Shown: in pieces, positions 1 to 64,000 of the stretch
How positions within the stretch are numbered: position 1 is the first letter of the stretch
Layout of the letters: the number at the start of each line of letters is the position of its first letter
NCBI GenBank assembly: GCA_021815445.1
Contig: JAKAGM010000001.1
Location: forward strand, 154,910 to 218,909
DNA from: a bacterium
GTDB taxonomy: Bacteria; Patescibacteriota; Patescibacteriia; UBA10025
Direction of reading: 5' to 3'
DNA: 64,000 nt
Position numbers and translations under genes: made by a program
Notes under the pieces: generated by a model
Databases searched by the model: none
What the model was told of the DNA's origin: nothing
Seen by the model: only the letters and a program-made list of their open reading frames with translations

Positions 1-898
1 TCAGTACAGCATCCGCAGCCTCCCTGAGCGCGCTGGGGTCGATAGCAAGACCGATATATCTTACTTTTTGATCCAGAGTAAGAGCATCTGCCTCATCGCC
101 GACCTTCGCGGAGAACTTTTCTTCCTGTACCTCTCGGCCGATTAAGGCATTGAGCGAGCCGACAAAAGTAATATGCTGTTCATCGGCTACTTCTTTCAGC
201 TTTTTGAGCGCGTCCTGCGCCATCTGGTCTGAAAGCTGTTTGCGTATAGCCTGCAGATCGTTTTCGGTAATAAGCTTAGCGTCGCGCGTTCCGCCCGTCA
301 TCGGCGAAGCGCTCTCTGCATAGATTGAATCTTGGAGACCAGCCCACAATCCCGGAATTGTGAAATGGCTGGCGGCTATGTTGCCCGCCGGTCCGGGTTT
401 ATCTGCATATACTGTCACGCCTTCTACTTTTCCGCCCGGGGGGACGTCGACTCGCTTCTCGATGTGGAAGAGTACGCCGGTTGACGAAAGGAGCCGCGTC
501 GTGGCCTGCAGGGGTTGGACCTGAGACCATTTATTGTAGATAGTCACTGTTCCGCGGGCGATATCGTCGACCTTGCCGCTCGGGGTAATATTCGTGTACG
601 TGAGGCTGCCATCGAGCGTCGTGTTAAGCAGGGTGCCGACTATGACAGGGATATCTGCGGGGGTTTGAGGAAGTTCTTTCTCGATACGCACGGTAAAAAC
701 TGCGGTCTGTTCCACCGGCGACGGCGTGATGGTAATCGTCGTCTTGGCAAAAGAGAAATACAGGATGAAGCCCACGAGAAGGGCGGAAATGAAGGAGAAC
801 GCCGCCACGACCTTTTGATACGATTTTGTCGTGCGTGCCGTGCTCAATTTCCTGGCTTGATGGTTTCGCTGCTCATGCGCAGGACGAGTTTTTTGCAT
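1..898 (-). CDS. hypothetical membrane-anchored protein, 3'-partial (at least 299 codons), absent from supplied ORF track
   Basis: Translated by hand on the minus strand from ATG at 898-896 (MQKTRPAHEQRNHQARKL...). One N-terminal hydrophobic helix (AAFSFISALLVGFILYF). The frame stays open to the window edge, so the gene continues past position 1. It lies immediately downstream of dnaE on the same strand. Confidence 0.4.
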   Translation of the reverse strand, partial: MQKTRPAHEQRNHQARKLSTARTTKSYQKVVAAFSFISALLVGFILYFSFAKTTITITPSPVEQTAVFTVRIEKELPQTPADIPVIVGTLLNTTLDGSLTYTNITPSGKVDDIARGTVTIYNKWSQVQPLQATTRLLSSTGVLFHIEKRVDVPPGGKVEGVTVYADKPGPAGNIAASHFTIPGLWAGLQDSIYAESASPMTGGTRDAKLITENDLQAIRKQLSDQMAQDALKKLKEVADEQHITFVGSLNALIGREVQEEKFSAKVGDEADALTLDQKVRYIGLAIDPSALREAADAVL

Positions 899-909
899 AA
901 AATATACCG

Positions 910-3900
910 CTATGATTCCTTATTGATGACTTCCGCAATGGCCTTGTGGAATTCGCTTGATGGGCTTATTGAGTATTTTGTCGCGACTACTTTTGTCGTG
1001 TTTCCGGAAAGTATCTTGAGGTGCACGCGCTGGTCACCGGGAAAACGAGCAAAGACCGTCTTTAACTGGTCGATATCCTGTGGACGGGGGGGAGCATTCA
1101 GGGATAGGTAAAAAGCTTGCTGCACCTCGTGAGGCGGAACTCCCGGCAGGTTCGAGGATTGGGAAGCCTTTGCCGGAGTGAATGCACGTGCACTGGAGAC
1201 CAGTATTTTCATCATACCATCTTTATCCGAAATCTTTCCATCAACCACCAGTATAGTGTCCTCCTGCCAGACGGTAGGGTTTTCTTTCAGGACCGAGGGA
1301 AAGACTATTGCCTCGGTCCTTCCAGAGAGGTCCTCGATCCGGGCAAAAAGCATCGGTTCTGAGTTTCTCGTCATCACGCGCTGGATTTGCGTTACAATGC
1401 CGCCGACACGGACAGATCGGTTGCGGTAATCTCCCAATGCCGCGATTCGAACCGTCACAGCTTCGAGCTCTTCCCGGTGTTCCGCCAAGGGGTGATCAGA
1501 GATATAGAGGCCGAGCAATTCTTTTTCCCATGCCAGAGTCTGTTTCTTGGTGGCAGGGGTTGTCGGTCTCAGCCTGAGGATGGGGGAATGATCGACGGGA
1601 AGCATACCAAACAAATTTGTCTGTCCGCTGGCGCCCTCGCGTTCTGACGCTTTTGCCATCGAGAGGATGAGGTCCATGCTGCTCAGCATCTGATTCCGCT
1701 CGCCGAAAGCGTCGAGTGAGCCGGACTTAATGAGACTCTCGAGTGATTTTTTGTTCAAATCCTTTGTTTTGACGCGGGTCAAGAAGTCTTCTAGTGAACG
1801 GTACTGACCGTGCTCTTTTCTCTCGCGGACTATTGCTTTAACGACGTGCTCTCCGACATTTTTGACCGCCTGAAGCCCGAAGCGGATTTTCCTTTGGGGG
1901 AGGCGAGTCTCGGTATTATATACGGCGGTAAATGTCGTGTAGCTTTCATTCACATCGGGCGGGAGTACGACGATATTCATCCGTTTGCATTCTTCCACTT
2001 CGATAGCGATGCGGTCGATGTCACCTTGGTCCGATGTCATAAGGGAAGCCATGAATTCCTCGGGGTAATTCGCCTTGAGATACGCCGTTTGATATGCAAT
2101 CAACGCGTAACAAGCGGCGTGAGCACGGTTAAAGCCGTACCGGGCAAAAGGTTCGGTAAACTGCCAGATTTTTTCAGCTGTGGATCGGGGAATCTTATTG
2201 CCGACCATTCCTTCGATCATTTTATCACGCTGTTCTATGAGCAGTTTGCGGATTTTTTTCCCTACTGCTTTTCGCAGGACATCCGCCTCGGCAAGCGTAA
2301 ACCCCGCAAGATCACGCGCAATCTGCATTACCTGTTCTTGGTAAACGGCGATGCCGTAAGTTTTTTCGAGGATAGGCTTCAGCTTCGGATGAAGGTAGAC
2401 AATCCGCTTGAGTCCCTGCTTTCCGGCGATATATTGGGGGATAAGCTCCATCGGGCCTGGGCGGAATAGCGCGACCATGGCGATGATGTCCTCGAGTTCA
2501 GTCGGTTTCAGTTGGATCAAGTAGCGCTGCATGCCGCGGCTTTCAAGCTGGAAGACACCGATTGATTTGCCCTCCTGCAAAAGTTTGAAGGCGCCAGGAT
2601 CATTCAGCGGGAGCGTGTCGAGATTGAGAGAGGTTCCTCGAGCCTTCTTAATGATGTCGAGGGTATTTTCCAGGATAGTGAGATTTTTAAGTCCAAGGAA
2701 GTCCATCTTTAAGAGTCCGAGGTCTTCTATCGCATGCAAGGAGTACTGGGTGACGATGATCTTATCATCCTGAGCGGCGTACTGGAGGGGAACATATTCA
2801 TTGAGCGGCTTCTTGGTAATAACCACCCCGCATGCATGTGTTGAAGAGTGCCTCGCAACACCTTCCAGTCGCCTGGCTGAGTCAAGAAGTTTCGCACCGT
2901 CGGGGTCGTTCTCGTGTATCTCCTGCAGCTCAGGCACAGAGGCAATCGCGTGGTCAAGATCGGTGAACATCGGGATGAGTTTGGCGACCCGATCGCAGTA
3001 CACATATGGCAGTCCCATGACTCTGCCGACGTCACGCACTGCGGCCCGAGCGGCCATGGTTCCGAAGGTGATTATTTGCGCGACGTGCTCCTTGCCGTAT
3101 TTTTCTTCCACGTACCGGATGACTTCATCACGGCGGGTATCAGCAAAATCCAAGTCAATATCGGGCATAGATACGCGCTCGGGATTCAAGAATCTCTCAA
3201 ACATGAGATCGTATGTTATAGGATCAATGTTGGTGATATTCAACAGATACGCGACGATGCTCCCTGCGGCGGATCCGCGCCCGGGGCCGACGACTATAGA
3301 GTGCGTCTTTGCCCAGTTGACGAAATCATGGACGATGAGGAAATAATCCGTAAATCCCGTACGCTCGATGACGCCCAGCTCATATTCCATCCGCCGCTGA
3401 ATCCGCTCGTTATGATCCATGCCTGGGTATCTGTATGAGAGACCCTTGTCGCAGAGCTCGCGCAGATAGCCCGAGGCCGTCTTGCCTTCGGGTAACGTGA
3501 AATGGGGCAGGACGACGCTACCGAGCTGGATGTTCACATCGCAGGCCTCTGCAATCTTTATCGTGTTTGCCAGGGCTTCAGGGGTTTCAGGGAATGCAAC
3601 TGCCATCTCCTCAGCGCTTTTGAGTGAAAAGTTTTCCCCTACATAACTCATGCGGTCGGTGTCCGTCAACTGGCGCTTCGTCTGGATGCAGAGAAGGATA
3701 TCCTGGGCTTCGGCGTCTTCATTCGTCAAATAGTGGACGTCATTCGTTGCAACGAGAGGTACGCCCGTCTCTTTTGACAATGCAATGAGTCCCTCGTTGA
3801 CTATGCGCTGGTTTGGTATTGTCGGGTGAGATTGGAGCTCAAGGTAGAAGCTGTCTTTGCCGAAAATATTTTGATAATGTGCGATTGCCTTGTGAGCCCC

Positions 3901-4359
3901 ATCATAATCTTTTGACAAGATGAGCTGCGGAATGTGGCCCTGCAGGCACGCTGTCAGAGCGATTAATCCTTCATGATACTTCTCGAGCATCTCAAGGTCT
4001 ATGCGAGGTTTATAATAAAAACCCTCGAGGTGGGCTATCGTGGTGAGCTTTAGTAGATTTTGATACCCGATGTTGTTTCGCGCGAGCAACACCATGTGGT
4101 AGGGTCGGTCGTCGACGCGCGGACGTTTATTGAGTCTCCCGTTGCGGGCAATATACGCTTCCACGCCGATAATGGGCTTGATCCCTGCCTTTACCGCTTC
4201 CTGGTAAAATTCGATAGCGCCATAAAGCACTCCATGGTCAGTGAGCGCCACTGCCGACATACCGTTTTTCTTTGCACGTTCTACAAGCTCGGGGATTTTT
4301 GGCAAACCGTCAAGCAGGCTATAATGTGAATGGATGTGGAGATGAACAAAGTCAGACAT
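910..4359 (-). CDS. dnaE: DNA polymerase III alpha subunit
   Basis: 1149 aa. N-terminal PHP domain (HLHIHSHYSLLDG...ALTDHG), polymerase core and OB-fold tail. Strong family resemblance. Confidence 0.95.
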   Translation of the reverse strand: MSDFVHLHIHSHYSLLDGLPKIPELVERAKKNGMSAVALTDHGVLYGAIEFYQEAVKAGIKPIIGVEAYIARNGRLNKRPRVDDRPYHMVLLARNNIGYQNLLKLTTIAHLEGFYYKPRIDLEMLEKYHEGLIALTACLQGHIPQLILSKDYDGAHKAIAHYQNIFGKDSFYLELQSHPTIPNQRIVNEGLIALSKETGVPLVATNDVHYLTNEDAEAQDILLCIQTKRQLTDTDRMSYVGENFSLKSAEEMAVAFPETPEALANTIKIAEACDVNIQLGSVVLPHFTLPEGKTASGYLRELCDKGLSYRYPGMDHNERIQRRMEYELGVIERTGFTDYFLIVHDFVNWAKTHSIVVGPGRGSAAGSIVAYLLNITNIDPITYDLMFERFLNPERVSMPDIDLDFADTRRDEVIRYVEEKYGKEHVAQIITFGTMAARAAVRDVGRVMGLPYVYCDRVAKLIPMFTDLDHAIASVPELQEIHENDPDGAKLLDSARRLEGVARHSSTHACGVVITKKPLNEYVPLQYAAQDDKIIVTQYSLHAIEDLGLLKMDFLGLKNLTILENTLDIIKKARGTSLNLDTLPLNDPGAFKLLQEGKSIGVFQLESRGMQRYLIQLKPTELEDIIAMVALFRPGPMELIPQYIAGKQGLKRIVYLHPKLKPILEKTYGIAVYQEQVMQIARDLAGFTLAEADVLRKAVGKKIRKLLIEQRDKMIEGMVGNKIPRSTAEKIWQFTEPFARYGFNRAHAACYALIAYQTAYLKANYPEEFMASLMTSDQGDIDRIAIEVEECKRMNIVVLPPDVNESYTTFTAVYNTETRLPQRKIRFGLQAVKNVGEHVVKAIVRERKEHGQYRSLEDFLTRVKTKDLNKKSLESLIKSGSLDAFGERNQMLSSMDLILSMAKASEREGASGQTNLFGMLPVDHSPILRLRPTTPATKKQTLAWEKELLGLYISDHPLAEHREELEAVTVRIAALGDYRNRSVRVGGIVTQIQRVMTRNSEPMLFARIEDLSGRTEAIVFPSVLKENPTVWQEDTILVVDGKISDKDGMMKILVSSARAFTPAKASQSSNLPGVPPHEVQQAFYLSLNAPPRPQDIDQLKTVFARFPGDQRVHLKILSGNTTKVVATKYSISPSSEFHKAIAEVINKES

Positions 4360-4411
4360 AAAAGCCTCGCACTGGTTGTGTCAGGTTCGTTTCACGGTAT
4401 GAACGAAACGC

Positions 4412-4753
4412 TTATGAGCTTTTTGCCTTTTTAGACTGTTTCCGCTTCTTGAAGTGCTCAACGAGCTCGGTAACTCCTTTCACGACAAGGGGAAGGTAGG
4501 ATACTGAGGAGTTTATTTTTTCTTGAATGGTGTTAATGACCTCCTCGATCTGGCGGACGCGGTCGCGAACGGTTATGACGAGCGTTTCAACCTCTTTGGC
4601 AACCTCATGGGCCTTTTTAAGCATCATCGTGACGTAGTAGAGCGACCAAGCCAAAAAAAAGGTAAGCACGGCCACTGCTACCGCGAGAGTGAAAAAAAGT
4701 ATGTCTTTTGTCGTTGTAAACATGGGGGGTGTTTGGCAATCAGAGTGTACCAT
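4412..4753 (-). CDS. small membrane protein, DUF948-like (N-terminal TM helix plus coiled coil)
   Basis: 113 aa with one TM helix (ILFFTLAVAVAVLTFFLAWSLYYV) followed by a charged coiled-coil segment. True start may be the internal Met (MFTTTKD). Confidence 0.4.
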   Translation of the reverse strand: MVHSDCQTPPMFTTTKDILFFTLAVAVAVLTFFLAWSLYYVTMMLKKAHEVAKEVETLVITVRDRVRQIEEVINTIQEKINSSVSYLPLVVKGVTELVEHFKKRKQSKKAKSS

Positions 4754-4908
4754 AATTCTTAATCGGCTACAACACCCCTATCGTATTGAACGGGGGGTAC
4801 GCTTCTCAATACGCGAGGGGCGTGGTATACTTTTTGTGTATAAAGCATATCAGACGGGCTATGGAATTACGATCGCGAGGAGACGCGTGGTTGCGAATAA
4901 ATTATTGG

Positions 4909-5700
4909 ATGCTCTCAAATATTTCACTCCTGAAAAAATGGTGGGTGGTTGTCTTGTTGGGGCTGACGATCTTTATGATTGTATTTGCTCTTACTAACAT
5001 TCTTTTGTATGTGATAGCCTCGCCTCGTGAAGAGACATTGATACGTTCATTTCCGCAGACCATGTTGGGATTCACGGCCATGCGAAATACCATTACGCCA
5101 GCCCCATTGAATGTCGGTAAACCCATTCTCATCCCGGCGGCTGGATCCACGAGTGACATTGTCGCTAAAGTGACCAATCCGAACAAACAATGGCTTGCTG
5201 AGCGCGTCACCTACAGTTTTTCGGTAGATGGCCAGGAAACAAAAGAGGGGCAGGCGCTGGTCCCTGCTGGAAAAGAAACATACCTTGCCGTTTATGCCGA
5301 GCAGTTTCCGGCGGCAATGGGAACACGGCAAATAACGGTGACAATAAAAAATGTTCAGTGGGGCAGGATGTCAAAGAACAGCGTACCGCTTGAAGAGGTG
5401 ATTAAAGTGGATACTCCCCGTTACGCTATCGTGCAGGAAACCCAGCCGAATCGTACCGTGGGTACTGTGACGGCAGAAGTGACTAATAATTCGTTCCAAG
5501 GGTATTGGCAGGTAAAGTTTACGGTGACACTTTTTCGATCGGGGTCGCTTGTCGGTGTGAATACACTTTATATCGACAAGTTCCTTGCACATTCAAAGCG
5601 TGTCATCTCGGTCCAGTGGACTCCGGGACCCGGCAATGTCGACACTGTCGTTGTCACCCCCGAGCTGGATCTGCTCAACGCGAATGCTGTCATGCCCTGA
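4909..5700 (+). CDS. hypothetical secreted/membrane-anchored protein
   Basis: Start chosen at MLSNISLLKKWWVVVLLGLTIFMIVF, giving an N-terminal signal anchor. The rest is beta-rich and soluble-looking. The track ORF begins earlier at 4786 without supporting signals. Confidence 0.45.
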   Translation: MLSNISLLKKWWVVVLLGLTIFMIVFALTNILLYVIASPREETLIRSFPQTMLGFTAMRNTITPAPLNVGKPILIPAAGSTSDIVAKVTNPNKQWLAERVTYSFSVDGQETKEGQALVPAGKETYLAVYAEQFPAAMGTRQITVTIKNVQWGRMSKNSVPLEEVIKVDTPRYAIVQETQPNRTVGTVTAEVTNNSFQGYWQVKFTVTLFRSGSLVGVNTLYIDKFLAHSKRVISVQWTPGPGNVDTVVVTPELDLLNANAVMP

Positions 5701-5721
5701 TGAGCATTTTACATTGACTTC

Positions 5722-6834
5722 ATGTTTCGCGCCCTCTTTCTTTTTTTCAGGCAGCTCAATTGGCTGCTCATCGCTCCGGCCCTCCTCCTCGTGATCTATG
5801 GTTTAATTGTGTCTTTCAGTCTCGGCGCCGTAAAATTGCCGGTTGATTTTTCGTTATTTTGGAAGCAGGTAATTTTTTCAATTGTAGGCGTCCTCCTCCT
5901 ATTTCTCTTCAGTGTTATAGATTATCGATACTACAGATCGTGGGGTTCGGCGATTTATATATTTGCTGTCGCCGTATCTATCGGCGTCCTGCTTTTCGGT
6001 ACGACGATCCGGGCAACAAAAGGTTGGTTCGTTATTTTTGGGATGACTATACAGGTTGTGGAGTTCGTAAAGGTTATGTTTATTATCGCCCTGAGCGCAT
6101 ATTTCTCCCGGTTAAAATCTTCACTTGTGCGTTTTCGAGATCTATTCATTAGCGCACTGGGCATCGGTGCGCTTGTTTTTCTTACGTTTCTGCAAAGGGA
6201 TATGGGATCGGGCCTGCTCTTATTGTGTATTTATTTGGGCATGTTGTTTCTAGTCAGGACGCGAAAATCCCACATGATTTTGCTTGCAGCCGTCCTTATA
6301 GCCGCGAGCATCTTTAGCTGGTTTTTTATACTCCAGCCTTTTCAAAAAGAACGTATCCTCACTTTCCTGCATCCGTCACGGGACCCGCTGGGCATCGGAT
6401 ACAACGTTAAACAATCTACTATTGCTATCGGGTCGGGCCAATGGTTCGGGCGCGGCCTTACCCTCGGCTCTCAGAGCAGGCTCGATTTTCTCCCGGAGCG
6501 GCAAAATGATTTTATCTTTGCCGTTATCGGAGAAGCCCTCGGATTTGCGGGTATCCTTGTCCTTTTTTCGCTTTTTATTGCCCTGTACTACCAGATGCTG
6601 AGAATCGCTAGGCGCTCACGGGATGATTTTGGCATCCTGCTAGCCGGCGGAATCGCCATAGCTCTTATGTTGCAAACTGCTGTAAATATCAGCACCAACA
6701 TAGGTCTCCTGCCGATTGCGGGGCTCCCGCTTCCGTTTCTCAGCGCGGGCGGAAGCTCGCTGATGGTCAGTTTTCTGTCTGTCGGCATCGTGGCAAGCAT
6801 AGACCTTCGACAGCGTGTAGGGATGGCGAAATAA
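5722..6834 (+). CDS. SEDS family peptidoglycan glycosyltransferase (FtsW/RodA/SpoVE)
   Basis: 370 aa, polytopic. Conserved SEDS block GSQSRLDFLPERQNDFIFAVIGEALGFAG near the C-terminus. Confidence 0.85.
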   Translation: MFRALFLFFRQLNWLLIAPALLLVIYGLIVSFSLGAVKLPVDFSLFWKQVIFSIVGVLLLFLFSVIDYRYYRSWGSAIYIFAVAVSIGVLLFGTTIRATKGWFVIFGMTIQVVEFVKVMFIIALSAYFSRLKSSLVRFRDLFISALGIGALVFLTFLQRDMGSGLLLLCIYLGMLFLVRTRKSHMILLAAVLIAASIFSWFFILQPFQKERILTFLHPSRDPLGIGYNVKQSTIAIGSGQWFGRGLTLGSQSRLDFLPERQNDFIFAVIGEALGFAGILVLFSLFIALYYQMLRIARRSRDDFGILLAGGIAIALMLQTAVNISTNIGLLPIAGLPLPFLSAGGSSLMVSFLSVGIVASIDLRQRVGMAK

Positions 6835-6945
6835 CCAGTTGAGGTTGGCGCAATGTTTACGCCGGCCCGCCCCCCATTCCGGCCCTGCTTTTAAAAACGC
6901 AGCGTTACAGGGTAATTCCTCCCGCGATATCGGCGGTTGAAACGC

Positions 6946-6980
6946 CGAGGGTTGACTTTCAGGCGAAGTATGATATACTA
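6946..6980 (+). promoter_or_regulatory. sigma70-like promoter (TTGACT -16 nt- TGaTATACT extended -10) upstream of the zinc-ribbon ORF and rplY
   Basis: ttgactttcaggcgaagtatgatatact, read directly from the sequence. Confidence 0.45.
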
Positions 6981-7043
6981 TATATGCTCTGGACACATAG
7001 CGTGTGAGATGATTCAACCCGTTTATAGAGTACTCTTACATAT

Positions 7044-7370
7044 ATGGACAATTCTGCTCGAATGTTCCGTCCTGAGGGCTTAAGGCTTGTATCATACTGC
7101 CCGCTTTGCCATCTGCATTACAACGTCGGGGACGCCAAGATACTCGAAGAGCATGAAGATACGCACCTCATGCATGTGGTGTGCAAACGATGTTCAAGCT
7201 CTATTCTTGTCTTAATGCTCACCGGTGAGTTGGGAGTCAGCTCTGTCGGTCTTATCACCGATTTAACCAGTGATGATGTGGTGCGGTTTAAAGACCAGTC
7301 AGACATCCAGGACGATGACGTGATTGCGCTCCATGAGCAACTTCATCAGGATCTCCTCGACATTACGTAA
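7044..7370 (+). CDS. hypothetical small protein with CxxC...CxxC zinc-ribbon and acidic C-terminus
   Basis: 108 aa. CPLCH ... CKRC cysteine pairs. Sits between the promoter and rplY in the same orientation. Confidence 0.4.
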   Translation: MDNSARMFRPEGLRLVSYCPLCHLHYNVGDAKILEEHEDTHLMHVVCKRCSSSILVLMLTGELGVSSVGLITDLTSDDVVRFKDQSDIQDDDVIALHEQLHQDLLDIT

Positions 7371-7462
7371 AGTCGGGTAAGTGTGCGGATCCGTGGGGGG
7401 ATTCAGAGTCAGTTAGAGAAAGTGGGATCGTTTATTTTACTTATACTGATTGAAAAAACTTC

Positions 7463-8173
7463 ATGCCATCAATTTCTATTGAAGCGACAAAACGGGAGGA
7501 AACAGGCAAGCGCGCACGATCGTTGCTGCACCGCAACATTATTCCTGCGGTTGTCTATGGCCACGATAGGACAAGCACGGCAATCGCGGTACCCTATGCC
7601 ACGTTTGAGCGGGCATACGCCCAGGCAGGGGAGAGCAGTCTCGTTGACTTGAAAATAAACGAAGATCAGCCCGTCAAAGTGCTCATCCAGTCAATACAAT
7701 CTGACCCACTCACGGGAAAGTTCCGTCATGTTGATTTTCATCAGGTAAAAATGACCGAAAAGCTCAATGCCGATGTCGCTTTGAAATTCATCGGCGAGTC
7801 TAAGGCCGTGAAGGAACTGGGCGGAGTGCTGATCAAAGCGCTGGATCATATCCCTGTTGAATGTCTGGCCAAAGATTTGATTCACGAGATTGATGTTGAT
7901 ATTTCCGTGTTACGTACGTTTGACGATGTTATCCGAGTTCGCGATTTGCGTGTCCCGACCACTGTCTCAGTCAAACACGATACTGACGATGTTGTTGCAA
8001 CTGTCCAACCCCCGCGCAGTGAAGAGGAAATAAAAGAGCTGGAAGCGAAGCCTGAGGCGGAAATCGGGGAGGTGGAAGTTGCCGAAAAAGGAAAGAAGAA
8101 GGATGAGGATGCAGAGGGTGAAACCGCTGCACCAGCGGACGAAAAAGGAAAAGTTCAAGAAGAAAAGAAATAA
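7463..8173 (+). CDS. rplY: 50S ribosomal protein L25 (general stress protein Ctc form) with Lys/Glu-rich C-terminal tail
   Basis: L25/Ctc N-terminal domain (IEATKREETGKRARSLLHRNIIPAVVYG) plus second beta-barrel domain. Charged low-complexity tail. Confidence 0.9.
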   Translation: MPSISIEATKREETGKRARSLLHRNIIPAVVYGHDRTSTAIAVPYATFERAYAQAGESSLVDLKINEDQPVKVLIQSIQSDPLTGKFRHVDFHQVKMTEKLNADVALKFIGESKAVKELGGVLIKALDHIPVECLAKDLIHEIDVDISVLRTFDDVIRVRDLRVPTTVSVKHDTDDVVATVQPPRSEEEIKELEAKPEAEIGEVEVAEKGKKKDEDAEGETAAPADEKGKVQEEKK

Positions 8174-8180
8174 ATATCCT

Positions 8181-9272
8181 ATGGGTAAAAGACCGGAAGG
8201 CGTCACAGAATACACCTGGGGGGCCCGCAAGAGCCGAAAAAAAATAATTCTTATCTCATCTGCCGCCGTAGTAGTAGTGGCAGCCGCCGTGGCGGGCTTT
8301 CTCTTTTTTAGCAAAGGAGAAAAACCGCCGACAAACTCTACCAACGCTTCGCTCGGCCCCAATATGACCGCGGGACAATACCTCCCAAGGAAAATAGACG
8401 GGGTGATGGCGATTGTTGATAAGTCTAATGTATTTCCGGTTGCAATCATGATAGAGAATCTCGTGTCTGCTCGTCCGCAGGCGGGTTTAGGGGATGCAAA
8501 TGTTGTTTATGAAGCTTTAGCGGAAGGCGGTATTACCCGCTTCATGGCAATTTTTGCTTCGGGTGCTGATATAAAAAAAATCGGGCCAGTACGGTCGGCG
8601 AGACCGTATTATCTTGACTGGGCAAAAGAATATGGCGCGCTTTATGTACATATCGGAGGAAGTCCCCAGGCAATTGCGGATATTAAAGCAAAGGGAGTCT
8701 TTGACTTGAACCAGTTTTACCATTCCCCGAATTTCTATCGAGATAGCGCCCGTCCTGCCCCGCACAATCTCTACACGACAACAAGATTGCTTGCTTTTGC
8801 GCTGCGCGACCTCAAAGCAAGCGATACGGGTTCGTATGATAGTTGGACGTTTAAGGATCCCGAGAATACAGCGTCGCTTCCTACGGATCAAAAAACTATT
8901 GAGATAGATTTTTCAAGCTTCAGCTACAAGGTTGACTACACTTTTGATCGGGAAAAAAACATATATTTAAGGAACCAGGCCGGAGCGCCGCACCTCGATG
9001 CTGATGGCAAGCAAATTACAGCGCGAAATGTGATTGTCCAATACACCAAAACAAGCCTTGCGGACAGCACTGGCAGGCTCACGATGGTCACGACAGGTGA
9101 GGGGAGGGCGCTGTTCTTCAGGGACGGATCAGTAATTCAAGGCAGTTGGAAAAAAGATCAGAGCGGCTCGAGGACCCGGTATGTGGATGCATCAGGCAAC
9201 GATATACAGCTTAATCGGGGAACAACGTGGGTAGAGATTGTCCCTGATGACCGTCAGGTCGTGTATAAGTAG
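8181..9272 (+). CDS. DUF3048 (YerB-like) domain protein, membrane-anchored, paralog 1
   Basis: ATG at 8181 lies 8 nt after the rplY stop. N-terminal TM helix. Conserved core MIENLVSARPQAGLGDANVVYEALAEGGITRFMAIF typical of DUF3048. Confidence 0.6.
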   Translation: MGKRPEGVTEYTWGARKSRKKIILISSAAVVVVAAAVAGFLFFSKGEKPPTNSTNASLGPNMTAGQYLPRKIDGVMAIVDKSNVFPVAIMIENLVSARPQAGLGDANVVYEALAEGGITRFMAIFASGADIKKIGPVRSARPYYLDWAKEYGALYVHIGGSPQAIADIKAKGVFDLNQFYHSPNFYRDSARPAPHNLYTTTRLLAFALRDLKASDTGSYDSWTFKDPENTASLPTDQKTIEIDFSSFSYKVDYTFDREKNIYLRNQAGAPHLDADGKQITARNVIVQYTKTSLADSTGRLTMVTTGEGRALFFRDGSVIQGSWKKDQSGSRTRYVDASGNDIQLNRGTTWVEIVPDDRQVVYK

Positions 9273-9301
9273 GCCAAGAAAAATAAAAACAAAAGACAGC
9301 C

Positions 9302-10429
9302 ATGAGCAACGCAAAAACAAAGCGTGCGGAAATATTTTTTAGGCATCCACGTGTCTTGGGTACGTGCGTTTTTTGCATTTTCACGCTCATAGCGTGGGTT
9401 GGGGTCGTCCGCCTTGCCGATGCCTCGCGGGTAAAGTGGTCCTGGTTGCTCAATACGAGCGGCACAACTTCTCCGGCCATTGCCGATACCGTCCCGGATG
9501 CGCCAGCGATTGTTGCCCAATACAGACTGCTCGACGGTATGAGTGCGACGGGAACCCAGGCCGCTGACTGGCCTGCTGCAGTCATGATCGAGAATCTCCC
9601 CAGCGTTCGGCCTCAATCGGGTCTCGGTGATGCGATGGTTGTCTACGAAGCGCTTGCCGAGGGAGGGGCTACTCGCTTTATGGCCCTTTTTGATCCCCAA
9701 ATTTCCGCGGCTGAAAAAATAGGTCCTGTCAGGTCTTCCCGTCCATATTATATCGAATGGCTCGGGGAGTATGACGCTCTCTACGCGCATGCCGGCGGAT
9801 CGCCAAAAGCGCTGCTGGTTATTTGGGAAGCACGGGTAAAGAACGTAGAAGCCCTGGGTCCTGACGGAAAGTATTTTTGGCGCGACCATTCGATTGCGGC
9901 TCCGCATAATCTTTTTACCAGCGCGGCCGAACTGAGGCTCGCATTGCAAACCAAGGGCTGGCTCGCGATGAAAGCCAGTTTTTTGCCGTGGACATTTGTC
10001 GATGATGCGACAGTAGACCAGCGGGGTGAGGACGGGAAAAGCGCCGAATTTAATTTTTCCACGGGAAAAAGCTATCTCGTACGGTGGCAGTATCAACGCC
10101 CGACAAACTCGTACCTGCGTTATAACGCCGGAGTGCCCCATATAGACAACAATACTGGTAAGCAGCTCGAAGCGAAGAACGTGGTAGTCCAGCTTGTTGA
10201 TCCTCCTGAGCTTGACGGGACAGGGAAGGGAAGACTCGATATCTATGTCGGCGGGACGGGTAAAGCATGGGTATTCAACAACGGCAACGCGATTGAGGCC
10301 ACGTGGAAAAAACTGTCCCGAACGGACAGAACGAGGTTCTACGATAGTGCTGGGCATGAGATACCCATGGTGCGCGGAGCTACATGGGTTCACGTTGTAC
10401 CTAAGGCACAGGCTGTTACGTACCGGTAG
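9302..10429 (+). CDS. DUF3048 (YerB-like) domain protein, membrane-anchored, paralog 2
   Basis: Same architecture and motifs as the upstream gene (AVMIENLPSVRPQSGLGDAMVVYEALAEGGATRFMALF). Tandem duplication. Confidence 0.6.
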   Translation: MSNAKTKRAEIFFRHPRVLGTCVFCIFTLIAWVGVVRLADASRVKWSWLLNTSGTTSPAIADTVPDAPAIVAQYRLLDGMSATGTQAADWPAAVMIENLPSVRPQSGLGDAMVVYEALAEGGATRFMALFDPQISAAEKIGPVRSSRPYYIEWLGEYDALYAHAGGSPKALLVIWEARVKNVEALGPDGKYFWRDHSIAAPHNLFTSAAELRLALQTKGWLAMKASFLPWTFVDDATVDQRGEDGKSAEFNFSTGKSYLVRWQYQRPTNSYLRYNAGVPHIDNNTGKQLEAKNVVVQLVDPPELDGTGKGRLDIYVGGTGKAWVFNNGNAIEATWKKLSRTDRTRFYDSAGHEIPMVRGATWVHVVPKAQAVTYR

Positions 10430-10446
10430 GTCTTTGCTGATTTTTT

Positions 10447-11274
10447 TTACCCAATTCTTGCCACGCGCACTCGCGCGCCGAGATCTTTAACGAACTTAAC
10501 AGTTTTTCCTGGCATGAGTTGCTGGACAATGTACGCAATGATGTCCGACTGTCGGGGATCTATTTCGAGAAACATTTGACCAAACCGTGTCAGGTGCGCG
10601 GGTGCGCTTTGTAAGAGCCTGTCGATATGCTCGACGCCAAGTTTGCCGCCAAGAAGCGCCACAACTGGTTCAAAAGGCACGAGGGTGAGCTGATCCGGGG
10701 TCAAATACGGAAGATTAGCGACAATGCAGTCAAATCTTTTTTTATGCGCTTGCCATAAAAGATCGCCGCGAAAGAAACGTATCCGCTTGCCCATTTTATG
10801 GCGGAGGGCATTCTTTTTTGCCACACCGAGGGCCGGGGCTGAAATATCAAACGCTGTAATCGACGCCCGGGGAAGATACTTGGCAAGCGTGACGGCAATG
10901 CAACCAGAACCTGTTCCTACGTCAGCTATACTCAGTCGCGCGTCTTTCGGCATGGTTTGGAGCACGGTGTCTACGAGGACCTCTGTATCAGGACGGGGAA
11001 TCAGTACGCGGGGCGAGACTATAAAGTCCAGACCGTAAAACTCCTTGTGGCCGATCAAATATGCCACCGGCCAGCCCTTTTTCCGTTCGCGCACAAGACG
11101 GCCGAATCTCTGAGACTGGGACAATGTCAGCCTTCGCTCAGGCGCGGCTAGCAGCTGGGCTTTCGTACACCTCAAGACGTGCGACAACAGGACTTCCGCG
11201 TCGAGTGCTACAGAAGTCGCGCCGCTCATACGGAGGGCGGTCATCGCTTTAACGAGAGTCTGCTGGATTGTCAT
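10447..11274 (-). CDS. prmC: release factor glutamine N5-methyltransferase PrmC/HemK
   Basis: SAM-binding motif [13 protein letters not shown] and substrate motif variant NLPY. Overlaps prfA by 4 nt in the canonical prfA-prmC arrangement. Confidence 0.85.
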
Positions 11275-12320
11275 GCGGGTTTGTCGCCCGCTTGCAGCGC
11301 ACGTATGAGCGGATCAAGATTACCCTCAAGAATTGCGGAAATGTTGTGGAAACTTTCTTTGACCCTATGATCGGTGATTCTGTCTTGGGGGAAGTTATAT
11401 GTGCGTATTTTTTCACTTCTATCGCCGGAACCAATTTGGTTTTTCCTCTCCTTGGAAAGTTCACGCGCCTTTTTTTCCTCATCGAGCGCATGGAGGCGCG
11501 AACGGAGTACTTGGAGCGCTTTTTCCTTGTTCTGTTTTTGCGACCGCTCGTCCTGGCAAATGACGGTTAAACCCGAAGGGATATGTGTTATCCGTATAGC
11601 AGAGTAAGTGGTGTTGACGCTTTGACCGCCGTGTCCGCTCGAGGTCGTGGCTTCAATCTGCAAATCTTCGGGGCGGATTGCAAAATCCACTTCCTCTGCC
11701 TCAGGGAGCACTGCGACTGTGACTGTTGACGTGTGGACTCGACCCGATTTTTCCGTCTCAGGAACGCGCTGGACCCTGTGGACGCCGCGCTCATATTTAA
11801 GGTGGGCAAAGACATCAGTGCCGTGGATCTCGCATATGACTTCTTTGAACCCGCCGATTCCGATTCTGTGGGCGGAAATAAGGTGTGTCGTCCACTTTTT
11901 GCTCTCGGCGTATTTTTGGTACATGCGAAAAAGTTCAGCGGCAAAAAGCGCCGATTCGTCCCCGCCGGCACCCGCCCGGATTTCGATAATAATATCTTTA
12001 GCGTCGAGGGGATTATCCGTTTTCTCAAGTGCGGCGATACCGGCCTGGACTTCTTTGTACTGCTGTTCAAAGTCTTCTAAGTCTTGAATGGCTATTTCTC
12101 TTAGCTCTGGATCTGACTCCTGCTCGGCCATCGCGCGGACTTCTTCCCGGTCTAGTTTTATCTTGGCCAGACGTTCATAGAGAGCCAGTAATTCCTCGGT
12201 TCCACGGTATTCTTTTGCAAGAGATTGAGCCTTTTTTTGATCACGGAAAATCTGGGGATCCTGAAGGATCCTCTCCAATTCATCGTGCCGTTTTTTCAAT
12301 TCCTCGAGTGTATTTTCCAT
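11271..12320 (-). CDS. prfA: peptide chain release factor 1
   Basis: GGQ motif ([12 protein letters not shown]). The tripeptide PET aligns to the RF1 PxT position, and no SPF is present. 349 aa. Confidence 0.9.
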
Positions 12321-12383
12321 CTGTCTCTAGTATGCAAAAGAACCCCGATATCCACAAGGGGTCGGGAATGGGCTGGGTAATGC

Positions 12384-12632
12384 TTAAGCAGCCTCCGTCT
12401 TTTTGACGTGCCGCTTGTGGGCCATATCAGTTTTCTTCTGGAGAAGTCGCTGGAAGCGGTCCAGACGGCCTTGGGTATCAGCAAATTTTTGCTTGCCGGT
12501 AAAAAACGGATGGCAATTGGAACAAATTTCAACGCGGATTTCCTGCATTGTGGATCCTGTTGTAAACGTGTTTCCACAGGCGCAGGTAACCTGTGCTGTT
12601 TCATGGTATGTCGGATGGATGTCTTTTTTCAT
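12384..12632 (-). CDS. rpmE: 50S ribosomal protein L31
   Basis: 82 aa with CxxC...CxxC (VTCACGNTF...[10 protein letters not shown]), classic L31. Confidence 0.9.
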
Positions 12633-12760
12633 TGATTTCGGCTAATAAAACGATATAAAGAATCGCTGTATCGGGTATCATACTTATTTGTCTGGCACCT
12701 GTCAACCCCGTTGAGAAATGTACAGTGGAGCTGAGTACGCACAAAGTCATAGTGTGGCAG

Positions 12761-12796
12761 GAAGACAAGAAAAAACCGCGGCCCCCAAGTCCGCGG
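12761..12796 (-). terminator. rho-independent terminator downstream of the M23/FG-GAP gene
   Basis: Hairpin CCGCGG-cccccaagt-CCGCGG followed on the minus strand by a T-run (plus strand aaaaaa at 12769-12774). Confidence 0.55.
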
Positions 12797-12825
12797 GATT
12801 GAATGATCATAGGACGATTTCACGT

Positions 12826-15405
12826 TCACTTCAGCAGAACCATCTTCTTAATCTCCACCGCCTGATCGGTGACGAGACGGTAGAAGTACATGCCCGATGC
12901 GTACTGTAAAGCGTTCCACTGTGCAGTGTGCTCTCCGGCAAGCTGGTTCTCATCGGCAAGAGTCTCAATCCTCTGGCCAAGGATATTGTAAATGTCCAAC
13001 CTGACATGAGTACCCACCGGAAGAGTGTACCTGATCGTCGTGCCCGGGTTGAACGGGTTCGGGTAATTCTGGGACAGGGAGAATGTCCGAGGCAGAGTAT
13101 TGTCTCCTCCATGTGCCGTGATCTTAGGCGAACCGGGAATGGTGCGCCTAATGACGATGCACCTGTCCGCATACCCGTCACTGTTGTAATCCAGCCAGAA
13201 TTCTTGGGTGGACGGGCGGAATACGCCGATGTTGGTGCCGCAATTACCGGTCCAGTCGCCGACGATTGGCGAATCACCCGCATCTCCATACGTCCGGGAG
13301 AAGTCAGCAACGTGGTCGTTATCGTAATCCAACCAGAAGGTCCTGGTAGAAGGACGGTAAATACCGATGTTCCAGTCCAGGTCGCAGTCCCAATCACCAA
13401 CAAGAGGGATATCACCGTTATCCCCGAAAGTGACGGAAAAATCAGCTACACCGTTGTTGTCGTAATCTAACCAGAATGTCCGGGTAGAGTGGCGAAAGAT
13501 TCCTATCCGGGTATAGCCGTTGCCGAGCCAATCTCCGGCTAGAGGAATATCGCCGCCATCACCATAGGTGATGCCGATGTCCATCTGGCCGTTGTTGTCG
13601 TAATCCAGGTAAAACACCCGGTAGGCCGGACGATAGAAACCGACACTGTAGTAGGTATTGCCGTCCCAGTCACCGGCCAAAGGTTTGTCTACGGCTGAGC
13701 TGTAATGAAGCTCCAGCTCCGTATACCCGTCATTGTTGGTGTCCAGATAGAAGGTTTGCGTCTCGTCGGCATAGACACCGACCTCGAAGATCCCGTCCCC
13801 GTTCCAATCACCTGCGATGGGGGTGACGGTCAAGTTGGCGAATGACTCAGAAGAGTCACTGCCTGCGGCGTGATAGGTCCCGCCCGAGCAGGTTCCAAGC
13901 ACGTCAACCGCCGGACTGCCAGTCTCATAGATACGATGTTGAGTACCGGCGCTGTTCTTGAAGTCCTGGCACCACTTCCCATTCAAATAGAAACGATCGA
14001 TGGTGGCGCAACCAAATAGGTTTACCCCACCAAGTTCATCGTAGCGGGATTTAATGCTCCCATACACCCAGTAGGCCTCGTTCGTGGCCGAAGTATTGCA
14101 CTCCCAGTTCTCTTGGTCGTACATGATCCTGCCGGATCCGTCGTCGCCACCAGTGAATTCCTGAATCAGGATACTGCCGGAAAGAACATGGACCTGACCG
14201 TCATTCCCAGAGCTTGGGTTCCCTACATCGCGGCGGGCGCCGTTGCGGTCATAGGCATCGGTAAAGAGGTAGGAGTACTGGTTGTTCCATCCGGAAGAAG
14301 TCCAGCCGGGTGTCGTCGTCGTGTTGCACTTGATGGTGGTTCCGTCCTGGATGTACCCTTTCTGGAAATCCTGACGCCAGTGGTCTGGGTTCTCGGTGTA
14401 CTTGTACCGGTTGGTGATCGGCATTCCAAGGGCCGAATTCGGCCCTCCCTGTCCTGACGGACCGTCTGAACAGCTGGGCGTTGGACAGCTGCCGCTGCAT
14501 TCTGCCTCAAGGTTGTCCCACGTAGCCCATTCTTGATCGCCGACACAGTAGGCATGTCTTGCGCCACCTAGGGCGTCGTATACGACCGCGCCAGCATAGA
14601 AGCCGCCACCGTAAACCGTGCGATAACAATTGACAGCAGTGTTTGTGCCAGACTGGTAAAGCGAGTTTGGATTGTACGCATGGTACCAACCAATCGATCC
14701 AGCCGTTCCACCAAGCCATTGATTCGGCGACTGTGACACGGCGTATGGGTTGCGGTCATTCAGAGCAGTAGATTTCCGGAGGTCAATGATGTTGGAGTTG
14801 ACAGAGGTGTAGAAAGTGCTCGCAGGTGGGCTGCTTGAGCAGTCGCACGGATCGGGGTACCCATCGGTGACGGTTTGACCAAGGTAGTTCTTAAAATCAA
14901 CATACACCTCAGTCATGTCCTTTGTCGCAGGGTTCGCCGTCCCTTGCGTGTTGTAGTGTATATGCGATGGCCATTGGTCATCCGTTACGCCTGTTGTCCC
15001 GCAGAATCCAACCACTTGCCCCTTCTCAACCTTCTCGCCGACGCTCACGACAATCTCTGTTTGGTGTGCCAGCCGGCCATAGTAGCCGTCCCCATAGTCA
15101 ATTAGGACAACATTGCCATACGGACTATTTGCTCCACTCTGTTGCTTGGATCTTCCAGCAAACACTATTCGCCCTGAATCTGGAGCTAGAAGTGGATACC
15201 CCAGGTCGTTGGCGCCGGTTCCATAATTGTAGTCCCATGCGTCTTCGCCGGAATGGGATACGCTCCCATTCCAGCCTTGCGCACACCACCATGTATCACC
15301 TGCCATAAACGGTAGCCCGATGTCTGGCGGCGTTGCTAAGGCTTTCGAACTGCCCAGAGCGACTATGACAGCCGCTGCCACGAAACGACCGATCGTCCTC
15401 TTCAT
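12826..15405 (-). CDS. secreted multidomain protein: M23 (LytM) peptidase + FG-GAP/VCBS-like repeats + type IX secretion system C-terminal sorting domain
   Basis: 859 aa. Signal peptide. M23 motifs (HSGEDAWDYNYG ... GQVVGFCGTTG ... SHIHY). Five ~46-aa repeats of P[LI]AGDWDGNG...G[IV][FY]R....F[YW]LDYDNNG. The final ~80 aa (LSQNYPNPFNPGTTIRYTLPVGTHVRLDIYNILGQRIETL...ASGMYFYRLVT) match the Por_Secre_tail/T9SS CTD consensus closely. Strong AGGAGG RBS. Confidence 0.8.
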   Translation of the reverse strand: MKRTIGRFVAAAVIVALGSSKALATPPDIGLPFMAGDTWWCAQGWNGSVSHSGEDAWDYNYGTGANDLGYPLLAPDSGRIVFAGRSKQQSGANSPYGNVVLIDYGDGYYGRLAHQTEIVVSVGEKVEKGQVVGFCGTTGVTDDQWPSHIHYNTQGTANPATKDMTEVYVDFKNYLGQTVTDGYPDPCDCSSSPPASTFYTSVNSNIIDLRKSTALNDRNPYAVSQSPNQWLGGTAGSIGWYHAYNPNSLYQSGTNTAVNCYRTVYGGGFYAGAVVYDALGGARHAYCVGDQEWATWDNLEAECSGSCPTPSCSDGPSGQGGPNSALGMPITNRYKYTENPDHWRQDFQKGYIQDGTTIKCNTTTTPGWTSSGWNNQYSYLFTDAYDRNGARRDVGNPSSGNDGQVHVLSGSILIQEFTGGDDGSGRIMYDQENWECNTSATNEAYWVYGSIKSRYDELGGVNLFGCATIDRFYLNGKWCQDFKNSAGTQHRIYETGSPAVDVLGTCSGGTYHAAGSDSSESFANLTVTPIAGDWNGDGIFEVGVYADETQTFYLDTNNDGYTELELHYSSAVDKPLAGDWDGNTYYSVGFYRPAYRVFYLDYDNNGQMDIGITYGDGGDIPLAGDWLGNGYTRIGIFRHSTRTFWLDYDNNGVADFSVTFGDNGDIPLVGDWDCDLDWNIGIYRPSTRTFWLDYDNDHVADFSRTYGDAGDSPIVGDWTGNCGTNIGVFRPSTQEFWLDYNSDGYADRCIVIRRTIPGSPKITAHGGDNTLPRTFSLSQNYPNPFNPGTTIRYTLPVGTHVRLDIYNILGQRIETLADENQLAGEHTAQWNALQYASGMYFYRLVTDQAVEIKKMVLLK

Positions 15406-15446
15406 GACACTCCTCCTGTTGGTTGTGAACGTGCTGTTTTAGTGAG

Positions 15447-16175
15447 CTATTTGCCTATTGACTGCAGAACCGCTGCGCATGTATCGCGGTAGGCTAGAAA
15501 GTCACCCCGTGGTGATACATCAAGATCGTAGTAGTAACTGAAGCGGATCATGTTGCTGTTACTTTGGAAGAAGTACGACCTCCCTTGAGTCATGTTAGGC
15601 CCTTGTTCCGTTGCTAGAACGCCATCGCGCGTGTTGATCGCTTGAGGTACCATGGTGGACACGTTGAGGTCTTCACTGCCTGAAGTGCCGTAGATGTTAC
15701 TTGCATTGATCCAGTCAACAATACTTGCTACTGGGTGCGTAACCGGGTAGGCTGATATTGTGCAGTCGGCTGCAGCAGGAAAATCCAGAGTATTGTTTGG
15801 TGGACTTATAACCTCCTGATCTGTGGGGAGGTTGTCTTTATATTGTCCCTGAGTTACTCGCTTACGCTGCAGTGTCCAGTTCTTCGGAATAGCAATCGTA
15901 AATCCGTACTTGTCCTCTTGAGTTGTCCATGCACTCGTATCGACTGAGTTCGTGTTTGATAGAGTGTTGCTGCTGGCGTTGACTGACGTGTTGACGTTCT
16001 GAGTTCCAGTGGTGCCTGCATTAGCTGCGGCGTTCGTGTTTGACTTGGTCTTTTCTTTTTGCCACCAGAAGTAAGCGCCCGCGCCGACTGCTATAATGAG
16101 AATGATTACCAAAATGACCCACATAAGTTTCCTTGATGAGCCCTGTGGCGTGGGCTGTGGTGTTGGTGTGTCCAT
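15447..16175 (-). CDS. hypothetical membrane-anchored protein with N/T/S-rich linker
   Basis: 242 aa. TM helix (LMWVILVIILIIAVGAGAYFWW), then low-complexity segment and a globular C-terminal domain. Same strand as the M23 gene. Confidence 0.45.
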   Translation of the reverse strand: MDTPTPQPTPQGSSRKLMWVILVIILIIAVGAGAYFWWQKEKTKSNTNAAANAGTTGTQNVNTSVNASSNTLSNTNSVDTSAWTTQEDKYGFTIAIPKNWTLQRKRVTQGQYKDNLPTDQEVISPPNNTLDFPAAADCTISAYPVTHPVASIVDWINASNIYGTSGSEDLNVSTMVPQAINTRDGVLATEQGPNMTQGRSYFFQSNSNMIRFSYYYDLDVSPRGDFLAYRDTCAAVLQSIGK

Positions 16176-16550
16176 AGGTTATTGTCATTAAGTGGTTAGA
16201 ACGCTAAACTCAGCGTAACACGGCAATTCTGCTCTGACCAGTCTCCGGTACCCTCCTGGCATTCTCGGGTTCCAAGGTCTCGGAAGGATGGATGGGTGCC
16301 GTCTCGCCTCACGACTTGGCGGGGGCCTCGGATTTCGAAAGCCCGGATACTTGCGTATTTTTTTGACCTATGGTACGCTATATCCCGCCTGTAGACCCCG
16401 GAATCGGGGGCCTGCAAGCATATTTTACAATAGTAATCTCACATATCTCTGTTATTGCGGATCTTGTTCCTGGCGGACGCCTTGTTAGGTGTACCGTTCA
16501 ATAAGATCGGCTTATTTCAGCAGAGGTAGAGGAAGAAAGGAACAACAACC

Positions 16551-17330
16551 ATGCGCGAAGTTACGTTACTCGAAATGCTCAAACGGGGAGTTCATTTCGG
16601 CCACCGGGAATCCCGATGGCATCCTAAAATGCGCCCGTACATCTACACCTCTCGACAGGGTGTCCATATCATTGACCTGGAGAAGACTTCACGGAAGCTT
16701 CAGGAAGCTTATGATTTCATGAAGCTCCAGTCGGGCAAAGGGGCTGTCGTTCTGTTCGTGGGTACGAAACGCCAGGCGCAGAAGATAGTTATCGATGCGG
16801 CGCAGCGTGCCGGGATGCCGTATGTTGCCGGCCGCTGGCTCGGGGGAACACTCACGAATTTTGTGACGGTGTCGAAGCTGATCAAAAAACTCAAATCGTA
16901 CCGCCAGTCCCGCGATAGCGGCGGTTTTGAGAAATACACGAAAAAAGAACAGCTGGAGTTTACCAAGGAAATTAAACGCCTCGAGGATCTTATCGGCGGC
17001 ATCGAAACTCTCCAAAAGCTTCCCGACGTCGTATTTGTTGAGGATGTCAAACAAGAAAGCACGGCAGTCCGCGAAGCGCGCAAAATGGGAGTGCCTATCG
17101 TCGGTCTCGTCGATACCAATGCCAATCCCGATCTCCTCGACTATCCTATCCCTGCAAACGATGACGCGACGAAATCCCTGGAGCTTCTGGTCTCATTGAT
17201 GGCTGACGCAATTGTAGAAGGCCGGGCCTCTGTCCCTCAGCCGAGCGCTCCCGCTGTTTCTGAAGAAGAGAAGATTGAAAAAAAGGCTGAAGAGGCGCAC
17301 AGTGAAACTGCGCCGGTACCAATCGTATGA
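16551..17330 (+). CDS. rpsB: 30S ribosomal protein S2
   Basis: N-terminus MLKRGVHFGHRESRWHPKMRPYIY is diagnostic. 259 aa. Confidence 0.95.
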   Translation: MREVTLLEMLKRGVHFGHRESRWHPKMRPYIYTSRQGVHIIDLEKTSRKLQEAYDFMKLQSGKGAVVLFVGTKRQAQKIVIDAAQRAGMPYVAGRWLGGTLTNFVTVSKLIKKLKSYRQSRDSGGFEKYTKKEQLEFTKEIKRLEDLIGGIETLQKLPDVVFVEDVKQESTAVREARKMGVPIVGLVDTNANPDLLDYPIPANDDATKSLELLVSLMADAIVEGRASVPQPSAPAVSEEEKIEKKAEEAHSETAPVPIV

Positions 17331-17920
17331 ATATAACAGCCGCAGCTATTAAGCAGCTTAGGGAAAAGACCGGCGCCGGCCTGATGGAAGTTAAGCGCGC
17401 CCTCGAGCAGTCAAAGGGTGACGCGGAAGAAGCGATAAAGTACCTTCGGGCCTCTGGCCAGAAATTTGCGGCAAAAATGAGCGCACGCACAACGAAAGAG
17501 GGCAAGATAGGATATTATGTCCACTCTGACGGTAAAACAGCCGGTCTTGTGGCTGTTGCGTGTGAGACTGACTTTGTCGCGCTTACGGAGGATTTTTCCC
17601 AGCTCGTGCATGACCTTGCCATGCATGTCACGGCGTTCAACCCCCGTTATCTCGACTCCACTCAGATTCCCCCCGATGTCATAAAGAATGAACGGAACAT
17701 TTTTCGGGCGCAGATAGCAAAAGAGGGGAAGCCGAAGCAGCTCCATGACAAAATCATTGAGGGTAAGCTGAAGTCGTATTACAAAGAAAATTGTTTTGTC
17801 AACCAGCCGTTCGTCAAGGATGACACCAAGAGTATCGAGGATCTGCTCAAGGAGTATATCGCCAAGCTCGGTGAGAATATACGGATTGTTTCTTTTGCGC
17901 GGCTTTCTCTCGGTGCATAA
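17327..17920 (+). CDS. tsf: elongation factor Ts (short form)
   Basis: UBA-like N-terminus (IKQLREKTGAGLMEVKRALE) and dimerisation core. ATGA overlap with rpsB. 197 aa. Confidence 0.9.
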   Translation: MNITAAAIKQLREKTGAGLMEVKRALEQSKGDAEEAIKYLRASGQKFAAKMSARTTKEGKIGYYVHSDGKTAGLVAVACETDFVALTEDFSQLVHDLAMHVTAFNPRYLDSTQIPPDVIKNERNIFRAQIAKEGKPKQLHDKIIEGKLKSYYKENCFVNQPFVKDDTKSIEDLLKEYIAKLGENIRIVSFARLSLGA

Positions 17921-17922
17921 GG

Positions 17923-18843
17923 ATGCGTGCTTATTTACTTTCACATGCCATGATAGCCGATTATATCGCTCTCGCCATCCTTGTCATCAGCGTCGGTGTT
18001 GTCTTGATTATTTTCTTTAGGAAGTTCCCCGTTCTTTCCTCAATCAATATCAAAGAACTTCCATGGCATCAGCAGGACGAAGTGAAAGCCGACCTTATTG
18101 AGCACAGACTTTTCCGGAAACTGAAGACGGCTGCTATATGGGGCAGAAAGAGGGCACACCCTTTCCGTGAATGGCTGGAGGGCCGGGTCAGGGCTCTCCG
18201 CGCGTGGATCAGGCATCTTGAACAGAAGTATGAGGTTCCCGTACAACAGCTCTCCTCAGAGGATAAAGCGGGACGCGAGAAGCAGATAGCCCGTTTGTTC
18301 GACGAAAGCGCTGAGCTTTTTAAGGCCAAGGAGTATCATCTGGCTGAAAAGAAGATGATAGAGGTCATCAGCCTCGACCCAAAAAAGGTTGATGCATACA
18401 AAACTCTGGGTGAAGTATACTTTGCAATGAAGGATTACCGGCACGCGAAGGAAGTGCTGCACTACGTCTTAAAGTTGAATCAGCAGGACGACGAACTCCA
18501 CGCCAGACTGGGCAGAATTGCCGCATCAGAGGGACATTTTGAAGAAGCCCGCCAGGAATATGTGGCATCGATTGCGCTGAAGTACCAGCTTGCTGATCAC
18601 CATATTGATCTCGCGGAAACCCAAATGCAACTGGGGAATATGCAGGAGGCGCGCAAAAGTTTCGAAGAAGCTCTGCGTCTCGAACCCAGCAACCCGAGAA
18701 ATCTTGATGCATTCCTTGAATTCGCTATCACAATAAAGGATCAGTCCTTAGCTAAGAGTACGCTCGCCAAACTTCGTGATGTGAACCCTGAAAATCAGAA
18801 ACTCAAAGAATTCGAGGATCGAATTGACAACCTAGGCAAGTGA
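17923..18843 (+). CDS. TPR-repeat protein with N-terminal TM anchor
   Basis: 306 aa. TM helix, then several tetratricopeptide-like repeats (AYKTLGEVYFAMKDYRHAKEVLHYVLKLN...). Confidence 0.65.
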   Translation: MRAYLLSHAMIADYIALAILVISVGVVLIIFFRKFPVLSSINIKELPWHQQDEVKADLIEHRLFRKLKTAAIWGRKRAHPFREWLEGRVRALRAWIRHLEQKYEVPVQQLSSEDKAGREKQIARLFDESAELFKAKEYHLAEKKMIEVISLDPKKVDAYKTLGEVYFAMKDYRHAKEVLHYVLKLNQQDDELHARLGRIAASEGHFEEARQEYVASIALKYQLADHHIDLAETQMQLGNMQEARKSFEEALRLEPSNPRNLDAFLEFAITIKDQSLAKSTLAKLRDVNPENQKLKEFEDRIDNLGK

Positions 18844-18863
18844 GCGTATTTTCACACGTTCGT

Positions 18864-18944
18864 GCCGATGTAGTCCCGTCCCGCCCGGGCGGGACGAGGA
18901 TCCACGATCCCGCGGCGGGATCGGGACTCAGTTGGTCCGCCTGA
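18864..18944 (+). repeat. degenerate tRNA-Thr 5' fragment (GCCGATGTAG ... CTCAGTTGGT) split by a GC-rich insert carrying a perfect 20-bp palindrome
   Basis: gccgatgtag at 18864-18873 and ctcagttggt at 18930-18939 reproduce the 5' end of the adjacent tRNA-Thr. The insert contains CGTCCCGCCCGGGCGGGACG (18877-18896) and the near-palindrome GATCCCGCGGCGGGATC. Confidence 0.5.
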
Positions 18945-19017
18945 GCCGATGTAGCTCAGTTGGTAGAGCAACTCCATGGTAAGGAGTAGGTCCGCGGTTC
19001 AAATCCGCGCATCGGCT
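18945..19017 (+). tRNA. tRNA-Thr(GGT)
   Basis: Cloverleaf by hand: acceptor GCCGATG/CATCGGC, D arm GCTC-AGTTGGTA-GAGC, anticodon stem ACTCC/GGAGT with loop ATGGTAA, T arm CGCGG-TTCAAAT-CCGCG, discriminator T. No encoded CCA. Confidence 0.85.
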
Positions 19018-19110
19018 TAGGCGGGGCAAGTGTCGCAACTCCATGCCAAGTCCCGTCGAATGGCGGGAGTAAGGAGTAGGTCCGCGGTTCAAATCCGCGC
19101 ATCGGCTCCA
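19018..19110 (+). pseudogene. pseudo-tRNA: 3' two-thirds of tRNA-Thr(GGT) duplicated, with a 23-nt insert inside the anticodon loop and an encoded CCA
   Basis: GCAACTCCATG + [CCAAGTCCCGTCGAATGGCGGGA] + GTAAGGAGTAGGTCCGCGGTTCAAATCCGCGCATCGGCTCCA. There is no 5' acceptor strand or D arm, so it cannot fold into a tRNA. Confidence 0.5.
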
Positions 19111-19113
19111 TGG

Positions 19114-19197
19114 GGGTGGATACCGAAGCGGTCAAACGGGGCAGACTGTAAATCTGCTGGCCTCCGGCCTTCGTAGGTTCGAATCCTACTCCACCCA
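19114..19197 (+). tRNA. tRNA-Tyr(GTA), long variable arm
   Basis: Acceptor GGGTGGA/TCCACCC, anticodon stem GCAGA/TCTGC with loop CTGTAAA, variable arm TGGCCTCCGGCCTTC, T arm GTAGG-TTCGAAT-CCTAC, discriminator A. Confidence 0.85.
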
Positions 19198-19364
19198 GAT
19201 AGTCGATTTAATGAAGATTACCAATCTCCTCATAATTCGATATAGTAACGAAGTCTGGTGAGGATTCGAAGGGCAGAAGCGAACCCCGCGGCCGCGGGGG
19301 AGCGTCGGCGAATGCGAGCAAGCGAAGCATTCGACGCTGCCCAGGGCCCGAATCCTACTCCACC
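19198..19364 (+). repeat. GC-rich palindromic spacer ending in a 24-nt direct repeat of the tRNA-Tyr 3' end (cgaatcctactccacccagatagt at 19341-19364)
   Basis: Contains perfect palindrome CCCCGCGGCCGCGGGG, the long imperfect hairpin GCGTCGGCGAATGC...GCATTCGACGC, and an outer stem GGGCAG/CTGCCC. The copy keeps the T-loop and acceptor 3' strand but lacks the T-stem 5' strand. Confidence 0.5.
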
Positions 19365-19391
19365 CAGATAGTGAAAAGTCCCCTGAGTCTT

Positions 19392-19466
19392 GCCAGCGTA
19401 GCTCAGTGGTAGAGCAACTGTTTTGTAAACAGTAGGTCGTCGGTTCAAATCCGACCGCTGGCTCCA
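19392..19466 (+). tRNA. tRNA-Thr(TGT), CCA encoded
   Basis: Acceptor GCCAGCG/CGCTGGC, anticodon stem ACTGT/ACAGT with loop TTTGTAA, T arm GTCGG-TTCAAAT-CCGAC, discriminator T followed by CCA. Confidence 0.85.
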
Positions 19467-19501
19467 GCCGATCAATTATTTACTTTATTTTAAAAAAAAC
19501 T

Positions 19502-19657
19502 ATGTCACAGGATAACCTTACCAAGCTCGAGTGCACGGTGTGCCATCGTATCAATTATCACACCTTTAAGAACAAGAAAAAGCTCAAGAACCGTCTTGAG
19601 ATGAAAAAGTTCTGCACGTGGTGCGGCAAGCATCAGGTACACAAAGAGACGAAGTAA
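19502..19657 (+). CDS. rpmG: 50S ribosomal protein L33 (51 aa; below ORF-track size cutoff)
   Basis: [51 protein letters not shown]. The CxxC...CxxC zinc ribbon and the conserved C-terminal HKETK identify L33. Located in the classic tRNA-Thr/Tyr-rpmG-tRNA-Trp context. Confidence 0.85.
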
Positions 19658-19673
19658 CCCTGAGTCTCATTGA

Positions 19674-19748
19674 GGGGGTATGGTGAAATGGCTATCACAA
19701 CGGTCTCCAAAACCGTTATTCTAGGTTCGAATCCTAGTACCCCCGCCA
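19674..19748 (+). tRNA. tRNA-Trp(CCA), CCA encoded
   Basis: Acceptor GGGGGTA/TACCCCC, anticodon stem ACGGT/ACCGT with loop CTCCAAA, T arm CTAGG-TTCGAAT-CCTAG, discriminator G followed by CCA. Confidence 0.85.
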
Positions 19749-19750
19749 AA

Positions 19751-19786
19751 AGGCACCCAGCATCGTTGGGCGTTTTTTGGTATACT
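19751..19786 (+). promoter_or_regulatory. promoter cassette AGGCACCC...GGCGTTTTTTGGTATACT (T-tract + extended -10), copy 1
   Basis: aggcacccagcatcgttgggcgttttttggtatact. An almost identical cassette recurs at 21319-21350. Confidence 0.5.
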
Positions 19787-19851
19787 GTATAGTGAAACCA
19801 AATGCATCATGCAGAACTTTAGTAAGAGAGTTTCTATTTCAGTTGAAGAGT

Positions 19852-20634
19852 ATGAAATTCATGACCTACAACATATTAAACGGAGGAAAGGCCGGGCTTG
19901 ATCGCGTCGTTGAAGTAGTAAGAAAAGAGTCCCCGGATTATCTTACGATTAATGAAGCAAATACATTTGCGGATAAAAATAATAAAGGCCTTAAGGAGTT
20001 CGCTCGCCGATGCGGCTTCAAGTACTTCGAATTAGCTCTCTCTGGAGAGAAGGAGTATCACGTTGCGGCATTATCAAAGAAAAAGTGGCAAAGAGTGAGG
20101 CGCGTTACGCCGCTCATGAGGGGGTGTGTTGCAGCCGAGTTTGAAACTACTATCGGCAAACTATCCATTGCCAGCTTTCATTTGACGCCGTATACGGAGG
20201 ACCTCCGCCTGCCGGAAATTGACGTCATCGTATCGTCTCAAAAGGGATTCGAAAATAAGATATTGATGGGAGACGCCAACTCCCTTTCTCCATATGATGA
20301 CTATGATTCCCGAAAAGTCAAAACCTTTAACGAGGTACAGCTGAAGAAGTTCACCAGAAATGGGCAGTTAAGGTTTGATGCAATTAAAAAAATCATGTCG
20401 CATGGGTATTTAGACAGTGCTTTGGAAATGAAACGCAATCGTGACTATACGGCTCCCACGTCGATTAACGAGGATTCAGTCCATTCCGACATGAGGCTCG
20501 ACTACATTTTTGTATCTGAACCGTTGCGACCGTTCCTGTATACGTATTATGTCGTGAAGAACTCACTGACACAAATAGCATCGGACCACTATCCCGTTGT
20601 TCTGGAGCTACAAGGTCTAGAAATACTCGACTAA
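19852..20634 (+). CDS. endonuclease/exonuclease/phosphatase (EEP) family protein
   Basis: Starts MKFMTYNILNGG (EEP N-terminal motif) and ends ...SDHYPVVLEL (catalytic His motif). The track's earlier TTG start lies inside the promoter -10 and is rejected. Confidence 0.65.
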   Translation: MKFMTYNILNGGKAGLDRVVEVVRKESPDYLTINEANTFADKNNKGLKEFARRCGFKYFELALSGEKEYHVAALSKKKWQRVRRVTPLMRGCVAAEFETTIGKLSIASFHLTPYTEDLRLPEIDVIVSSQKGFENKILMGDANSLSPYDDYDSRKVKTFNEVQLKKFTRNGQLRFDAIKKIMSHGYLDSALEMKRNRDYTAPTSINEDSVHSDMRLDYIFVSEPLRPFLYTYYVVKNSLTQIASDHYPVVLELQGLEILD

Positions 20635-20750
20635 ACTTAACTGCACATTTGCGAATATGTGCAAACAAGGTAATGTGTCATGATTTTTCCAAGTGGAGGT
20701 AAGAGGTACTACTGACGAGGCGTCATTAGTCTGCACTGATCAATCGGCAT

Positions 20751-20779
20751 ATAAAAAAGCGGTTCCTCGGAAGAACCGC
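20751..20779 (-). terminator. rho-independent terminator for the minus-strand gene 20811-21257
   Basis: GCGGTTC-ctcggaa-GAACCGC hairpin. The plus strand has ataaaaaa before it, which is a T-run on the minus strand. Confidence 0.5.
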
Positions 20780-20810
20780 GATGTTCGGATGTGCAGGTGG
20801 CAGATAGAGG

Positions 20811-21257
20811 TCAGTCGACTTTGAATATTGCCCGGATACTGCCGGTAACTGGCCCATATTCAACCAAATGTTTGAGACCGAACGGGGTCGCCCATGTCCG
20901 TATCAGCTCCAAATAGTGAGGGTCCTTTCGAGCCTGATTCAAGCAGCGCCGCCGCTCTTTAGTAGGCAGTCCCGGTTTGGCTCGGCCGATCTCGATTATG
21001 GTATCTTGTCCTGTGACCAGATCGAACAAATGTTCAGAGGTAATCTTGCCCCTGAAATGATGTGGCAGAGCGGTTCGCATCTCCCGAATAAGCTGCTTCG
21101 TTCTTTCAGTGAGTGCCCGGTTTATAATAGGCACTTCCCTCAAAGACAGGTTCTGCGCCCCTTGGACCATCGTTGCGATTTTCACGCATCCTCCCTGTTG
21201 GTTTGGGTTTTGGGGATCTATCACCGAATCATAGCCCTCCAATACTCGCATTGTCAA
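20811..21257 (-). CDS. hypothetical protein (148 aa)
   Basis: Clean ORF with its own terminator. No recognisable family. Confidence 0.4.
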   Translation of the reverse strand: MTMRVLEGYDSVIDPQNPNQQGGCVKIATMVQGAQNLSLREVPIINRALTERTKQLIREMRTALPHHFRGKITSEHLFDLVTGQDTIIEIGRAKPGLPTKERRRCLNQARKDPHYLELIRTWATPFGLKHLVEYGPVTGSIRAIFKVD

Positions 21258-21318
21258 ACTCAGTCGATGATCGCAGTAATTCCTTGCGAGCCTACATTGT
21301 GGTCAAAACCGGAACGTC

Positions 21319-21350
21319 CTTAGGCACCCTTAGGCGTTTTTTGGTATACT
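21319..21350 (+). promoter_or_regulatory. promoter cassette AGGCACCC...GGCGTTTTTTGGTATACT, copy 2; the transcript is probably leaderless
   Basis: aggcacccttaggcgttttttggtatact. The ATG of the downstream gene (21358) begins 7 nt after the -10 hexamer. Confidence 0.5.
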
Positions 21351-21357
21351 ACCACTC

Positions 21358-22095
21358 ATGAGTCTTGACTATCTAATACATTTTGTATTACCTTTTTCCG
21401 CTGATACGTTTGTTGTGACTGAGCGGAACTTTCACGAACAAGTGAAAAAACATTTTGTCGAATCTCCACAGTCTCGCGTTCTTTCCGTAGCGTTACCCTG
21501 GTGGGGTTTTCGCGATGTGGGATCGTTGGGTCAGAAGATTGTACGGAGCGGTCATTCGTTCCTTGGATACGAATTTCCCGTAGGCATTTTGAGCGCTGAT
21601 TATCAAGCCACACGACGGTATTTTGAAATGATCAGGGATATGGTGGTTGAGGATATTCGCAGGCTGCAAGCTTTACATCATTTTTCGGAAGTGAACATTG
21701 TGGGCGTAAGCCTGGGCTGTGTTCACGCCACCATGGTCTCAGAGGAATTTCCCTTTGATGCGATTACGCTCGTAGTGCCGGGACACTGTTTAGCTGAGTC
21801 ACTGTGGTATGGCATTAGGACGCAGAACCTCAGGAAAGAATTTCAGAAACAGGGAGTCATACTTGAACAGTTAAAAAAAGAATGGTACGCACTTGCGCCT
21901 GAACATAATGTTCATAACATGAATCAATCTTCAATTACCGTTTACCTTTCGCAATCTGACAAGGTCATACCGTACCGCTGCGGCAAAAAACTGGTCGAAG
22001 TCATGCGCCAGAAGGGTCTCAATCCGCTGGTGAGAGAAAATAAGTACTGGGGCCATTATGGAACAGTGAAGCGGTTTGAGTGGGGAACAATATAA
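21358..22095 (+). CDS. alpha/beta-hydrolase fold protein (putative esterase)
   Basis: Nucleophile elbow VGVSLGC (G-x-S-x-G), about 245 aa with alternating beta/alpha propensity. Confidence 0.45.
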   Translation: MSLDYLIHFVLPFSADTFVVTERNFHEQVKKHFVESPQSRVLSVALPWWGFRDVGSLGQKIVRSGHSFLGYEFPVGILSADYQATRRYFEMIRDMVVEDIRRLQALHHFSEVNIVGVSLGCVHATMVSEEFPFDAITLVVPGHCLAESLWYGIRTQNLRKEFQKQGVILEQLKKEWYALAPEHNVHNMNQSSITVYLSQSDKVIPYRCGKKLVEVMRQKGLNPLVRENKYWGHYGTVKRFEWGTI

Positions 22096-22119
22096 TCATG
22101 ATCTCTCCTCAGCGTAAAT

Positions 22120-22644
22120 ATGATAAGATATAGTTATGATATGAATAGTGGACCGAAGCGAAAGGTTGTTTGCCACGATATATATGGCAAACTATACAAA
22201 GTTCCTGCCGATAAGCTGTCCTTTAGGCCTTCTGTCTATGGCGTTATCATCCGAGGCAGTAAAATTCTTCTCTCCAAACAGTGGGATGGATACGATTTTC
22301 CCGGCGGCGGGATTAAATTGGATGAGACCGTAGAAGAAGCTCTGATGCGAGAGGTGAAAGAAGAAACCGGATTGCGGGTACGGATGGGGAAAATTGTTGC
22401 TTGTCAGAGTTCATTTTTCAAGCTTCCCTCATCGGGCAATTATGTCAACGCGGTGCTCGTGTATTACCTTTGTGCGATCGCAGGCGGAAAAATATCTACC
22501 GACTACTTTGATGCCCACGAAAAAGAATACGCCGGCAAGGCGGAGTGGCTGGACATTTCAAAAGTCGGAACTGTAAAATTCTATAATTCTGTTGATAATT
22601 GTAAGGTGGTAGAGGAAGCGCAACGGATAAAGAACTGTAAATAA
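22120..22644 (+). CDS. NUDIX hydrolase
   Basis: Nudix box GGGIKLDETVEEALMREVKEETGL. Confidence 0.8.
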   Translation: MIRYSYDMNSGPKRKVVCHDIYGKLYKVPADKLSFRPSVYGVIIRGSKILLSKQWDGYDFPGGGIKLDETVEEALMREVKEETGLRVRMGKIVACQSSFFKLPSSGNYVNAVLVYYLCAIAGGKISTDYFDAHEKEYAGKAEWLDISKVGTVKFYNSVDNCKVVEEAQRIKNCK

Positions 22645-22648
22645 TGCC

Positions 22649-23209
22649 ATGACCAAATATATCCTCCATGGCGGAGTTACGAAAGGGGCGGATCCGATGA
22701 ATGATAGTTTCTTCCAGGAAGTTACACGGGAGAGCGCCGGGAAAACCAGAATCCTGCTTAACTATTTTGCGCGAAAACCCGAGGAGTATGAACAGTCTGC
22801 CAAGGAGGACAAGAAACGTTTTTTAGAAAATAGCCCTCATACTGATGTAGAATTCGACATCGCGGATCCTCACCGACTTGCCGAACAATTGGAGAGATGC
22901 CCCATAATGTACATTAAGGGAGGAAATACCCCCTTGCTTCTCAAGCTGCTATCTCATGCGCAAGATTTTCGCAAATGTATCAATGGCAGAGTGATCGCCG
23001 GGGTATCAGCCGGTGTTAATGTGCTTTCTGCGTATTATTGGTCGAACCATAATACAAGGATTATGGAAGGGCTGGGCATTCTCAATATCAAAGTAATATG
23101 CCATTTCCATCCTGAGGATAATGAAATAGTGAAAAAGCTTTTATCCTACAAAGAAGATTTGCCGTTGCTCACATTGCCCGAGTATCATTGGGCGGTGATG
23201 TACCGGTAA
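22649..23209 (+). CDS. peptidase S51-like (dipeptidase E / cyanophycinase family) protein
   Basis: IYIKGGNT motif and GVSAG nucleophile motif (RVIAGVSAGVNVL). 186 aa. Confidence 0.55.
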   Translation: MTKYILHGGVTKGADPMNDSFFQEVTRESAGKTRILLNYFARKPEEYEQSAKEDKKRFLENSPHTDVEFDIADPHRLAEQLERCPIMYIKGGNTPLLLKLLSHAQDFRKCINGRVIAGVSAGVNVLSAYYWSNHNTRIMEGLGILNIKVICHFHPEDNEIVKKLLSYKEDLPLLTLPEYHWAVMYR

Positions 23210-23360
23210 TTCGCCCACATCCTTTTTTACTGGCTTTTTTGACTTCACTATTAATCCTTGATACAGTGTCACCGCGCCAGTGGATGTTTTTTGGCGTTGT
23301 ACGGTGCGTTCGTTGACAATTAACGCAGTAAATATGGGCCATTTTCAGGAGGGTTTCTCA

Positions 23361-24401
23361 ATGGCAAGGAAGATCGCAGTGATTCCCGGAGACGGAATCG
23401 GACCAGAAGTCATCAGACCGGCTGTGGATGTGCTCAAACATCTTCAGCCGGGATTCGAGTTGGACATGTTTGACCTGGGTGCTGAGAGATATCTCAAGGA
23501 TGGCACGACGATGCCGCCGGAGCTGATGGCGTCTTTGAAGGACGGCGTCTATGATGCCGTCTTACTCGGCGCCCTTGGGGATCCGCGCGTGCCCGGGAAT
23601 GAACCCGCGCATGACATACTCCTTGGATGCCGGTTCGGGCTGGATCTGTTTGTGAACCACCGCCCCGTCAGATTGCTCGTCCCGCGGTACTCGCCACTCA
23701 AGACCGCTTCCGGGATCGATATGACCATATTCCGGGAGAACACCGAGGGTGAGTACGTCGGCATGGGCGGGACGATGCGCAAAGGCCTCCCTGACGAGAT
23801 TGCAACCGAGCTGTCTGTCGCGACCCGTCACGGAGTTGTGCGTATCATCGAGTATGCGTTCATGTGGGCCCAGCAGAACGGGAAGAGACGAGTCTGTTGT
23901 GCGACCAAAGCGAATGCCCAGCCTGAAACCGGGGGTGTGTGGATGCGGGCATTCAGAGACATTTCCGCTCGGTATCCCCGAATTGACGCTCGGCACATGT
24001 ATATTGACGCCGTCGCGGCGCAGATGGTTTTGCATCCCGAGGATTTTGACGTGATTGTCACCAGCAATTTGTTCGGGGACATCATCACTGATCTCGGCGC
24101 CGCCATTGCCGGCAGCATGGGCCTCGCGGCAAGCGGTAACATCAATCCCGCGGGCATCGGGCTCTTTGAGCCGGTGCATGGCAGCGCTCCGGATATCGCA
24201 GGAAAGGGAATCGCAAATCCCATGGCGGCCATCCTGAGCGTCGGGATGATGTTCGCCCATATGAAGTTGCCGGAACTTGCAGAGAAGGTCGAGAACGCGG
24301 TCACCGCGTGCCTCGAGGAGTCGATTGTCACCCAAGATCTTAGTGGGACATACACGACCGTTGAAGTCGGCAATGCGGTTCTGCAGAAACTCGTCGAATG
24401 A
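23361..24401 (+). CDS. isocitrate/isopropylmalate dehydrogenase family enzyme (LeuB/tartrate-DH/homoisocitrate-DH-like)
   Basis: MARKIAVIPGDGIGPEV N-terminus, C-terminal NLFGDIITDLGAAIAGSMGLAASGNI block. A GGAGGG RBS lies 6 nt upstream. Confidence 0.8.
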   Translation: MARKIAVIPGDGIGPEVIRPAVDVLKHLQPGFELDMFDLGAERYLKDGTTMPPELMASLKDGVYDAVLLGALGDPRVPGNEPAHDILLGCRFGLDLFVNHRPVRLLVPRYSPLKTASGIDMTIFRENTEGEYVGMGGTMRKGLPDEIATELSVATRHGVVRIIEYAFMWAQQNGKRRVCCATKANAQPETGGVWMRAFRDISARYPRIDARHMYIDAVAAQMVLHPEDFDVIVTSNLFGDIITDLGAAIAGSMGLAASGNINPAGIGLFEPVHGSAPDIAGKGIANPMAAILSVGMMFAHMKLPELAEKVENAVTACLEESIVTQDLSGTYTTVEVGNAVLQKLVE

Positions 24402-24436
24402 AATGAATCGAACGAATCCATGGTAAAGGAGCAAAC

Positions 24437-26356
24437 ATGAAACTTACGGGACGAGTTCTGGTCCTCTATGAGGATCCGGAACTCATACGACGCCAGTTGG
24501 ACGGGGAAGACATTCCGTATACCGGGCAGCCGCTTGCCTTTGGCGTCAACACTGACCAGATGATCAGCGGCGGCGCTTGTACGCTCGGGTATACCGAGGA
24601 CATTCTCGGCCCGCATTTCCTCGAGAACTTTCTCGGTGTTGTGAATGCCGATGATGTTCACAAGGGCGGGTTCCAGGTGATCGTGGCGGGTGAGGCGTAC
24701 GGTACGGGGTCGAGCCGTGAAGTCGCCGTGGTCGCACACCGGGGGGCGGGGATCAAGCTCGTGATAGCACGAAGTTGTGAACGCATCTTCATGGAGAACA
24801 TGGCCTATTCCGGCATGCCGTTCACGGTTGATTTCAAAATTCTCGAACGACTGCTCTCTGGCGGGGACGTGAACTTCAGCGAGCTTAGCGGGGCCCTCCC
24901 ATCTTTTTTCGGGGAAGTTACGAGCTCCGGCGGGCTCTTGCCCTATGGCTCGGCATGGTGGAGGGGAGACATTTCGCCTTGGTACGATACAGGGCGCAAA
25001 CCTCATCCGATGACCATCGTGGAAAAGATCATCGCGTCACAAGCATGGTCTGGCTGTAAGTCGTTCGGCGTACACGCGGTGAATCCTGGCGAACAACTTC
25101 TCTGTAAGGTCGGGTTCCGCGGGATGCATGAATACACAGCAGGCATGTGCTTCTCGTTGTTCCGTGAAGCCTATGGTGACTCCAGACCGCATACCTCCCG
25201 ACTTCAGGACGTGGTGTGCTTTCAGGATCATTTTGTGCTGATCGACTCACCGACCACGCCGGTCGAGGCTAAAAACGCGCGGCTCGGTCCATCAAGGCAG
25301 CTGACTGATGAGATGGTGGCCGCCTGCCAAGAGTACGGCGTTCCACTGCACGGACCGGGCCGTGATCGAGCGGCAGGCGTTTGTCACCGGCTCGTTGTCG
25401 AGCAGTATGCCCGTCCAGGCGATATCGTTGTGCTGACTGACTCCCATACGCCGACGGCAGGTGTGATGAACTGTTTTGCGTTCGGCGTTGGATCGACGGC
25501 GATGGCGTTCGCTCTGCGGACTGGCATGATCCCGGTGACAGTTCCGAAGACAGTCCGCGTGATTGTGAACGGGCGTCCCCACTCCGGGCTTTCGCCGAAA
25601 GATCTTATCCTTCATCTGATCGGGGATCCGTATTTCCGAGAAAAGCGGTGGATGAGTAATCCTACTGACACCTGTGTGATTCAGTTCGGGGGGAAAGGAC
25701 TGAGCTCTTGGAGCGTCGATGAGCTCTCCGTGCTCACCAACATGACTGTGGAGGGAGGGCTCATGAGCGGTGTAGTTGAGCCGTGTCTTCCGATCTACGA
25801 TTTTCTGAATGCGTACCGGGGTGATGGTATGGCGGGTTCGATGGTCCATCCCGATGACGGCGCGCATTATGAGCGGGTTATCGAGGTCGACCTTGCCGAG
25901 GTGCCACTCACCATCGCTTTACCGGGTGACTCACGGAACCGCGCCTTATTGAGCGATCATACGGGGGTGGAAGTCCACAACGTCGTGATCGGCTCCTGCA
26001 CTGGCGCCTCACTTAAGGATCTCAGATCCGCGTCAACAGTTTTGCGCGGCAGAACGATCAAACCGGGCGTTCGTGTCACAGTGAGTCCTTCAAGTTCGGA
26101 TGTAGCCGCACGGGCCGAGGAAGCGGGGATTCTAACACTTTTCCGTTCCCTTGGTGCCGTCGTCACTGAACCAGGTTGCGGAGCATGTATCGGCAACGGA
26201 CCCGGTGTTCCATTACCTGGTGAGGTTACCGTATCCACGACCAACCGCAACTTTGACCGACGCATGGGTTCTGACGGGCCTGTTTATCTCGTTTCGCCAT
26301 CTGTCGCTGCGGCCAGTGCCGTGACGGGTCGTCTGACTGACCCGAGAAGCCTTTAA
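24437..26356 (+). CDS. aconitase-family dehydratase with permuted fusion: LeuD-like swivel domain (N-terminal) + LeuC-like catalytic domains (C-terminal)
   Basis: N-terminal ~170 aa carry VIVAGEAYGTGSSREVAVVAHRGAGIKLVIARSCERIF (LeuD signature GxGSSRE). The C-terminal part carries DSHTPTAG, GVGSTAMA, GSCTGAS, GCGACIG (Fe-S cysteines) and TTNRNFDRRMG. 639 aa. Confidence 0.75.
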   Translation: MKLTGRVLVLYEDPELIRRQLDGEDIPYTGQPLAFGVNTDQMISGGACTLGYTEDILGPHFLENFLGVVNADDVHKGGFQVIVAGEAYGTGSSREVAVVAHRGAGIKLVIARSCERIFMENMAYSGMPFTVDFKILERLLSGGDVNFSELSGALPSFFGEVTSSGGLLPYGSAWWRGDISPWYDTGRKPHPMTIVEKIIASQAWSGCKSFGVHAVNPGEQLLCKVGFRGMHEYTAGMCFSLFREAYGDSRPHTSRLQDVVCFQDHFVLIDSPTTPVEAKNARLGPSRQLTDEMVAACQEYGVPLHGPGRDRAAGVCHRLVVEQYARPGDIVVLTDSHTPTAGVMNCFAFGVGSTAMAFALRTGMIPVTVPKTVRVIVNGRPHSGLSPKDLILHLIGDPYFREKRWMSNPTDTCVIQFGGKGLSSWSVDELSVLTNMTVEGGLMSGVVEPCLPIYDFLNAYRGDGMAGSMVHPDDGAHYERVIEVDLAEVPLTIALPGDSRNRALLSDHTGVEVHNVVIGSCTGASLKDLRSASTVLRGRTIKPGVRVTVSPSSSDVAARAEEAGILTLFRSLGAVVTEPGCGACIGNGPGVPLPGEVTVSTTNRNFDRRMGSDGPVYLVSPSVAAASAVTGRLTDPRSL

Positions 26357-26387
26357 AACAAAATATCAACTTGCACATTGTTCCAAG

Positions 26388-26412
26388 ACGAGGGAATCCT
26401 CGTCTTTTTTTA
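26388..26412 (+). terminator. rho-independent terminator after the aconitase-family gene
   Basis: GACGAGG-gaat-CCTCGTC followed by ttttttt. Confidence 0.6.
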
Positions 26413-26413
26413 T

Positions 26414-26443
26414 TTGCCACGTACGCTCTTCCTAAGGTACAAT
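26414..26443 (+). promoter_or_regulatory. sigma70-like promoter TTGCCA-18-TACAAT; downstream ATG 7 nt after the -10 (leaderless)
   Basis: ttgccacgtacgctcttcctaaggtacaat then caaacgcATG. Confidence 0.45.
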
Positions 26444-26450
26444 CAAACGC

Positions 26451-27221
26451 ATGACGCGCCAACTTCGCACAATGATGTCTGCCGCCCGGGCCGGGGGGAA
26501 AATTCTCCGGAAATATTTTGGGCAGGAACTTACACTTGTGCAAAAAACCAAGCGCAGTGATTTTCTCACAAAAGCTGATCTCGGCTCTGAGCGGGCGATT
26601 TTGTCTGTTCTGAGGAAACATTTCCCCCGGTACAATAGTTACGCAGAGGAATCGGGGGAGCGGCATGTGGGTTCTAACTGGACATTTGTCGTTGACCCCC
26701 TCGATGGCACCTATAACTTTGTCATCGGAGTTCCCCAGTTTTCAATTCCCATTGCGCTCACACATGAAGGCAGATTAGTAGCTTCGGTTGTCTTTCACCC
26801 GATACTCGACTGTATGTATTACGCCGAGAAAGGTGGCGGCGCTTTCCTCAACGGCAAGCGTATCAGGGTGAATCGGGAAACGCGGTATGCCCATGCAACA
26901 ATCTCCTACGTCGGCGGTTATCATAACGCCTTGCGTGCACACTGGAAGGTTATCAGCTCCATTGTCCAGCTTAGGTGCAAGCGGATGACCAACTTTTGGA
27001 CGCCCGCACTTGACTTTTGCCTACTCGCTTCGGGAAAGATTGAGGGCGTTGTCAATTACAACTCGGAAATTTATGATTTTCTTGCAGGGAAGCTTATCGC
27101 ATTGGAAGCCGGGGCTCGTATTACGAATTTTAGGGGAAAGCCGGAAAAAGGCGATTTGAATAGGGAGTTTATTGCGACTAACGGCAGGATCCATGCTCAA
27201 TTGCTCCGTTCAGTAAAGTAA
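26451..27221 (+). CDS. inositol monophosphatase family protein (SuhB/IMPase-like)
   Basis: Motifs FVVDPLDGTYNF and WDxAAG-like region (FWTPALDFCLLASG). 256 aa. Confidence 0.85.
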   Translation: MTRQLRTMMSAARAGGKILRKYFGQELTLVQKTKRSDFLTKADLGSERAILSVLRKHFPRYNSYAEESGERHVGSNWTFVVDPLDGTYNFVIGVPQFSIPIALTHEGRLVASVVFHPILDCMYYAEKGGGAFLNGKRIRVNRETRYAHATISYVGGYHNALRAHWKVISSIVQLRCKRMTNFWTPALDFCLLASGKIEGVVNYNSEIYDFLAGKLIALEAGARITNFRGKPEKGDLNREFIATNGRIHAQLLRSVK

Positions 27222-27336
27222 TACCATTTGGCATTAGTTTTTTTCATTTGACATTGATACCTGAAAAAGGTACTTTTGTCGCATAGGCAATGTAAAGAAG
27301 TCATGTTCGTTCTCAAACTATGTGTCGGGAGGAGAT

Positions 27337-27738
27337 ATGCTTTTACGCAAGTGGCTGTGCGCGTCCTGCGGTATTCTTATCGGATCGCTGGTATATAACG
27401 GCGTTGGAGTACTATGCTGGTTCTTTGGCCAAGGTTCTGCCGGCGCCGTAGTGCAGATTGTCGTTCTTGCCGCCATGACCCTGGTGGGAGTGTACTTTCT
27501 CAAAAGGGTTCAGCCCATGATGTTTTTCGATGAGTTATTCTGGACCATGGTGTGGTTCGGGCCTGCAGTCTTCGCGCTTATCTGGTTGGCGGCCGGGCCG
27601 CTGCTTACCGTGAGCACTGCAGAATCTTGGCTGCTGAGCGCGGCCAAATTCATCGCCAGGATGGTAGTCATTCCGTTGGTTGGAGGGGGAGCTACGGTCA
27701 TAGCGGTTCGTAATACAAAGCTCATCAGCGATAGATAA
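27337..27738 (+). CDS. hypothetical polytopic membrane protein (4 predicted TM helices)
   Basis: Start at ATG 27337 preceded by GGGAGGAG. Hydrophobic segments throughout. Confidence 0.45.
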   Translation: MLLRKWLCASCGILIGSLVYNGVGVLCWFFGQGSAGAVVQIVVLAAMTLVGVYFLKRVQPMMFFDELFWTMVWFGPAVFALIWLAAGPLLTVSTAESWLLSAAKFIARMVVIPLVGGGATVIAVRNTKLISDR

Positions 27739-27890
27739 GTATTCCGCCGGTTCATATTTGAACAGGGCGGTTTTTTCTTACCTTGACGCGGTAAAGGTCA
27801 AACCGTAGTATTCAGGCAACAGCCAGGGCTATGTACGGCTTCTCCGTTAAGTGCGATATATATACTATACGCGTGGTATTCCGTCATTAT

Positions 27891-29036
27891 ATGACTTCGA
27901 ACTTCGATCAATATACGCATAGTCATCGACGTACCTGGAGGTGGGTTAAATACATTGTGTTCGGCTTTTTGGGGATTATTGTTGCCGGAATACTTTTTAT
28001 CAAACTGGATACGGCAGGTTCGGCCAACTTTACCGACAATGTTCTGCGGCCGATTTTTGGCCCTCGCATTGTCGTAGGTGTCGAGAAGATTTTTTTTAAT
28101 TTGTCGGATACAACGCAGCAGCTCCACTCAAAATTTTCAGAGCCCACCAGCCCGCTTCTCGGCAACGACACAATAATTAAGCAAGGCTCCGGAGGGGCGC
28201 TTGATCTTACGCCGATACCTGTGTCGTCAAATTTCACGTCTGTCGCTCATGAGGGCTTCTGGCGCGATAAACCTCTCAGCCTTTTTCCCGGAGAGCATGT
28301 TGCCGCCTATACGGTTGTCAGGCCTGATCCCGACCGTTCGTTTGCTTTTACGACCTTGATTCAAATCGACATGACCCGTGTAAGACTTGGAGTTGTAGCA
28401 GGAACTCAACAACCCGGCGGACCAGTCGGCAAACCCGGTCCCGGGATTATTCCGCCTGATATCGTCAAAAGCGACAAACTCGTAGCCGCATTTGACGGGG
28501 GATTCCAGTACCGTGACGGAGCATATGGCATGATTGTCGGTTCTACCACATATTTGCCCCTCAAAAATGATTTGGGAACTGTCGTCGGGTTCAACGATGG
28601 CTCTGTTGATATTATCAACTACACAGGTCAGACGTTGGGAGACAATGTGGCTTTTGTGAGGCAAAACTGCCCGATTCTTATCAATAACGGCGTCATCGGA
28701 ATAACGGATCCGAATAATAAAGCGCTTTGGGGACGCACGTTCTCCTCGGGGATGTATACGTGGCGGACAGGGATGGGGCTGACGAGGGAGGGAAACCTCG
28801 TTTTCGCCGTGGGCAACAATCTGATACCCGAAACGCTGGCCCAAGCGCTGCGCATGGCCGGGGCCGTGAATGCAATCCAGCTTGATATTAATCCGAACTG
28901 GGTGCGTTTTAACTTTTTTGAACCCAAAGGGGGAGGTGCGTACGCATCAACAACGCTCACGAAGGATTTGAAGGACGGATCCGCGGAATATCTCAATGGC
29001 GACAAGAAAGATTTTTTTTATCTTTATAAAAAATAA
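27891..29036 (+). CDS. hypothetical membrane-anchored extracytoplasmic protein (possibly phosphodiester-glycosidase-like)
   Basis: Start at MTSNFDQY, with a TATACT -10 23 nt upstream. One TM helix (YIVFGFLGIIVAGILFI), then a large Gly/Asn-rich domain. The family call is tentative. Confidence 0.4.
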   Translation: MTSNFDQYTHSHRRTWRWVKYIVFGFLGIIVAGILFIKLDTAGSANFTDNVLRPIFGPRIVVGVEKIFFNLSDTTQQLHSKFSEPTSPLLGNDTIIKQGSGGALDLTPIPVSSNFTSVAHEGFWRDKPLSLFPGEHVAAYTVVRPDPDRSFAFTTLIQIDMTRVRLGVVAGTQQPGGPVGKPGPGIIPPDIVKSDKLVAAFDGGFQYRDGAYGMIVGSTTYLPLKNDLGTVVGFNDGSVDIINYTGQTLGDNVAFVRQNCPILINNGVIGITDPNNKALWGRTFSSGMYTWRTGMGLTREGNLVFAVGNNLIPETLAQALRMAGAVNAIQLDINPNWVRFNFFEPKGGGAYASTTLTKDLKDGSAEYLNGDKKDFFYLYKK

Positions 29037-29083
29037 GTGCCCAGATAGTTTTTGTAGACACAATAAATAATGAGGATGCTCTG

Positions 29084-29713
29084 ATGGACGCGTACGTACA
29101 ATTTAAATGGAAATACAACCTCATCCGTCTTGGTTTTTTAGGATGGATGGTTTTTGAACTCCTCAACTGGGTAAAGATTTTACATTTTTCTCTTGATTTT
29201 TCATGGGCGGGATTACTGCTCACTGTCAGCTGGATTTGGGGAAGCATTGAATTCGCGTCATGGAAGCTCAGAAAATCAGGAATGGAGTCTTTGCCATGGG
29301 CAGCGTACCTCATAGGATTGGTCGGTACAAGCTGGGACGCATTTGGCGATGTAGCCCACCTATATTCGAGTGTGATGTATTATGACAAATATGCTCATTT
29401 TTTCGGCGGAGGTTCTGCTGCCATCGTGAGTTTATTTATTTTGTGGCGCTTGGTGCAAGGAGGAAAAATACTTCTCGATCCGCGGATGATGGGATTCTTT
29501 GCAATTTGTATGGCCAATTTTCTCGGGATCCTGTATGAACTTGAAGAGTATTCAGAATCTTACTTTTTTCATAACAATAGAATGGGGGACGCGTTCGATA
29601 CATCCACCGATGTGATAAATAATTTCCTGGGCGCTGCGGTAATGGTGGTAATAGCACTCATAGTACTCAGGAAAAAAAAGAATTCGGAGAGCGCTCATCT
29701 GACTGCCGTATAA
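29084..29713 (+). CDS. hypothetical membrane protein, tandem paralog A
   Basis: Shares with the next gene the pattern NLIRLGFL...SWxWGSxEFxSxKLxKSG...AxYLIGLxG...YDxxxHFFGGxxAA. Confidence 0.5.
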   Translation: MDAYVQFKWKYNLIRLGFLGWMVFELLNWVKILHFSLDFSWAGLLLTVSWIWGSIEFASWKLRKSGMESLPWAAYLIGLVGTSWDAFGDVAHLYSSVMYYDKYAHFFGGGSAAIVSLFILWRLVQGGKILLDPRMMGFFAICMANFLGILYELEEYSESYFFHNNRMGDAFDTSTDVINNFLGAAVMVVIALIVLRKKKNSESAHLTAV

Positions 29714-29716
29714 TTT

Positions 29717-30394
29717 ATGTTACGGAATGTGTTCATCAATATCATCCGTCTCGGTTTCCTGGTCTTGGTATCTTTCGAGGTGCTTGGCCTCACACGCATT
29801 GTTCAAGTTGATAGTCCCTACTCCTGGCTTGGATTTATAATCACCGGTTGTTTTATCTGGCTTTCTCTGGAGATTGTTTCTTCTCGCCTAAAAAAGTCAG
29901 GCTTGGAGCAGCTGTCACCTGCGATGTATCTCATCGGTCTCATTGGCAGCTACTTAAATCTTTTTGGCATTTTGACAGGGCTTTTTACGCGCTATGGCTG
30001 GTATGACCAGGTCATCCACGGCTTTGGGGGCGCCGCCGCGGCATTGGTTTTTTGCTCCGTTTTCTCTAAACTGCAAATTGCGCGGAAGATATCCGTCGGT
30101 CCGCGTCTTCTCGGCTTTTTCACATTTTGCTCGACTATGCTGCTAAGTTCTCTCTATACGACCGAAGAGTTCCTCGAAACAAAGATTTTTCATGACGGAC
30201 GCATGGGCTCAGGGATTATAGGAGGATTTCACGCCGATAATCATTTTCTATGGAATGCCATTGGGGCTGCTCTCGTTGCGTTTGTTTCAGCTGTTGTCAT
30301 AAGAAGGCGTGAAAATTCGCTTTCCTACTCCAAAAAGTCTCTTTCTCTGCGCCGGGGCTCTTCTCAACTGACGAGAGATCCGGTCAAATCCTGA
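29717..30394 (+). CDS. hypothetical membrane protein, tandem paralog B
   Basis: Paralogous to 29084-29713 (NIIRLGFLVLVSFEV...AMYLIGLIGSYLNLFG...YDQVIHGFGGAAAALV). Starts 3 nt after the previous stop. Confidence 0.5.
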   Translation: MLRNVFINIIRLGFLVLVSFEVLGLTRIVQVDSPYSWLGFIITGCFIWLSLEIVSSRLKKSGLEQLSPAMYLIGLIGSYLNLFGILTGLFTRYGWYDQVIHGFGGAAAALVFCSVFSKLQIARKISVGPRLLGFFTFCSTMLLSSLYTTEEFLETKIFHDGRMGSGIIGGFHADNHFLWNAIGAALVAFVSAVVIRRRENSLSYSKKSLSLRRGSSQLTRDPVKS

Positions 30395-30554
30395 CCGTAT
30401 CAGGTAAATATTACCCCGCAGGCATCTTGAAATTTTTTCAAACTTATTTGGTAGTATTGCGCTTTTCTTGATACCACCTTATACTATAAGGGTGTTGATA
30501 AGTCGACACTTTCGAAATCTGCATACATCTTTGATCGAAAAGGAGGTGATTCGA

Positions 30555-30623
30555 ATGGCAAAAAAGAAAGCGAAGAAACGGAAGGTTGCAAAACGGAAGA
30601 CTGCAAAGAAACGCAGGAGATAA
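30555..30623 (+). CDS. 22-aa polybasic micro-protein MAKKKAKKRKVAKRKTAKKRRR (bS22/ribosome-associated-like or nucleic-acid-binding peptide)
   Basis: Strong RBS AAAGGAGGTGA 7 nt upstream of the ATG. Followed 18 nt later by a canonical terminator. Below ORF-track cutoff. Confidence 0.45.
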   Translation: MAKKKAKKRKVAKRKTAKKRRR

Positions 30624-30640
30624 ATAATATTTACAGCAGG

Positions 30641-30677
30641 AGCTCCTCCATGTTTTTATGGGGAGCTTTTGTTTTTT
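30641..30677 (+). terminator. rho-independent terminator after the micro-ORF
   Basis: AGCTCCTCCAT-gttttt-ATGGGGAGCT followed by tttgtttttt. Confidence 0.6.
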
Positions 30678-30704
30678 GACGGGGCGTGAGTCGCATTCTA
30701 TACT
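30676..30704 (+). promoter_or_regulatory. sigma70-like promoter TTGACG-17-TATACT for the DMT transporter gene
   Basis: ttgacggggcgtgagtcgcattctatact. Confidence 0.5.
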
Positions 30705-30737
30705 GACTTCAGTGTGCAGGGATATTGTATTCACCAT

Positions 30738-31661
30738 ATGAACAGACAAACCTATCTTGGCATCAGTTTGGCGCTCGGTACGGCGGTTATTTCCGGCGCA
30801 TCGAATTTTATTGCGAAGATTGGAGTTACCGTCGTGAATAATGGCGTTGTGTTTACCGCACTTAAAAATTCTCTTGTCGCCGGTGCGCTCATCGGCATTA
30901 TCCTGCTCCTGAAACGCCTGCCAGAGCTCAGGAAGCTTTCTCACAAAGACTGGGCGAAACTGGCCGCAATCGGCGTTGTCGGAGGCGGAGTTCCGTTCGT
31001 TCTATTTTTTACGGGATTGACGCATACGACAGCTCTAACTGCAGGGGTTATTCATAAAACACTGTTTTTTTGGGTAGCGTTGCTTGCCGCTCGTTTTTTG
31101 AAAGAGCGGATTGGCCGGGCCCAGACGGTTGCATTCTTTTTTCTCATTGGCGGTAATTTCGTACTCGGCGGTCTTCGGGGATTGACGTTCGGAGCAGGCG
31201 AGCGGATGATTTTGGCGGCGACAATATTTTGGGCGATTGAAAATGTCATTGCAAAACGTGCGCTTAATAACATTCCCAGTCTTGTTGTCGCCGGAGCGCG
31301 GATGACATTCGGGTCCGTCATACTGTTTGCCGTCGTGGGGCTCCAGGGAAATTTCCATCTCATCGGATCATTGGATGCTCGGCAATGGCTGTGGACGCTT
31401 ATTCCGTCCGCGCTGTTGCTTGGGTACGTACTTACCTGGTACTCGGCGCTCAGACGCCTGTCCGCCACTTTTGCAACGTGCCTGTTGGTGCCGGCAACAT
31501 TTGTGACTGGTTTACTATCGCAGGTATTTCTCGACAAGTCTCTTACCGCGAACGACTTAATGAGCGGTGCGGTTGTCCTCGCCGCATGCGGAGTCCTTAT
31601 GTATGGCGCTTATCATTCGACGAAATATGCAGTCCCAAGCTCGCAGCGCGCGGATGCTTGA
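30738..31661 (+). CDS. DMT superfamily (EamA-like) permease
   Basis: Ten predicted TM helices in two EamA-like halves. Start at MNRQTYLGISL. Confidence 0.7.
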   Translation: MNRQTYLGISLALGTAVISGASNFIAKIGVTVVNNGVVFTALKNSLVAGALIGIILLLKRLPELRKLSHKDWAKLAAIGVVGGGVPFVLFFTGLTHTTALTAGVIHKTLFFWVALLAARFLKERIGRAQTVAFFFLIGGNFVLGGLRGLTFGAGERMILAATIFWAIENVIAKRALNNIPSLVVAGARMTFGSVILFAVVGLQGNFHLIGSLDARQWLWTLIPSALLLGYVLTWYSALRRLSATFATCLLVPATFVTGLLSQVFLDKSLTANDLMSGAVVLAACGVLMYGAYHSTKYAVPSSQRADA

Positions 31662-32388
31662 CGGCGTCGCTCGCTGTAGCCGATACGCATTTGGGCCGAA
31701 TAAACTGAGAATGTGCGGACCTGATGCAAATCGGGAACTTTCCGCGTATATGCGGGAGGAAGTGAGCGATGACGGGCTCACCCACATCCTGTCCCAGTTC
31801 AAAACGCTGTATCCATACCTGCGGTCAATAGCTGAGGCGAACCGCATCCGTGACCCCTTCGATCCGCGTGTCGTCGAGGCGTATTGGATTGGCAACGAAC
31901 TTCTCGAATCAATTACGCAAAAAACATTTTACACGCACCTGACGGACGCGCTTCATCTCAAGAATAAGACTTCAACCCGGGATTTCGATGAACTCGCGCA
32001 GAAACTTCCTCAGGGTGCGCGCATGCACCACTCGTTCCATGTTTTTAACGTGTATAAGCGTACCGGCAACCTCGAAATCCTCCATTCTCTCGAGAGCATG
32101 GACGCGTGCAGGATCAGCTGGGGACATGTTACGCGCGTTGACGGCCCGCGGGTGTTTATCGACAGGAAACCCCTTATGCTTGACGGCCACAGGTTATTCC
32201 TCGGAAAGTGCGAAGAGTACGAAATAAAGCGACAGTTAGATGTTGATGATATTCTTGATGAGGTCGAGGTTGGCGATTGGATAACGCTCCACTGGTACCG
32301 TCCGTGCGAGATTGTGTCAGCGCAGCATATACGCTGGCTTGAGCTCTATACGCAAAAGCACATTGCTCTTGCGAACCAGACGCTATAA
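31654..32388 (+). CDS. hypothetical conserved protein (244 aa), translationally coupled to the DMT permease and followed by the hydrogenase maturation protease
   Basis: ATGCTTGA start/stop overlap with the upstream gene. Cys-containing N-terminus (ARCSRYAFGPNKLRMCGPD). No recognisable family. Confidence 0.45.
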   Translation: MLDGVARCSRYAFGPNKLRMCGPDANRELSAYMREEVSDDGLTHILSQFKTLYPYLRSIAEANRIRDPFDPRVVEAYWIGNELLESITQKTFYTHLTDALHLKNKTSTRDFDELAQKLPQGARMHHSFHVFNVYKRTGNLEILHSLESMDACRISWGHVTRVDGPRVFIDRKPLMLDGHRLFLGKCEEYEIKRQLDVDDILDEVEVGDWITLHWYRPCEIVSAQHIRWLELYTQKHIALANQTL

Positions 32389-32392
32389 GGAT

Positions 32393-32770
32393 ATGGAAGT
32401 GTGGATTTTCGGCAACCCTGACCTTCCTGAGGACTCGCTCCCGATACGGCTTCACTCAGAACTCATGAAACGCTTCCCTGCGCTGAGTTTTCGAATTCTC
32501 GATCCCTTGGATGAGTGGCAAATTCCAGACAAACTTGAGATGATAGATACGGTCCGGGGCATCGACCATGTTCGCGCTTTCACATCGCTCGATGAATTCG
32601 AAGGTTCGCCTCACGTGACCATGCACGATTTCGACCTCGGGATGCAGCTTCGTTTTTTGGCAAAACTCAAAAAACTTCCTCCGTTCATAATGTACGGGGT
32701 GCCCGATACTTTTTCAGTCGGCCAAGCGCTTCGCGAACTTACGCCGATGCTCGATCAACGCGCAAGGTAA
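32393..32770 (+). CDS. hydrogenase maturation endopeptidase (HycI/HoxW/FrhD-like)
   Basis: 126 aa. N-terminal MEVWIFGNPDLPEDSLP resembles the GNxxxGDDGxG motif region. Conserved Asp/His candidates are present (DTVRGIDHV, HVTMHDFDLG). Consistent with the C-terminal extension on the adjacent large subunit. Confidence 0.55.
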   Translation: MEVWIFGNPDLPEDSLPIRLHSELMKRFPALSFRILDPLDEWQIPDKLEMIDTVRGIDHVRAFTSLDEFEGSPHVTMHDFDLGMQLRFLAKLKKLPPFIMYGVPDTFSVGQALRELTPMLDQRAR

Positions 32771-34043
32771 GGAAGTGTGACGCGCAACTCATGCAGGGAT
32801 CATATGCCCGTATGAGTTTTTCGAGCTCGAGCTGGAGCGTTTCCTCGGACGGGCCGGACGGGAGGAGCTCCTCGACGCGGCGAGCCATGTCCTGCTCGAT
32901 GTTAATCTGATTCTGGCCCGTCGGCACGACTATTTCGCCTTCAATGACGTTGCCGTCTTTGCCGATGGAAACTTTGTGATAGAGCGTACCGCGGGGAGCT
33001 TCGATCACTCCGATGCCGGTTCCCTCGGTTCGTGACGGCGCGACAATCTTTTCCGGTACAAACGTATAGTGCTCGAGGATATCGAGAGAATCATCGACGC
33101 AATGCAAGAGCTCGATAGCCTGGGCGAGGTTATTATGGAAAATGTTGGTCGAGGGAAAGCGATTGAGCGTCTGCGGGATACTCGCGCGGGTTTTTACGTG
33201 GAGTGTATCTTTTGCGAGATTGATGCGAGCGAGCGCGCCCACCATGAACGATTTCCCTTTAAAGGCGTACCCGGAAGCGTGTGAATAGGGGATAATGACA
33301 TGCTCAAGGTGGCTGCGGTAATCAGTTTCACGGATGAAATCGCCGGCATCACTTACAATATTCCCTTCGAGGTAATTGAACGGATTTGCGACAAGCGCCA
33401 TAAACTTAGTTTTTCTGTCAAACGCGTAATCGGATTTTTCGAACCGTTCAATTGTTCGGAGGACAGCGGGACGGATTTCACGAAGTTTGGCGACCGCTTG
33501 TTTGATCTCTTCTGGCTTTGGAATCTTAAAAAATCCGCCGATGGTCGGATTCACGGCATGTACGCTCCTTCCCGCTATGATGATTGAGAGGTAATTTCCC
33601 GCTGCCTTAATATCGAACGCATCGTGAAGTATCTGGTGCTGGACGGGATCGTTTTCGTCAAACTCCAGAAACGAATCTTTGCCGTACATGTCGGGCATGG
33701 CAAAAAGGTAAAGGTGGAGGGCGTGGTCGCGAATGTTCAACCCGTACATCGTCAGTTTCTTCATGATCTGTGATTGCGGCGACGGTGCAATACCCAGCGC
33801 ATGTTCACAAGCTTCGATGCTGCAAATGAGGTGGGCGTTTGAACAGGTGCCGCAAATGCGCGCAAGGAGAGTCGGAAGCATCCGGTATGGTTTGCCTCGC
33901 ATTGCCTGGGTGTAAAAACGTTTGAACTCAGTGATCCCGAATCTGCAGTGCTCAACCTTTCCTTTTGTAATTTTCACGTCGAGAGTGGCCGCGCCCTCGA
34001 CCTTGGTAATTTCTTTTGTCAGAGAGAGGTCTACCTGGTGCAT
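32739..34043 (-). CDS. [NiFe]-hydrogenase large subunit (group 3-like), with C-terminal extension after the terminal His
   Basis: L1 motif RICGTCSNAH (RxCGxCxxxH) and L5 motif DPCMSCASH (DPCxxCxxH), then the 11-residue tail FLTLRVDRASA. N-terminal VEGAATL lies where the usual R[IV]EGH block is expected. 434 aa. Confidence 0.85.
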   Translation of the reverse strand: MHQVDLSLTKEITKVEGAATLDVKITKGKVEHCRFGITEFKRFYTQAMRGKPYRMLPTLLARICGTCSNAHLICSIEACEHALGIAPSPQSQIMKKLTMYGLNIRDHALHLYLFAMPDMYGKDSFLEFDENDPVQHQILHDAFDIKAAGNYLSIIIAGRSVHAVNPTIGGFFKIPKPEEIKQAVAKLREIRPAVLRTIERFEKSDYAFDRKTKFMALVANPFNYLEGNIVSDAGDFIRETDYRSHLEHVIIPYSHASGYAFKGKSFMVGALARINLAKDTLHVKTRASIPQTLNRFPSTNIFHNNLAQAIELLHCVDDSLDILEHYTFVPEKIVAPSRTEGTGIGVIEAPRGTLYHKVSIGKDGNVIEGEIVVPTGQNQINIEQDMARRVEELLPSGPSEETLQLELEKLIRAYDPCMSCASHFLTLRVDRASA

Positions 34044-34048
34044 AGATA

Positions 34049-34564
34049 TTAAACAATATGAAATTCTTTCAACAGACCCGTGAGAACGCTCATGAAGGTG
34101 GCTTCATTCATCGGGCAGCCCGGCACGTTGATGTCGACGGTAATGACCTCGGAAAGTTTCTGTGCCTTCGGCAGGTACGCGAAACGTTCGAGAACGGGCT
34201 GTATTTCCTTAAGTCTCCCGGGATCAAACTGGTTTCGCTGCGTTGAGGGTAGTCCTATCACTGCACAGGCCCCGATAGCGACAACCTTGTGTGATTTTTT
34301 TCTGATCTCTTTCACCCGATCCACATGGTTTTTTGATGAAAGCGCGCCCTCAATAAATGCCACATCCAGCTCGTCCAGGATGTTATGCGACTGCAGGACC
34401 CTTGCGTGGCGAATGTCCAATACTCGTTTCCATTCCTGCCAATGTTCGTTCATCAGCTCGGTAAAAAGGATAGTACTGTCCTCGCAGCAGCTGAACGTAA
34501 ACCAGCCTATACGCAGTTTTTTTACTGATTTTCCACCTAATGAATTATTCGGCTGGTTATGCAT
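34049..34564 (-). CDS. [NiFe]-hydrogenase small subunit, minimal NuoB-like form (proximal [4Fe-4S] cluster only)
   Basis: 171 aa. Cysteines in FSCCEDS, AIGACAV and the GCP motif VDINVPGCPMNEAT. No medial or distal cluster cysteines. Confidence 0.8.
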   Translation of the reverse strand: MHNQPNNSLGGKSVKKLRIGWFTFSCCEDSTILFTELMNEHWQEWKRVLDIRHARVLQSHNILDELDVAFIEGALSSKNHVDRVKEIRKKSHKVVAIGACAVIGLPSTQRNQFDPGRLKEIQPVLERFAYLPKAQKLSEVITVDINVPGCPMNEATFMSVLTGLLKEFHIV

Positions 34565-34673
34565 AGATTGCGAACTCTACACAACAGTATAGCAAAAAAA
34601 ACTGTAGCAAACCACGATGTTTACAAAAGCACTCGAATCCAAAAAAGTACTCGCATTGATGGTTTTTTGAAGG

Positions 34674-34705
34674 CGGAATTGACCCGGAAGGCAAGATGTG
34701 CTAGA
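34674..34705 (+). promoter_or_regulatory. putative promoter TTGACC-17-TAGAGT with ATG 4 nt downstream (leaderless FtsB-like gene)
   Basis: ttgacccggaaggcaagatgtgctagagtatacATG. Confidence 0.35.
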
Positions 34706-34711
34706 GTATAC

Positions 34712-35149
34712 ATGAAACTTTTTAGTATTATGAAGCAGAGAATGAACCAGGAGGCGCTGGTGCGCCGGATGTTGAAGTCTCGCCTCGTCCTTGGTATAGA
34801 GGTGCTGTTGCTGGTTTTAATCAGCGTAGCGCTCGGTAAAGAAGTAGTGCAACGGTATACTGTCGACAGGCAAATCACCCAGCTTAAAAACGAGTATAGG
34901 GATCTCCAGAAGAATACTGTTGATTTGCAGAAGCTTATTTCCTATTTTCAAAGTGCGTCATTTCAAGAAGAACAAGCGCGCACTAAACTGGGACTGAAAA
35001 AACAGGGAGAGGAAGTCATCTTGCTGCCGAAGACAGAGAACCAGGCAGAAGTGACAAGCGACAGCGCCGAATCCGGCCTGGCCAGTCAGCAGACACTGGG
35101 TAATCCCCAACGCTGGTGGAATTTCTTCTTTACCCCAAAAACATCTTAA
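34712..35149 (+). CDS. septum formation initiator family protein (FtsB/DivIC-like)
   Basis: N-terminal TM helix and coiled coil. C-terminal ARTKLGLKKQGEEVILLP resembles the FtsB/DivIC motif. Confidence 0.55.
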   Translation: MKLFSIMKQRMNQEALVRRMLKSRLVLGIEVLLLVLISVALGKEVVQRYTVDRQITQLKNEYRDLQKNTVDLQKLISYFQSASFQEEQARTKLGLKKQGEEVILLPKTENQAEVTSDSAESGLASQQTLGNPQRWWNFFFTPKTS

Positions 35150-35181
35150 CCTTATTTAATTTGACTAGTTTATACCATACT

Positions 35182-36432
35182 ATGCCGCTCAAAAAAAGAT
35201 CTGTTCAGAGTGAAAGCGAAGACGAGCTCTCCCGGGATCAGGCAGCGCCTTCCCACGGGGCCAAACGCATTAAACACATTGGGCAGCCGCCAGCGCCGGA
35301 TTCCTCACGAAATGAGGTCTTGAAGGTCCTTACTGTCGATCAGCAGTCTGACACGGGTTCGCCTGAGGTCGTGAAGCATCTGTCCCAACCTGAACCTGTC
35401 AAAGAGAAAAAGAAAAAGACTCACGGTCCCGTGTGGTATAGCGTTGCGGTGGTTATTGCCGTCATTGTTATCGTTCTACTGGGCCTTGTGGTTGTGGGAA
35501 TCGGCGTCTATCAGAAGAATTGGCAGCAACCCATTGCCCTTAAGATTGCAAAACTTTTTTCTTTTCCAGCGGCAATGGTCGATAATCACTTAATCCCATT
35601 CTCGAACTATAATGACGATCTGCATACGCTAGATCATTACTATAAGGCCCAAAAAGCTGCCACACCGACTGGCTTTACTATGCCGGATCGCGCACAACTG
35701 CAAAAGACAATCCTCCAAAGGGCAATAGAGGACCATTTTGTCGCGCAGTTAGCGGGGACATACGGAGTGACGGTAACAAGTGCTGAGATAGACAAAGAGT
35801 TTCAGGCCATTCTCGATCAGGCGCAGGACAAAAACCAGGTTACAGACACGCTCAGGACTCTGTATGACTGGACACCGGAGCAGTTTAAGACCAAGGTCCT
35901 TAAGCCGTATATCGAGAGGACGAAGCTTCAAGACAAAATTTCGACGTCAAAGGATCTCAATCAGGACGCGTTGAAACGGGCGCAGGATGTTCTCGCACAA
36001 GTCAAAGAAGGCAAGAAATCGTTCGAAGACCTGGCGAAGCAGTATAGCGAGGATACCAGTACGGCTCCATCAGGCGGAGATCTCGGTCTCTTCGGCAAAG
36101 GTGAGATGGTGCAGGCGTTTGAAGATGCCGCTTTTGCGCTCAAAGCCGGAGAAGTTTCCGGCATAGTTACCACCCAGTATGGCTACCATATTATCAAGGT
36201 GCTCGAGATTATCCCGGCGGACAAAAATGCCGCGGGAAAGGGTGAGACGATCCATGCCGAGCATATTTTAATCAAAACCAAGGGAATCAGCGATCTCGTT
36301 GCCGAGGCAGAAAAAAAAGCCAAGATAAGGTTGTTTATTTCAGGTTTTAAGTGGGATTCTTCCTGTACAAGCGTTTTGCTCGATTCAGAAACATGCCAAA
36401 CAGCCCAACAGCTGCCCGCAAGCGCTCCGTAA
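35182..36432 (+). CDS. membrane-anchored PpiC-type peptidyl-prolyl isomerase (PrsA/SurA-like foldase)
   Basis: Parvulin domain (SGGDLGLFGKGEMVQAFEDAAFALKAGEVSGIVTTQYGYHIIKV). TM anchor after an acidic N-terminus. Confidence 0.75.
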   Translation: MPLKKRSVQSESEDELSRDQAAPSHGAKRIKHIGQPPAPDSSRNEVLKVLTVDQQSDTGSPEVVKHLSQPEPVKEKKKKTHGPVWYSVAVVIAVIVIVLLGLVVVGIGVYQKNWQQPIALKIAKLFSFPAAMVDNHLIPFSNYNDDLHTLDHYYKAQKAATPTGFTMPDRAQLQKTILQRAIEDHFVAQLAGTYGVTVTSAEIDKEFQAILDQAQDKNQVTDTLRTLYDWTPEQFKTKVLKPYIERTKLQDKISTSKDLNQDALKRAQDVLAQVKEGKKSFEDLAKQYSEDTSTAPSGGDLGLFGKGEMVQAFEDAAFALKAGEVSGIVTTQYGYHIIKVLEIIPADKNAAGKGETIHAEHILIKTKGISDLVAEAEKKAKIRLFISGFKWDSSCTSVLLDSETCQTAQQLPASAP

Positions 36433-36555
36433 TTGACGGTAGGGTGCCGAACTCTTTAGGTTTTGCCACTGCTTGCCCGGCACCAACAAGCCGTCCCTGG
36501 ATCTTTGAGAGCATAAAGCGGGCGCTAGCTTCTCTGGCTGTTTTGATGTCTTACG

Positions 36556-36631
36556 TGGAGCCACCCGTCGGATTCGAACCGACGACCTCTGCTTTACGAA
36601 AGCATTGCTCTACCAGCTGAGCTAGGGTGGC
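36556..36631 (-). tRNA. tRNA-Thr(CGT), CCA encoded
   Basis: Reverse complement: GCCACCC-TA-GCTC-AGCTGGTA-GAGC, anticodon loop TTCGTAA, T arm GTCGG-TTCGAAT-CCGAC, GGGTGGC-T-CCA. One A:G mismatch at 27:43. Confidence 0.75.
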
Positions 36632-36644
36632 ACGAGATTTCCTC

Positions 36645-36715
36645 AGCGGATAACGGGAGTCGGACCCGTACCTCAACCTTGGGAAGGTCGTGTACTACCG
36701 CTATACTATATCCGC
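36645..36715 (-). tRNA. tRNA-Gly(CCC), 71 nt
   Basis: Reverse complement: acceptor GCGGATA/TATCCGC, anticodon stem CGACC/GGTTG with loop TTCCCAA, T arm ACGGG-TCCGACT-CCCGT (unusual C55), discriminator U. Confidence 0.55.
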
Positions 36716-36759
36716 GCGTCAAATCGCATTCATCATAAGAATATTAACGGTAATCGTCA

Positions 36760-38334
36760 ATGAGTCAAGTCTCTCCTCACAATCTATCCCGATTGAAAAC
36801 TCTCTCGTTAAGTTTGACGGTTGTTGCTGCCTTTAGTCTTTTGTTTATTTTTCGTCCATTGAATGTGCATGCTGCAGATCCCGACTTGTTCGTAAAACTT
36901 GACCTGGCGACTGTTGCGAAAGGATATACCGCAGAAACTGCCGACCATGCACTGCGGGTGGGAATCTGGGCGAATGTTTTTAGCGATCCCGTTTCACTGA
37001 CACTCCAGCATGTCCCCGCATTTGATCGCCCGCTGCCCGAAGGCGCGCGGACTGCAAGCGACGAGTATGTATTTGATTTTTTGACTCTTGGAGAGCCGAA
37101 GGCGATTACTCCGACGAGGCCAATCACTATAGCTGTAAAGTATCAAGGTGACAATACGTGGAGAAAGGTTGTCAAATATTATGATGACATAAAAAAAACC
37201 TGGGTTACTTTACCCTCACAGACGGATTTTACCGGCGGGTACGTAAGAGCCTCGACGTCTTTGACCTTTCTTCGCCTGGCAGTTTTTGAGGAGGACGTGC
37301 TTCAGGAGGGCAGAGCGAGCTATTACACTCATCCGAATTATAAAAACAAGTTCATAGCGGCGAGCAGGGATTATGTCACCGGCACCAAACTGAGGATTGA
37401 AAACCTCGAGAACGGCACATCAACAGTCGTCACTGTCGTCGATTACGGGCCCAATAAAGCGAAGTTTCCCGATAGGATTGTTGATATCTCCAAGCCCGCT
37501 TTTGCCGCACTTGCACCGTTGTCGCGCGGCACTATCCCTGTGAGAGTAACTGTTGCACAGCCGGCAGTGCTCGGCGCTTCAATAACAGTCAAAGCCGCGC
37601 CGAAAGTATCAGCCAAGGCTGCAATAGCAGTAGATACCTCGACTGGCAACGTGCTTTTTTCAAAAAATGAAACGACCCCTTTGCCGATTGCAAGTCTCAC
37701 AAAGGTCATGACATCGATGGTTTTTCTTGAAACCGGGACTCCGTGGAACCGTGTCGTGACGTATCAAGCAAGCGATAATGCCATAGGCGCCAAGCTGTAT
37801 ATTTCACCGGGCGAGAAACTCACCGTCAAAGATCTGTTCAACTCAGGTCTTATCGGATCGGCAAATAACGCGATGAATGCGTTGGCGAGATCGACGGGCC
37901 TTTCACGGGCGCAATTTGTTTCGCGGATGAATGACAAGGCAAAAACACTCGGTCTTGCAAACACGCACTTCGTTGACGTCACCGGACTCGATCCGGCGAA
38001 CGTTTCCACAACGGCGGATTACGCAAAATTAGCGACCTACGCTTTTCAACATTTCCTAGAGTTCAAAACAACTGTGCGTTCTTCATACACATTTACCACC
38101 ATAAATACAGGCCATACGCATACAATCAAGAATCAAAATAAAATGATAAGTTCAGCGTGGGTCGTGACAGACACCAAGACCGGGTACCTCGATGAGGCGT
38201 TGTACAACCTCACGGTGAGGGCAAAAAAGAACGCATCAAGCTCTCCGGAGATACTGACAGTCGTTCTCGGCAGCCCTACCGATGCGTCGAGATATCAGGA
38301 TACCGACAATATCATAACGTATGCGCTTCAGTAA
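36760..38334 (+). CDS. secreted RlpA-like (DPBB) domain fused to serine-type D-Ala-D-Ala carboxypeptidase (peptidase S11/PBP5-like)
   Basis: Signal peptide. DPBB block EGRASYYTHPNYKNKFIAASRDYVTGTKLRIENLENGTSTVVTVVDYGP. SxxK (ASLTKVMT), SxN (GSANNA) and KTG (DTKTGYL) motifs. Confidence 0.75.
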   Translation: MSQVSPHNLSRLKTLSLSLTVVAAFSLLFIFRPLNVHAADPDLFVKLDLATVAKGYTAETADHALRVGIWANVFSDPVSLTLQHVPAFDRPLPEGARTASDEYVFDFLTLGEPKAITPTRPITIAVKYQGDNTWRKVVKYYDDIKKTWVTLPSQTDFTGGYVRASTSLTFLRLAVFEEDVLQEGRASYYTHPNYKNKFIAASRDYVTGTKLRIENLENGTSTVVTVVDYGPNKAKFPDRIVDISKPAFAALAPLSRGTIPVRVTVAQPAVLGASITVKAAPKVSAKAAIAVDTSTGNVLFSKNETTPLPIASLTKVMTSMVFLETGTPWNRVVTYQASDNAIGAKLYISPGEKLTVKDLFNSGLIGSANNAMNALARSTGLSRAQFVSRMNDKAKTLGLANTHFVDVTGLDPANVSTTADYAKLATYAFQHFLEFKTTVRSSYTFTTINTGHTHTIKNQNKMISSAWVVTDTKTGYLDEALYNLTVRAKKNASSSPEILTVVLGSPTDASRYQDTDNIITYALQ

Positions 38335-39008
38335 TGTCCCGTATGGCTGTAATTGAGATTGCACGACTTACGAAAACGTATGACCAGGGCAAGCCAAATG
38401 AATTCTGCGCCTTGGACCAAGTCAACCTTCGCATAGAAAAGGGCGAGTTTGTGGCAATAATGGGAGTTTCCGGATCGGGTAAGTCGACTCTGATGCACAT
38501 CATCGGTTGCCTCGATACTCCGACTTCGGGGGAGTATCTGTTGGACGGGGAGCCCATCTCCTCGCTGCGCCAGTCTCAGCTCGTCAAAATCAGGAGGAAG
38601 AAAATAGGTTTTATTTTCCAGAATTTCAACCTTTTGCCCCGCAGGTCCGCTCTGGCAAACGTCGAGCTGCCCCTGATCTACAATGCACTCCGCTCGAAAG
38701 CACGCCGTGAAAAAGCGCACCGGGCACTGATGCAGGTAGGCATAGAGTCGAAAATGGAGCACAAACCTTCCATGCTCTCCGGAGGCGAACAGCAGCGTGT
38801 CGCGATTGCCCGTGCGCTTGTGAATGATCCGCTCATCATACTCGCAGACGAACCGACGGGAAACTTAGACAGCAAGAGCGGCCAGCAGGTCATGGAGGTA
38901 TTGCGAAAACTGAACGAACGCGGCGTAACCATCATTGTCGTCACGCACGATCCTAAAATTGCGCAGTATGCCGGTAGAACCATAAAAATAGAGGACGGAA
39001 GGATTTGA
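38334..39008 (+). CDS. ABC transporter ATP-binding protein (MacB/LolD-like)
   Basis: Walker A GVSGSGKST, signature LSGGEQQRVAIARAL, Walker B IILADEPTGNLD. Confidence 0.85.
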   Translation: MSRMAVIEIARLTKTYDQGKPNEFCALDQVNLRIEKGEFVAIMGVSGSGKSTLMHIIGCLDTPTSGEYLLDGEPISSLRQSQLVKIRRKKIGFIFQNFNLLPRRSALANVELPLIYNALRSKARREKAHRALMQVGIESKMEHKPSMLSGGEQQRVAIARALVNDPLIILADEPTGNLDSKSGQQVMEVLRKLNERGVTIIVVTHDPKIAQYAGRTIKIEDGRI

Positions 39009-39013
39009 CGCCT

Positions 39014-40237
39014 ATGTATGCCGTGATGGAAAATATCAAACTCGCGCTGCAGGCAATTTGGTCAAAAAAATTCCGGTCTTTTTTGACGATGCTCGGCGTA
39101 ATTATTGGCGTTTTTGCGATTGTACTGCTCATAGGGATCGGCCAGGGGGTAAAAAAGCAGATTACCGACCAGATCCAGGGGCTAGGATCCAATTTGTTAT
39201 TTGTGATTCCGGGAAAACTTGAGAGTGGAGGACCGCCGACCGGCGTCATCGCGAGCAGCACATTAACTGATAAGGATGTCACTACAGTCAGGGCAATCCC
39301 CAACGTTATCGAAGCTTCACCGGTCGCTATTATCGGATTGCCGGTGGCGGAAGGCACAACTACGGTGAAAGGTGCGCTGGTTTTTGGCTCAACGCCGGAT
39401 GTCGAGGACACTTTTACCGGGCAGGTGACTTCAGGCCAGGGGCTGGGGAGAATGTTCACTCAACAGGAATACGATGCCGGCGCCAAAGTAGCTGTCATTT
39501 TTTCTGGAGTTCGCGATCAATTATTTCCCAATGAAGATCCCATCGGGAAAAAAATCCTGGTGGGCAAGGACGAGTTGACCGTCGTCGGCTTCAAACAGGC
39601 GCAGGAATCAGGGAGCCTGTTCGGCGGCAATGAACTCTCCAATCTTGTCATTATCCCCCTGACTACAGCGCGTGGAATGACAAAAACAAATGAAATTCAT
39701 CGAATTGCCATTAAAGTTTCCTTGACAGATGCCGTCCAGGGGGTCAAGGACGAGGTTCATAAACGTCTCCTTGTCAACCACAGCGGGGTGGAGGATTTCT
39801 CAGTGCTCACCCAGAAAGATTTACTGAGCATTTTTGACCAGGTACTCAGTGTGTTAACGACGATGCTCGGCGGAATAGCCGCCATTTCACTGCTTGTCGG
39901 GGGTATCGGCGTCATGAACATCATGCTCGTATCAGTCAGTGAACGAACCAGGGAAATTGGGCTTCGCAAGGCTGTGGGTGCCTCAAGTTTCGATATTCTG
40001 CTACAATTCCTTGTGGAGGCGGTGGTGATCTCCGTACTTGGAGGAGCACTTGGAGTCGCACTTGCTACAGCAGGCAAGGTGGTTATGGACGTACGGTTTG
40101 GTTTCGCACCGGTTATTAATGTCCAGTCAGTCATTATGGCGCTTGGGTTCACGGTAGGAATAGGGATTTTCTTCGGGGTTGCACCGGCCATCCGCGCCGC
40201 GCGACTTCAGCCGATAGATGCCTTACGTTATGAGTGA
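39014..40237 (+). CDS. ABC transporter permease, FtsX/MacB-type with large periplasmic domain
   Basis: Start at ATG 39014 (the track used TTG 39005). MacB_PCD-like periplasmic domain between TM1 and TM2. FtsX-type 4-TM C-terminus. Confidence 0.75.
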   Translation: MYAVMENIKLALQAIWSKKFRSFLTMLGVIIGVFAIVLLIGIGQGVKKQITDQIQGLGSNLLFVIPGKLESGGPPTGVIASSTLTDKDVTTVRAIPNVIEASPVAIIGLPVAEGTTTVKGALVFGSTPDVEDTFTGQVTSGQGLGRMFTQQEYDAGAKVAVIFSGVRDQLFPNEDPIGKKILVGKDELTVVGFKQAQESGSLFGGNELSNLVIIPLTTARGMTKTNEIHRIAIKVSLTDAVQGVKDEVHKRLLVNHSGVEDFSVLTQKDLLSIFDQVLSVLTTMLGGIAAISLLVGGIGVMNIMLVSVSERTREIGLRKAVGASSFDILLQFLVEAVVISVLGGALGVALATAGKVVMDVRFGFAPVINVQSVIMALGFTVGIGIFFGVAPAIRAARLQPIDALRYE

Positions 40238-40940
40238 TCAATCACCGGAAGCAAAAACCATGATTCGGTTTCGCGGGGTATCGAAGTTGTATCCCCCTGA
40301 CGTTACGGCGTTGAAGGACGTCACGCTGAGTATCATGCCCGGTGAATTTGTTTCTATCGTCGGTCAGTCAGGCACCGGAAAGACGACACTCGCAAAACTC
40401 ATTATCGCGGAGCAAAGACCGTCAAAAGGCCGCGTAATCATCGGTGACTGGGATATCACTGATATACGCTCCCATGAGATCCCAATACTCCGAAGGCAGA
40501 TAGGGGTCGTGTTTCAGGATTTCAAACTTTTGCCGCGCAAAACATTATTTGAGAATGTCGCCTTTGCGCTGGAGGTTGCCGGAGCTTCCCGGAAGAAAAT
40601 TTCATCTGTCATCCCGCAGGTGCTCAAGATTGTCGGCCTTGAAAACAAAATGGACCGCTTCCCCCGTGAAGTTTCGGGAGGGGAGCAGCAACGCGCTGTT
40701 ATAGCGCGAGCGCTCGTTCACAGGCCCAAGATTCTCCTTGCAGACGAGCCGACGGGGAATCTCGACGCTATCAACGCCCACGACATTATCGAGCTCCTCC
40801 GCAAAATTAATGAATTCGGCACAACTGTCGTGCTGGTGACGCACAACCGTGAGATAGTTAATATGCTGCACAAGCGCGTTATCACCCTCGACCAGGGCAT
40901 GGTTATCTCAGATCAAAAGTCGGGAAGGTATATTTTGTAA
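40230..40940 (+). CDS. ftsE: cell division ATP-binding protein FtsE
   Basis: ATGAGTGA start/stop overlap with the permease. Walker A GQSGTGKTT, signature VSGGEQQRAVIARAL, Walker B LLADEPTGNLD. Confidence 0.8.
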   Translation: MSDQSPEAKTMIRFRGVSKLYPPDVTALKDVTLSIMPGEFVSIVGQSGTGKTTLAKLIIAEQRPSKGRVIIGDWDITDIRSHEIPILRRQIGVVFQDFKLLPRKTLFENVAFALEVAGASRKKISSVIPQVLKIVGLENKMDRFPREVSGGEQQRAVIARALVHRPKILLADEPTGNLDAINAHDIIELLRKINEFGTTVVLVTHNREIVNMLHKRVITLDQGMVISDQKSGRYIL

Positions 40941-40949
40941 ACGTATCAT

Positions 40950-41867
40950 ATGTTTTTCCTCACTTTCTATCGAGCCCTCAGATTTGCCTTTCAAGGTTTT
41001 TGGCGCAACATCTGGCTCTCGGTCGTAACAATAATCATCCTCGTCCTCACACTTTTTTCTGTGAGCGTCGTCGCGGGCATCAATGTCGTAGGGCGTGAGA
41101 TGGTGAAATCAATAGAAAATAAAGTGGATGTCTCGGTATATTTTTTCCCGACAGTTAGCGACAGCGATGTCGAAAGCGTCCAATACCGCCTTGAATCTCT
41201 TGGTAGCGTTGCTTCCGTCACTCGCGTGTCAAAGGAGGAAGCGCTCGCCCAATTCAAGGAACGTCACAAAAACGATCCGACAATCACCGAATCACTTAAC
41301 GAACTCACCGACAACCCGCTCGGAACGACGCTGATCATAAAGGCAAAAAAAATAGAGGACTACCCGCTCATTCTCCAGGTGCTCGATGACCCTGATTATC
41401 AGAAGCTTGTGCAGAACAGGAATTTCGAGGACAACCAGAAGATTGTGGCCCGTCTCTCGGATATTTCAGGACGCATTCAACGCGGGGCGATTGCCTTGAG
41501 CGCCATGTTCATTATCATTAGCATTCTGATTATCTTCAATACCATTCGCATCACGATTTATACGCACAGGGAAGAGATCGGCATCATGAAGCTCGTCGGC
41601 GCGTCAAACTGGTTCGTTCGTTTCCCGTTTATCATCGAAAGTCTGCTCTACGGCTTAATTGCAGTTGCCATTACTCTCATCCTGGTTTTCCCGCTGGTGC
41701 AGCTTGTGTCACCTCAATTACAGTCGTTTTTCCAGGGTTACTCGTTTGACCTGGCTGCCTATTTTACGGGTCATTTCCTCATGTTTGCCCTCATGCAGGT
41801 CGCACTTGCAACATTCCTCAGTATGGCCAGCTCGGCCGTTGCCGTGGGGAAATATCTGCGTGTGTAG
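40950..41867 (+). CDS. ftsX: cell division permease FtsX
   Basis: 305 aa. N-terminal TM, periplasmic alpha/beta domain, three C-terminal TM helices with the conserved KLVGASNWFVRFPF block. Confidence 0.85.
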   Translation: MFFLTFYRALRFAFQGFWRNIWLSVVTIIILVLTLFSVSVVAGINVVGREMVKSIENKVDVSVYFFPTVSDSDVESVQYRLESLGSVASVTRVSKEEALAQFKERHKNDPTITESLNELTDNPLGTTLIIKAKKIEDYPLILQVLDDPDYQKLVQNRNFEDNQKIVARLSDISGRIQRGAIALSAMFIIISILIIFNTIRITIYTHREEIGIMKLVGASNWFVRFPFIIESLLYGLIAVAITLILVFPLVQLVSPQLQSFFQGYSFDLAAYFTGHFLMFALMQVALATFLSMASSAVAVGKYLRV

Positions 41868-41937
41868 CGGGATTCCCAGGCTTTACAGGGGAGTAGTTTT
41901 TTTGTAGAGTGTCTTCAGGAACTCTGTTTTTTTATAT

Positions 41938-42008
41938 TCCGGGATCGTCTAATGGTAGGACACAGGCCTTTGGAGCCTGGTATCTTGGTTCGAGTCCAAG
42001 TCCCGGAG
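41938..42008 (+). tRNA. tRNA-Gln(TTG)
   Basis: U1:A72 acceptor (TCCGGGA/TCCCGGA) and G73 discriminator typical of tRNA-Gln. Anticodon stem CAGGC/GCCTG with loop CTTTGGA. T arm CTTGG-TTCGAGT-CCAAG. Confidence 0.75.
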
Positions 42009-42077
42009 AAAGGGAAGCAAATATGATGAAACTTATCGAATTGAACGTGGAAATATAATCTTAATCACTTTTACCGT

Positions 42078-42914
42078 ATGAAACGTATCTTTTTTTTGGC
42101 AATCACATTAACACTTACAATCATTCTTACTGGTTGTGCTAAGAAAACCGTCTCGCCAACAGTTGCCAATTCGAATGCAACTCAAGCAACAACGGACACG
42201 GGTGGAGGAAATCGTAGGGCAGACGCGAATACAACGGGATCAGGCGTAACCTGGATGCAAACTGCCGACGGCTGGCAGACCAATGGCACGCCGCCGGCAT
42301 GTCCTGAGCCCGTGCTTCACACACCAACTGATCTTTCGGTTGTAACTTCGATTCTTTATCCCGGGCAGACTCGGGGAGGTGACTATAAACCGCACGGTGG
42401 TTTTCGGTTTGATACAGCCACGAGCAGCAATGAAACAGTGACTGCAGCGATGGATGGCCAGGTGGTCGAGGGCAGCCGCTACCTCGTGAACGGCGAAATG
42501 CAGTACATGTTTGATATTGTCGCTTCATGCGGGATGATGTACCGCGTCGGCCATCTTTTAGCACTTGCACCGAAGTTCCAGGCAATCGCAGAAACGTTTT
42601 CTCCTGCAGTGGAAGGCGATTCGCGTACCACAAATGTGTATCCGCCGATCAACGTGACTGCCGGAGAACAGATAGCAACGGCTGTCGGCGTAACAAAGGG
42701 CGGCCTCAATGTATTTTTTGACTTTGGCGTCTATAATCTGCAACAGAAGAATGCGGCGTCCCAGGATGCGACCTATGCCGCTACGCACGATGTCCAGTTG
42801 GCTCAGCGTGCCGTATGCTGGCTTGATCTTCTGCCAAGCGGTGATGCGGCGAAGGTGAAGGCATTGCCGGCTGCGGATCCGACGAGCGGAAAGAAAAGCG
42901 ACTATTGCAAGTAG
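42078..42914 (+). CDS. hypothetical lipoprotein
   Basis: Lipobox LTGC after the signal peptide MKRIFFLAITLTLTIILTGC. 278 aa. Confidence 0.5.
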   Translation: MKRIFFLAITLTLTIILTGCAKKTVSPTVANSNATQATTDTGGGNRRADANTTGSGVTWMQTADGWQTNGTPPACPEPVLHTPTDLSVVTSILYPGQTRGGDYKPHGGFRFDTATSSNETVTAAMDGQVVEGSRYLVNGEMQYMFDIVASCGMMYRVGHLLALAPKFQAIAETFSPAVEGDSRTTNVYPPINVTAGEQIATAVGVTKGGLNVFFDFGVYNLQQKNAASQDATYAATHDVQLAQRAVCWLDLLPSGDAAKVKALPAADPTSGKKSDYCK

Positions 42915-43004
42915 GAATGTCATGGAAATATCGATATCATTGATTGCATTTTCTTGAAATAAAATAGCGGGCGTAAAGTTTTACTGAATTTGATTAACCA
43001 AAAG

Positions 43005-43796
43005 ATGAAGTCTTTCGGATTATTTCTAAATGTCATAACGACCAACCGGGCGGAGATCGAGAAACGCATCTCATTTTTGGGGAACATGGAAAATCTTGGA
43101 CACGTGGAAGTCTGGCTTGAGCACACATACTGGTCGGAGGACGATAGCCGGTGGCTCAAGGAAAAACTGAAAAAATACGAGGTACTTGTTCATGCTCCGT
43201 TTATCAATCTCTCTTTTGTCACCGCACATGAGCAAATTAATATCGCCTCGCTCAATGAACTGAAGCGCACGTGCGACCATACGAGGATACTCGGGGGCAA
43301 GGTAATGACGCTGCATGCGGGCAGGAGGCCGTTCTATATATCAGATGTTAAGGCAAGAAAGATAGCCGTGCCGTATCTTCAGAACCTCCTCGATTATGTC
43401 GGAGGCGAATTTGAGCTTGCAATCGAGAATTTGCCCGCCAGTTCCGGAACGAGCTTTGGCTACCCGGTAACCTTGGATGAGTTTGAGAAAATGGCCATGG
43501 AAGTTCCCCGATTAAATGTTACGGTGGACATAGGCCATTGTCTGCAGAATAATGATGCTTATGAGCCTTTTTTTGAAAAATACCCAACAAAGATTTCCGA
43601 TATACATGTCCATAACGGATTCAAAAAGGGCACGGCACATTTTGGATTTGGGCAACCAGGGGATCTGAACTTGCGGGAATTTGTGTTGTATCTTGAGAAA
43701 GTCGGATATGCCAATTATTTCACCTTTGAAATATTGGGAGACGGAGACATTGAAGATTCTTGGCGCAGACTACAGGAAATAATTAAAGAACAATAA
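43005..43796 (+). CDS. sugar phosphate isomerase/epimerase (xylose-isomerase-like TIM barrel, AP-endonuclease-2 family)
   Basis: About 264 aa. Alternating beta/alpha pattern. His/Glu/Asp metal-site candidates (EVWLEH, HAPF, TLHAG, DIHVHNG). Call is family-level only. Confidence 0.45.
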   Translation: MKSFGLFLNVITTNRAEIEKRISFLGNMENLGHVEVWLEHTYWSEDDSRWLKEKLKKYEVLVHAPFINLSFVTAHEQINIASLNELKRTCDHTRILGGKVMTLHAGRRPFYISDVKARKIAVPYLQNLLDYVGGEFELAIENLPASSGTSFGYPVTLDEFEKMAMEVPRLNVTVDIGHCLQNNDAYEPFFEKYPTKISDIHVHNGFKKGTAHFGFGQPGDLNLREFVLYLEKVGYANYFTFEILGDGDIEDSWRRLQEIIKEQ

Positions 43797-44051
43797 GTAC
43801 TAATAAAAGTTCTCGGCCCTAGTGGTGAGCCAGGTGATGCGGAAGGTTCATGTACCTTGCAGGTGTCGTGCGTAAGCATGTTTTTGCCTGCATAAAAAGG
43901 AAGCCTGATTTCATATCAGGGAGCCATAATTTAACGTTCAACATTGCGTTTTACTGTAAATTTTCGAGGTTGACTCTTTACCCGCACAGTGTACCATTCA
44001 AAAGTATAGATATGAAACTCTAGGGAATGTAACATTTTTCAATCCTGACCG

Positions 44052-44645
44052 ATGTATACACCAACAAGGGACACCACCGGCGAAGCGGATATCCCGCGTC
44101 TCGTACGCGAGGCCCAAGAGGGCAATGAGGACAGCCTCAGCCGGCTGTACGAACTGCTCAGTGACCGCATATACCGTTATATTTTGATGCGCGTCAGCCA
44201 TCGAGAAACGGCTGAGGATATCACCCAAGTGGTTTTTATTGAAATGATTCGCTCTCTTCCCCGATATACAGAACGGGCAGGAGCGAAATTTAGCACATGG
44301 CTTTTCCAAATAGCGCGGCACCGGTTGATTGACCATTATCGGCGCCAAAAGACGGTTCTTTCGCTGGATGAAACCCTTGAATCTCATCCAAATATGCAGG
44401 TCGATCCTGCCCCACCACCGGACGATGCGCTGGTGAGCAGTGGAAATCTCACAAATCTCCTTAAGCATCTTTCTGAACGCCAGCAGACTATTCTCCATCT
44501 CTTTTTTCAGGAGGAGATGTCACTGCGGGAGATTGCTGATATTTTGGATATTTCCATAGTCAGCGTACGCGTAGAGAAGCATCGCGCACTTAAAAAGCTT
44601 AAGCATATGCTCTTGGTGAAAGATTCGCATTTACCACTGATATGA
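44052..44645 (+). CDS. RNA polymerase sigma-70 factor, ECF subfamily
   Basis: Region 2 (DITQVVFIEMIRSLPRY...FSTWLFQIARHRLIDHYR) and region 4 HTH (LSLREIADILDISIVSVRVEKHRALKKLK). Confidence 0.85.
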   Translation: MYTPTRDTTGEADIPRLVREAQEGNEDSLSRLYELLSDRIYRYILMRVSHRETAEDITQVVFIEMIRSLPRYTERAGAKFSTWLFQIARHRLIDHYRRQKTVLSLDETLESHPNMQVDPAPPPDDALVSSGNLTNLLKHLSERQQTILHLFFQEEMSLREIADILDISIVSVRVEKHRALKKLKHMLLVKDSHLPLI

Positions 44646-45643
44646 GCGCAAAGAATGGCTACATTACAAATCTTTTACGAACGGCAGGACGTCCACATTT
44701 ACGCCCTGAATCCCGTGAACGCATTCGGCTGGCCGTTGTAGCGTCGTTTGCTGATGTAATACGGAATGCCGACGAACGATACAAGTATCAGACGGCAGAA
44801 TTTACTTTTTTTTCACCAAGCATTATGATACCCGTTATTATTGCAATCATCCTCGTCGTTGCCGGTGCGGGCACAGTCATCGCCTCCGATGCAGCAAAGC
44901 CGGGTGACGCACTTTTTGGTGTGGATAAGGCCCTGGAGCAAACTCGGTTGGATTTCACCATCAGTCGTACGGCAAAAGCTGAATATCTCGCCAATATCGC
45001 CCAGGAGCGAGAAAAGGAACGCGCACAGCTCGAAGCCGAAGGAAAGTCGCAGGAATCAGCTTCAGCCGACGTTGAAGTCGGGCAGGCTCTGGACACAGCG
45101 AAGCAGACTATCGACGAGGTCCGCACAAAGCAGGAGCAGGAGGGCGATAGCCACGCTGTCGATACGCTCACCAAGGTTGAGGACAAGCTCCTCGAGCTCC
45201 AGCAGCAGCACGAGGAACGAGCTCAGGAACACATCCAGATCGAGGTCAAAATAACCGGAGGTACTGCGAAAGTGGAAGTCCGATCTGCGGGGCTTGACGC
45301 AACCTTTACGCTCGCGACGACTGATGTCGAGCAGATTATCGCCCAGATTGTACAGCGCACAGGACTGACAGATAGCCAGGTGAGAGCTTCTATAAAGATT
45401 GAAAACGAAGATCAGGGTGACAGTCAGTCTGATTCAAATGCGGGCGAAAATGAGAATAAGAACGTCAACGAGCATAAGGACGAGAACAGCAATTCTAAAA
45501 ATGATGTCAATCAAAGCACTAATACCTCGTTGAACATCAATGCTTCCGCTCCGGACGGCTCCAGGGGTACTGACGCGAGCAATGAGAACCGGGATACGAA
45601 CACGAATACTGAGGGTTCGGGTCAGGACAACAGCGGAGATTAA
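44642..45643 (+). CDS. putative membrane anti-sigma factor (DUF5667-like) with E/Q-rich coiled coil and N/D/S-rich tail
   Basis: ATGA overlap with the sigma gene. Single TM helix (IMIPVIIAIILVVAGAGTVIA). Low-complexity C-terminus. Confidence 0.45.
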   Translation: MSAKNGYITNLLRTAGRPHLRPESRERIRLAVVASFADVIRNADERYKYQTAEFTFFSPSIMIPVIIAIILVVAGAGTVIASDAAKPGDALFGVDKALEQTRLDFTISRTAKAEYLANIAQEREKERAQLEAEGKSQESASADVEVGQALDTAKQTIDEVRTKQEQEGDSHAVDTLTKVEDKLLELQQQHEERAQEHIQIEVKITGGTAKVEVRSAGLDATFTLATTDVEQIIAQIVQRTGLTDSQVRASIKIENEDQGDSQSDSNAGENENKNVNEHKDENSNSKNDVNQSTNTSLNINASAPDGSRGTDASNENRDTNTNTEGSGQDNSGD

Positions 45644-45710
45644 CCCGATACTGGCGATAGTTTTACCCATACAACACCGTACACTTAATAACGTTCGAGA
45701 ACCAAGAATT

Positions 45711-45738
45711 GCCCGCTTCTGCTTAGCGGGCGGTTTTT
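45711..45738 (+). terminator. rho-independent terminator
   Basis: GCCCGCT-tctgctt-AGCGGGC then GGTTTTTGA. Confidence 0.55.
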
Positions 45739-45846
45739 GATGTAGCGGTCCGACGCATTGACAACGACTAGGCACATGATACGATAGTTTTCTCACAGCA
45801 GCCCAGAACTCATTGGTGTTTTCCACCGTTGCTCAGGAGGGATCGC

Positions 45847-46035
45847 ATGGATTCAAAAAGAGAGTTGGAACTGGCCGCTCAGTCCGTGAGCGCCAAGAAG
45901 TACGACGAGGCTGCCGCACGAAGCCTGCTGGTGATTGCCCGTTCGTTGCACAAAATCACTGATTTACTGGAGAAGCAGGTGAAGCCACGCCGTTCGCGTC
46001 CGAAACGGGCCGTCGCCAGGGCCAGACGCCGGTAG
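45847..46035 (+). CDS. hypothetical small protein (62 aa) with Arg-rich C-terminus
   Basis: Own promoter (TTGACA-16-TACGAT, extended TG). GGAGGG RBS 5 nt upstream. Confidence 0.35.
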   Translation: MDSKRELELAAQSVSAKKYDEAAARSLLVIARSLHKITDLLEKQVKPRRSRPKRAVARARRR

Positions 46036-46161
46036 TTCATTTGCGAAGGTATGTTTTCCGCCGATCTCGCTCATCCTATACCAGGGTCCACGCTTGACCG
46101 GCTTTTTTATTACTAAAAAAATTAAGTTGATTTTCTGAGTATACTCGCGTATAATTTCCTT

Positions 46162-47034
46162 ATGCAGGCGATAGTTGTGGAAAATTTAACGAAACATTTC
46201 GGGAAGACGAAAGCAGTCGACGGGGTATCGTTTTCCGTAGAGCAGGGGGAAGTGTTCGGTTTCCTCGGTCCTAATGGCGCTGGCAAAACGACGACTATCA
46301 GATGCATGATGGATTTTATCCGTCCGTCAGGCGGCACTGTCTCACTTCTCGGCCTGGATGCACAAAAGGACTCTGTCGAAGTGAAAAAACGAGTCGGCTA
46401 TCTTTCGGGATATGTGCGGCTTTACGGTTCATGGACGGGTGATGATCACATCAGGTTCGCACAGCGCTTGAGCGGCAGCCACGACAGAGCGCAAGAGCTT
46501 GCCAACCGGCTTAATTTCAACCCCAAGGTAAAAGCCAAAGCGCTCTCGACGGGCAATAGGCAAAAGCTCGGCCTGATTTTATCGCTGTTGAATGATCCTG
46601 ACCTGATCATCATGGACGAACCGACCAATGCGCTCGATCCGCTCCTTCAGAACGCCGTCTATGGGCTCCTCGACGAAGCAAAGAAGCGCGGCGCGACTAT
46701 ATTTATGTCATCGCACAACCTGAATGAGGTGGATCGCATATGCACGAATGTATGCGTCATCAAGCAGGGGAAAGTTGTCGCAACGGACGCTATTAACGAT
46801 CTCAAGAAATTACGCCTCTTCAGAATACATGCACACGTGGCAGGATCCATATCGCCGGCGATATTCACTTCCCTCGGCGCGGAGGTCCTCGAACACCGCA
46901 ACGACCACATTACCATGAAGATCAAGGGCGACGTGACGCCTATCATCAAGGCGCTCAGCGGGTATAAACTTCACGATCTCGAGGTCGAGCATGCGACTCT
47001 CGAGGATATTTTTCTCGAATATTACCAAGCCTGA
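46162..47034 (+). CDS. ABC transporter ATP-binding protein (ABC-2 type)
   Basis: Walker A GPNGAGKTT, signature LSTGNRQKLGL, Walker B IIMDEPTNALD. Confidence 0.85.
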   Translation: MQAIVVENLTKHFGKTKAVDGVSFSVEQGEVFGFLGPNGAGKTTTIRCMMDFIRPSGGTVSLLGLDAQKDSVEVKKRVGYLSGYVRLYGSWTGDDHIRFAQRLSGSHDRAQELANRLNFNPKVKAKALSTGNRQKLGLILSLLNDPDLIIMDEPTNALDPLLQNAVYGLLDEAKKRGATIFMSSHNLNEVDRICTNVCVIKQGKVVATDAINDLKKLRLFRIHAHVAGSISPAIFTSLGAEVLEHRNDHITMKIKGDVTPIIKALSGYKLHDLEVEHATLEDIFLEYYQA

Positions 47035-47036
47035 CT

Positions 47037-47840
47037 ATGTGGACACTTTTTTTCCGCTATCTCCGGGACAGGCGCATCTTCATCATCGTGTTCTGTGTTG
47101 CTGCTATAGCCACGATGTGGATGTATATCGCGCTGTTCCCGTCGATGCAGCAGCAGTCGGCGACGCTCAACGAGGCGTTCAAAAGCTATCCCGAATCCCT
47201 GATGAAGGCGTTCGGCATCGAGTCGCTGACGTTTAACCGCATCGAAAATTTCATCGCCATGGAATACTTCAGCATCATCTGGCCGCTTATGGCGATTTTT
47301 CTCGGTATTTCACTTGCCTCAGGGGCAGTTGCGAGAGAAGTGGAAAAGGGGACCATCGAGCTGGTGCTAGCGCGTCCGGTATCGCGCCTTAAATTATTCG
47401 GCAGCCGTTATCTCGCCGGACTTTCCGCGCTTGTGCTGTTTACCCTGTTATCGACGTTTTGCGTCATTCCTATCGCCGCTATCCACCACGTAGATTACGC
47501 CCTCCGTAATTTTGTGACTGTCGCAATCCTTGGGCTGCTTTTCGCATGGGCGACATTTTCGCTCAGTATGATGCTTTCGGCATTTTTCTCTGATAAGGGC
47601 AAGGTATCCATGAGCGTCGGAGGATTACTCGTCCTGATGTACGTGCTGAATATCGTTGCGGCATTGAAAGCTAATTTAAAAGATTTGCAGTACGCCTCAT
47701 TTTTTCACTATTTCGCGTCCAGTAATGCATTGATAAAGAATATGCTGACTGTGGAATCAGTTTGGGTATTTATTGCCGTTGCGGTAGTATGCACGGCTAT
47801 CGGTAGTTGGCGGTTCAAGCAGAGGGATGTAGCTGTCTGA
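47037..47840 (+). CDS. ABC-2 family transporter permease
   Basis: Six predicted TM helices. Immediately follows the ATPase. Confidence 0.65.
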   Translation: MWTLFFRYLRDRRIFIIVFCVAAIATMWMYIALFPSMQQQSATLNEAFKSYPESLMKAFGIESLTFNRIENFIAMEYFSIIWPLMAIFLGISLASGAVAREVEKGTIELVLARPVSRLKLFGSRYLAGLSALVLFTLLSTFCVIPIAAIHHVDYALRNFVTVAILGLLFAWATFSLSMMLSAFFSDKGKVSMSVGGLLVLMYVLNIVAALKANLKDLQYASFFHYFASSNALIKNMLTVESVWVFIAVAVVCTAIGSWRFKQRDVAV

Positions 47841-48016
47841 AGCCCTGCCAGGCGGTCTCGGAAAAAAGGAGAAGACTACCCGTTTACCAATGTTGAAGTA
47901 TCGAGGGATAGTAGTATTCCTGGGCCGTTTGGAGTTGACTTCGTTTTTTCCCCGTGTTACTGTTCAGCATAAACAACGAATTGCCCTTTTCATCAACCTT
48001 TCAACGAGAGGGTGTC

Positions 48017-48598
48017 ATGAAGACAGAGGTAATGTCGAATCGGAGCGAGCTGATTGTTAACCGCATTATTATTATCCTTATTGCCGGGCTGGTTATCACC
48101 GGAGCGGTAATGGAGATCGCATTCGCTTTGCATGCACACTGGGCTGTCGGCCATGCCGGACTCGCACTATGGGCCGGCGCGATCCTCTGGGTTATCATCT
48201 CCGGGGCGGGGTGGACAATGCGTGCGACATGGGGATCAGACGAAGCTCCGCTGTGGCTCCTTATCCCATTCTCCATATTACCCGTTCTGTCCGTTGGCGC
48301 AGTTTTTATCCCGGCGCTCCGGCCCTTTTGCGCTTGGTCGAACGCCGTACTTTGGACGATAATGATTCTCTCCGTGTACGGCATTTTGCGTGACGGCTGG
48401 GGATTCTCTTCGCCCGCGCAAAAGACGGATAAACCCACAGGAGATGAAGGGAAAGAGCAGATTGACGTTGTCGATCCTCTTCGCCGCAGCTTAGGTACTC
48501 TTTGCAATATTCTCGGTTTTTCCCGCCTCAGGTATCTCCCGAGGCGTTTTTTTCATAGGAAAAGCGTCTTAACTCACAACTTCAGCTGGCTTCATTAA
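48017..48598 (+). CDS. hypothetical polytopic membrane protein
   Basis: Start at ATG 48017 (the track used GTG 47954). Four to five hydrophobic helices. Confidence 0.4.
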   Translation: MKTEVMSNRSELIVNRIIIILIAGLVITGAVMEIAFALHAHWAVGHAGLALWAGAILWVIISGAGWTMRATWGSDEAPLWLLIPFSILPVLSVGAVFIPALRPFCAWSNAVLWTIMILSVYGILRDGWGFSSPAQKTDKPTGDEGKEQIDVVDPLRRSLGTLCNILGFSRLRYLPRRFFHRKSVLTHNFSWLH

Positions 48599-48721
48599 AT
48601 GTTTTGACATCGAATAGTGTGTATGATAAAGTTTGCTATTGCATTGATCATTGACTCAAGACTTCAAAAACTAACGGGGAAACCATTCCCTTAACGGTCC
48701 TTTTTGAGGAACTAGGAGGGT

Positions 48722-49192
48722 ATGATGCAAAATGACATCAGTGGCAGAGTACGGGACATCCAGGCACTTAGGGAGCAGGTTGAGACGGAGTTGGGTCGTA
48801 TCTCCGGCAACTATGTTGGTCTTGACTTTCCGTCGTGCCTGGGCGGAGAACGTTTCTCCCACTGCGAATCGGGCATCACGGTGTCTGAAACTGAGTGGTT
48901 CGTGAATGATGAGAAGGGTAGTCTACTGAAAGGTGAGACGTACCGATATCTGCTCATATTCGCGGGACAGGGCATCGCAATTCTCGCGGAGGGGGAGAGA
49001 GAGTGCGGCAACGTATACCGTTTCCAAACATGGCTGAACAGAGAGGCTGTCGACAAATATGGCATTGGCAGTCCGTTGTTCGATCTTGCGGCCATACGAG
49101 CTGCGCTCACCAAGGCCCTCGAAGACGAGGCCGTGAGCCTGGAGGACGAAGCCGCTAAGGTGCGCGAACTTATGGCCGCACTGGCAGCGTAG
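48722..49192 (+). CDS. hypothetical protein (156 aa)
   Basis: Clean ORF with AGGAGGG RBS and a downstream terminator. No family recognised. Confidence 0.45.
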   Translation: MMQNDISGRVRDIQALREQVETELGRISGNYVGLDFPSCLGGERFSHCESGITVSETEWFVNDEKGSLLKGETYRYLLIFAGQGIAILAEGERECGNVYRFQTWLNREAVDKYGIGSPLFDLAAIRAALTKALEDEAVSLEDEAAKVRELMAALAA

Positions 49193-49228
49193 AAGTGCAT
49201 GTTCTTACCAGAGGCATGGTCCACCATG

Positions 49229-49257
49229 GATCGATCCTGACAGGTCGATCTTTTTTT
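49229..49257 (+). terminator. rho-independent terminator
   Basis: GATCGA-tcctgacagg-TCGATC then ttttttt. Confidence 0.55.
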
Positions 49258-49278
49258 GAATAGGAAATTAATTTTAAA

Positions 49279-49289
49279 AATGGTATACT
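49279..49289 (+). promoter_or_regulatory. extended -10 promoter aaaaaTGGTATACT (third occurrence of the TGGTATACT motif)
   Basis: ttttaaaaatggtatact, 29 nt upstream of the cyclophilin ATG. Confidence 0.45.
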
Positions 49290-49317
49290 GAGAAAGTTCT
49301 ATTTACATTTTACCAAT

Positions 49318-49788
49318 ATGCCCAAAGAATACGACTTCCCCGGAGTGTTACCCGCCGAAAAAATTAAGGGTAAAAAAGTAACCCTCCAAACGAGCAAAGG
49401 AACGATAGAGTTCGAGCTGTTTTTCGATGATGCACCAAAAGCCGTGAGTAACTTCGTGTATCTCGCCGAACAGGGGTTCTTCGACGGCCTCACGTTTCAC
49501 CGCGTGGTGCCGGGGTTTGTCATCCAGGGCGGCGACCCGTTAGGCACAGGCACCGGCGGTCCCGGTTACCAATTTGAGGACGAACCCGTCATACAGAATT
49601 ATGACCAGGGCATTGTCGCTATGGCCAATGCCGGGCCGGACACCAACGGCTCGCAATTTTTTATCATGCTTGAGGATAACCCGACATTACCGAAAGCATA
49701 CACAATTTTCGGGAAGGTAATTAAAGGAATGGATGCGGTGAAAAAGATTGTGCAGGGAGATAAGATGGTAAGGGTGACGATCCAATAA
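49318..49788 (+). CDS. peptidyl-prolyl cis-trans isomerase, cyclophilin type
   Basis: FHRVVPGFVIQGGDP...GIVAMANAGPDTNGSQFFI cyclophilin signature. Confidence 0.9.
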   Translation: MPKEYDFPGVLPAEKIKGKKVTLQTSKGTIEFELFFDDAPKAVSNFVYLAEQGFFDGLTFHRVVPGFVIQGGDPLGTGTGGPGYQFEDEPVIQNYDQGIVAMANAGPDTNGSQFFIMLEDNPTLPKAYTIFGKVIKGMDAVKKIVQGDKMVRVTIQ

Positions 49789-49806
49789 GCATTCAATAGG
49801 CGCAGT

Positions 49807-50268
49807 ATGAAGAAAGTCGAGAGAGATTTCTATCAAGTCTCACTGAAACTTATCTTGAATAACGACAAGGGCGAGACTCTGCTCATGAAGGCGCTGAACA
49901 CGGGCACGTACGCGGGCTTTTATGATTTTCCCGGAGGGCGGATAAATGTCGGTGAATTCGAGGTTCCGTTGCCGGATATCGTTCGACGAGAAGTCCGTGA
50001 GGAAATAGGGGATGTCGAGTATACACTCAACCCGCATCCCGCGGCTGTTGCTCGCCACCTTATTCCCGCAAGCATTTCTGGTTTAAAGAGTGACATTCGA
50101 GTGGTATATCTTCTTTATGAGGGCGCATACTCAACCGGCGAAGTTAGAATGAACCATGAACATACAGGGTTCCGGTGGCTTGATCTGAACAAGATTGATC
50201 TGGAAAAATATCTCACATCGGGAAACTTGGAAGGCGCCAGGATGTACGTAGGGAGAAAAAAGGGATAG
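49807..50268 (+). CDS. Nudix-like hydrolase (divergent Nudix box)
   Basis: GGRINVGEFEVPLPDIVRREVREEIG resembles GX5EX7REUXEEXGU with substitutions. Confidence 0.5.
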   Translation: MKKVERDFYQVSLKLILNNDKGETLLMKALNTGTYAGFYDFPGGRINVGEFEVPLPDIVRREVREEIGDVEYTLNPHPAAVARHLIPASISGLKSDIRVVYLLYEGAYSTGEVRMNHEHTGFRWLDLNKIDLEKYLTSGNLEGARMYVGRKKG

Positions 50269-50324
50269 GATGGAGAGTGCGGTGATTATTTGACCTCTTC
50301 TCTCCTTAACAAGTCACTATCACT

Positions 50325-51383
50325 ATGCAACAAATTCTCGGACAGAAACGGCCATTCTTCTACATTGTCGCGGCTGTCATCGCGTACCTATCATACCTGG
50401 TTTTGCGTCCCTACTTTTCGGCAATCGTGCTTGCGTTGATTTTAGTAATACTCTTCAAGCCAGTCTACTTTTTTTTCACGCGGTTCTCTTTCCATAAAGA
50501 AAGAATTGCCGTGTTGATGTCCGTCATTTTCGTCTTTCTGGTCGTTTTTATTCCCGTGGTGATTGTCGGCGGGCTCACAGTCAACCAGATTATCCAGTTC
50601 AAGAATGACCTGACCAGCGGCAACAGCAGTATTACCCTTGCGCGCGTCGTTGAACGCGTTAACGCAATCTCCGCAGTGATTCCTGGCCATGGCGCGCCGC
50701 TCACCGTGGCCGGTGCGCACGAACACATCAGCAAGTGGGCACAGGCCGCCGGAACGTATTTCCTCGCGCGACTGCCCAGCATAGGCTCCGGCGCCTTCCA
50801 GTCGGTAACGTGGTTCATCGTCTTCCTTATTTTGCTCTACTCGCTGTTTCCGATCCAGCATAAGCTCTTTAAGCTTTTTCAGAGCGCCAGTCCGCTTGAT
50901 GACCGCATCGACACGGTGTATGCCACCCGAGTCGTGGAAATGTCCAAGTCTATGATCAAGGGCACGCTCCTCGTGGCTGTAGTCCAGGGCTCCATTGCAG
51001 GTATCTTTCTCGCCATTGCAGGCGTGCCGTACGTACTTTTCTGGACAATGCTGATGATTTTTCTCGGGGTAGTTCCGATCATCGGTTACGGCTTTGTCCT
51101 TATCCCCATCGCGATAGTCCTCATCGCTACAGGCGGCATCTGGCAGGGGATCATGCTGATCCTGTCGAGTGCGCTCATTATCGGCAACCTCGACAATTAC
51201 CTCCGTCCCAAGCTGGTTTCTAAAAAAGCGGAGCTCCACCCGGCGCTCGTCATTCTCGGCGTTATCGGAGGCCTGCAAGTGTTCGGCGTGCTCGGGTTTA
51301 TCTACGGCCCGGTAATCATGATTCTTCTTGTCACGACCTTCGAGATGTATCAGAAATATTTTCGTACGCCGGCAGGAGAGTAG
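50325..51383 (+). CDS. AI-2E family transporter (PerM/UPF0118)
   Basis: About 8 TM helices. Conserved C-terminal block IGNLDNYLRPKLVSKKAELHPALVILGVIGG. Confidence 0.8.
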   Translation: MQQILGQKRPFFYIVAAVIAYLSYLVLRPYFSAIVLALILVILFKPVYFFFTRFSFHKERIAVLMSVIFVFLVVFIPVVIVGGLTVNQIIQFKNDLTSGNSSITLARVVERVNAISAVIPGHGAPLTVAGAHEHISKWAQAAGTYFLARLPSIGSGAFQSVTWFIVFLILLYSLFPIQHKLFKLFQSASPLDDRIDTVYATRVVEMSKSMIKGTLLVAVVQGSIAGIFLAIAGVPYVLFWTMLMIFLGVVPIIGYGFVLIPIAIVLIATGGIWQGIMLILSSALIIGNLDNYLRPKLVSKKAELHPALVILGVIGGLQVFGVLGFIYGPVIMILLVTTFEMYQKYFRTPAGE

Positions 51384-51438
51384 TACGTTCATGGAATAAG
51401 TAGTCATCCAATTTTGTTACCGTGTCCCATGACGGCCC

Positions 51439-51864
51439 ATGCTTCGTCATAAATCCCCATTTCGCGTTTCAGCCGTTATTATCAAAGACGGCAAAATGCT
51501 CTTGATTCACCGGAAGAAAAATGGAAACGATTATTTTATTAATATCGGCGGCACCCCAGAAAAAGGGGAGTCGCACGTACAAACTCTGGTTCGCGAAGTT
51601 AAAGAAGAGGCACGTATTGATGTGCGCATAGTGCGTAAACTCGACGAAGCATATAACAACCACGATGAGCGTACACATATATTTTTTCTCGCGGAAATTA
51701 TTTCCGGAGAGCCGAAACTTGGCGGTCCTGAGTTGGAGCGGCAAACGGAAGCTAACCAGTATCTTTTAGAATGGTGTCCGGTTGCTGATGCTGAACGCAT
51801 ACGGCTTTTCCCAGAAGCGGCAAAGGAGATCATGAAAAACTTGAAAACAACCGGTCATGAGTAA
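51439..51864 (+). CDS. NUDIX hydrolase
   Basis: Nudix box IGGTPEKGESHVQTLVREVKEEARI. Confidence 0.75.
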   Translation: MLRHKSPFRVSAVIIKDGKMLLIHRKKNGNDYFINIGGTPEKGESHVQTLVREVKEEARIDVRIVRKLDEAYNNHDERTHIFFLAEIISGEPKLGGPELERQTEANQYLLEWCPVADAERIRLFPEAAKEIMKNLKTTGHE

Positions 51865-52440
51865 TATCCAAAAGGCGCGAGAAACAGCGACGCGATTGCA
51901 CGCCGGCCAGACGAGGAAAGACAGCAGCACGCCGTACATCACTCATCCCGTTGCTGTGGCGGGAATTTTATCAAGATATACCGACGATGATGACACCCTG
52001 TGCGCCGCATTTTTGCATGATACACTGGAAGATGTGGACGGATACAGTTACGACCGACTTAAACAGGATTTCGGGAGCCGTGTCGCTGACATAGTCAAAG
52101 AAGTCTCAGAGGACAAAGTCCCGGGAGACAGCCGCGAAACAAGCAAAACCAGCTGGAGGCAAAGAAAAGAAGGATACATTGGGAATTTACAGAATAACAG
52201 TCGGGAAGCTCTCATGGTAAGCTGCGCTGACAAGATAGCCAATCTCACGAGCTTATAGACTTGTACGCGAAGTCCGGCGATGCCATGTGGGAACATTTCA
52301 ATGCTCCCGAGCCTTCTGCTGGGTCGACAATGTGGTATTTTGGGGAAGTACTGAACGTCTTAAAAAAGCGTTTGGACGATGATATCGTAAGGGAGTATGA
52401 AAAGATTGTCACGAGGGCGAGAAAGGTTTTTAAGGTATAA
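51857..52440 (+). pseudogene. SpoT/RelA-type HD-domain (p)ppGpp-hydrolase-like protein (Mesh1/SAH-like) interrupted by a frameshift near 52231-52256
   Basis: N-terminal ORF 51857-52258 carries HAGQTRKDSSTPYITHPVAVAGIL...AAFLHDTLEDV and ends CADKIANLTSL*. A different frame is open from 52231 to the TAA at 52438-52440 and encodes HELIDLYAKSGDAMWEHFNAPEPSAGSTMWYFGEVLNVLKKRL..., the expected C-terminal helices. Confidence 0.55.
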
Positions 52441-52525
52441 ACAGCGAGGAGGAGAATTAATGGAATAGAGGGCGAAAGAGAGTTCGGCAGATTCCCTACC
52501 TTTTTGGTATACTTCTTTTATATCC

Positions 52526-53032
52526 ATGCAAGTTCCTATCCGAAAACCAGGAAAGTATACATATTCTAAACCCGATCTTCATTTGACGAGGGCGAAACTT
52601 AATGGATTGAAGGAGGAACTTGAGCGATTAAAAACGACGAATCGGCCTCGTGCGATGAAAGAAGTGAGCCGGCTGGCTGAAATGGGGGACTTCTCCGAGA
52701 ATGCGGCATATCAGATAGCGAAAGGCAGACTGCGCGGGCTGAACGAACGCATAAATGAGCTTGAAGAACGGGTGAAAAAAGCAATTGTTATCCAAACGAA
52801 AGGTACGGACACTGTTCAAATCGGGCACAAAGTGACTGTCGAAGCGAATGGAAGGCGGTCGACATTTCGTGTGCTTGGTTCGGAGGAATCCGATCCGGGT
52901 CAACATATTATTTCATACACTTCACCGCTCGGGTCGGCAGTACTTGATAAAGCAGTCGGGGACCGCATAACCATGAAAGTGAAAAATAGCGAAGTCACCT
53001 ACGTCATTGTAATGATTGCAGAGAACCCATGA
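52526..53032 (+). CDS. greA: transcription elongation factor GreA
   Basis: N-terminal coiled coil (LTRAKLNGLKEELERLK...GDFSENAAYQIAKGRLRGLNERINELE) plus FKBP-like C-terminal domain. Confidence 0.85.
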   Translation: MQVPIRKPGKYTYSKPDLHLTRAKLNGLKEELERLKTTNRPRAMKEVSRLAEMGDFSENAAYQIAKGRLRGLNERINELEERVKKAIVIQTKGTDTVQIGHKVTVEANGRRSTFRVLGSEESDPGQHIISYTSPLGSAVLDKAVGDRITMKVKNSEVTYVIVMIAENP

Positions 53033-54264
53033 AACAACATCTGGCACTGCATATTCTGAGAAGCGGGAAAAACGTGCTCCTGACGGGTCCTGCGGGAAGC
53101 GGGAAAACTTTTGTGTTAAACCAATTTATCGGCCACCTGAAGCGCGAAAAGATTCCTGTCGGGATTACGGCACCGACAGGTGTCGCGGCAACGCACATCA
53201 ACGGCCGCACACTACATTCATGGGCGGGATTGGGGATTCAGCATCGATTTACCAAAAAGGAGATCGATAAAATCGCATATACCAAGCGTATCCGAGAAAG
53301 GGTGCTCAAGACAAAGACGCTCATTATCGACGAGATATCGATGATGAATCATTACCATCTTGACGCAGTTGATGCCGTGTGCAGGAAAATTCGGCAAAAC
53401 ACCCAACCGTTCGGCGGCATCCAGGTAGTCATGAGCGGGGACTTTTTCCAACTGCCACCCATCAGTCGGGATGGTGAGGAGGGGAAGTTTGTCAACAACT
53501 CGGACATCTGGGGCGCAATGGATCTGCAAGTATGCTATCTTACTGAACAGCACCGGCATGATGACGCTGATCTTTCGAAAGCGTTGAATGATATTCGGAA
53601 GGGCAGGGTAACTGCAGCGACAAAAGAGATTCTTGCCGGCAGGCACAGGGCGAGCATCAGCGGTAGTATGCGGCCCACGAGGCTCTTCACCCACAATGTT
53701 GACGTGGATGCGCAAAATGAGCATGAGCTCGGTTTGATCGGCGGAGAAGAACATGAATATAACATGGGGGAGGCCGGACGGGCCGAGCTGGTGAAGAGTC
53801 TGAAAAAAAATTGCCTCGCGCCCGAACGTCTGATGCTCAAAAAAGGCGCCGTAGTGATGTTTCTCAAAAACAACTCTGAGGCGGGATATGTAAATGGCAC
53901 GCTCGGTAAGGTGATAAACTTCTCGTCAGAAGACTTTCCGATTGTAGAGACAACCAATGGCGATGTTATTACCGCAACCCCATCGCGATGGATGGTTGAG
54001 GAAGAAGATGAAATACTCGCCCAGATTTCGCAGATTCCGCTACGGCTCGCCTGGGCGATTACGGTGCACAAAAGCCAGGGAATGACACTCGACCTGGCCG
54101 AAATGGACCTGAGCAAATCATTCACCCCCGGGATGGGCTATGTGGCGCTTTCCCGCGTACGGAAACTGAGCGGGCTGAGTCTGCTCGGCTTAAATGAAAT
54201 GGCGCTGAAAGTAAATCCGAAAGCTATTCTGCTGGATAGAGAGTTGAGGAGGCGGTCAATATGA
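53029..54264 (+). CDS. PIF1/RecD-like ATP-dependent DNA helicase (AAA_30)
   Basis: Walker A LLTGPAGSGKTF and Walker B-like IIDEISMM. Helicase motif SLHSWAGLG. ATGA overlap with greA. Confidence 0.7.
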   Translation: MKQHLALHILRSGKNVLLTGPAGSGKTFVLNQFIGHLKREKIPVGITAPTGVAATHINGRTLHSWAGLGIQHRFTKKEIDKIAYTKRIRERVLKTKTLIIDEISMMNHYHLDAVDAVCRKIRQNTQPFGGIQVVMSGDFFQLPPISRDGEEGKFVNNSDIWGAMDLQVCYLTEQHRHDDADLSKALNDIRKGRVTAATKEILAGRHRASISGSMRPTRLFTHNVDVDAQNEHELGLIGGEEHEYNMGEAGRAELVKSLKKNCLAPERLMLKKGAVVMFLKNNSEAGYVNGTLGKVINFSSEDFPIVETTNGDVITATPSRWMVEEEDEILAQISQIPLRLAWAITVHKSQGMTLDLAEMDLSKSFTPGMGYVALSRVRKLSGLSLLGLNEMALKVNPKAILLDRELRRRSI

Positions 54265-54350
54265 TGTTTCATGCATAACAGCATCCCACGGCAAGACCGC
54301 TAAAGACCATTTGGCTTTAGGACTGCTTTGAAAAAGAAAAAACCGTCTGC

Positions 54351-54914
54351 TTAAAAAAGCTGGCGGCATTGGATTACCAATTGGGCTGTATTTCCTGAGT
54401 TGTACGGGGCAATTTTATACCTAACCTTCATGCGGCTGTCTTGCTCGGTATGAATCCATGTTTGACCCGCTTTGATAGCGCCAAAGACCTCATCGAGCTT
54501 TTTCAACTCTCCCACCCTGGTGGTGACGATCTTCCATAGAACGTAATCGTAACCCCGATAGAGCTTTTTCCCCTCCGCATTGAAGGCCTCGAATTCTTCC
54601 CAAGGAAGATGCACCGGGTGATGCTCGGCCCGCCCGGAGTCGATAGCTTGCGCGACGTCTTCAGCAAAGACCGAGGGGTCAGGAACGGTCACGGTGATAT
54701 CGTACCTGCAAAGAAGGGTCAGGTTCTCAGACGGTCTGCCTTGCGGGGGGTTTCTATCGATCAAATCAGCGTACGCGGGTTGATGGTAAACGACAGTCTT
54801 GGGCATTCTGTCGCCGAATTTCAGGAAGAGTTCTGTGGTGGATGTCGGGGTTTCACGGCACCCGACAATGACTATGCCGGACATCAGCACGGCGCCTATC
54901 GCGATGATGCGCAT
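54351..54914 (-). CDS. hypothetical lipoprotein
   Basis: Start chosen at MRIIAIGAVLMSGIVIVGC (lipobox VGC). The track ORF extends 50 codons further upstream without support. Confidence 0.4.
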   Translation of the reverse strand: MRIIAIGAVLMSGIVIVGCRETPTSTTELFLKFGDRMPKTVVYHQPAYADLIDRNPPQGRPSENLTLLCRYDITVTVPDPSVFAEDVAQAIDSGRAEHHPVHLPWEEFEAFNAEGKKLYRGYDYVLWKIVTTRVGELKKLDEVFGAIKAGQTWIHTEQDSRMKVRYKIAPYNSGNTAQLVIQCRQLF

Positions 54915-55141
54915 GCAAAGCCTCCTGGAACGTTTCAATGAGCACCTCCCTGTTGATTGTGTTTCGGTGGATGTTTCCTTCGTTATTAGTATAAGGTACA
55001 CAGTGCCGGGCTCATTCGTCAATAGATCATTCTGCGGTGAGTACGCATTGACGGGTCTTGACATACAAGCAATTTCCTGTACACTATCCGAAAATAGTCA
55101 ACGCTCTTTACATCAACAACGCGGATTGGAGGAAAAGACTC

Positions 55142-55786
55142 ATGGATACTGCCCAAACCTACTTTTTGTGCGTAGCGGGAACGTTGTGCTGTCTTGGACT
55201 GGCCTGGGTCAGCCTTTATGGTTTGGAAGGTCGCTGGAGTGAAGGCCGCCGCAACGTCCCGTCTCCGGGCGGACGCATGCTGGCGCTACTCTCCCTACTC
55301 CTGAGCGGGGTTTGCGTATCACTGCTTTTCTACGAGTACCCGAATTTTCAGGAAGACAGTGTCGTCGTTGAGTACGCTGACAATGGGGGGCTGGTCGAAC
55401 ATCCCTGGGGTACCTTCTGCTATGAGGGCGATCCTCGGTTTGTAACCGTCCCTGATAGTACCGACAGTATCCCTGTCTTTTGCATGATCAAAGATTCAGT
55501 CCAAAAAGTCTATATCGTGGGCTACGTGGTACTTGCTGACCGTGCGAAATTCCTGGCGGACAGACCGAGGTTCGAGAGTTTCGGGGCCTCCAAAAATTCG
55601 GCGTATATGATCGCTCATAACGCGATTTGCCAGATCGTCGATACCCCCCTAAGTCAATTCGGGCAGTTGAGCGACTCGGGTGACGAATCTCTGCAGGAGC
55701 GATTTCGTGCATTTCTTGACGACCGAATCAATCCGATTGTGTCACAGCGGGGTTTGCGATTTAAGACGCTCAGATTCAATCGCTGA
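55142..55786 (+). CDS. hypothetical membrane-anchored protein
   Basis: Start at ATG 55142 with a GGAGG RBS. Two N-terminal hydrophobic helices. Confidence 0.4.
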   Translation: MDTAQTYFLCVAGTLCCLGLAWVSLYGLEGRWSEGRRNVPSPGGRMLALLSLLLSGVCVSLLFYEYPNFQEDSVVVEYADNGGLVEHPWGTFCYEGDPRFVTVPDSTDSIPVFCMIKDSVQKVYIVGYVVLADRAKFLADRPRFESFGASKNSAYMIAHNAICQIVDTPLSQFGQLSDSGDESLQERFRAFLDDRINPIVSQRGLRFKTLRFNR

Positions 55787-55902
55787 CAAAAATCGCACCG
55801 TCGCCGTATAATGCTCAGGAGTTCCATTGTGGACTCCTTTTTTATTATTCAAAATAATGTACCGTATCCGGCTGCTTCATTAATAGATGCAAAACTCTTA
55901 AG

Positions 55903-57201
55903 ATGTGCTACACTGGTTGCGTGACTACAACGAATAATTCAACCGGCTTTTCAGGACTTGGCATAGCACCGAGCCTGCTCAGCGCGCTCGATCGGCTCAA
56001 GTTTATCGAGCCTACTCCCGTCCAAAGCAGGTCAATTCCCGTCGGGATAGAAGGCCAAGACCTGATTGCTATAGCCCAAACGGGCACCGGGAAAACACTG
56101 GCGTTCGGCATTCCAATTATTCAGCGTCTCGCTCAGGTTAAGGGCAAGGCACTCGTACTCTTGCCCACAAGGGAACTCGCGATCCAGGTGGATGAATCGC
56201 TTCACTCAATTGGTCGTTCGTTGGGTTTGCGTACGGCGGTGCTTATCGGAGGCGCATCGATGTTGCTTCAGCGCAAGAGTATCCTGCGCAAGCCGCACGT
56301 GGTCATCGCGACACCCGGCAGGCTTCTCGACCACATGGAGCAGCACACCGTCAATCTTGCCGATGTGACTATTCTGGTTCTCGATGAGGCCGATAGGATG
56401 CTCGACATGGGATTCGCCCCACAAATTAAAAAGATACTCGCGGCCGTCCCAAGGAAGCGCCAGACGATGCTTTTTTCAGCGACGATGCCCAAAGAAATAG
56501 TCGAAATAGCTCACAGGCACATGGCAACCCCGTTGCACGTCGAGATCGCACGCTCCGGCACCGCAGTTGAAAAAGTGACCCAGGAAGTCTTTTTTGTCAC
56601 GCAGGAGTCCAAGGCGCGGCTTTTGGAGACCGTATTGTCTAAACATTTAGGATCTGCGCTTGTCTTTGTCAGGACCAAGCACGGCGCGCGAAAGATTACC
56701 CGTTATGTGCAGGAGATGGGGCATACGGCGGCTGAAATTCACTCAAACAGAACCCTCGGCCAGCGGAGAGAAGCGCTCGAAGGGTTCAAATCAGGCAAGT
56801 ACCGCGTCCTCGTGGCGACTGATATAGCCGCCCGGGGGATTGACGTGACGGGGATTGAAGTTGTGGTTAATTTCGACCTTCCTTCAACCGCCGAAGATTA
56901 CATCCACAGGATCGGCAGGACGGCGCGCGCAGGCCGTACAGGCCAGGCGATATCGTTCGCCACGTTTGATCAGCAGGGCGACATCCGGAGTATTGAGCGC
57001 CTTATCCGCAAGACATTACCTGTCCGCGAGCTTCCACAGCTGCCTCCCGTGCGTTATTCGGGCCCGCGTGAAAGCGCTCCGCAAGGTTCACAATACCGGG
57101 CGCGTCAGCCATACAGATCGCAAAGCCGCGGAAGCCGGCCCTGGCAGCGGACTCAGTTCAGAGGCAGGAACAAGCAACGCCGGTCAGGAAGAAACTACTA
57201 G
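55903..57201 (+). CDS. DEAD-box ATP-dependent RNA helicase with Arg/Ser/Gln-rich C-terminal tail
   Basis: Q motif (FIEPTPVQ), Walker A AQTGTGKT, DEAD (VLDEAD), SAT, and HRIGRTARAG motifs. Confidence 0.85.
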   Translation: MCYTGCVTTTNNSTGFSGLGIAPSLLSALDRLKFIEPTPVQSRSIPVGIEGQDLIAIAQTGTGKTLAFGIPIIQRLAQVKGKALVLLPTRELAIQVDESLHSIGRSLGLRTAVLIGGASMLLQRKSILRKPHVVIATPGRLLDHMEQHTVNLADVTILVLDEADRMLDMGFAPQIKKILAAVPRKRQTMLFSATMPKEIVEIAHRHMATPLHVEIARSGTAVEKVTQEVFFVTQESKARLLETVLSKHLGSALVFVRTKHGARKITRYVQEMGHTAAEIHSNRTLGQRREALEGFKSGKYRVLVATDIAARGIDVTGIEVVVNFDLPSTAEDYIHRIGRTARAGRTGQAISFATFDQQGDIRSIERLIRKTLPVRELPQLPPVRYSGPRESAPQGSQYRARQPYRSQSRGSRPWQRTQFRGRNKQRRSGRNY

Positions 57202-57224
57202 CTGGGTTGGCGTTACATAGGGAA

Positions 57225-57482
57225 ATGTACTACCTTTACATTCTGAAATGCTCAGATGGTACGCTCTATACAGGGATAACGACTGATATCAAGCGCAGGG
57301 TAGGAGAGCACAACGGTTTACAACGAGGAGCGCGGTATACTAGGTCACGAAGGCCGGTGAAGTTGGTTTTCTCAAAAAACTTCAGAACCAGGTCTACAGC
57401 GTCAGTCGCGGAAGCGCGATTTAAGCGGTTGTCACGCCGCGAAAAGATAAAGCTTGTGAAAGTAGTGAGAATGAAGAAGTAG
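57225..57482 (+). CDS. GIY-YIG nuclease family protein (UPF0213-like)
   Basis: MYYLYILKCSDGTLYTGITTDIKRRVGEHN. Start at ATG 57225 (the track used TTG 57207). Confidence 0.7.
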   Translation: MYYLYILKCSDGTLYTGITTDIKRRVGEHNGLQRGARYTRSRRPVKLVFSKNFRTRSTASVAEARFKRLSRREKIKLVKVVRMKK

Positions 57483-57520
57483 GTAAGTAAGTGAGCAAGG
57501 TTTAAATTCCTTTAAGTGCC

Positions 57521-57548
57521 AAAAGCCATTTATCATGGCCTTTTTTAG
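57521..57548 (+). terminator. putative rho-independent terminator
   Basis: GCCAT-ttatc-ATGGC followed by cttttttag. Confidence 0.4.
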
Positions 57549-57612
57549 TTATCCACAGGAGGCAATGTAAAGTATACTTGACATTCCTTGGATACTGCTT
57601 TATGATGCTTTT

Positions 57613-57813
57613 ATGGAGAAAACAATGAACAGATTACGCGAATTACGGAGGCTTCGAGGACAGACTCAGGAGGAGATGGCGCGGGATCTCGGTGTGACTC
57701 GACAAACGGTTATCTCCGTTGAGAAAGGCGAGTACATTCCGTCAACAACGCTTGCGCTCAAGATAGCCCGTTTACTCAAAAAACCTTTAGAAGATATCTT
57801 TTGGATTGAATAA
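57613..57813 (+). CDS. XRE-family helix-turn-helix transcriptional regulator
   Basis: LRELRRLRGQTQEEMARDLGVTRQTVISVEKGEYIPSTTLALKIARLL, a classic Cro/C1 HTH. Confidence 0.8.
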   Translation: MEKTMNRLRELRRLRGQTQEEMARDLGVTRQTVISVEKGEYIPSTTLALKIARLLKKPLEDIFWIE

Positions 57814-57835
57814 TTAATAATCATTTAATACGACT

Positions 57836-58483
57836 ATGAACAATATATTTTCCCGAGTGCTTTCAGTAGCTATGATCATTACATTTGGTCTGCTCATATT
57901 GATGTTCCTTTTCCGCGGGGCGAGTACGTCTCCCCTCTATTTGATTATGGCGTTATTTATGATTATACTCGGCGCCGCACTTCTCAAATTATACTGGCCT
58001 CGTATTGCCGGAAAAAAAACAGCTTCTTCCGATCAACCCGTTTTTATGGTTTCGCGCAGTGTGTACGTTATTATGATTATTACTCTTGTGGTGTCCTTCC
58101 TCTTTGAGGGGTATACATATCTACCTGGCTGGTCATCTCAGCATTCTATGGAAAATGCTTTACTCACAATTACATTTATCGGTATTATTGTAGCGCTATA
58201 CCTGCTCACCTTTTTCAGCAAATCTATCCGCGGGAAATATACTTTCATTGAACTGCTGACTATGAAGGCACGCGATGAACGCGAACAGCACATTATCAAT
58301 ACCGTTGCGCGCAGTACATATGCGTTTATCAGGGTTCTTGCCATCGTTGTCGCCTTGCTCTTTTTTGGACTACAGCTTTCCGGTGTGTCGTTTTCCGCTT
58401 TTTCAATCGGGTACATTCTGCTTCTCTTCATTTTTGTTGCGCATGGGTACTTTATGATTCTGCTCAGACAAAAGGTTGAATAG
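57836..58483 (+). CDS. hypothetical polytopic membrane protein paired with the XRE regulator
   Basis: Five to six TM helices. Starts 23 nt after the regulator. Confidence 0.45.
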   Translation: MNNIFSRVLSVAMIITFGLLILMFLFRGASTSPLYLIMALFMIILGAALLKLYWPRIAGKKTASSDQPVFMVSRSVYVIMIITLVVSFLFEGYTYLPGWSSQHSMENALLTITFIGIIVALYLLTFFSKSIRGKYTFIELLTMKARDEREQHIINTVARSTYAFIRVLAIVVALLFFGLQLSGVSFSAFSIGYILLLFIFVAHGYFMILLRQKVE

Positions 58484-58504
58484 CCCTGTTTCACAAGGAG
58501 CTTC

Positions 58505-58723
58505 ATGAAACTCTTTATTACCGCAAAAGCCGGCGCGCGGGAAGAAAAGGTTGAAAAAATAGACGAAACGCATTACCGCGTGTGGGTGAAAGAGCCGCCT
58601 GAGAAGGGGAGGGCGAATAAGGCTATTGAAAAGGCAATAGCCGAGTTTTTGGATATCCCAAAATCGCGAGTCGCTCTTGTTTCTGGAGCAACGTCGAAAC
58701 GGAAAGTGGTTGAAGCGGCATGA
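58505..58723 (+). CDS. DUF167 (YggU/UPF0235) family protein
   Basis: 72 aa. KEPPEKGRANKAIEKAIAEFLDIPKSRVALVSGATSKRKVV matches the DUF167 C-terminal consensus. Confidence 0.6.
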   Translation: MKLFITAKAGAREEKVEKIDETHYRVWVKEPPEKGRANKAIEKAIAEFLDIPKSRVALVSGATSKRKVVEAA

Positions 58724-58862
58724 AGTGTTTAATAACTCACCGTTCTGAGCGAACGCAGTGAGCGAAGAATCCCGCGTTATTGACTTCAAATCGTAGATCT
58801 TCGGGATCCTTCGTTCCCGAGCTAAGCCGGTCACTCAGGGTGGTGAATGCATGAGGGATTTA

Positions 58863-58900
58863 ATCAATAAAAAGAGGGACCCTATGATAGTCGGGTCCCC
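58863..58900 (-). terminator. rho-independent terminator for the minus-strand ORF 58928-59161
   Basis: GGGACCC-tatgatagtc-GGGTCCC hairpin. The minus strand continues with CTCTTTTTATTG. Confidence 0.5.
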
Positions 58901-58927
58901 GAAGCTTCGCGTTGTGACAGTGGCGAA

Positions 58928-59161
58928 TCAGGCAGTTGCCAATTCAAGATCGATCGGCGCATTGAGATGCGGTCCCTCCGACATATGCCACGCCGGGTCA
59001 CCTTGCTTCCGCGCGAGAGCGAGAGGAGGATCCTTCAGCCAGACAACCTCCTCAGTACCTGTCTGGAGCCGGTGAACGTTCAGGGCGCAATCGACTTCGG
59101 CGGGGATCTGAATTCCACCGACGGTAACAATAACAGTGTTGCCTTCATGGAGCGTACACAT
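58928..59161 (-). CDS. hypothetical small protein (77 aa)
   Basis: ORF with a matching downstream terminator. No family recognised. Confidence 0.3.
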   Translation of the reverse strand: MCTLHEGNTVIVTVGGIQIPAEVDCALNVHRLQTGTEEVVWLKDPPLALARKQGDPAWHMSEGPHLNAPIDLELATA

Positions 59162-59386
59162 GCATGCCCTTTCGTTTGGGTGTGTATTTTGGTTACTTCA
59201 ATCGTAGTAAAGAATTTCAATATAGTCAACATACTTCAATGTAGCGAGGACCATGTATCTCAAGGCAGCCGATTCCGTTGGATGAAGACAAAAGCACCCT
59301 TGCCATAGTAACTCGTTTCTGCTACACTTTTTGTACCAAAAATCGCCCGAAAGGGAATTATTTTTTTATAGAGATTGCCTTGAAAT

Positions 59387-61180
59387 ATGGAGATTAGGAA
59401 CATAGCTATTATCGCCCACGTTGACCACGGCAAAACCACGCTCACTGATGCCATTATGCGGCAGACGGGTATGGTCACCGAAGAGGGCGCAACCATGGAT
59501 TCAAACACGCTTGAAAAAGAGCGGGGGATTACCATTTATTCAAAAAATACCTCCGTCTTTTATCGCGACACGAAAATCAATATCGTCGATACGCCCGGGC
59601 ACGCCGATTTCGGCTCCGAGGTTGAGCGCGTACTCCGTTCGATTGACAGTGTTCTTCTCGTTGTCGATGCGCAAGAGGGACCGATGCCCCAGACGCGATT
59701 TGTTCTGAAAAAATCGCTCGAACTCGGGATAAAACCCATAGTTGTTATTAATAAGATTGATAAGCCGGCCGCGGATCCTGACATGGCACAGGAAGAGGTG
59801 TATGAACTCTTCCTCGATCTTGGTGCAACGGATGAGCAGCTTGATTTCACCACGGTCTACACTATTGGCCGTGAAGGTACTGCTAAGCTGAATCTCACTG
59901 ATGAGTCACACGATCTGGAGCCGCTTTTGGACACCATTTTGCTCAAAGTCCAGCCTGCTAAAGCGAATACTGACGTGCTTTTCCGTTTTCAACCTTTTAA
60001 CCTCGGGTATGACAACTATCTCGGCAGGCTTGCTGTCGGCCGCGTGTACGAGGGCAAGGTCCAGGCGGGCAGTATGCTCGTCCTCAAGAAGAGCGGCGGA
60101 GGCACGGAGACCAACCGCGTAACCAAGCTTTTCACCTTCAAAGGACTGCAACGTATTGAAGTCGCCGAGGCTGTCGCAGGAGACATTGTCATGATCGCCG
60201 GTTTTCCCACGATAGACATCGGCGAAACGCTCTGCGAAAACGCTGACCAGGAAGCGCTTCCCGCTATCTCGGTGGACGAGCCGACCATTTCACTTAACTT
60301 CCTCGTCAACAGCTCCCCGTTTTCAGGCAAAGAAGGCACGTACGTCACTAACACCCAGCTTCGTGAACGTCTCAGGAAAGAACTCGAAGTCAACGTCGGG
60401 CTCAAGATAGATTTCCTCCCGGAAGCTGCAAAGGTGTACGGACGGGGAGAGCTTCATATCGCCATTCTTATTGAAAATATGCGCAGGGAAGGATATGAGT
60501 TACAGGTGTCGAAACCTCACGTAATTATCAAGAACATTGACGGCGTGAAGTCCGAGCCGTACGAAGAAGCTACTGTCGACGTCCCTGAAAAGCTTGCGGG
60601 CCCGGTCATTGAAAAGATGGGGAGACGGAAAGGGCTGATGTCCAAGATGGAAAACGTTGCCGGACATGCCCGGATGATTTTCGAAGTCCCCACGCGCGGC
60701 TTGCTCGGGTATCGCGGAGAGTTCATTATCGACACACAGGGAGAAGGAATCCTATACTCGCGCGTGATCGGATATCGGCCTTTTGCCGGAGAGATCAAAA
60801 AGCGCGACACGGGATCGATGATCTCCATGGTATCAGGCAAGGCGCTCGGATTCTCTTTGGCCAACTTGCAGGATCGAGGGACGCTGTATATCGGTCCGGC
60901 AACCGAGGTATACGAAGGTATGGTTATCGGCAATGCCGCGAAGGGATTTGACATGGCCGTAAATCCGATTAAGGGGAAGCGTCTGACTAACATGCGCGCT
61001 TCCGGAACCGACGAGGCTATCCAGCTGACGCCGCCGGTTCCGTTGACGATTGAGAGCGGGCTCGAGATTATGGCCGAAGACGAGTATCTGGAAATAACCC
61101 CAAAGAGCGTCCGCCTAAGGAAACAGCTGCTTACCGAAGTCGAACGGAGACGCGCGGGCAAGGAGGCGCTCGTAGACTAA
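59387..61180 (+). CDS. typA: translational GTPase TypA/BipA
   Basis: G1 [10 protein letters not shown]3 DTPGHADF, G4 NKID. 597 aa with EF-G-like domain order. Confidence 0.95.
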
Positions 61181-61529
61181 GCACGCAGTTTCTTTCAGTT
61201 TTCAAGAAGGATTGCGTGCAATCTCAAGACGCGTTACATGTAGCTAGGTCGGTCTGCTCATCCTTGATATTCCCGGCGCTGTAAATATGGGGACGGGGCC
61301 TTTTTATGACCCATTTTACCGTCCAAAGGCGGGGGATTGACAAGAGAAGGTGTATCAGGTATACTCTTCCACAGTAAGGTTCTCAGCACGTTTCTTTCCG
61401 CTTCCTTGGCCCTGTGTTTTACGCAGGGAAGTAAGGATGCCATAAGACCATATAAGGCTTTATGTTGAGAAGAGCGGGTGAGAAGAGGTCGTCTTACGTA
61501 TTAACTCAACCAATCAATCAGTAAGTATT

Positions 61530-61856
61530 ATGGCAAAGAAGCTTTATATCGGTGGTCTTTCGTACAGCACCACCGAGGATGGTCTCAAAGAAGCATTTGC
61601 ACAGGCAGGGAACGTAGTGTCAGCGGCAATTATTATGGACAGAATGACGGGCCGCTCGCGAGGTTTCGGCTTTGTGGAGATGGGGACCGACGAGGAAGCT
61701 GAGAAAGCTATCGAGATGTGGAACGGCAAAGAACTCGATGGCCGCACACTGACCGTCAATGAGGCTCGCCCGATGGAGAATCGCCCGCAAAGAAGCGGTG
61801 GATTCAATCGTGGCGGTGACCGTGGCGGATTCGGCGGCGGAAGAGGCAAGTGGTAA
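61530..61856 (+). CDS. RRM-type RNA-binding protein with Gly/Arg-rich tail
   Basis: RNP-2 LYIGGL and RNP-1 RGFGFVEM. C-terminal GGFNRGGDRGGFGGGRG. Confidence 0.85.
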   Translation: MAKKLYIGGLSYSTTEDGLKEAFAQAGNVVSAAIIMDRMTGRSRGFGFVEMGTDEEAEKAIEMWNGKELDGRTLTVNEARPMENRPQRSGGFNRGGDRGGFGGGRGKW

Positions 61857-61877
61857 ACTTCCCCCAATCACCAATAA

Positions 61878-61910
61878 ACACCCCGTCTCATTGACGGGGT
61901 GTTTTGTATT
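61878..61910 (+). terminator. rho-independent terminator
   Basis: Perfect 10-bp stem ACACCCCGTC/GACGGGGTGT with a 5-nt loop, then tttgtatt. Confidence 0.65.
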
Positions 61911-61943
61911 CTTGCAATGACTTTGCAGCAGAACCAACGCTTG

Positions 61944-63929
61944 CTACTGGATCACTTTGAGATTCGGTTCGATACAGTCGCCCGTGCAAAGCTGCACCTC
62001 GCCCTGCGGATCCAGGGTATCAAGAGAATTAATTTTTATTTTATTCTCTGATATGGTGTACAGACTCCTACCTATGTATAGGATCCGTTGTATTGAATTG
62101 CCGTCGCCGTAATAGTTGTATCCGCTCTTTTTAAACGCGTCATCGATGACATAGTGGGTGATCCTGCCTTTTTCGACAAATCCACCGTCCAACGTAAGGT
62201 TGTAGACAAACGCGCCTTGGTACGTGAATTCACCATACGTGGTAGGGGCCGTCGTAAGTTGTTTCTGTTCAGAGCTAATCTCCGCCAGGAGGACGGGAAT
62301 AACGAGTATGTTTTTGCTCTTATCGAAAAGGAATGCCTTGTGGTCGTGCAAGGCATAGGAGTCAGTCCCTCTGTCGCCGATCGATGTTGTGAACATTTGT
62401 TGGGGGTTCGTCACGTCAGTCACGTCAAACAGCGCGAGCTTCATGCCCTGGTACCAGGAAAAATTCCCCTCCTCGGAGGGTATGGCCTCTTTGCCGAGGC
62501 CGATGATATGGTTCTCGTCATAGGGGTGGAGGTAATCGGAAAAGCCGGGGATTTTGAGCTTGCCGAGCAAAATCGGCTCCCGCGGATCGCTGAGTCCGAT
62601 CACAAAAAGGGGATCGACTTTTTGGAATGTGACGAGGTAGACCCTGTCACCCACGAATCGCGCCGAATATATCTGTTCTCCTGGGGCGAGTTCGTCTATT
62701 TTACCAGTCCGATCGAGGTTTTTATCGAAAACATAGACACCGCTTGACGGTTGCTGTCCGGGAAGAAATGTCCGAGAAACGTGGCCGCGGGTGGTCGCGA
62801 TGCGAAAGTAGCCGTTGTTCTCATCCATTGAGAACTGGTTGAGCACGTTACCGGGGGCTTCAAGATTTCCTCGGTAGGATACGGTCCCGTTTTTTAGGTC
62901 GAAGACGTGAACCGTGGTTGTCTCTTGTCCTGTAACGTCAGTGACATCCCCGAGCCACCAGTTGCCCGAATTCTTGGTTGCCGCAACATATAGCGCTTGG
63001 TCGGACGCGTATACATTTTGGCCTGACCCGAGAATAGTCTCCTTATGCAGGTCACTTGGATTTTTAGCAAGGTCAAACGATGCTACAGTGACGAATTGTT
63101 CGGCAACGACGTCGGGAAAGTAGGCAATATCAGCACATCCAGCAACCGGGTGGAATGCTTGAGAGGTTTCGCTTCCTTCCATGACTCGGTACAGGGGGAC
63201 AATCTCATCAGGCGGTGCGTTGGTATCGAGGATGGTGTAATCGGGATAGGAGTTTACCACAATATACACCTGCGACCCGATCTTGCGGGATGTAAGATAA
63301 CTGCCCTCGAGCTCCATGGTTCTCACAAGAGCCGGGCGTGTTGTGTCGCTGATGTCAAAAATCTGGATAGCGGTGAATGAACGCGAGAGATTTGATCGAA
63401 GAATTGCTGCAGTGTCGCCCTGTTCCTTAAGGATCTGCGGTGTGCTTGTCCCGAAGACGACGGCAGTCTTGTCCCCGATAAAAAGTTCCTGCGGGGTAAT
63501 TGAAAGCACGGTTTGGCTTGCCAGCGTAGCCTGGTCTGCGGGGTATGCTTTGATGATAGAAAGTTTACCGTGGGAAATTGTATAGATATATTTCCCGTCG
63601 GTTTTCACTATATCCGCTTCGTCTACCCCCGTGACCTGCACATTTGTCGCGGAATATCCGGGTGCCGCGCTATCAGCTGAGGTCGAAGCTTGAGGAGTGG
63701 GCAAGGCAATTTTTTCCTCGAGAATAAATCTGTTATTCGTCTTCTGAGCTTCTTTGAGAGCATCTTGTAGGGCAGAACACGAAGCGAACATGGGAAGACT
63801 TTGTGATGACCGAATGAGCGGGGAAGGGGCTGGATCGACCGTGAGGTAATAAAGAAGCATCAAAAATCCGACAGCTAAAAACGCCACTATTGCGAAGGGT
63901 GCCGTAAGTGCGCTTATACTTTTTTTCAT
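61944..63929 (-). CDS. large membrane-anchored extracytoplasmic protein, probably with a C-terminal beta-propeller domain (PF09826-like)
   Basis: 661 aa. N-terminal TM helix. Long beta-rich region with motifs such as VTFQKVDPLFVIGLSDPREPILLGKLKIPGFSDYLHPYDENHIIGLG, which recall the secreted beta-propeller family. The family call is tentative. Confidence 0.45.
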   Translation of the reverse strand: MKKSISALTAPFAIVAFLAVGFLMLLYYLTVDPAPSPLIRSSQSLPMFASCSALQDALKEAQKTNNRFILEEKIALPTPQASTSADSAAPGYSATNVQVTGVDEADIVKTDGKYIYTISHGKLSIIKAYPADQATLASQTVLSITPQELFIGDKTAVVFGTSTPQILKEQGDTAAILRSNLSRSFTAIQIFDISDTTRPALVRTMELEGSYLTSRKIGSQVYIVVNSYPDYTILDTNAPPDEIVPLYRVMEGSETSQAFHPVAGCADIAYFPDVVAEQFVTVASFDLAKNPSDLHKETILGSGQNVYASDQALYVAATKNSGNWWLGDVTDVTGQETTTVHVFDLKNGTVSYRGNLEAPGNVLNQFSMDENNGYFRIATTRGHVSRTFLPGQQPSSGVYVFDKNLDRTGKIDELAPGEQIYSARFVGDRVYLVTFQKVDPLFVIGLSDPREPILLGKLKIPGFSDYLHPYDENHIIGLGKEAIPSEEGNFSWYQGMKLALFDVTDVTNPQQMFTTSIGDRGTDSYALHDHKAFLFDKSKNILVIPVLLAEISSEQKQLTTAPTTYGEFTYQGAFVYNLTLDGGFVEKGRITHYVIDDAFKKSGYNYYGDGNSIQRILYIGRSLYTISENKIKINSLDTLDPQGEVQLCTGDCIEPNLKVIQ

Positions 63930-64000
63930 CGGAGTTGTTTCTTAAGAGAGGTGTTCAGTATATCCCACCCCTTGGAGTCTGCCAAGCGCTCTAACAACTT

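Follow-up and report, generated by a model that had tools for sequence, protein, structure and literature searches.

Short, mobile, GC-rich hairpins are known from the mitochondria of fungi, sponges and algae, where these GC clusters or double-hairpin elements invade compact, AT-richer genomes, RNA genes included; we know of no enzyme established as mobilising them. Archaeal tRNA genes, as in the Thermoproteales and Nanoarchaeum, may contain several introns or be split or permuted, with several short inserts at non-canonical positions and complementary sequences around the pieces. In phages T4/T6, the GIY-YIG enzyme SegB, encoded within a tRNA cluster, cuts tRNA genes at the T-loop motif RAWTSGAAC and drives the recombination-dependent segmental amplification of tRNA-Tyr (PMC13096335) as well as the preferential inheritance of tRNA segments (PMC13096335, PMC2330249). 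Group I introns occur at position 35/36 of tRNA genes in Patescibacteria (PMC13011429), and the usual origin of tRNA fragments is integration into tRNA genes (PMC9897764). In the literature searched, neither nested tRNAs nor hairpins like those reported below were found described. The locus described here lies in a 64-kb stretch of patescibacterial DNA (the window, in which all coordinates are given), and it shares some properties with each of these systems.

Layout of the tRNA-Thr(GGT) and tRNA-Tyr genes

A preliminary description of the window had placed three decayed tRNA pieces around intact tRNA genes, and all three were found at the positions it gave. It missed the nested, gene-in-gene structure and the link to endonuclease cassettes. 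Judged by their sequence, the two tRNA-Thr(GGT) fragments are both halves of a single older gene; a whole tRNA with an arm on each side lies between the 5′ piece and the 3′ piece, which is a nested and not a tandem arrangement. The outer gene is represented on the forward strand by positions 1–10 (GCCGATGTAG; 18864-18873), 11–20 (CTCAGTTGGT; 18927-18936), 24–34 (GCAACTCCATG; 19035-19045) and 35–73 (19069-19107), matching the intact gene at 10/10, 10/10, 11/11 and 39/39 nucleotides, respectively. This identity of 70/70 between the shell pieces and the inner gene can only be explained if the event was very recent or gene conversion took place, and it counts against the homing-type replacement considered below. 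An encoded CCA (19108-19110) ends the outer gene and leaves a gap of 3 nt to tRNA-Tyr, and a promoter-like site, TTGACA-17-TATTTT (18824..18852, forward strand), lies 11 nt upstream of its 5′ end. Three precise insertions interrupt it, namely a 53-nt double hairpin, a tRNA cassette in the D-loop and a 23-nt hairpin in the anticodon; with the inserts taken out, positions 21–23 are absent and the D-stem is unable to form.

Insert 1 (18874..18926, forward strand) sits exactly between tRNA positions 10 and 11 and consists of two GC-rich hairpins (18874-18900 and 18901-18926; −37 kcal/mol, z −2.9). The 20-bp perfect palindrome that had been reported within it is present (18877-18896), but the insert is 53 nt long and not 56. 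A two-hairpin insert occupies the same site in L004, and downstream of tRNA-Thr(TGT) in L076, a decayed tRNA 5′ fragment contains a similar one. Insert 3 (CCAAGTCCCGTCGAATGGCGGGA; 19046..19068, forward strand) is 23 nt long, lies inside the anticodon and comprises a CCAAG tail and the hairpin TCCCGTCGAATGGCGGGA (z −3.5); both this insert and the encoded CCA of the 3′ piece, which the intact copy lacks, had been described correctly. Its hairpin recurs at the same site in L076, where the closing pair is changed from U-A to C-G, and takes the place of the T-arm in L073. The helices of the inserts begin right at the junctions with the outer tRNA. A TCCCG…CGGGA motif had been thought common to all inserts; it is shared by inserts 1 and 3, but the spacer of the tRNA-Tyr repeat has it only loosely. 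Of all long palindromes in the 64 kb, the two richest in GC fall within this 500-nt stretch, and no copies of the hairpins were found outside the cluster in the 64-kb window (of a genome of roughly 0.88 Mb).

The remaining insertion carries the inner, intact tRNA-Thr(GGT) (18945..19017, forward strand; ARAGORN; Rfam, 71.1 bits), which has no encoded CCA and is presumed to be the functional gene. It lies in the D-loop of the outer gene with GC-rich inverted repeats on both sides. Compared with L076, L036 and L008, the left arm, CCGCCTGA (18937..18944, forward strand), can be read as a degenerate version of the conserved arm CCTGCCCGCC. The right arm, TAGGCGG with a decayed tail, GGCAAGTGTC (19018..19034, forward strand), pairs with 18929-18944 and replaces outer positions 21–23. 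Together, 18929-18951 and 19010-19032 form a helix of ∼23 bp that lengthens the acceptor stem of the inner tRNA (fold z −7.6).

Downstream, the intact tRNA-Tyr(GTA) (19114..19197; ARAGORN, Rfam) overlaps the first copy of a 24-nt duplication (19180..19203), which runs from the T-loop to 6 nt past the end of the tRNA; the second copy (19349..19372) runs into the ancestral Tyr-to-Thr(TGT) spacer, as homology with the spacer of L007 indicates. The structured insert between the copies (19204..19348; all four on the forward strand) measures 145 nt, whereas 143 nt had been given before; the palindrome and hairpin noticed then are both there, the former being CCCCGCGGCCGCGGGG (19284-19299) and the latter GCGTCGGCGAATGC/GCATTCGACGC (19302-19315 / 19327-19337). 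It also contains a promoter-like site (19218-19246), an inverted T-arm copy (19261-19270) and the pair GGGCAG…CTGCCC (19271-19276 / 19337-19342), and has homologues after tRNA-Tyr in L076 and L080 and after tRNA-Trp in L018. The next gene, tRNA-Thr(TGT) (19392..19466, forward strand; ARAGORN, Rfam), is intact and relic-free in this genome; in relatives it is the target of the same insertions.

Single 10-nt matches to a tRNA are at chance level, with 42 elsewhere in the 64-kb window, and within the window collinear, same-strand, contiguous matches occur at this locus only. An 11-nt match at 63520 was rejected as a relic, since it lies inside a coding sequence and is attributable to chance. The other tRNA loci of the window (36556-36715 and 41937-42009) are clean, with no hairpin inserts. 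Within the region, Rfam (at the gathering score and at E<=10) and ARAGORN recovered the intact tRNAs only, and neither called the fragments as intron-containing tRNAs; weak Rfam matches to 6C and YrlA were discarded as noise. No plausible protein-coding gene lies between the repeats, where all ORFs of at least 45 aa overlap tRNA sequences.

The same tRNA cluster in other Patescibacteria

In the clean relatives L007 and L009, the flanking TPR protein is 55–60% identical to that of the window and tRNA-Thr(GGT) is present once; its acceptor stem (GCCGATG...CATCGGC) is that of the window's gene, and it starts 11 nt past the −10 box, a spacing the window shares, and ends 2 nt before tRNA-Tyr. Because these gene ends coincide with the outer 5′ and 3′ pieces of the window, the outer copy represents the ancestral gene. 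The alignment thus shows the ancestral tRNA-Thr(GGT) in its original place beside the promoter and tRNA-Tyr, as a dead copy, and the cassette tRNA-Thr(GGT) in its D-loop is presumed to supply the function now. The Tyr-to-Thr(TGT) spacer of L007 and L009 matches the window sequence downstream of the second 24-nt repeat.

The same architecture, hairpin families and arms (CCTGCCCGCC…GGCAGGCGGG) recur in the Thr-Tyr-Thr-rpmG-Trp cluster of dozens of Patescibacteria, so the inserts are not, as had been considered, unique to this locus. Nesting is found at Thr(GGT) in L076, L073, L080, L079, L085, L103, L036, L008 and L084, at Thr(TGT) in L018, L084 and L150, at Trp in L013, and at Tyr in L073 and L084; L073 has two shells, with acceptor strands that pair in nested order. 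Inner and outer alleles differ in L013, L103, L085, L076 and L080, and a tRNA-Thr(GGT) with a GCCGAGA acceptor and a CCCC/GGGG anticodon stem is the live inner gene in L013 and a dead shell in L073. In L084, the same hairpin is found in an empty state and also with a tRNA inside it, between identical flanks. Tandem arrays of 3′ halves beginning in the anticodon loop occur in L008 and L145, and group I introns were detected by Rfam in tRNA-Tyr of L025 and L032.

Near-identical contigs differ in three ways. L076 and L077 are identical apart from a 34-nt indel within a double hairpin; between L145 and L147, the number of copies of a unit of arm plus 3′ half varies; and L076 and L078 are 100% identical until the tRNA-Tyr 3′ repeat and unrelated beyond it. 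This last point is, on the alignment, a shared recombination breakpoint; with the differing inner and outer alleles, it makes allele replacement or co-conversion apparent in relatives and not in the window itself. No exact pair of empty and filled sites was found among the near-identical contigs; the hairpin indel is an internal deletion and not a clean empty site, an observation that counts against homing.

The hairpin insertions are precise, have conserved ends and lack target duplications. Ends of the form CCTGCCCGCC…GGCAGGCGG(G) occur at the D-loop or anticodon in at least 12 loci; the double hairpin […GGCGGGR][TGCCGCCnnnGGCGGCA] is always upstream of TAAA and lies in a Tyr or Thr(TGT) anticodon loop; and the CCCCGYA…TRCGGGG family has a CARG tail and shows covariation. 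Many hairpins directly follow GTAG (tRNA positions 7–10 and 41–44), with no single target tetranucleotide common to the insertion sites. Many Patescibacteria have homologous hairpins with conserved stems at matching tRNA positions; the persistence of these hairpins where the flanking protein is only 35–45% identical, with some compensatory changes, also counts against homing and could mean a selected function. Hairpins of both orientations were found, without sense/antisense asymmetry (37 vs 36 G-U pairs, with similar stability), which together point to a DNA-level element. The density of motif hairpins is ∼10-fold higher in clusters (0.44 and 0.41 per kb) than in flanks (0.04 and 0.05 per kb), and of 245 contexts, 21 have inverted repeats that abut intact tRNAs at empirical p<=0.01, where 2.5 would be expected. 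The earlier suggestion of palindromic elements that home to tRNA genes comes closest to this picture, in view of the same-position homologues, the two orientations and the enrichment, but its comparison with dispersed REP/MITE elements does not hold within the 64-kb window. When viral contigs were scanned for the arms, most matches were chance ones in GC-rich phages; similar hairpins occurred in L059/L067 and L065 only, which does not establish a phage origin.

GIY-YIG genes (Pfam E 1e-15 to 1e-18) lie within the cluster at 13 related loci, typically in the arrangement [Tyr 5′ half][double hairpin][GIY-YIG][intact Tyr]. Cluster GIY-YIG genes include those at 2104-2343 of L089 and 4248-4490 of L084. 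Where a nuclease-type gene is present, loci have 3.44 hairpins on average, versus 0.81 in those without (p=6e-4, with kinship of the loci ignored). An ORF before tRNA-Tyr in L008 and L032 was searched for LAGLIDADG similarity by Pfam, PDB sequence search and NCBIfam, which gave only a weak hint of an N-terminal helix-turn-helix. The window's own cluster contains no nuclease, integrase or transposase gene (and 18843-19502 no endonuclease gene), so the cluster looks inactive; this lack of an enzyme gene weighs against homing. The sole GIY-YIG homologue of the window (57207-57482) is 38 kb from the cluster, and nothing links the two.

Proposed nested replacement and its alternatives

The region is most likely a selfish-DNA record at one tRNA operon and not a set of randomly decayed duplicates. 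More specifically, we consider the chances about even that it preserves fossil shells of serial, nested tRNA-gene replacement by homing-type cassettes, together with small palindromic elements. A small endonuclease, of the GIY-YIG type in many relatives, would cut a tRNA gene, and a donor carrying both the insertion and a replacement tRNA would repair the break; repeated cutting and repair would nest one shell inside another. The small hairpin elements, which belong to the same families, would insert without target duplication and would persist in dead shells only, because insertion into a live gene would be lethal. We infer cleavage, homing and transposition at the cluster as a proposal, and likewise infer that the 20–50 nt hairpins may be mobile elements. 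Transcription would probably run through the operon from the promoter at 18824-18852; the normal tRNA-processing enzymes would excise the inner tRNA, CCA would then be added, and what remains of the shell, hairpins included, would be discarded as spacer RNA. One role of the flanking helix may be to stop the inner tRNA from pairing wrongly with shell pieces of identical sequence. A broader proposal, which we advance tentatively and hold at somewhat below even chances, is that Patescibacteria harbor an undescribed class of tRNA-targeting mobile DNA, in which small cassettes bounded by conserved GC-rich inverted repeats would insert precisely and without target duplication into the D-loop or anticodon loop of a resident tRNA gene, carry a complete replacement tRNA and sometimes a GIY-YIG gene, and nest within one another, while empty hairpin derivatives riddle the dead shells.

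Selection on RNA could account for part of the same evidence. The shell, the capping hairpins and the helix might be selected parts of the precursor, acting as processing or insulation signals, as a minihelix handle for processing enzymes or as a decoy; alternatively, selection might maintain the capped shell as a tRNA-like scaffold that helps the nested tRNA to mature. Both the architecture and single hairpins are kept, with compensatory changes, across lineages whose flanking proteins are as divergent as noted above, leader-trailer pairing around intact tRNAs is significantly enriched (AT-rich arms included), the shell retains its acceptor stem plus the T-arm or a replacement hairpin, a promoter lies directly upstream of the shell's 5′ end, and the fold z-score of −7.6 is in line with selected structure. 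Nevertheless, we regard functional RNA as unlikely, given that the hairpin architecture is wholly absent from the close relatives L007 and L009 and from many other loci, that shells are decaying (a broken D-stem in the window, G53A in L036, a degenerate copy in L008), that inner and outer alleles are swapped and strains mosaic, and that hairpins co-occur with selfish nuclease genes. The patchy distribution and the two orientations without G-U strand asymmetry likewise lend no support to the co-transcribed processing signals suggested in the preliminary description. Movement of REP/PATE-like hairpins by a single-strand DNA transposase (RAYT or IS200/IS605-type) that aims at hairpin-prone tRNA DNA, with tRNA duplication as a separate local process, would fit the oriented hairpins with their conserved 4-nt tail (CARG/CYTG), their occurrence in both orientations, the precise insertion without target duplication, often right after GTAG, and the existence of double-hairpin units. 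It is nonetheless quite unlikely: the hairpins are not dispersed, being confined to the cluster within the 64 kb and about one-tenth as dense in flanks, their insertion sites have no tetranucleotide in common, and the same arms also enclose whole tRNAs. Moreover, no such transposase gene (HUH/Y1-type) was seen near any locus when the cluster-internal ORFs and three protein families were screened.

Classical integrase scars, in which phage or island integration duplicated 3′ parts of tRNAs as attL/attR and the elements were later lost, are very unlikely as a general explanation. They would suit the 24-nt tRNA-Tyr repeat, which begins in the T-loop, where integrase crossovers of a known class take place, and the tandem arrays of 3′ halves in L008 and L145; even so, the tRNA-Tyr repeat takes in 6 nt of local non-tRNA flank, and att recombination yields neither 5′ fragments nor strict nesting. 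No integrase or element remnant is present, the repeats enclosing no more than 145 nt in the case of Tyr and hairpins and arms in that of Thr, and the hairpins within fragments are left unexplained; the att-site origin proposed at the outset fits the tRNA-Tyr repeat but not the rest. That the interrupted copy is a spliced split or multi-intron tRNA gene, or that the whole pattern is an assembly artefact, is highly improbable. The insert sites (D-loop, anticodon 34–36) do resemble the non-canonical intron sites of archaea and the 35/36 site of Patescibacteria, but removal of the inserts leaves the outer gene without positions 21–23 and a D-stem, no signal of a group I intron is present, an intact copy accompanies the interrupted one in every case, and the junctions are not bulge-helix-bulge motifs; such bulge-helix-bulge and split-tRNA readings were ruled out on structure. 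Short-read assemblies do break inside the cluster, and the contigs of two other samples match the window as far as their own breaks within the repeats; against an artefact, an independent 877-kb ENA contig is identical throughout the region, and well over ten unrelated assemblies contain comparable structures.

Should nested replacement by homing-type cassettes be correct, a selfish element would avoid lethality at an essential single-copy gene by supplying its own replacement; to our knowledge, such replacement-carrying selfish turnover has not previously been described for bacterial tRNAs. It would also explain the short-read assembly breaks at the operon, as well as misleading tRNA counts and pseudo-tRNA calls, would mark the Thr-Tyr-Thr-rpmG-Trp cluster as a hotspot of recombination and horizontal exchange in a minimal-genome phylum, and would provide candidates for small GIY-YIG nucleases with site specificity and for hairpin elements that insert precisely. 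If the structures were functional RNA instead, they would represent an unknown mode of tRNA precursor organisation.

Comparison with known systems

The clusters of the relatives resemble the SegB system in having a small GIY-YIG gene among tRNA genes, beside tRNA-Tyr, and the SegB T-loop motif matches the tRNA-Tyr breakpoint of the window, GATTCGAAC, on the complementary strand. Unlike SegB, the setting is a bacterial chromosome, the pattern is nested replacement with inverted-repeat arms and hairpins and not tandem amplification, and the window's cluster has no nuclease gene. Partial tRNA copies beside an intact one, breakpoints in the anticodon loop and T-loop, and the direct repeats of tRNA 3′ parts (24 nt at tRNA-Tyr, 39 nt at Thr(GGT)) recall attL/attR fragments, which differ in that they do not account for 5′ pieces, strict nesting, inserts of 23–170 nt without an integrase, or hairpins within the fragments. 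With REP/BIME-RAYT systems and IS200/IS605-derived PATEs, the hairpins share GC-rich imperfect palindromes, a conserved flanking tetranucleotide, both orientations and no target duplication; unlike those elements, they are confined to one tRNA cluster, no transposase was seen, and some copies hold a tRNA in the loop. The Patescibacteria group I introns come from the same phylum and use the same anticodon-loop site, whereas the window inserts contain no ribozyme (Rfam negative), are unable to self-splice and lie in a dead copy. Archaeal split tRNAs differ from this locus, which belongs to a bacterium, shows no bulge-helix-bulge and has an intact copy beside a shell that cannot be restored to a valid tRNA. 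From the GC clusters of mitochondria, finally, the elements described here are set apart by their bacterial host, their tRNA-loop targets, their replacement tRNA cassettes and the GIY-YIG genes.

Nested anatomy and ancestral state of the tRNA-Thr(GGT) locus

The genes are ordered rpsB, tsf, a TPR protein gene (17923–18843), tRNA-Thr(GGT), tRNA-Tyr, tRNA-Thr(TGT), rpmG (19502–19657), and tRNA-Trp, with a promoter-like site at 18824–18852 and a terminator-like site at 19756–19770; thus, the whole stretch is plausibly a single operon. The window belongs to a Patescibacteria (CPR) genome; in database searches, the TPR protein had its best matches in entries annotated as Patescibacteria, and an independent database contig of 877 kb is identical to this region. 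All elements listed in the preliminary description, specifically decayed tRNA pieces and GC-rich palindromes, were present, although the first insert measured 53 rather than 56 nt and the spacer 3′ of tRNA-Tyr 145 rather than 143 nt. That description overlooked that the 5′ and 3′ “fragments” of tRNA-Thr(GGT) are two halves of one gene, surrounding the intact copy. Positions 1–10 of this outer copy, or shell, are followed by insert 1 (18874–18926), positions 11–20, the left arm CCGCCTGA, a complete inner tRNA-Thr(GGT) (18945–19017), the right arm (TAGGCGG…), outer positions 24–34, insert 3 (19046–19068), and positions 35–73 plus CCA. The arms lengthen the inner acceptor stem to ∼23 bp, and 18927–19034 folds as a cloverleaf atop a long stem (−57.7 kcal/mol, z −7.6). 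The shell pieces match the inner gene of the window at 70 of 70 positions.

ARAGORN and Rfam called four intact tRNAs only, even at E ≤ 10, leaving the fragments uncalled. Isolated 10-nt tRNA matches are common by chance (42 elsewhere in the window); matches that are collinear and contiguous in tRNA coordinates occur in the window at this locus only. Of all GC-rich perfect palindromes in the 64 kb, the two longest are both located here, and compared with shuffled sequences the inserts are much more stably folded (z −2.9, −3.5, and −2.5).

Two related loci, L007 and L009, encode TPR proteins 55–60% identical to that of the window and have compact, clean clusters. Each has only one tRNA-Thr(GGT), which shares its acceptor stem with the window’s (GCCGATG…CATCGGC), starts 11 nt past the −10 box, and ends 2 nt short of tRNA-Tyr; the outer 5′ piece of the window also starts 11 nt past its −10 box, and the outer 3′ piece ends right before tRNA-Tyr. 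In the window, homology to their Tyr-to-Thr(TGT) spacer lies 3′ of the second 24-nt repeat. By this comparison, the outer copy can be identified as the ancestral tRNA-Thr(GGT) gene. The window therefore differs from L007 and L009 by four insertions: one of 53 nt separating positions 10 and 11, one of 98 nt (arms and a whole tRNA) in the D-loop in place of 3 nt, one of 23 nt in the anticodon, and one of 169 nt (145 nt and a 24-nt duplication) at the tRNA-Tyr T-loop. The 145-nt insert contains a second promoter-like site (TTACCA-17-TATAGT, 19218–19246), through which it might supply its own promoter to tRNA-Thr(TGT) and rpmG. Independent short-read assemblies of the window genome and of a 96%-related genome stop within the cluster or at its margin (contigs L002, at its start, L003, at its end, and L010), and assembly appears to fail routinely at the repeated tRNA pieces.

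Recurrence, hairpin families, and allele exchange

Among related loci fetched via rpmG (32) and via the TPR family (80), the nested architecture was found repeatedly. One locus, L076, is a near-replica of the window cluster, with a different allele as its inner tRNA: GCCGATGTAGC…CTCAGTGGTAGA is followed by CCTGCCCGCCTTAGCC, the inner tRNA, AGGCGAGGGCAGGCG, then GAGCAACTCCATG, CATG-CCCCGTCGAATGGCGGGG, and finally GTAAGGAGTAGGTCG and CCATCGGCT, between which the T-arm is replaced by a hairpin. The L076 anticodon hairpin is the window’s TCCCGTCGAATGGCGGGA with its closing pair changed from U-A to C-G, and in a shell of L073 this hairpin stands in place of the T-arm. Nested Thr(GGT) copies were found in L036, L103, L085, L080, L079, L008, and L084, nested Thr(TGT) copies, in the D-loop or at 35/36, in L018, L084, and L150, and a nested Trp in L013; L073 contains two shells with acceptor strands pairing in nested order. 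In L084, one hairpin is present both empty (5-nt loop) and tRNA-filled, with identical flanks. Insertions are exact, the target being neither duplicated nor lost, as for CCTGCCCGCC…GGCAGGCGGG between …TTGGTA and GAGCAAC…, or the junction of …TTTTG and TAAACAG…. tRNA-Trp behaves alike: in L008 (3826–3860), the intact gene is preceded by a 5′ half that ends in the anticodon and derives from another Trp allele, and in L013 (3300–3500), an older Trp encloses an intact one flanked by perfect 13-bp inverted repeats. No description of nested tRNAs or these hairpins was found in the literature searched.

Hairpin families recur across loci. Arms CCTGCCCGCC / GGCAGGCGG(G) occupy D-loop or anticodon junctions in at least 12 loci; a double hairpin (…GGCGGGR, then TGCCGCCnnnGGCGGCA) is always 5′ of TAAA in the Tyr or Thr(TGT) anticodon loop (seven loci); and a CCCCGYA…TRCGGGG family with a CARG tail, showing U-A to C-G covariation, is present at 10 loci, lying in both orientations at positions 13/14, 34/35, and 47/48 and in the D-loop. 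The density of motif hairpins in clusters (0.44 and 0.41 per kb) is ∼10 times that in flanks (0.04 and 0.05 per kb), and intact tRNAs are directly bordered by inverted repeats more often than expected (p ≤ 0.01 in 21 of 245 contexts vs. 2.5 expected). Tandem hairpins with the same arms, CCTGCCCGC…GGCAGGCGGG, were also observed in two viral contigs (IMG/VR), L059 (1610–1728) and L067 (6462–6580), and similar hairpins in L065 (1826–1916); one sits just upstream of a phage tRNA-Gly. All other viral hits arose by chance in GC-rich sequence.

In many loci the inner allele is not the outer one, and L073 has, as a dead shell, the tRNA-Thr(GGT) type that is live in L013. The near-identical contigs L076 and L077 differ solely by a 34-nt indel inside a double hairpin, and L145 and L147 by the copy number of a unit comprising an arm and the Thr(TGT) 3′ half. 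L076 and L078 share >500 nt of the cluster at 100% identity and turn unrelated precisely within the tRNA-Tyr 3′ repeat (breakpoint near L076 position 3917), beyond which L078 continues with another Thr(TGT) region that bears the arm GGCGCTTGGCAGGCGGG. These tRNA-derived sequences are thus where recombination breakpoints fall. The Thr(TGT) of L078 looks chimeric, with unpaired acceptor strands.

Nuclease genes and other elements within the cluster

At 13 loci, small GIY-YIG genes are part of the cluster (Pfam E 1e-15 to 1e-18), and at least five of these loci (L023, L073, L084, L089, and L119) share a module of tRNA-Tyr 5′ half (1–34), double hairpin, TAAATCT, GIY-YIG gene, and intact tRNA-Tyr; L073 and L084 additionally have a displaced tRNA-Tyr 3′ half downstream, a further case of nesting. 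GIY-YIG genes adjoin Thr(GGT) in L108, L109, and L132, and Trp in L079. Hairpins are more numerous in loci with nuclease-type genes than in those without (3.44 vs. 0.81; Mann-Whitney p = 6e-4, Fisher odds ratio 4.1; uncorrected for phylogeny). No nuclease-type gene was found in the window’s cluster; the sole candidate GIY-YIG nuclease in the window is a small ORF at 57207–57482 (+), 38 kb from the cluster and directly 3′ of a DEAD-box helicase gene, which spans 91 aa from a TTG start at 57207 (homologous part from the ATG at 57225) and shares 41% identity with the GIY-YIG found in the L018 cluster.

In five loci, another ORF family, with only an N-terminal helix-turn-helix hint, lies 5′ of tRNA-Tyr. 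This conserved ORF, of ∼200 aa, reaches up to or into the tRNA-Tyr 5′ end in L008 (2192–2842) and L032 (about 1877–2574), the abutment being read by eye, and is also present in L113, L133, and L142; it had no Pfam, NCBIfam, or PDB match and may encode an undescribed homing endonuclease. Group I introns interrupt the tRNA-Tyr anticodon loop at about 35/36 in L025 (2012–2255) and L032 (2524–2766) (Rfam 80 and 68 bits), and ARAGORN missed both genes for this reason; such introns in tRNA genes are already on record for the phylum (PMC13011429). In L004 (4313–4684), a “23S rRNA intervening sequence protein” gene (PF05635, E 1e-29) is inserted between tRNA-Thr(TGT) and rpmG, and ORFs in the clusters of L011 and L082 group with it by BLASTP.

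Serial replacement and its alternatives

The best-supported interpretation is serial, nested tRNA gene replacement by homing-type cassettes, with small palindromic inserts accumulating in the dead shells, and the window’s locus is best read as an inactive relic of such replacement. The data show the anatomy, the ancestral position of the shell, its recurrence, the conserved ends, the hairpin enrichment, the nuclease-gene association, and strain mosaicism. Under the homing-type reading, cluster nucleases would cleave tRNA genes, repair would copy the replacement, the small hairpins would themselves be mobile, and the helix flanking the inner tRNA would provide insulation. The chief competing reading is that the shell and hairpins serve an RNA function under selection. 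Conservation with compensatory changes across distant lineages speaks for it, as does the perfect identity of the window’s shell pieces to the inner gene; however, G-U pairs (37 vs. 36) and stability revealed no sense/antisense bias of the hairpins, which, with their occurrence in both orientations, argues for a DNA-level palindromic element over a strand-specific RNA motif. Classical integrase scars (att duplications at tRNA 3′ ends), proposed in the preliminary description, fail as a general explanation and would account at most for the tRNA-Tyr repeat. Intron, split-tRNA, and artefact readings of the interrupted copy were rejected.

A mechanistic precedent for the homing-type reading, by analogy, is phage SegB, a GIY-YIG nuclease encoded in a tRNA cluster; it recognizes a T-loop motif, cleaves there within tRNA genes, and thereby causes tRNA-Tyr to be amplified in a recombination-dependent manner (PMC13096335). 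In L084 (3900–4560), a unit with a hairpin-split tRNA-Tyr 5′ fragment is present as three tandem copies, the first 3′ of a GIY-YIG C-terminal remnant and the third 3′ of the intact gene, an arrangement that indicates local segmental amplification as described for SegB. The tRNA-Tyr duplication of the window begins in the same T-loop sequence that the SegB motif covers.

Follow-up and report, generated by a model that had tools for sequence, protein, structure and literature searches.

Two adjacent genes of a Kerfeldbacteria-like CPR (Patescibacteria) bacterium encode a fused LeuD-LeuC isomerase and a LeuB-like dehydrogenase. Together, these proteins represent no new kind of system but a real and widespread, though little-studied, version of the enzymes of leucine-type 2-oxoacid elongation. 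In a cycle of 2-oxoacid elongation, the pair probably provides the isomerase step and the dehydrogenase step, with an uncharged alkylmalate as the substrate. Several lines of evidence point to this reading: full aconitase and IPMDH catalytic sets, a confident structural model whose large part is nearest to the large subunits of M. jannaschii IPMI and HACN, an uncharged residue (Thr49) at the specificity position of the isomerase, a dehydrogenase pocket that keeps Leu-Leu and is without the motifs of isocitrate dehydrogenase (IDH) and tartrate dehydrogenase (TDH), related cassettes in Streptomyces and NRPS clusters, retention in three lineages, and a foreign GC content.

The pair sits among housekeeping genes in the window (the whole stretch of 64,000 nucleotides that was analyzed), which belongs to a contig of about 0.88 Mb. 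The dehydrogenase gene (23361..24401, + strand) encodes 346 amino acids starting from MARKIAV and is predicted to specify a beta-decarboxylating 3-substituted-malate dehydrogenase of a LeuB-derived clade (Pfam Iso_dh, 6e-94); gene callers place its start 27 nt upstream, giving 355 amino acids. After an intergenic spacer of 35 nt (24402..24436, +) comes the fused isomerase gene (24437..26356, +), whose product of 639 amino acids is a predicted [4Fe-4S] hydro-lyase/isomerase of the aconitase superfamily, with a LeuD-like domain, a linker, and LeuC-like domains (4-1-2-3). The first-pass annotation had described a LeuB/homoisocitrate dehydrogenase-like gene and, 35 nt later, a 639-amino-acid protein, and the open reading frames are exactly these.

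The two genes appear to be transcribed as one unit, a prediction based on sequence signals: a promoter-like site, two ribosome-binding sites, and a terminator-like hairpin. The promoter-like site (23239..23267, +), TTGACT-17-TACAGT with a TG extension, lies 5' of the dehydrogenase gene and was identified by a consensus scan as a pattern match only, the count of such sites in the region being not above the shuffled expectation. The ribosome-binding sites are AGGAGG, ahead of the dehydrogenase ATG at 23361, and AAGGAG, carried by the spacer ahead of the ATG at 24437. The terminator-like hairpin (26385..26416, +; hairpin 26385-26406), likewise a pattern match only, lies 29 nt past the stop codon of the fused isomerase gene and has a 9-bp stem, AAGACGAGG/CCTCGTCTT, followed by TTTTTATTTG. 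The flanking genes encode a Peptidase_S51 protein (22649-23209) and an inositol monophosphatase family protein (26451-27221); both had been named as neighbors. The pair had also been described as standing apart from leucine, lysine, and TCA genes, and no such gene turned up within the 64-kb window or the 10 kb past each end. Genes for LeuA, CimA, homocitrate synthase, and aminotransferases were likewise absent within 84 kb of the 877-kb contig, which counts against the elongation reading.

Pfam matched Aconitase_C to residues 78-127 (1e-11) and Aconitase to residues 222-637 (2e-75) of the fused protein. The small swivel domain thus precedes the large Fe-S domains, as the first-pass annotation had it, and the motifs that it quoted (GTGSSRE, DSHTPTAG, GSCTGAS, and GCGACIG) are all present. 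The swivel/small-subunit domain (24437..24946, +; residues 1-170) is archaeal-type and LeuD-like, as judged from profile alignment to 3vba, 2pkp, and 1v7l, from phmmer, and from alignments A1 and A6. It contains a family-specific insert, EDPELIRRQLDGE, and its C-terminal end is GGLLPY. Within it lie the specificity loop (24542..24595, +; G36-VNTDQMISGGACTLGY-T53) and the GSSRE motif (24707..24721, +; G91-S92-S93-R94-E95), in which we take Ser92 to correspond to the aconitase catalytic base Ser642 and Arg94 to Arg644 (pig aconitase residue numbers). A linker of about 20 residues (24947..25006, +; residues 171-190), modeled with a pLDDT of 89-94, leads into the LeuC-like N-terminus HPMTIVEKIIA, and the alignments to 4kp1 and 4kp2 begin at residue 190. 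Large catalytic domains 1-3 (25007..26356, +; residues 191-639) were aligned to pig aconitase and the M. jannaschii large subunits and carry D264-H265, H317, D335-S336-H337, N435/E439, N603-R604, and R609. With S92-S93-R94 of the swivel domain, the aconitase set is complete in the alignment to pig aconitase and the conservation table. The cluster ligands C521, C581, and C584, which correspond in the alignment to pig aconitase C358, C421, and C424, are invariant among 82 family members, while R318 and D607-R608 are specific to the subfamily.

An AlphaFold2 model of the single chain (pLDDT 93.7, pTM 0.93) predicts that the fused protein is a four-domain aconitase fold, with the swivel packed on domains 1-3. 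In Foldseek, this model matched the large subunits of IPMI and HACN from M. jannaschii with a TMt of 0.87-0.90 and AcnB (1l5j) at a TMq of 0.74 over 735 columns; it also matched mitochondrial aconitase and LeuD small subunits. Judged by its ligands, catalytic residues, and fold, the fused protein would be an aconitase-superfamily [4Fe-4S] hydro-lyase, both the bound cluster and the activity being predicted. The domain order had been called reversed. It is so relative to mitochondrial aconitase, AcnA, and the leuC-leuD order, but it is the same as that of AcnB and of AcnX type I, for which small-then-large is the known order (PMC8184944). The architecture is therefore not unusual in itself, since AcnB shares it and a large family is already in databases under generic names: the N-terminal domain of the fused isomerase recurs in 728 or more clusters defined at 50% identity. 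We found no characterized member of the fused LeuD-LeuC family in the literature.

Inspection of the LeuD-like loop, a check proposed at the outset, revealed Thr49 in place of Val/Arg and a loop without Arg. In the profile alignment, A47-C48-T49 correspond to Y-L-V in the IPMI from M. jannaschii and to Y-L-R in homoaconitase; Thr49, aligned with the Val of MJ1277, is uncharged and yet not hydrophobic. The loop is invariant in 63/63 subfamily members, with Thr49 never replaced by Arg and the loop never containing Arg, and other fused subfamilies have Y, F, L, or V at the Thr49 position. In the window protein the loop is followed by Glu54-Asp55, and an acidic residue at 55 is common, not invariant, in the subfamily. 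The fused protein missed the LeuCD cutoffs (TIGR02083, 237 versus 611; TIGR00170, 173 versus 560; PRK00402, 312 versus 385; TIGR02087 for the small subunit, 56 versus 109), and a further IPMI-type score also fell below the family cutoff (298 versus 410). Aconitase proper was rejected on the basis of its models (PRK07229, 293 versus 612; acnB models, 105-138 versus 782-1287) and of a loop without an equivalent of Arg580. Homoaconitase (HacAB/LysTU) was rejected because Thr49 stands in place of the YLRT Arg and none of the 63 subfamily members has a loop Arg.

The dehydrogenase has the catalytic residues R91, R101, R125, Y132, K183, D216, D240, and D244, all invariant in alignment A4. Its substrate-pocket loop (23607..23633, +), defined from a motif table across 85 sequences, A4, and the Streptomyces comparison, reads A83-H-D-I-L-L-G-C-R91, and the canonical LeuB loop is E-x-G-[IL]-L-L-x-x-R. 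The K183-A-N-A186 motif (23907..23918, +) has Ala for the Val of the canonical LeuB K-x-N-V-L. Compared with the LeuB isopropyl pocket, then, Leu-Leu is kept, while Glu is changed to Ala83, Gly to Asp85, and Val to Ala186; Asp85 and A186 are invariant in A4. The leuCD-adjacent LeuBs that were compared all keep E...LL and have NV in all but one partial locus, which gave no data at this position, and members of the dehydrogenase clade never adjoin leuCD. Since the loop and pocket residues differ from those of characterized IPMI and LeuB, the substrate cannot be taken to be isopropylmalate itself. The dehydrogenase scored just under the cutoff of the actinobacterial-type LeuB model NF002898 (375 versus 393), which its Myxococcota homologues pass (405-420), and at 244 versus 353 with TIGR00169. 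Isocitrate and homoisocitrate dehydrogenases were rejected (all IDH and HICDH models, 120-286 versus cutoffs of 432-680; loop A-H-D-I-L-L), as was tartrate/D-malate dehydrogenase (TIGR02089, 335 versus 470; NF006048, 312 versus 501; neither HISLWG nor KSNG; separate clade). Neither protein of the pair reaches any curated NCBIfam cutoff for LeuCD, LeuB, homoaconitase, aconitase, IDH, or TDH. Together with the deviations of both proteins from LeuCD/LeuB at specificity positions, this is consistent with the earlier idea of a module for an unidentified substrate.

These residues also bear on tricarboxylate chemistry, in which a short aconitase and an isocitrate dehydrogenase would yield 2-oxoglutarate or a homoaconitase and a homoisocitrate dehydrogenase would yield 2-oxoadipate. 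The fused protein does belong to the aconitase superfamily, with the AcnB domain order; the PRK07229 "aconitate hydratase" and hacA family models score about level with IPMI models; and the structures detectably related to the dehydrogenase include those of homoisocitrate dehydrogenase and NAD-dependent isocitrate dehydrogenase. However, the loop has Glu54-Asp55 and no Arg in the position of Arg580 of aconitase or Arg26 of homoaconitase. In the pocket of the dehydrogenase, Leu-Leu is accompanied by the invariant Asp85, aligned by profile with a T. thermophilus homoisocitrate dehydrogenase Arg that is presumably Arg85. The substrate-loop residues of isocitrate dehydrogenase are Ser/Asn. The aconitase, homoaconitase, IDH, and HICDH models are far under their cutoffs, and genes for citrate synthase and homocitrate synthase are lacking nearby. 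Tricarboxylate chemistry is thus very unlikely, and the homocitrate-type substrate suggested in the first-pass annotation is disfavored by the Arg-free loop and the Leu-Leu pocket.

Plasmid NZ_CP139046.1 of Streptomyces sp. KN37 carries three consecutive genes, which encode a LeuA-family synthase, a fused isomerase homologous to that of the window (36% identity), and a same-clade dehydrogenase. This row indicates that proteins of the family do serve in 2-oxoacid elongation, and it supports the earlier proposal of an elongation module, although not the homocitrate-type substrate offered with it. Next to the Myxococcota dehydrogenase homologue in locus L010 is a LeuA-like gene whose identity to the KN37 synthase is 40-42%. 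The nearest dehydrogenases in cultured bacteria lie within LeuA-like/leuC/leuD/aminotransferase cassettes of NRPS clusters, and those of Streptomyces branch as the sister group of the combined Myxococcota and CPR dehydrogenases.

The fused family is not tied to elongation, since other members sit in catabolic operons with CoA-transferase and HMG-CoA lyase and without a dehydrogenase. The pair could accordingly be read as a catabolic module in which the fused enzyme hydrates a maleate/citraconate-type unsaturated dicarboxylate to D-malate or D-citramalate, a D-malate/tartrate-dehydrogenase-like enzyme forms pyruvate or 2-oxobutyrate, and the CPR cell feeds on the organic acid. Fused members in Paraburkholderia, Caballeronia, Roseomonas, and Variovorax are found in LysR-regulated operons with carboxylate transporters, CaiB-type CoA-transferase, and HMG-CoA lyase. 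TIGR02089 (TDH) is the second-best NCBIfam model of the dehydrogenase, and the dehydrogenase-clade profile gives almost equal scores to M. tuberculosis LeuB (350 bits) and P. putida tartrate dehydrogenase (344 bits), a result that counts against the elongation reading. Yet these catabolic homologues share just 34-37% identity with the window protein, and no dehydrogenase gene lies next to them. HISLWG and KSNG, the TDH motifs, are missing from the window dehydrogenase, whose clade is separate from that of TDH, and the genes flanking the pair encode neither a transporter nor a CoA-transferase or lyase. We consider a catabolic role improbable.

The nearest non-CPR relatives of both proteins are in Myxococcota, where the two genes are unlinked; no CPR genome was among the best 80 of 168 matches in 185,579 species genomes. 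The adjacency of the pair is kept in three related lineages (the window, L002, and L008/L009), and the three CPR-type contigs have dehydrogenases that group in one clade with 98% bootstrap support. The divergence of the pair among these lineages (62-78% identity) is about that of their housekeeping genes. In all three, the GC content of the pair is 0.58 versus 0.43-0.50 in the flanks, and that of the Myxococcota loci is 0.64-0.73, so that the two-gene operon looks foreign in a tiny-genome Patescibacteria/CPR bacterium. The pair probably comes from a protein stock shared with Myxococcota, was transferred horizontally into an ancestor of the Kerfeldbacteria-like CPR lineage, and has been kept as an operon. 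In the neighbor-joining (NJ) tree the CPR sequences fall beside the Myxococcota clade, not within it, and the tree therefore names no donor. The foreign GC content, together with pathway partners not found within 84 kb, would also fit a horizontally acquired remnant that is now functionless and slowly decaying, and CPR genomes are generally without amino acid biosynthesis. Such decay is most improbable given that both open reading frames are intact with all catalytic residues kept, that the same adjacency occurs in three lineages among which the pair has diverged about as much as the housekeeping genes, and that good ribosome-binding sites precede both genes and a terminator-like hairpin follows the operon.

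Under the elongation reading, C521, C581, and C584 would hold the cluster, and its free iron would bind the substrate. Ser92 and His265 would dehydrate and rehydrate it, moving the hydroxyl and converting a 2-substituted malate to a 3-substituted malate, which the dehydrogenase would oxidize and decarboxylate to a 2-oxoacid with NAD(P)+ and a divalent metal. The substrate side chain would be uncharged and alkyl, not a carboxylate, as in isopropylmalate, citramalate, or a somewhat bulkier analogue. The role of the pair is probably to supply branched-chain 2-oxoacids for transamination. A less likely though conceivable role is salvage by the pair alone, without a cognate synthase anywhere in the 0.88-Mb genome: the CPR cell would import a substituted malate or the matching unsaturated dicarboxylate from its host or community and convert it in two steps to a 2-oxoacid not otherwise made. 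The substrate would then be not isopropylmalate but probably a compound with a bulkier uncharged side chain, as hinted by the Glu-to-Ala and Val-to-Ala pocket changes, which are as in secondary-metabolite elongation enzymes, and by the invariant Thr49 loop. If salvage were the role, current annotation would be misnaming a distinct enzyme pair, formed by the fused LeuD-LeuC family and the dehydrogenase clade.

Among known systems, the archaeal-type isopropylmalate/citramalate isomerase of M. jannaschii (IPMI; MJ0499 plus MJ1277; 4kp1, 4nqy, and 3vba) is the best structure and sequence match for both parts of the fused protein, with a TMt of 0.87 for the large part and the whole small subunit aligned by profile. 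The two share the cluster ligands, GSSRE, and an uncharged residue at the specificity position. However, IPMI has two subunits and the loop YLVY, whereas the window protein is a single chain with the small domain first and the loop ACT(LG)Y, and it adds the N-terminal insert, R318, and D607-R608. The large subunit of methanogen homoaconitase (MJ1003 plus MJ1271; 4kp2 and 2pkp) is as close as that of IPMI (202 bits, TMt 0.90), but the window protein has Thr49 where YLRT has Arg, the residue that we take to recognize the distal carboxylate in MJ1271. E. coli AcnB (1l5j) has the same swivel-before-1-3 order and gives the best whole-chain superposition; its identity is only 21%, a HEAT-like domain is added at its N-terminus, and its substrates are tricarboxylates. 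The best solved relative of the dehydrogenase is the actinobacterial-type LeuB of M. tuberculosis (1w0d; 47% identity, 287 bits), which shares its catalytic and Leu-Leu residues but differs by the E-to-A, G-to-D, and V-to-A pocket changes and by clade. P. putida TDH (3flk; TIGR02089) is second best, at 236 bits with the single sequence and 344 bits with the clade profile. The Streptomyces elongation cassettes (KN37 and the NBC_00868 and Tu 4113 NRPS clusters) are 36-47% identical to the window pair, and the KN37 dehydrogenase has the motifs x-[DE]-I-L-L-G and KANA in common with the window dehydrogenase. Those cassettes include a synthase and often an aminotransferase inside PKS/NRPS clusters, whereas the window pair has neither and lies among housekeeping genes. 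Analogous elongation systems are HphA/HphCD/HphB, AksA/AksDE/AksF, and MAM/IPMI/IPMDH.

The dehydrogenase gene (positions 23361-24401, + strand) encodes a 346-aa protein of the Iso_dh family (Pfam, 6e-94) and carries AGGAGG before its ATG. After an intergenic spacer of 35 nt it is followed by the fused aconitase-family gene (24437-26356, + strand), which carries AAGGAG before its ATG and encodes 639 aa, with the Pfam Aconitase_C (swivel) domain at residues 78-127, N-terminal to the Aconitase catalytic domains at residues 222-637. A promoter-like site (23239-23267) and, after the second stop, a 9-bp GC-rich hairpin with a T-run (26385-26416) were identified as pattern matches only. By Pfam, the pair is flanked by a Peptidase_S51 gene and an inositol-monophosphatase-family gene. 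The first-pass annotation had described two adjoining genes with this spacing, a small-first fusion, and these neighbors, and the ORF and Pfam analyses showed it to be right in every detail. Its statement that no other leucine, lysine, or TCA genes flank the pair also held, since Pfam searches detected none in the rest of the window or in the 10 kb past either end.

Several other features of the region were recorded. Directly upstream of the block with the operon, a tRNA cluster (18944-19748) comprises Thr-GGT, Tyr-GTA, Thr-TGT, and Trp-CCA, with a small L33 ribosomal protein gene among the tRNAs. Genes for a NiFe hydrogenase, whose large subunit (434 aa) matches NiFeSe_Hases and whose small subunit (171 aa) matches Oxidored_q6, lie at 32739-34564 (- strand) and are syntenic in L002, a locus from a related CPR-type lineage. 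An 859-aa protein encoded at 12826-15405 (- strand) contains Peptidase_M23 and Por_Secre_tail (type IX secretion sorting) domains; a sorting signal of this type is not expected in Patescibacteria. Tandem paralogue pairs occur at 8079-10429 and 29084-30394, one of DUF3048 proteins (397 and 375 aa) and one of DUF2238 membrane proteins (209 and 225 aa). On the contig beyond the right end of the window, a compact sugar-phosphate block (L175:789-5561) encodes a PfkB kinase, class II aldolase, split transketolase, ribulose-phosphate 3-epimerase, and RpiB, which is consistent with fermentative CPR metabolism.

Residues 190-639 of the fused protein match the large subunits of Methanocaldococcus jannaschii homoaconitase (202 bits) and isopropylmalate/citramalate isomerase (193 bits) end to end. 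With a family profile, residues ~35-170 align with the entire small subunits 3vba, 2pkp, and 1v7l, the C-terminal 'GGLLPY' included, and a linker of ~20 residues connects the two parts. In an alignment with pig aconitase, each cluster ligand and catalytic residue had a counterpart in the fused protein: C521/C581/C584 for the cluster and D264-H265, H317, D335-S336-H337, N435/E439, N603-R604, R609, and S92-S93-R94 for the catalytic set. From an alignment of 82 sequences, AlphaFold2 produced a model that was confident along the whole chain (pLDDT 93.7, pTM 0.93). In a Foldseek search with this model, the large part matched the large subunits of M. jannaschii at TMt 0.87-0.90, and the chain as a whole best matched AcnB of Escherichia coli, with a TMq of 0.74 over 735 columns. 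The fused protein is a complete aconitase-superfamily enzyme and probably an active one. That the pair is a dead remnant is very unlikely, since the catalytic residues are intact and the pair has been kept in three lineages.

Some residues set this protein apart from its relatives. Within residues 1-53 (positions 24437-24595), an insert of ~20 residues, 'DPxLIxRQLxG', follows the first strand, and C48 occupies the 'L' position of the 'YL(V/R)' specificity loop; both are found in nearly the whole fused family and are missing from free LeuD subunits. R318 (25388-25390), directly after the catalytic His317, is specific to the subfamily formed by the window and Myxococcota-type proteins, and isopropylmalate isomerase (IPMI), homoaconitase, and aconitase carry Gln there. 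D607-R608 (26255-26260), within the NRNF-x-G-R motif, is likewise subfamily specific. R318 and D607-R608 border active-site motifs and place extra positive charge near the active site.

Neither protein of the pair reached a curated NCBIfam cutoff. For the isomerase, the models for archaeal-type IPMI, the hacA family, and short aconitase gave similar scores (282 to 312 bits, against cutoffs of 385 to 612). The LeuD-like specificity loop, where the first-pass annotation had proposed that substrate residues be inspected, was aligned to solved structures by family profile; a direct phmmer search of the loop region against solved structures gave chance matches only. In the profile alignment, A47-C48-T49 corresponds to Y-L-V of M. 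jannaschii IPMI and Y-L-R of homoaconitase. The loop 'GVNTDxMISGxACTLGYT', Thr49 included, is invariant in 63 subfamily members; in other fused subfamilies the position of Thr49 is Y, F, L, or V, and Arg occurs in none. The specificity-loop residue was reportedly taken as a guide to the distal group of the substrate in work on MJ1271/MJ1277. By that logic, a loop with Thr49 and not Arg favors an uncharged side chain over a distal carboxylate. We consider it distinctly unlikely that the pair performs tricarboxylate chemistry.

The dehydrogenase scored 375 on the actinobacterial LeuB model (cutoff, 393) and 335 on the tartrate dehydrogenase model (cutoff, 470). The 85 dehydrogenases that were aligned sort into clear motif classes. 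LeuBs adjacent to leuCD, together with Mycobacterium tuberculosis LeuB, carry 'LE.G[IL]LL..RF' and 'K.NVL'; tartrate dehydrogenases carry 'HISLWG' and 'KSNG'; and the window, Myxococcota, and many soil sequences carry 'HA.[DE]ILLG.RF' and mostly 'K.NA'. Compared with the isopropyl pocket of LeuB, the window dehydrogenase retains the Leu-Leu pair but has Ala in place of Glu and Val, with an invariant Asp two residues further along. A profile of the dehydrogenase clade gave nearly equal scores for M. tuberculosis LeuB (350 bits) and tartrate dehydrogenase (344 bits). Sequence alone names no substrate. Myxococcota members of the clade are annotated as LeuB despite their noncanonical pocket.

The gene contexts of homologues connect the isomerase and dehydrogenase families in function. 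A PKS/NRPS cluster on a plasmid of Streptomyces sp. KN37 (L179:1-13749; NZ_CP139046.1, 395216-408964) contains three consecutive genes. They encode a LeuA-family protein of 423 aa; a 664-aa fused 'aconitase family protein' with 36% identity to that of the window; and a 340-aa 'isocitrate/isopropylmalate family dehydrogenase' that shares 40% identity with its window counterpart and carries the motifs 'HGREILLG' and 'KANAV'. The cluster also encodes an acyl-CoA dehydrogenase, two ccrA products (crotonyl-CoA carboxylase/reductase), a fatty acyl-AMP ligase, and a KAS III. The cluster looks as if it carries its own 2-oxoacid elongation pathway for making an unusual starter or extender unit. The KN37 LeuA-like protein is 40 to 42% identical to a divergent 416-aa LeuA/NifV-like protein (179 bits against cutoffs of ~500) encoded in L010, a locus on a 6.87-Mb contig (ena:ERZ25071330:ctg580776_35x_l) that we assumed to be from Myxococcota. 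There, the synthase gene lies two genes from a dehydrogenase homologue, within a mevalonate-pathway cluster (L010:4996-15715) that comprises HMG-CoA reductase, three GHMP-family kinase/decarboxylase genes, and a type-2 IDI-like FMN_dh gene, and in which no HMG-CoA synthase was seen. Directly after the mevalonate genes come the LeuB-like dehydrogenase, a thiolase, the LeuA/NifV-like synthase, and a 734-aa protein without a family match.

The plasmid dehydrogenases nearest to that of the window (45 to 47% identity) are encoded within NRPS clusters, each in a cassette that also comprises LeuA-like, leuC, leuD, and aminotransferase genes, and have the pocket changes Glu to Gly and Val to Ala. In the neighbor-joining (NJ) tree, the Streptomyces dehydrogenases are sister to a Myxococcota-plus-CPR group, and all of these are separate from leuCD-linked LeuBs and tartrate dehydrogenase. 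The Streptomyces and L010 contexts provide the strongest evidence for assigning two steps of a 2-oxoacid elongation cycle, isomerization and oxidative decarboxylation, to the window pair, and they hint at a side chain perhaps other than isopropyl. Of the module proposed in the first-pass annotation, 2-oxoacid elongation is thus supported by gene context, and the homocitrate type is disfavored by a loop without Arg.

Other members of the fused family lie in LysR-regulated operons without a dehydrogenase, together with genes for HMG-CoA lyase, a CaiB/BaiF-type CoA-transferase, and a transporter of the MFS or TctC type. Loci of this type were found in Paraburkholderia, Caballeronia, Roseomonas, Variovorax, and Burkholderia, and in the first four genera (L176:2101-9932, L180:2062-9932, L177:4765-9983, and L178:5996-9941) the partners also include an HppD-like dioxygenase. 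In these operons the fused enzyme is probably a hydratase in organic-acid catabolism, and the set of partners suggests an uncharacterized pathway for breaking down an organic acid. Elongation is therefore not a fixed role of the fused family as a whole. Such operons lend some weight to reading the window pair as catabolic, that is, as a hydratase with a D-malate-type dehydrogenase, which we regard as possible but doubtful; the elongation reading is preferred.

The window release factor 1 is closest to Patescibacteria proteins, the nearest named one being from Candidatus Kerfeldbacteria (66% identity), and the contig with the window is 877 to 881 kb long. In L002, an independent assembly, the pair is present at 78% and 62% identity in the same S51/inositol monophosphatase setting. 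In a second related lineage (L008/L009) it is adjacent at 65% and 62% identity in a rearranged neighborhood; relative to the window, that organism's DEAD helicase has 60% identity and its GreA 50%. The divergence of the pair is comparable to that of housekeeping genes across the lineages, and the pair has therefore been inherited within the lineage for that long. The GC content of the pair is above that of its flanks in all three CPR-type genomes (in the window, 0.58 versus 0.43 to 0.50, with GC3 of 0.62 to 0.69 versus 0.46 to 0.55), and Myxococcota loci have a GC content of 0.64 to 0.73. In NJ trees, the window and L002 cluster at 100% bootstrap. The three CPR-type dehydrogenases group together with 98% bootstrap support, as sister to the Myxococcota dehydrogenases, and the CPR isomerases lie beside the Myxococcota clade, not inside it. 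We infer that the pair reached the CPR lineage horizontally from a stock shared with the Myxococcota genes; because the CPR isomerases are not nested in the Myxococcota clade, Myxococcota are not claimed as the donor.

In none of the 80 Myxococcota loci do the 10 kb around the fused gene include the partner dehydrogenase, and when neighbors were clustered over these loci, none recurred in more than 11 and no metabolic partner was found. An Exo_endo_phos gene near the fused gene in two Myxococcota loci (L003 and L004), and also present in the window, was rejected as a marker of a cotransferred block and judged a coincidence because tblastn gave no similarity at 1e-8. Over 18 loci of the dehydrogenase clade, the only recurring neighbor is a GcvT/YgfZ-like gene (6 loci). 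Its product, a ~346-aa protein whose assignment as GcvT/YgfZ-like (folate binding) was made by eye, is encoded ~130 nt upstream of the 'HAxDILLG'-clade dehydrogenase in the soil-metagenome loci L103, L110, L113, L115, L121, and L122. YgfZ-type proteins are connected to Fe-S enzyme maintenance.

The small-first architecture is common rather than singular. The best 120 database relatives (634 to 663 aa) have both Pfam domains in identical order. In an exhaustive search, at least 728 cluster representatives at 50% identity matched the N-terminal 200 residues, and the small domain is N-terminal in all full-length representatives (613 to 692 aa). Full-length homologues at 34 to 37% identity occur in 39 plasmid/chromid records of cultured bacteria. 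A scan of 185,579 species genomes with the subfamily alignment found the subfamily loop motifs at 168 loci. The best 80 of these are 56 to 64% identical to the query, come nearly all from Myxococcota- or 'Deltaproteobacteria'-labeled MAGs, plus some with doubtful record titles, include Nannocystaceae, Polyangia, and cultured Enhygromyxa salina, and contain no CPR genome. Among the metagenome matches listed, no near relative of the CPR-type pairs was found (best, 58% identical). Nothing relevant to a LeuD-LeuC fusion, CPR isopropylmalate genes, or elongation/CCR clusters was found in the searched literature.

The fused family is thus widespread yet uncharacterized, spanning Myxococcota, Burkholderiaceae, Streptomyces, and CPR under the labels 'aconitase family protein' or 'LeuC', and its partner dehydrogenase clade is noncanonical and LeuB derived. 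By gene context, the family has at least two roles, one in 2-oxoacid elongation and one in organic-acid catabolism. The setting described here, an acquired, long-retained operon in a CPR genome, is unusual: it is a rare Fe-S-dependent metabolic module kept where biosynthetic pathways are otherwise missing. The pair offers a testable handle on metabolites that CPR cells take from partners, and its value lies in guiding enzyme characterization and annotation correction.

Fungal Leu1 is LeuC-like at its N-terminus, with the order 1-2-3-4, and fungal IPMI was therefore set aside as a precedent for a small-first IPMI. Fungal IPMI is counted among enzymes with an N-terminal domain 4 in the Introduction of PMC8184944, and the same paper gives '4-linker-1-2-3' as the order of AcnB and AcnX type I. 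The fused protein resembles AcnB and AcnX type I in having the swivel domain ahead of domains 1-3 but differs from them in having this order within the IPMI/homoaconitase branch. The pair is no new kind of system; it combines chemistry of the LeuCD/LeuB type with an AcnB-like domain order.

Follow-up and report, generated by a model that had tools for sequence, protein, structure and literature searches.

A 22-codon polybasic micro-ORF with its own expression signals in a Patescibacteria genome and its likeness to histone H1 tails

The window, i.e. the whole stretch of 64,000 nucleotides that was analysed, carries a polybasic micro-ORF which is real as an open reading frame with accompanying expression signals. 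Our main reading of its product is a minimal polycation comparable to a histone H1 tail, which would bind polyanions such as nucleic acids through its charge, and we give this reading a probability of roughly 45%. The locus would then be a self-contained coding cassette that consists of a promoter, a 5' UTR of about 63 nt with a hairpin, an 11-nt Shine-Dalgarno (SD) sequence, an ORF of 22 codons and a terminator. Transcription and translation of the micro-ORF, its class membership by function and its ligand are what we infer from the DNA sequence.

The micro-ORF and its expression signals

The micro-ORF lies on the plus strand, from the ATG at 30555 to the TAA at 30623, and encodes MAKKKAKKRKVAKRKTAKKRRR. 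A preliminary description of this DNA had pointed to a polybasic ORF of 22 codons with 82% K/R. The ORF was found as described and the percentage turned out to be a miscount, as 15 of the 22 residues (68%) are lysine or arginine. The peptide contains 10 lysines, 5 arginines, 4 alanines and one residue each of valine, threonine and methionine, it has a net charge of +15, and beyond Met1 there are no acidic, aromatic or large hydrophobic residues. It can be split into four units of the A-K-K-(K/R) type, namely AKKK, AKKRKV, AKRKT and AKKRRR. This K/R composition is beyond chance in the window: among 63,408 stop-free windows of 22 amino acids in all six frames, only those overlapping the micro-ORF reach at least 14 K+R per 22 residues. 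An amphipathic helix was considered for the peptide and dropped, because 34.5% of shuffles (0.3453) gather their non-basic residues on one side of the helix at least as well, so that the clustering is not significant.

Upstream of the ATG there are three further start codons in the same frame, TTG at 30468, TTG at 30531 and GTG at 30546. None of them has an SD, and GTG 30546 falls within the SD of the micro-ORF, so we take ATG 30555 as the start. Two minus-strand ORFs over the site (30484-30606 and 30444-30944) were discarded, having neither an SD nor a plausible product.

The window belongs to an 877-kb metagenomic contig of the source assembly (ENA: ERZ27237554), in whose gene calls the region 30395-30737 is empty. 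In an exact look-up, the versions of the peptide with 22, 25, 30 and 51 amino acids were all absent from a collection of 15 billion proteins, and a HMMER search with the extended frame of 30 amino acids gave 0 matches among 1.84 billion representatives. The absence of the peptide from databases is uninformative, because ten analogous peptides of the class introduced below were looked up in the same 15 billion proteins and are equally missing there.

The extended SD AAAGGAGGTGA is located at 30539-30549 on the plus strand. It ends 5 nt upstream of the ATG and its GGAGG core is 8 nt upstream, so that the spacing of 7 nt given in the preliminary description is approximate. The 11-mer occurs as a single copy on both strands of the window (128 kb of sequence), where by our own arithmetic about 0.03 copies are expected by chance. 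It proved correct that most genes have no SD: about 42 of the 59 large ORFs in the window lack an SD core of at least 4 nt at their first start. Good SDs are found at other genes of the window, for example at 12826-15405, 24437 and 48722, and several of these are 6-7 nt long. The ribosome-binding site of the micro-ORF is unpaired in the centroid fold of the predicted transcript.

A putative promoter of the sigma-70 type can be read from the sequence at 30457-30485 on the plus strand, with the -35 box TTGCGC (30457-30462), a spacer of 17 nt and the -10 box TATACT (30480-30485). The -35 box agrees with the consensus in 3 of 6 positions and hence the promoter is not listed by a consensus promoter scan. 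TATACT is an enriched -10 box of the host genome: 17 of its 39 copies in the window are intergenic, compared with 3 of 21 for TATAAT, while intergenic DNA makes up 15% of the window. The intergenic copies often have the form GGTATACT and are positioned a few bases 5' of start codons. TTGCGC-17-TATACT is likely the promoter of the micro-gene, and the transcription start used here is accordingly a putative one.

The predicted transcript has a length of about 190 nt and a 5' UTR of about 63 nt. At its predicted 5' end, an 8-bp hairpin (30491-30510, plus strand) appears in the MFE and centroid folds of both 30490-30682 and 30490-30655, and it may possibly act as an mRNA-stabilising 5' stem-loop. 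The centroid fold comprises this hairpin, an open region with the SD and the ORF, and the terminator.

The intrinsic terminator (30635-30677, plus strand), which is also found by the terminator scan, has a 17-bp stem with a bulged U30647, a 4-nt loop and the U tract UUUUGUUUUUU, ending at 30677. Its hairpin (30635-30673) has a dG of -23.4 kcal/mol and a z-score of -6.07, and none of 200 shuffles was as stable. The preliminary description had called the terminator perfect and had placed it 18 nt after the stop codon. It is strong, but not perfect, given the bulged U30647 and the A-U and G-U pairs that the lower stem forms with the U tract. The distance of 18 nt holds for the GC-rich core, whereas the base of the hairpin is reached already 12 nt after the stop.

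Cover of the region by an annotated ncRNA had been named as something that would speak against a coding gene. Rfam gave nothing relevant at the gathering threshold for the whole window or at E-values up to 10 for 30300-30800, so no known Rfam family covers the region.

Genomic neighbourhood and relatives

Upstream, the micro-ORF adjoins the gene of a 225-amino-acid membrane protein, which ends at 30394. Between this gene and the micro-ORF no terminator was found in the terminator scan, and read-through into the micro-ORF from the upstream operon is possible. The micro-ORF had been described as stand-alone, and this applies in part: its own promoter TTGCGC-17-TATACT is plausible, but a terminator towards the upstream gene is missing. 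For the 225-amino-acid protein no homologue turned up in 5.8 billion proteins, which indicates that the micro-ORF is located in a lineage-specific segment.

Downstream follows the gene of an EamA/DMT transporter (30738-31661, plus strand). A separate EamA promoter, TTGACG-17-TATACT (30676-30704, plus strand; TATACT at 30699-30704), matches the consensus in 10 of 12 positions, sits directly past the terminator of the micro-ORF and marks a unit boundary. The micro-ORF is independent of the EamA gene.

The EamA homologues place the host, an uncultured bacterium represented by a MAG, in Patescibacteria, and its nearest relatives are Kerfeldbacteria-like with 57-61% identity (best 61%). The block of EamA, DUF6390, a 125-amino-acid protein and NiFe hydrogenase is syntenic in six Kerfeldbacteria-like relatives. 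The polybasic micro-ORF is absent from these six syntenic loci (11-21 kb each, with flanks of 5-10 kb), which belong to distant relatives with an EamA identity of 57-61%. It is also absent from eleven further CPR (GTDB) loci that were reached via EamA. Missing conservation in related genomes had been named as something that would refute the ORF, but with relatives this distant and a lineage-specific segment these absences decide little. In three relatives (L013, L015 and L017), all of which lack the polybasic ORF, a TATACT box is found directly 5' of EamA.

Look-alike micro-ORFs in other bacteria

JGI metagenomes were searched for a degenerate DNA pattern that encodes MAKK[KR]-x-[basic]4-x-A-[basic]3-x-A-[basic]3, which was derived from the peptide. 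The scan detected 16 loci, all of them with ORFs that start with MAKKKAKKKK and have lengths of 20, 36, 51, 58, 69, 79, 83, 99 and 110 amino acids. A AAGGAGGT-type SD is present in nearly all of these loci, and a terminator-like hairpin comes after most of the ORFs. In viral contigs a somewhat extended form of the pattern had no match. Phage ORFs found in viral contigs with a looser pattern were rejected, as they are the C-terminal tails of proteins of about 47 amino acids and their apparent SD is coding sequence for KKEV.

The "MAKKKAKK... polycationic micro-ORFs" are a working class defined in this analysis and not a curated family. With the members of this class the micro-ORF shares the MAKKKAKK N-terminus, the extended AAGGAGGT(GA) SD, a terminator of its own and a position apart from the neighbouring genes. 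Syntenic retention is seen in Sedimentisphaerales, but not for the micro-ORF in the six Kerfeldbacteria-like relatives.

The closest analogue is an ORF of 36 amino acids in Sedimentisphaerales (Planctomycetota), which agrees with the peptide in 12 of its first 14 residues and has the identical SD AAAGGAGGTGA. It is located upstream of lysA, and in five genomes the ORF is found at this one site with the same SD (LysA 77-100% identical; the four further genomes have 77-90% identity to the first). Its length differs by genome, with 26, 35, 36 (first genome), 41 and 43 amino acids. The alignment of the planctomycete loci shows a conserved 5' region and, after the ORF, hairpins in which compensatory changes occur, together with a strong terminator. 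Beyond this terminator lysA has a conserved CTTGCAAT-17-TATACT promoter. Because the terminator and the conserved promoter precede lysA, the planctomycete ORF is an independent unit as well. A role as Lys leader for lysA was therefore rejected, and no riboswitch was found there either.

Six contigs represent a marine group with tandem micro-ORFs of 20 and 22 amino acids, both of which have an SD and a terminator to themselves. In the 20-amino-acid ORF all substitutions are synonymous or change one stop codon to another, and the indels of the second ORF are in frame. Such variation indicates that micro-ORFs of the AKKK type are under coding constraint and are genuine coding genes.

Within the class the position, the SD and the composition are kept, while the number of repeats drifts. 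The order of the residues in the peptide aligns with class members at z-scores of 2.4-6.7 above composition-preserving shuffles, in a comparison set of which a part was picked with the pattern derived from the peptide. For members outside this selection the z-scores are 4.3 (L163), 2.4 (L166) and 3.1 (the marine 22-mer). Pfam and NCBIfam gave no match for class members of 36-110 amino acids, a weak negative for low-complexity sequences. The AKKK-repeat class may well be polyphyletic, as common descent is not demonstrable for a sequence so simple.

Possible roles of the peptide

Lysine-rich, pentamer-like repeats with Ala/Thr/Pro spacers are found in the peptide, as they are in bacterial histone H1-like proteins. 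Chlamydial Hc2/HctB, Pseudomonas AlgP, the H1-like domain of Streptomyces DdbA and the tails of actinobacterial HU likewise combine lysine with alanine, threonine and proline in such units. In Hc2 differences in size reflect how many lysine-rich pentamers are present (PMC2848022), and a repeat number that differs between relatives is also seen in the planctomycete analogues. This behaviour, a variable number of repeats with a conserved composition, is H1-like and is the reason for our reading. The product would be a minimal member, with about four units, of the stand-alone Lys/Ala-rich polycations that resemble the C-terminal tail of histone H1. AlgP, which is H1-like, acts on polyphosphate granules (PMC9239181), and the peptide is presumed to bind polyanions, for instance DNA or polyphosphate granules, in a comparable way driven by charge. 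It would act by its charge, binding DNA, RNA or possibly polyphosphate regardless of sequence and neutralising or condensing them. A fit to a defined pocket is not part of this proposal, since the peptide has no hydrophobic core and no anchor residues. Of the two roles put forward in the preliminary description, a nucleoid-associated peptide fits better than a bS22-type protein, considering the residue-order z-scores of 2.4-4.3 with AKKK-repeat ORFs that were not selected by the pattern.

There are also differences. The characterised H1-like proteins have about 100-350 amino acids and all of them are far longer than the peptide with its 22 residues and about four units. Furthermore, the peptide is encoded by a stand-alone micro-gene instead of being a domain or tail, and its C-terminus is relatively rich in arginine. 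No family profile of H1-like proteins in Pfam or NCBIfam (Hc2, Pfam: PF07382; AlgP and others) matched the peptide, which for a low-complexity sequence is a weak negative. We counted against the H1-like reading that no orthologue of the micro-ORF was found in the six Kerfeldbacteria-like and eleven CPR loci. The missing homologues of the neighbouring 225-amino-acid gene were counted likewise, as the micro-ORF could be young or lineage-specific and have no established function, and so was the fact that likeness says little about kinship when sequences are of low complexity.

We consider it unlikely that the product is a ribosomal micro-protein embedded in rRNA, in the manner of bS22, eL41, mS38, bL37 or bTHX, which could occupy a pocket of the reduced ribosome of CPR. 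These proteins resemble the peptide in having 22-33 amino acids with 60-70% K+R, in being probably helical on RNA and in often being missed by annotation (PMC10618245). In size and K+R content the peptide (22 amino acids, 68%) is near eL41 (25 amino acids, 68%). Borrelia bS22, with 30 amino acids and 61% K+R, was unannotated and found only by cryo-EM, its authors foresaw more such cases, and bS22, eL41 and mS38 share one pocket of the 30S subunit (PMC10618245). The pocket in question lies at h2/h27/h44/h45. However, the sequence gives the bS22-type option no support. Searches of Pfam, NCBIfam and PDB chains with the peptide at E-values up to 10 gave no match, including to the AURKAIP1/COX24 domain of bS22 (PF08213), though the HMMER filters penalise low-complexity sequences, whereas the bS22 of Msm, used as a positive control, retrieves bS22 and mS38 chains. 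Local alignment of the peptide to bS22 from three phyla (Msm, Fjo, Bbu), eL41, bL37 and bTHX scores no higher than expected from 5000 composition-preserving shuffles of the peptide, with z-scores between -1.2 and +0.7 (Msm -0.82, Fjo +0.52, Bbu +0.70, eL41 -0.19). The anchors of bS22 and eL41, i.e. the histidine of THK/KKH type and the internal Met, Ile, Leu and Trp, are unmatched, as besides K/R the peptide has only Met1, four Ala, Val and Thr. Moreover, Borrelia bS22 has a single substitution across the whole genus (PMC10618245), and the nearest analogues of the peptide vary in length from 26 to 43 amino acids, unlike pocket-bound ribosomal peptides. Since the three known bS22 proteins share just 19% identical residues, undetected homology would be expected, so these results weaken the ribosomal option without removing it. 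The very strong SD might under this option give feedback on free anti-SD, by analogy with bS21 in Bacteroidia. A precedent for a single strong SD that marks a ribosomal gene in an SD-poor genome is rpsU in Flavobacterium, and in Flavobacteriales a very strong SD stands before this gene of a small basic protein, bS21 (PMC9976891, PMC13000453). In contrast, several genes of the window have SDs of 6-7 nt, so the ribosomes here are not SD-blind, the product of the micro-ORF is unrelated to bS21, and there is no evidence for sequestration of the anti-SD in CPR.

It is quite unlikely that the micro-ORF is no functional protein gene at all, but a young or decaying ORF, a purine-rich ncRNA or the 3' UTR of the upstream operon. 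The missing conservation in relatives and protein collections, the neighbouring gene without a homologue and the missing terminator between this gene and the micro-ORF would all agree with it, and stop codons are rare in purine-rich sequence, so that an open frame alone is weak evidence. On the other hand, an 11-nt SD without a second copy in 128 kb, a well-spaced ATG, a plausible promoter and a dedicated terminator are jointly unlikely to arise without selection, no Rfam family matches the region, and analogous ORFs elsewhere have synonymous-only variation and conserved synteny. We regard it as very unlikely that the micro-ORF encodes a Lys/Arg leader peptide which senses charged tRNA-Lys and tRNA-Arg and controls read-through of the terminator into EamA. 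The arrangement is that of trpL, hisL, pheL and thrL, where an intrinsic terminator comes directly after a short codon-biased ORF and a gene of the same orientation lies downstream: 15 Lys/Arg codons are found in a short ORF that ends 12-18 nt before the terminator, the transporter gene starts about 60 nt downstream, and in the fold of a partial transcript the SD can pair with a CCUCC located in the terminator's 5' arm. Yet this fold (30490-30655) is no better than that of shuffles (z-score 0.06), so that a stable antiterminator is not predicted, and the centroid fold of the full transcript (30490-30682) has only the 5' hairpin and the terminator. Unlike in the known leaders, a promoter with 10 of 12 consensus positions separates the terminator from EamA, and its TATACT is kept in L013, L015 and L017, which have no uORF. 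The micro-ORF is not co-conserved with EamA either, as the EamA-DUF6390-hydrogenase block is kept in six relatives without the polybasic ORF, and in the planctomycete analogue a terminator and a conserved promoter likewise stand between the ORF and lysA. An attenuator for EamA was therefore rejected.

If the peptide is made, a genome of about 0.9 Mb uses one of its best expression cassettes for a product of 22 residues with a charge of +15, which is unrecorded by annotation pipelines and protein databases. In the ultra-small CPR cells it could serve, by analogy with protamines, as a bulk counter-ion for the chromosome or the ribosomes; it could also be a yet-unrecognised ribosomal protein of CPR. 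The nucleoid proteins and the ribosome composition of CPR are poorly known, and the peptide is a concrete candidate for synthesis. The class-level observation is of more interest than the single micro-ORF. In the literature we found no description of stand-alone polylysine genes of 20-45 amino acids in bacteria. Small lysine-rich proteins that bind nucleic acids are of a known kind and, as far as our searches show, their stand-alone version with 20-45 amino acids and a maximal SD is apparently undescribed and invisible to current protein databases. That the peptide represents a widespread class of AKKK-repeat polycations of 20-45 amino acids, encoded in cassettes that serve them alone and include a maximal SD and a terminator, and systematically missed by annotation, is an idea we hold tentatively and find rather doubtful. 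The look-alikes in Planctomycetota and in the marine group suggest that short polycations could be an overlooked part of the neutralisation and organisation of DNA, RNA and polyphosphate in some bacteria. Members of the class were seen in Patescibacteria, Planctomycetota and other lineages.

Conserved and lineage-specific genes around the micro-ORF

The gene order EamA, DUF6390, a 125-aa protein and, on the reverse strand, the large and small subunits of NiFe hydrogenase is conserved across the Kerfeldbacteria-like CPR genomes (loci L013-L018). In the window, the block from EamA to the NiFe hydrogenase spans 30738-34564. Upstream of this block a lineage-specific segment is inserted (29084-30394, forward strand), encoding two adjoining membrane proteins with weak DUF2238 matches, and for one of these two, the 225-aa protein, no homologue was found among 5.8 billion proteins. 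Some of the relatives carry a gene for a small protein of ~60-80 aa directly upstream of EamA (about 9650-9900 in L016, 9674-9919 in L017 and L018), which has its own terminator. The encoded protein contains the sequence ...ESLVLFGGILLAFSLLRNRRRSSKRM... and looks like a membrane protein with two transmembrane segments.

The micro-ORF itself contains a dnaX-type slippery heptamer, A_AAA_AAG, at 30560-30566 of the forward strand. The heptamer lies in the zero frame of codons 2-4 (GCA AAA AAG) and begins 10 nt past the end of the SD. Judged from the sequence, the predicted -1 frame product would be acidic and ~40 aa long and would extend through the terminator. The heptamer probably arises incidentally from the Lys codons.

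Possible short leaders and a second small gene

TATACT is the dominant -10 box across the window and genome-wide, often in the form GGTATACT. In many cases no more than 6-12 nt separate the end of the box from the start codon (examples are 21345/21358, 46150/46162, 52508/52526 and 26451). This spacing suggests that many mRNAs of the source genome are leaderless or have a very short leader, which would explain the scarcity of SDs.

The intergenic gap ahead of the gene starting at 46162 holds a second small gene (45848-46036, forward strand), with the SD CAGGAGGG. Its 62-aa product, MDSKRELELAAQSV...KQVKPRRSRPKRAVARARRR, has an Arg-rich C-terminal tail, and the gene is missed by an ORF filter of 120 aa.

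Look-alike loci in other genomes

Polybasic micro-ORFs also occur in tandem, MAKKKAKKKKAAKKKGAKKR followed by MAKRKAAKKKKKAAKKKGAKKR, on six contigs from marine metagenomes, which reach 193 kb in length (L148, L149, L150, L156, L158 and L159). The pair is located between ddl and a cyclophilin gene, each micro-ORF has a separate SD and terminator, and sequence differences among the six contigs are synonymous-only or in frame.

A conserved polylysine micro-ORF of 26-43 aa is found upstream of lysA in Sedimentisphaerales of the Planctomycetota (L162-L166). Its ~170-nt 5' region is highly conserved, and on the 3' side there are two hairpins that show compensatory changes, together with a strong terminator. 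The conserved lysA promoter comes after these elements. An Rfam search of this region gave no match.

Phage proteins of ~47 aa, combining an acidic N-terminus with a polylysine tail, were detected on three IMG/VR contigs (L142, L144 and L145) and follow the pattern ...EAEF...LKKEV[TN]MAKKKVKKKKKAKKK.... What looks like an SD, AAGGAGGT, ahead of the internal Met in these proteins is in-frame coding sequence.
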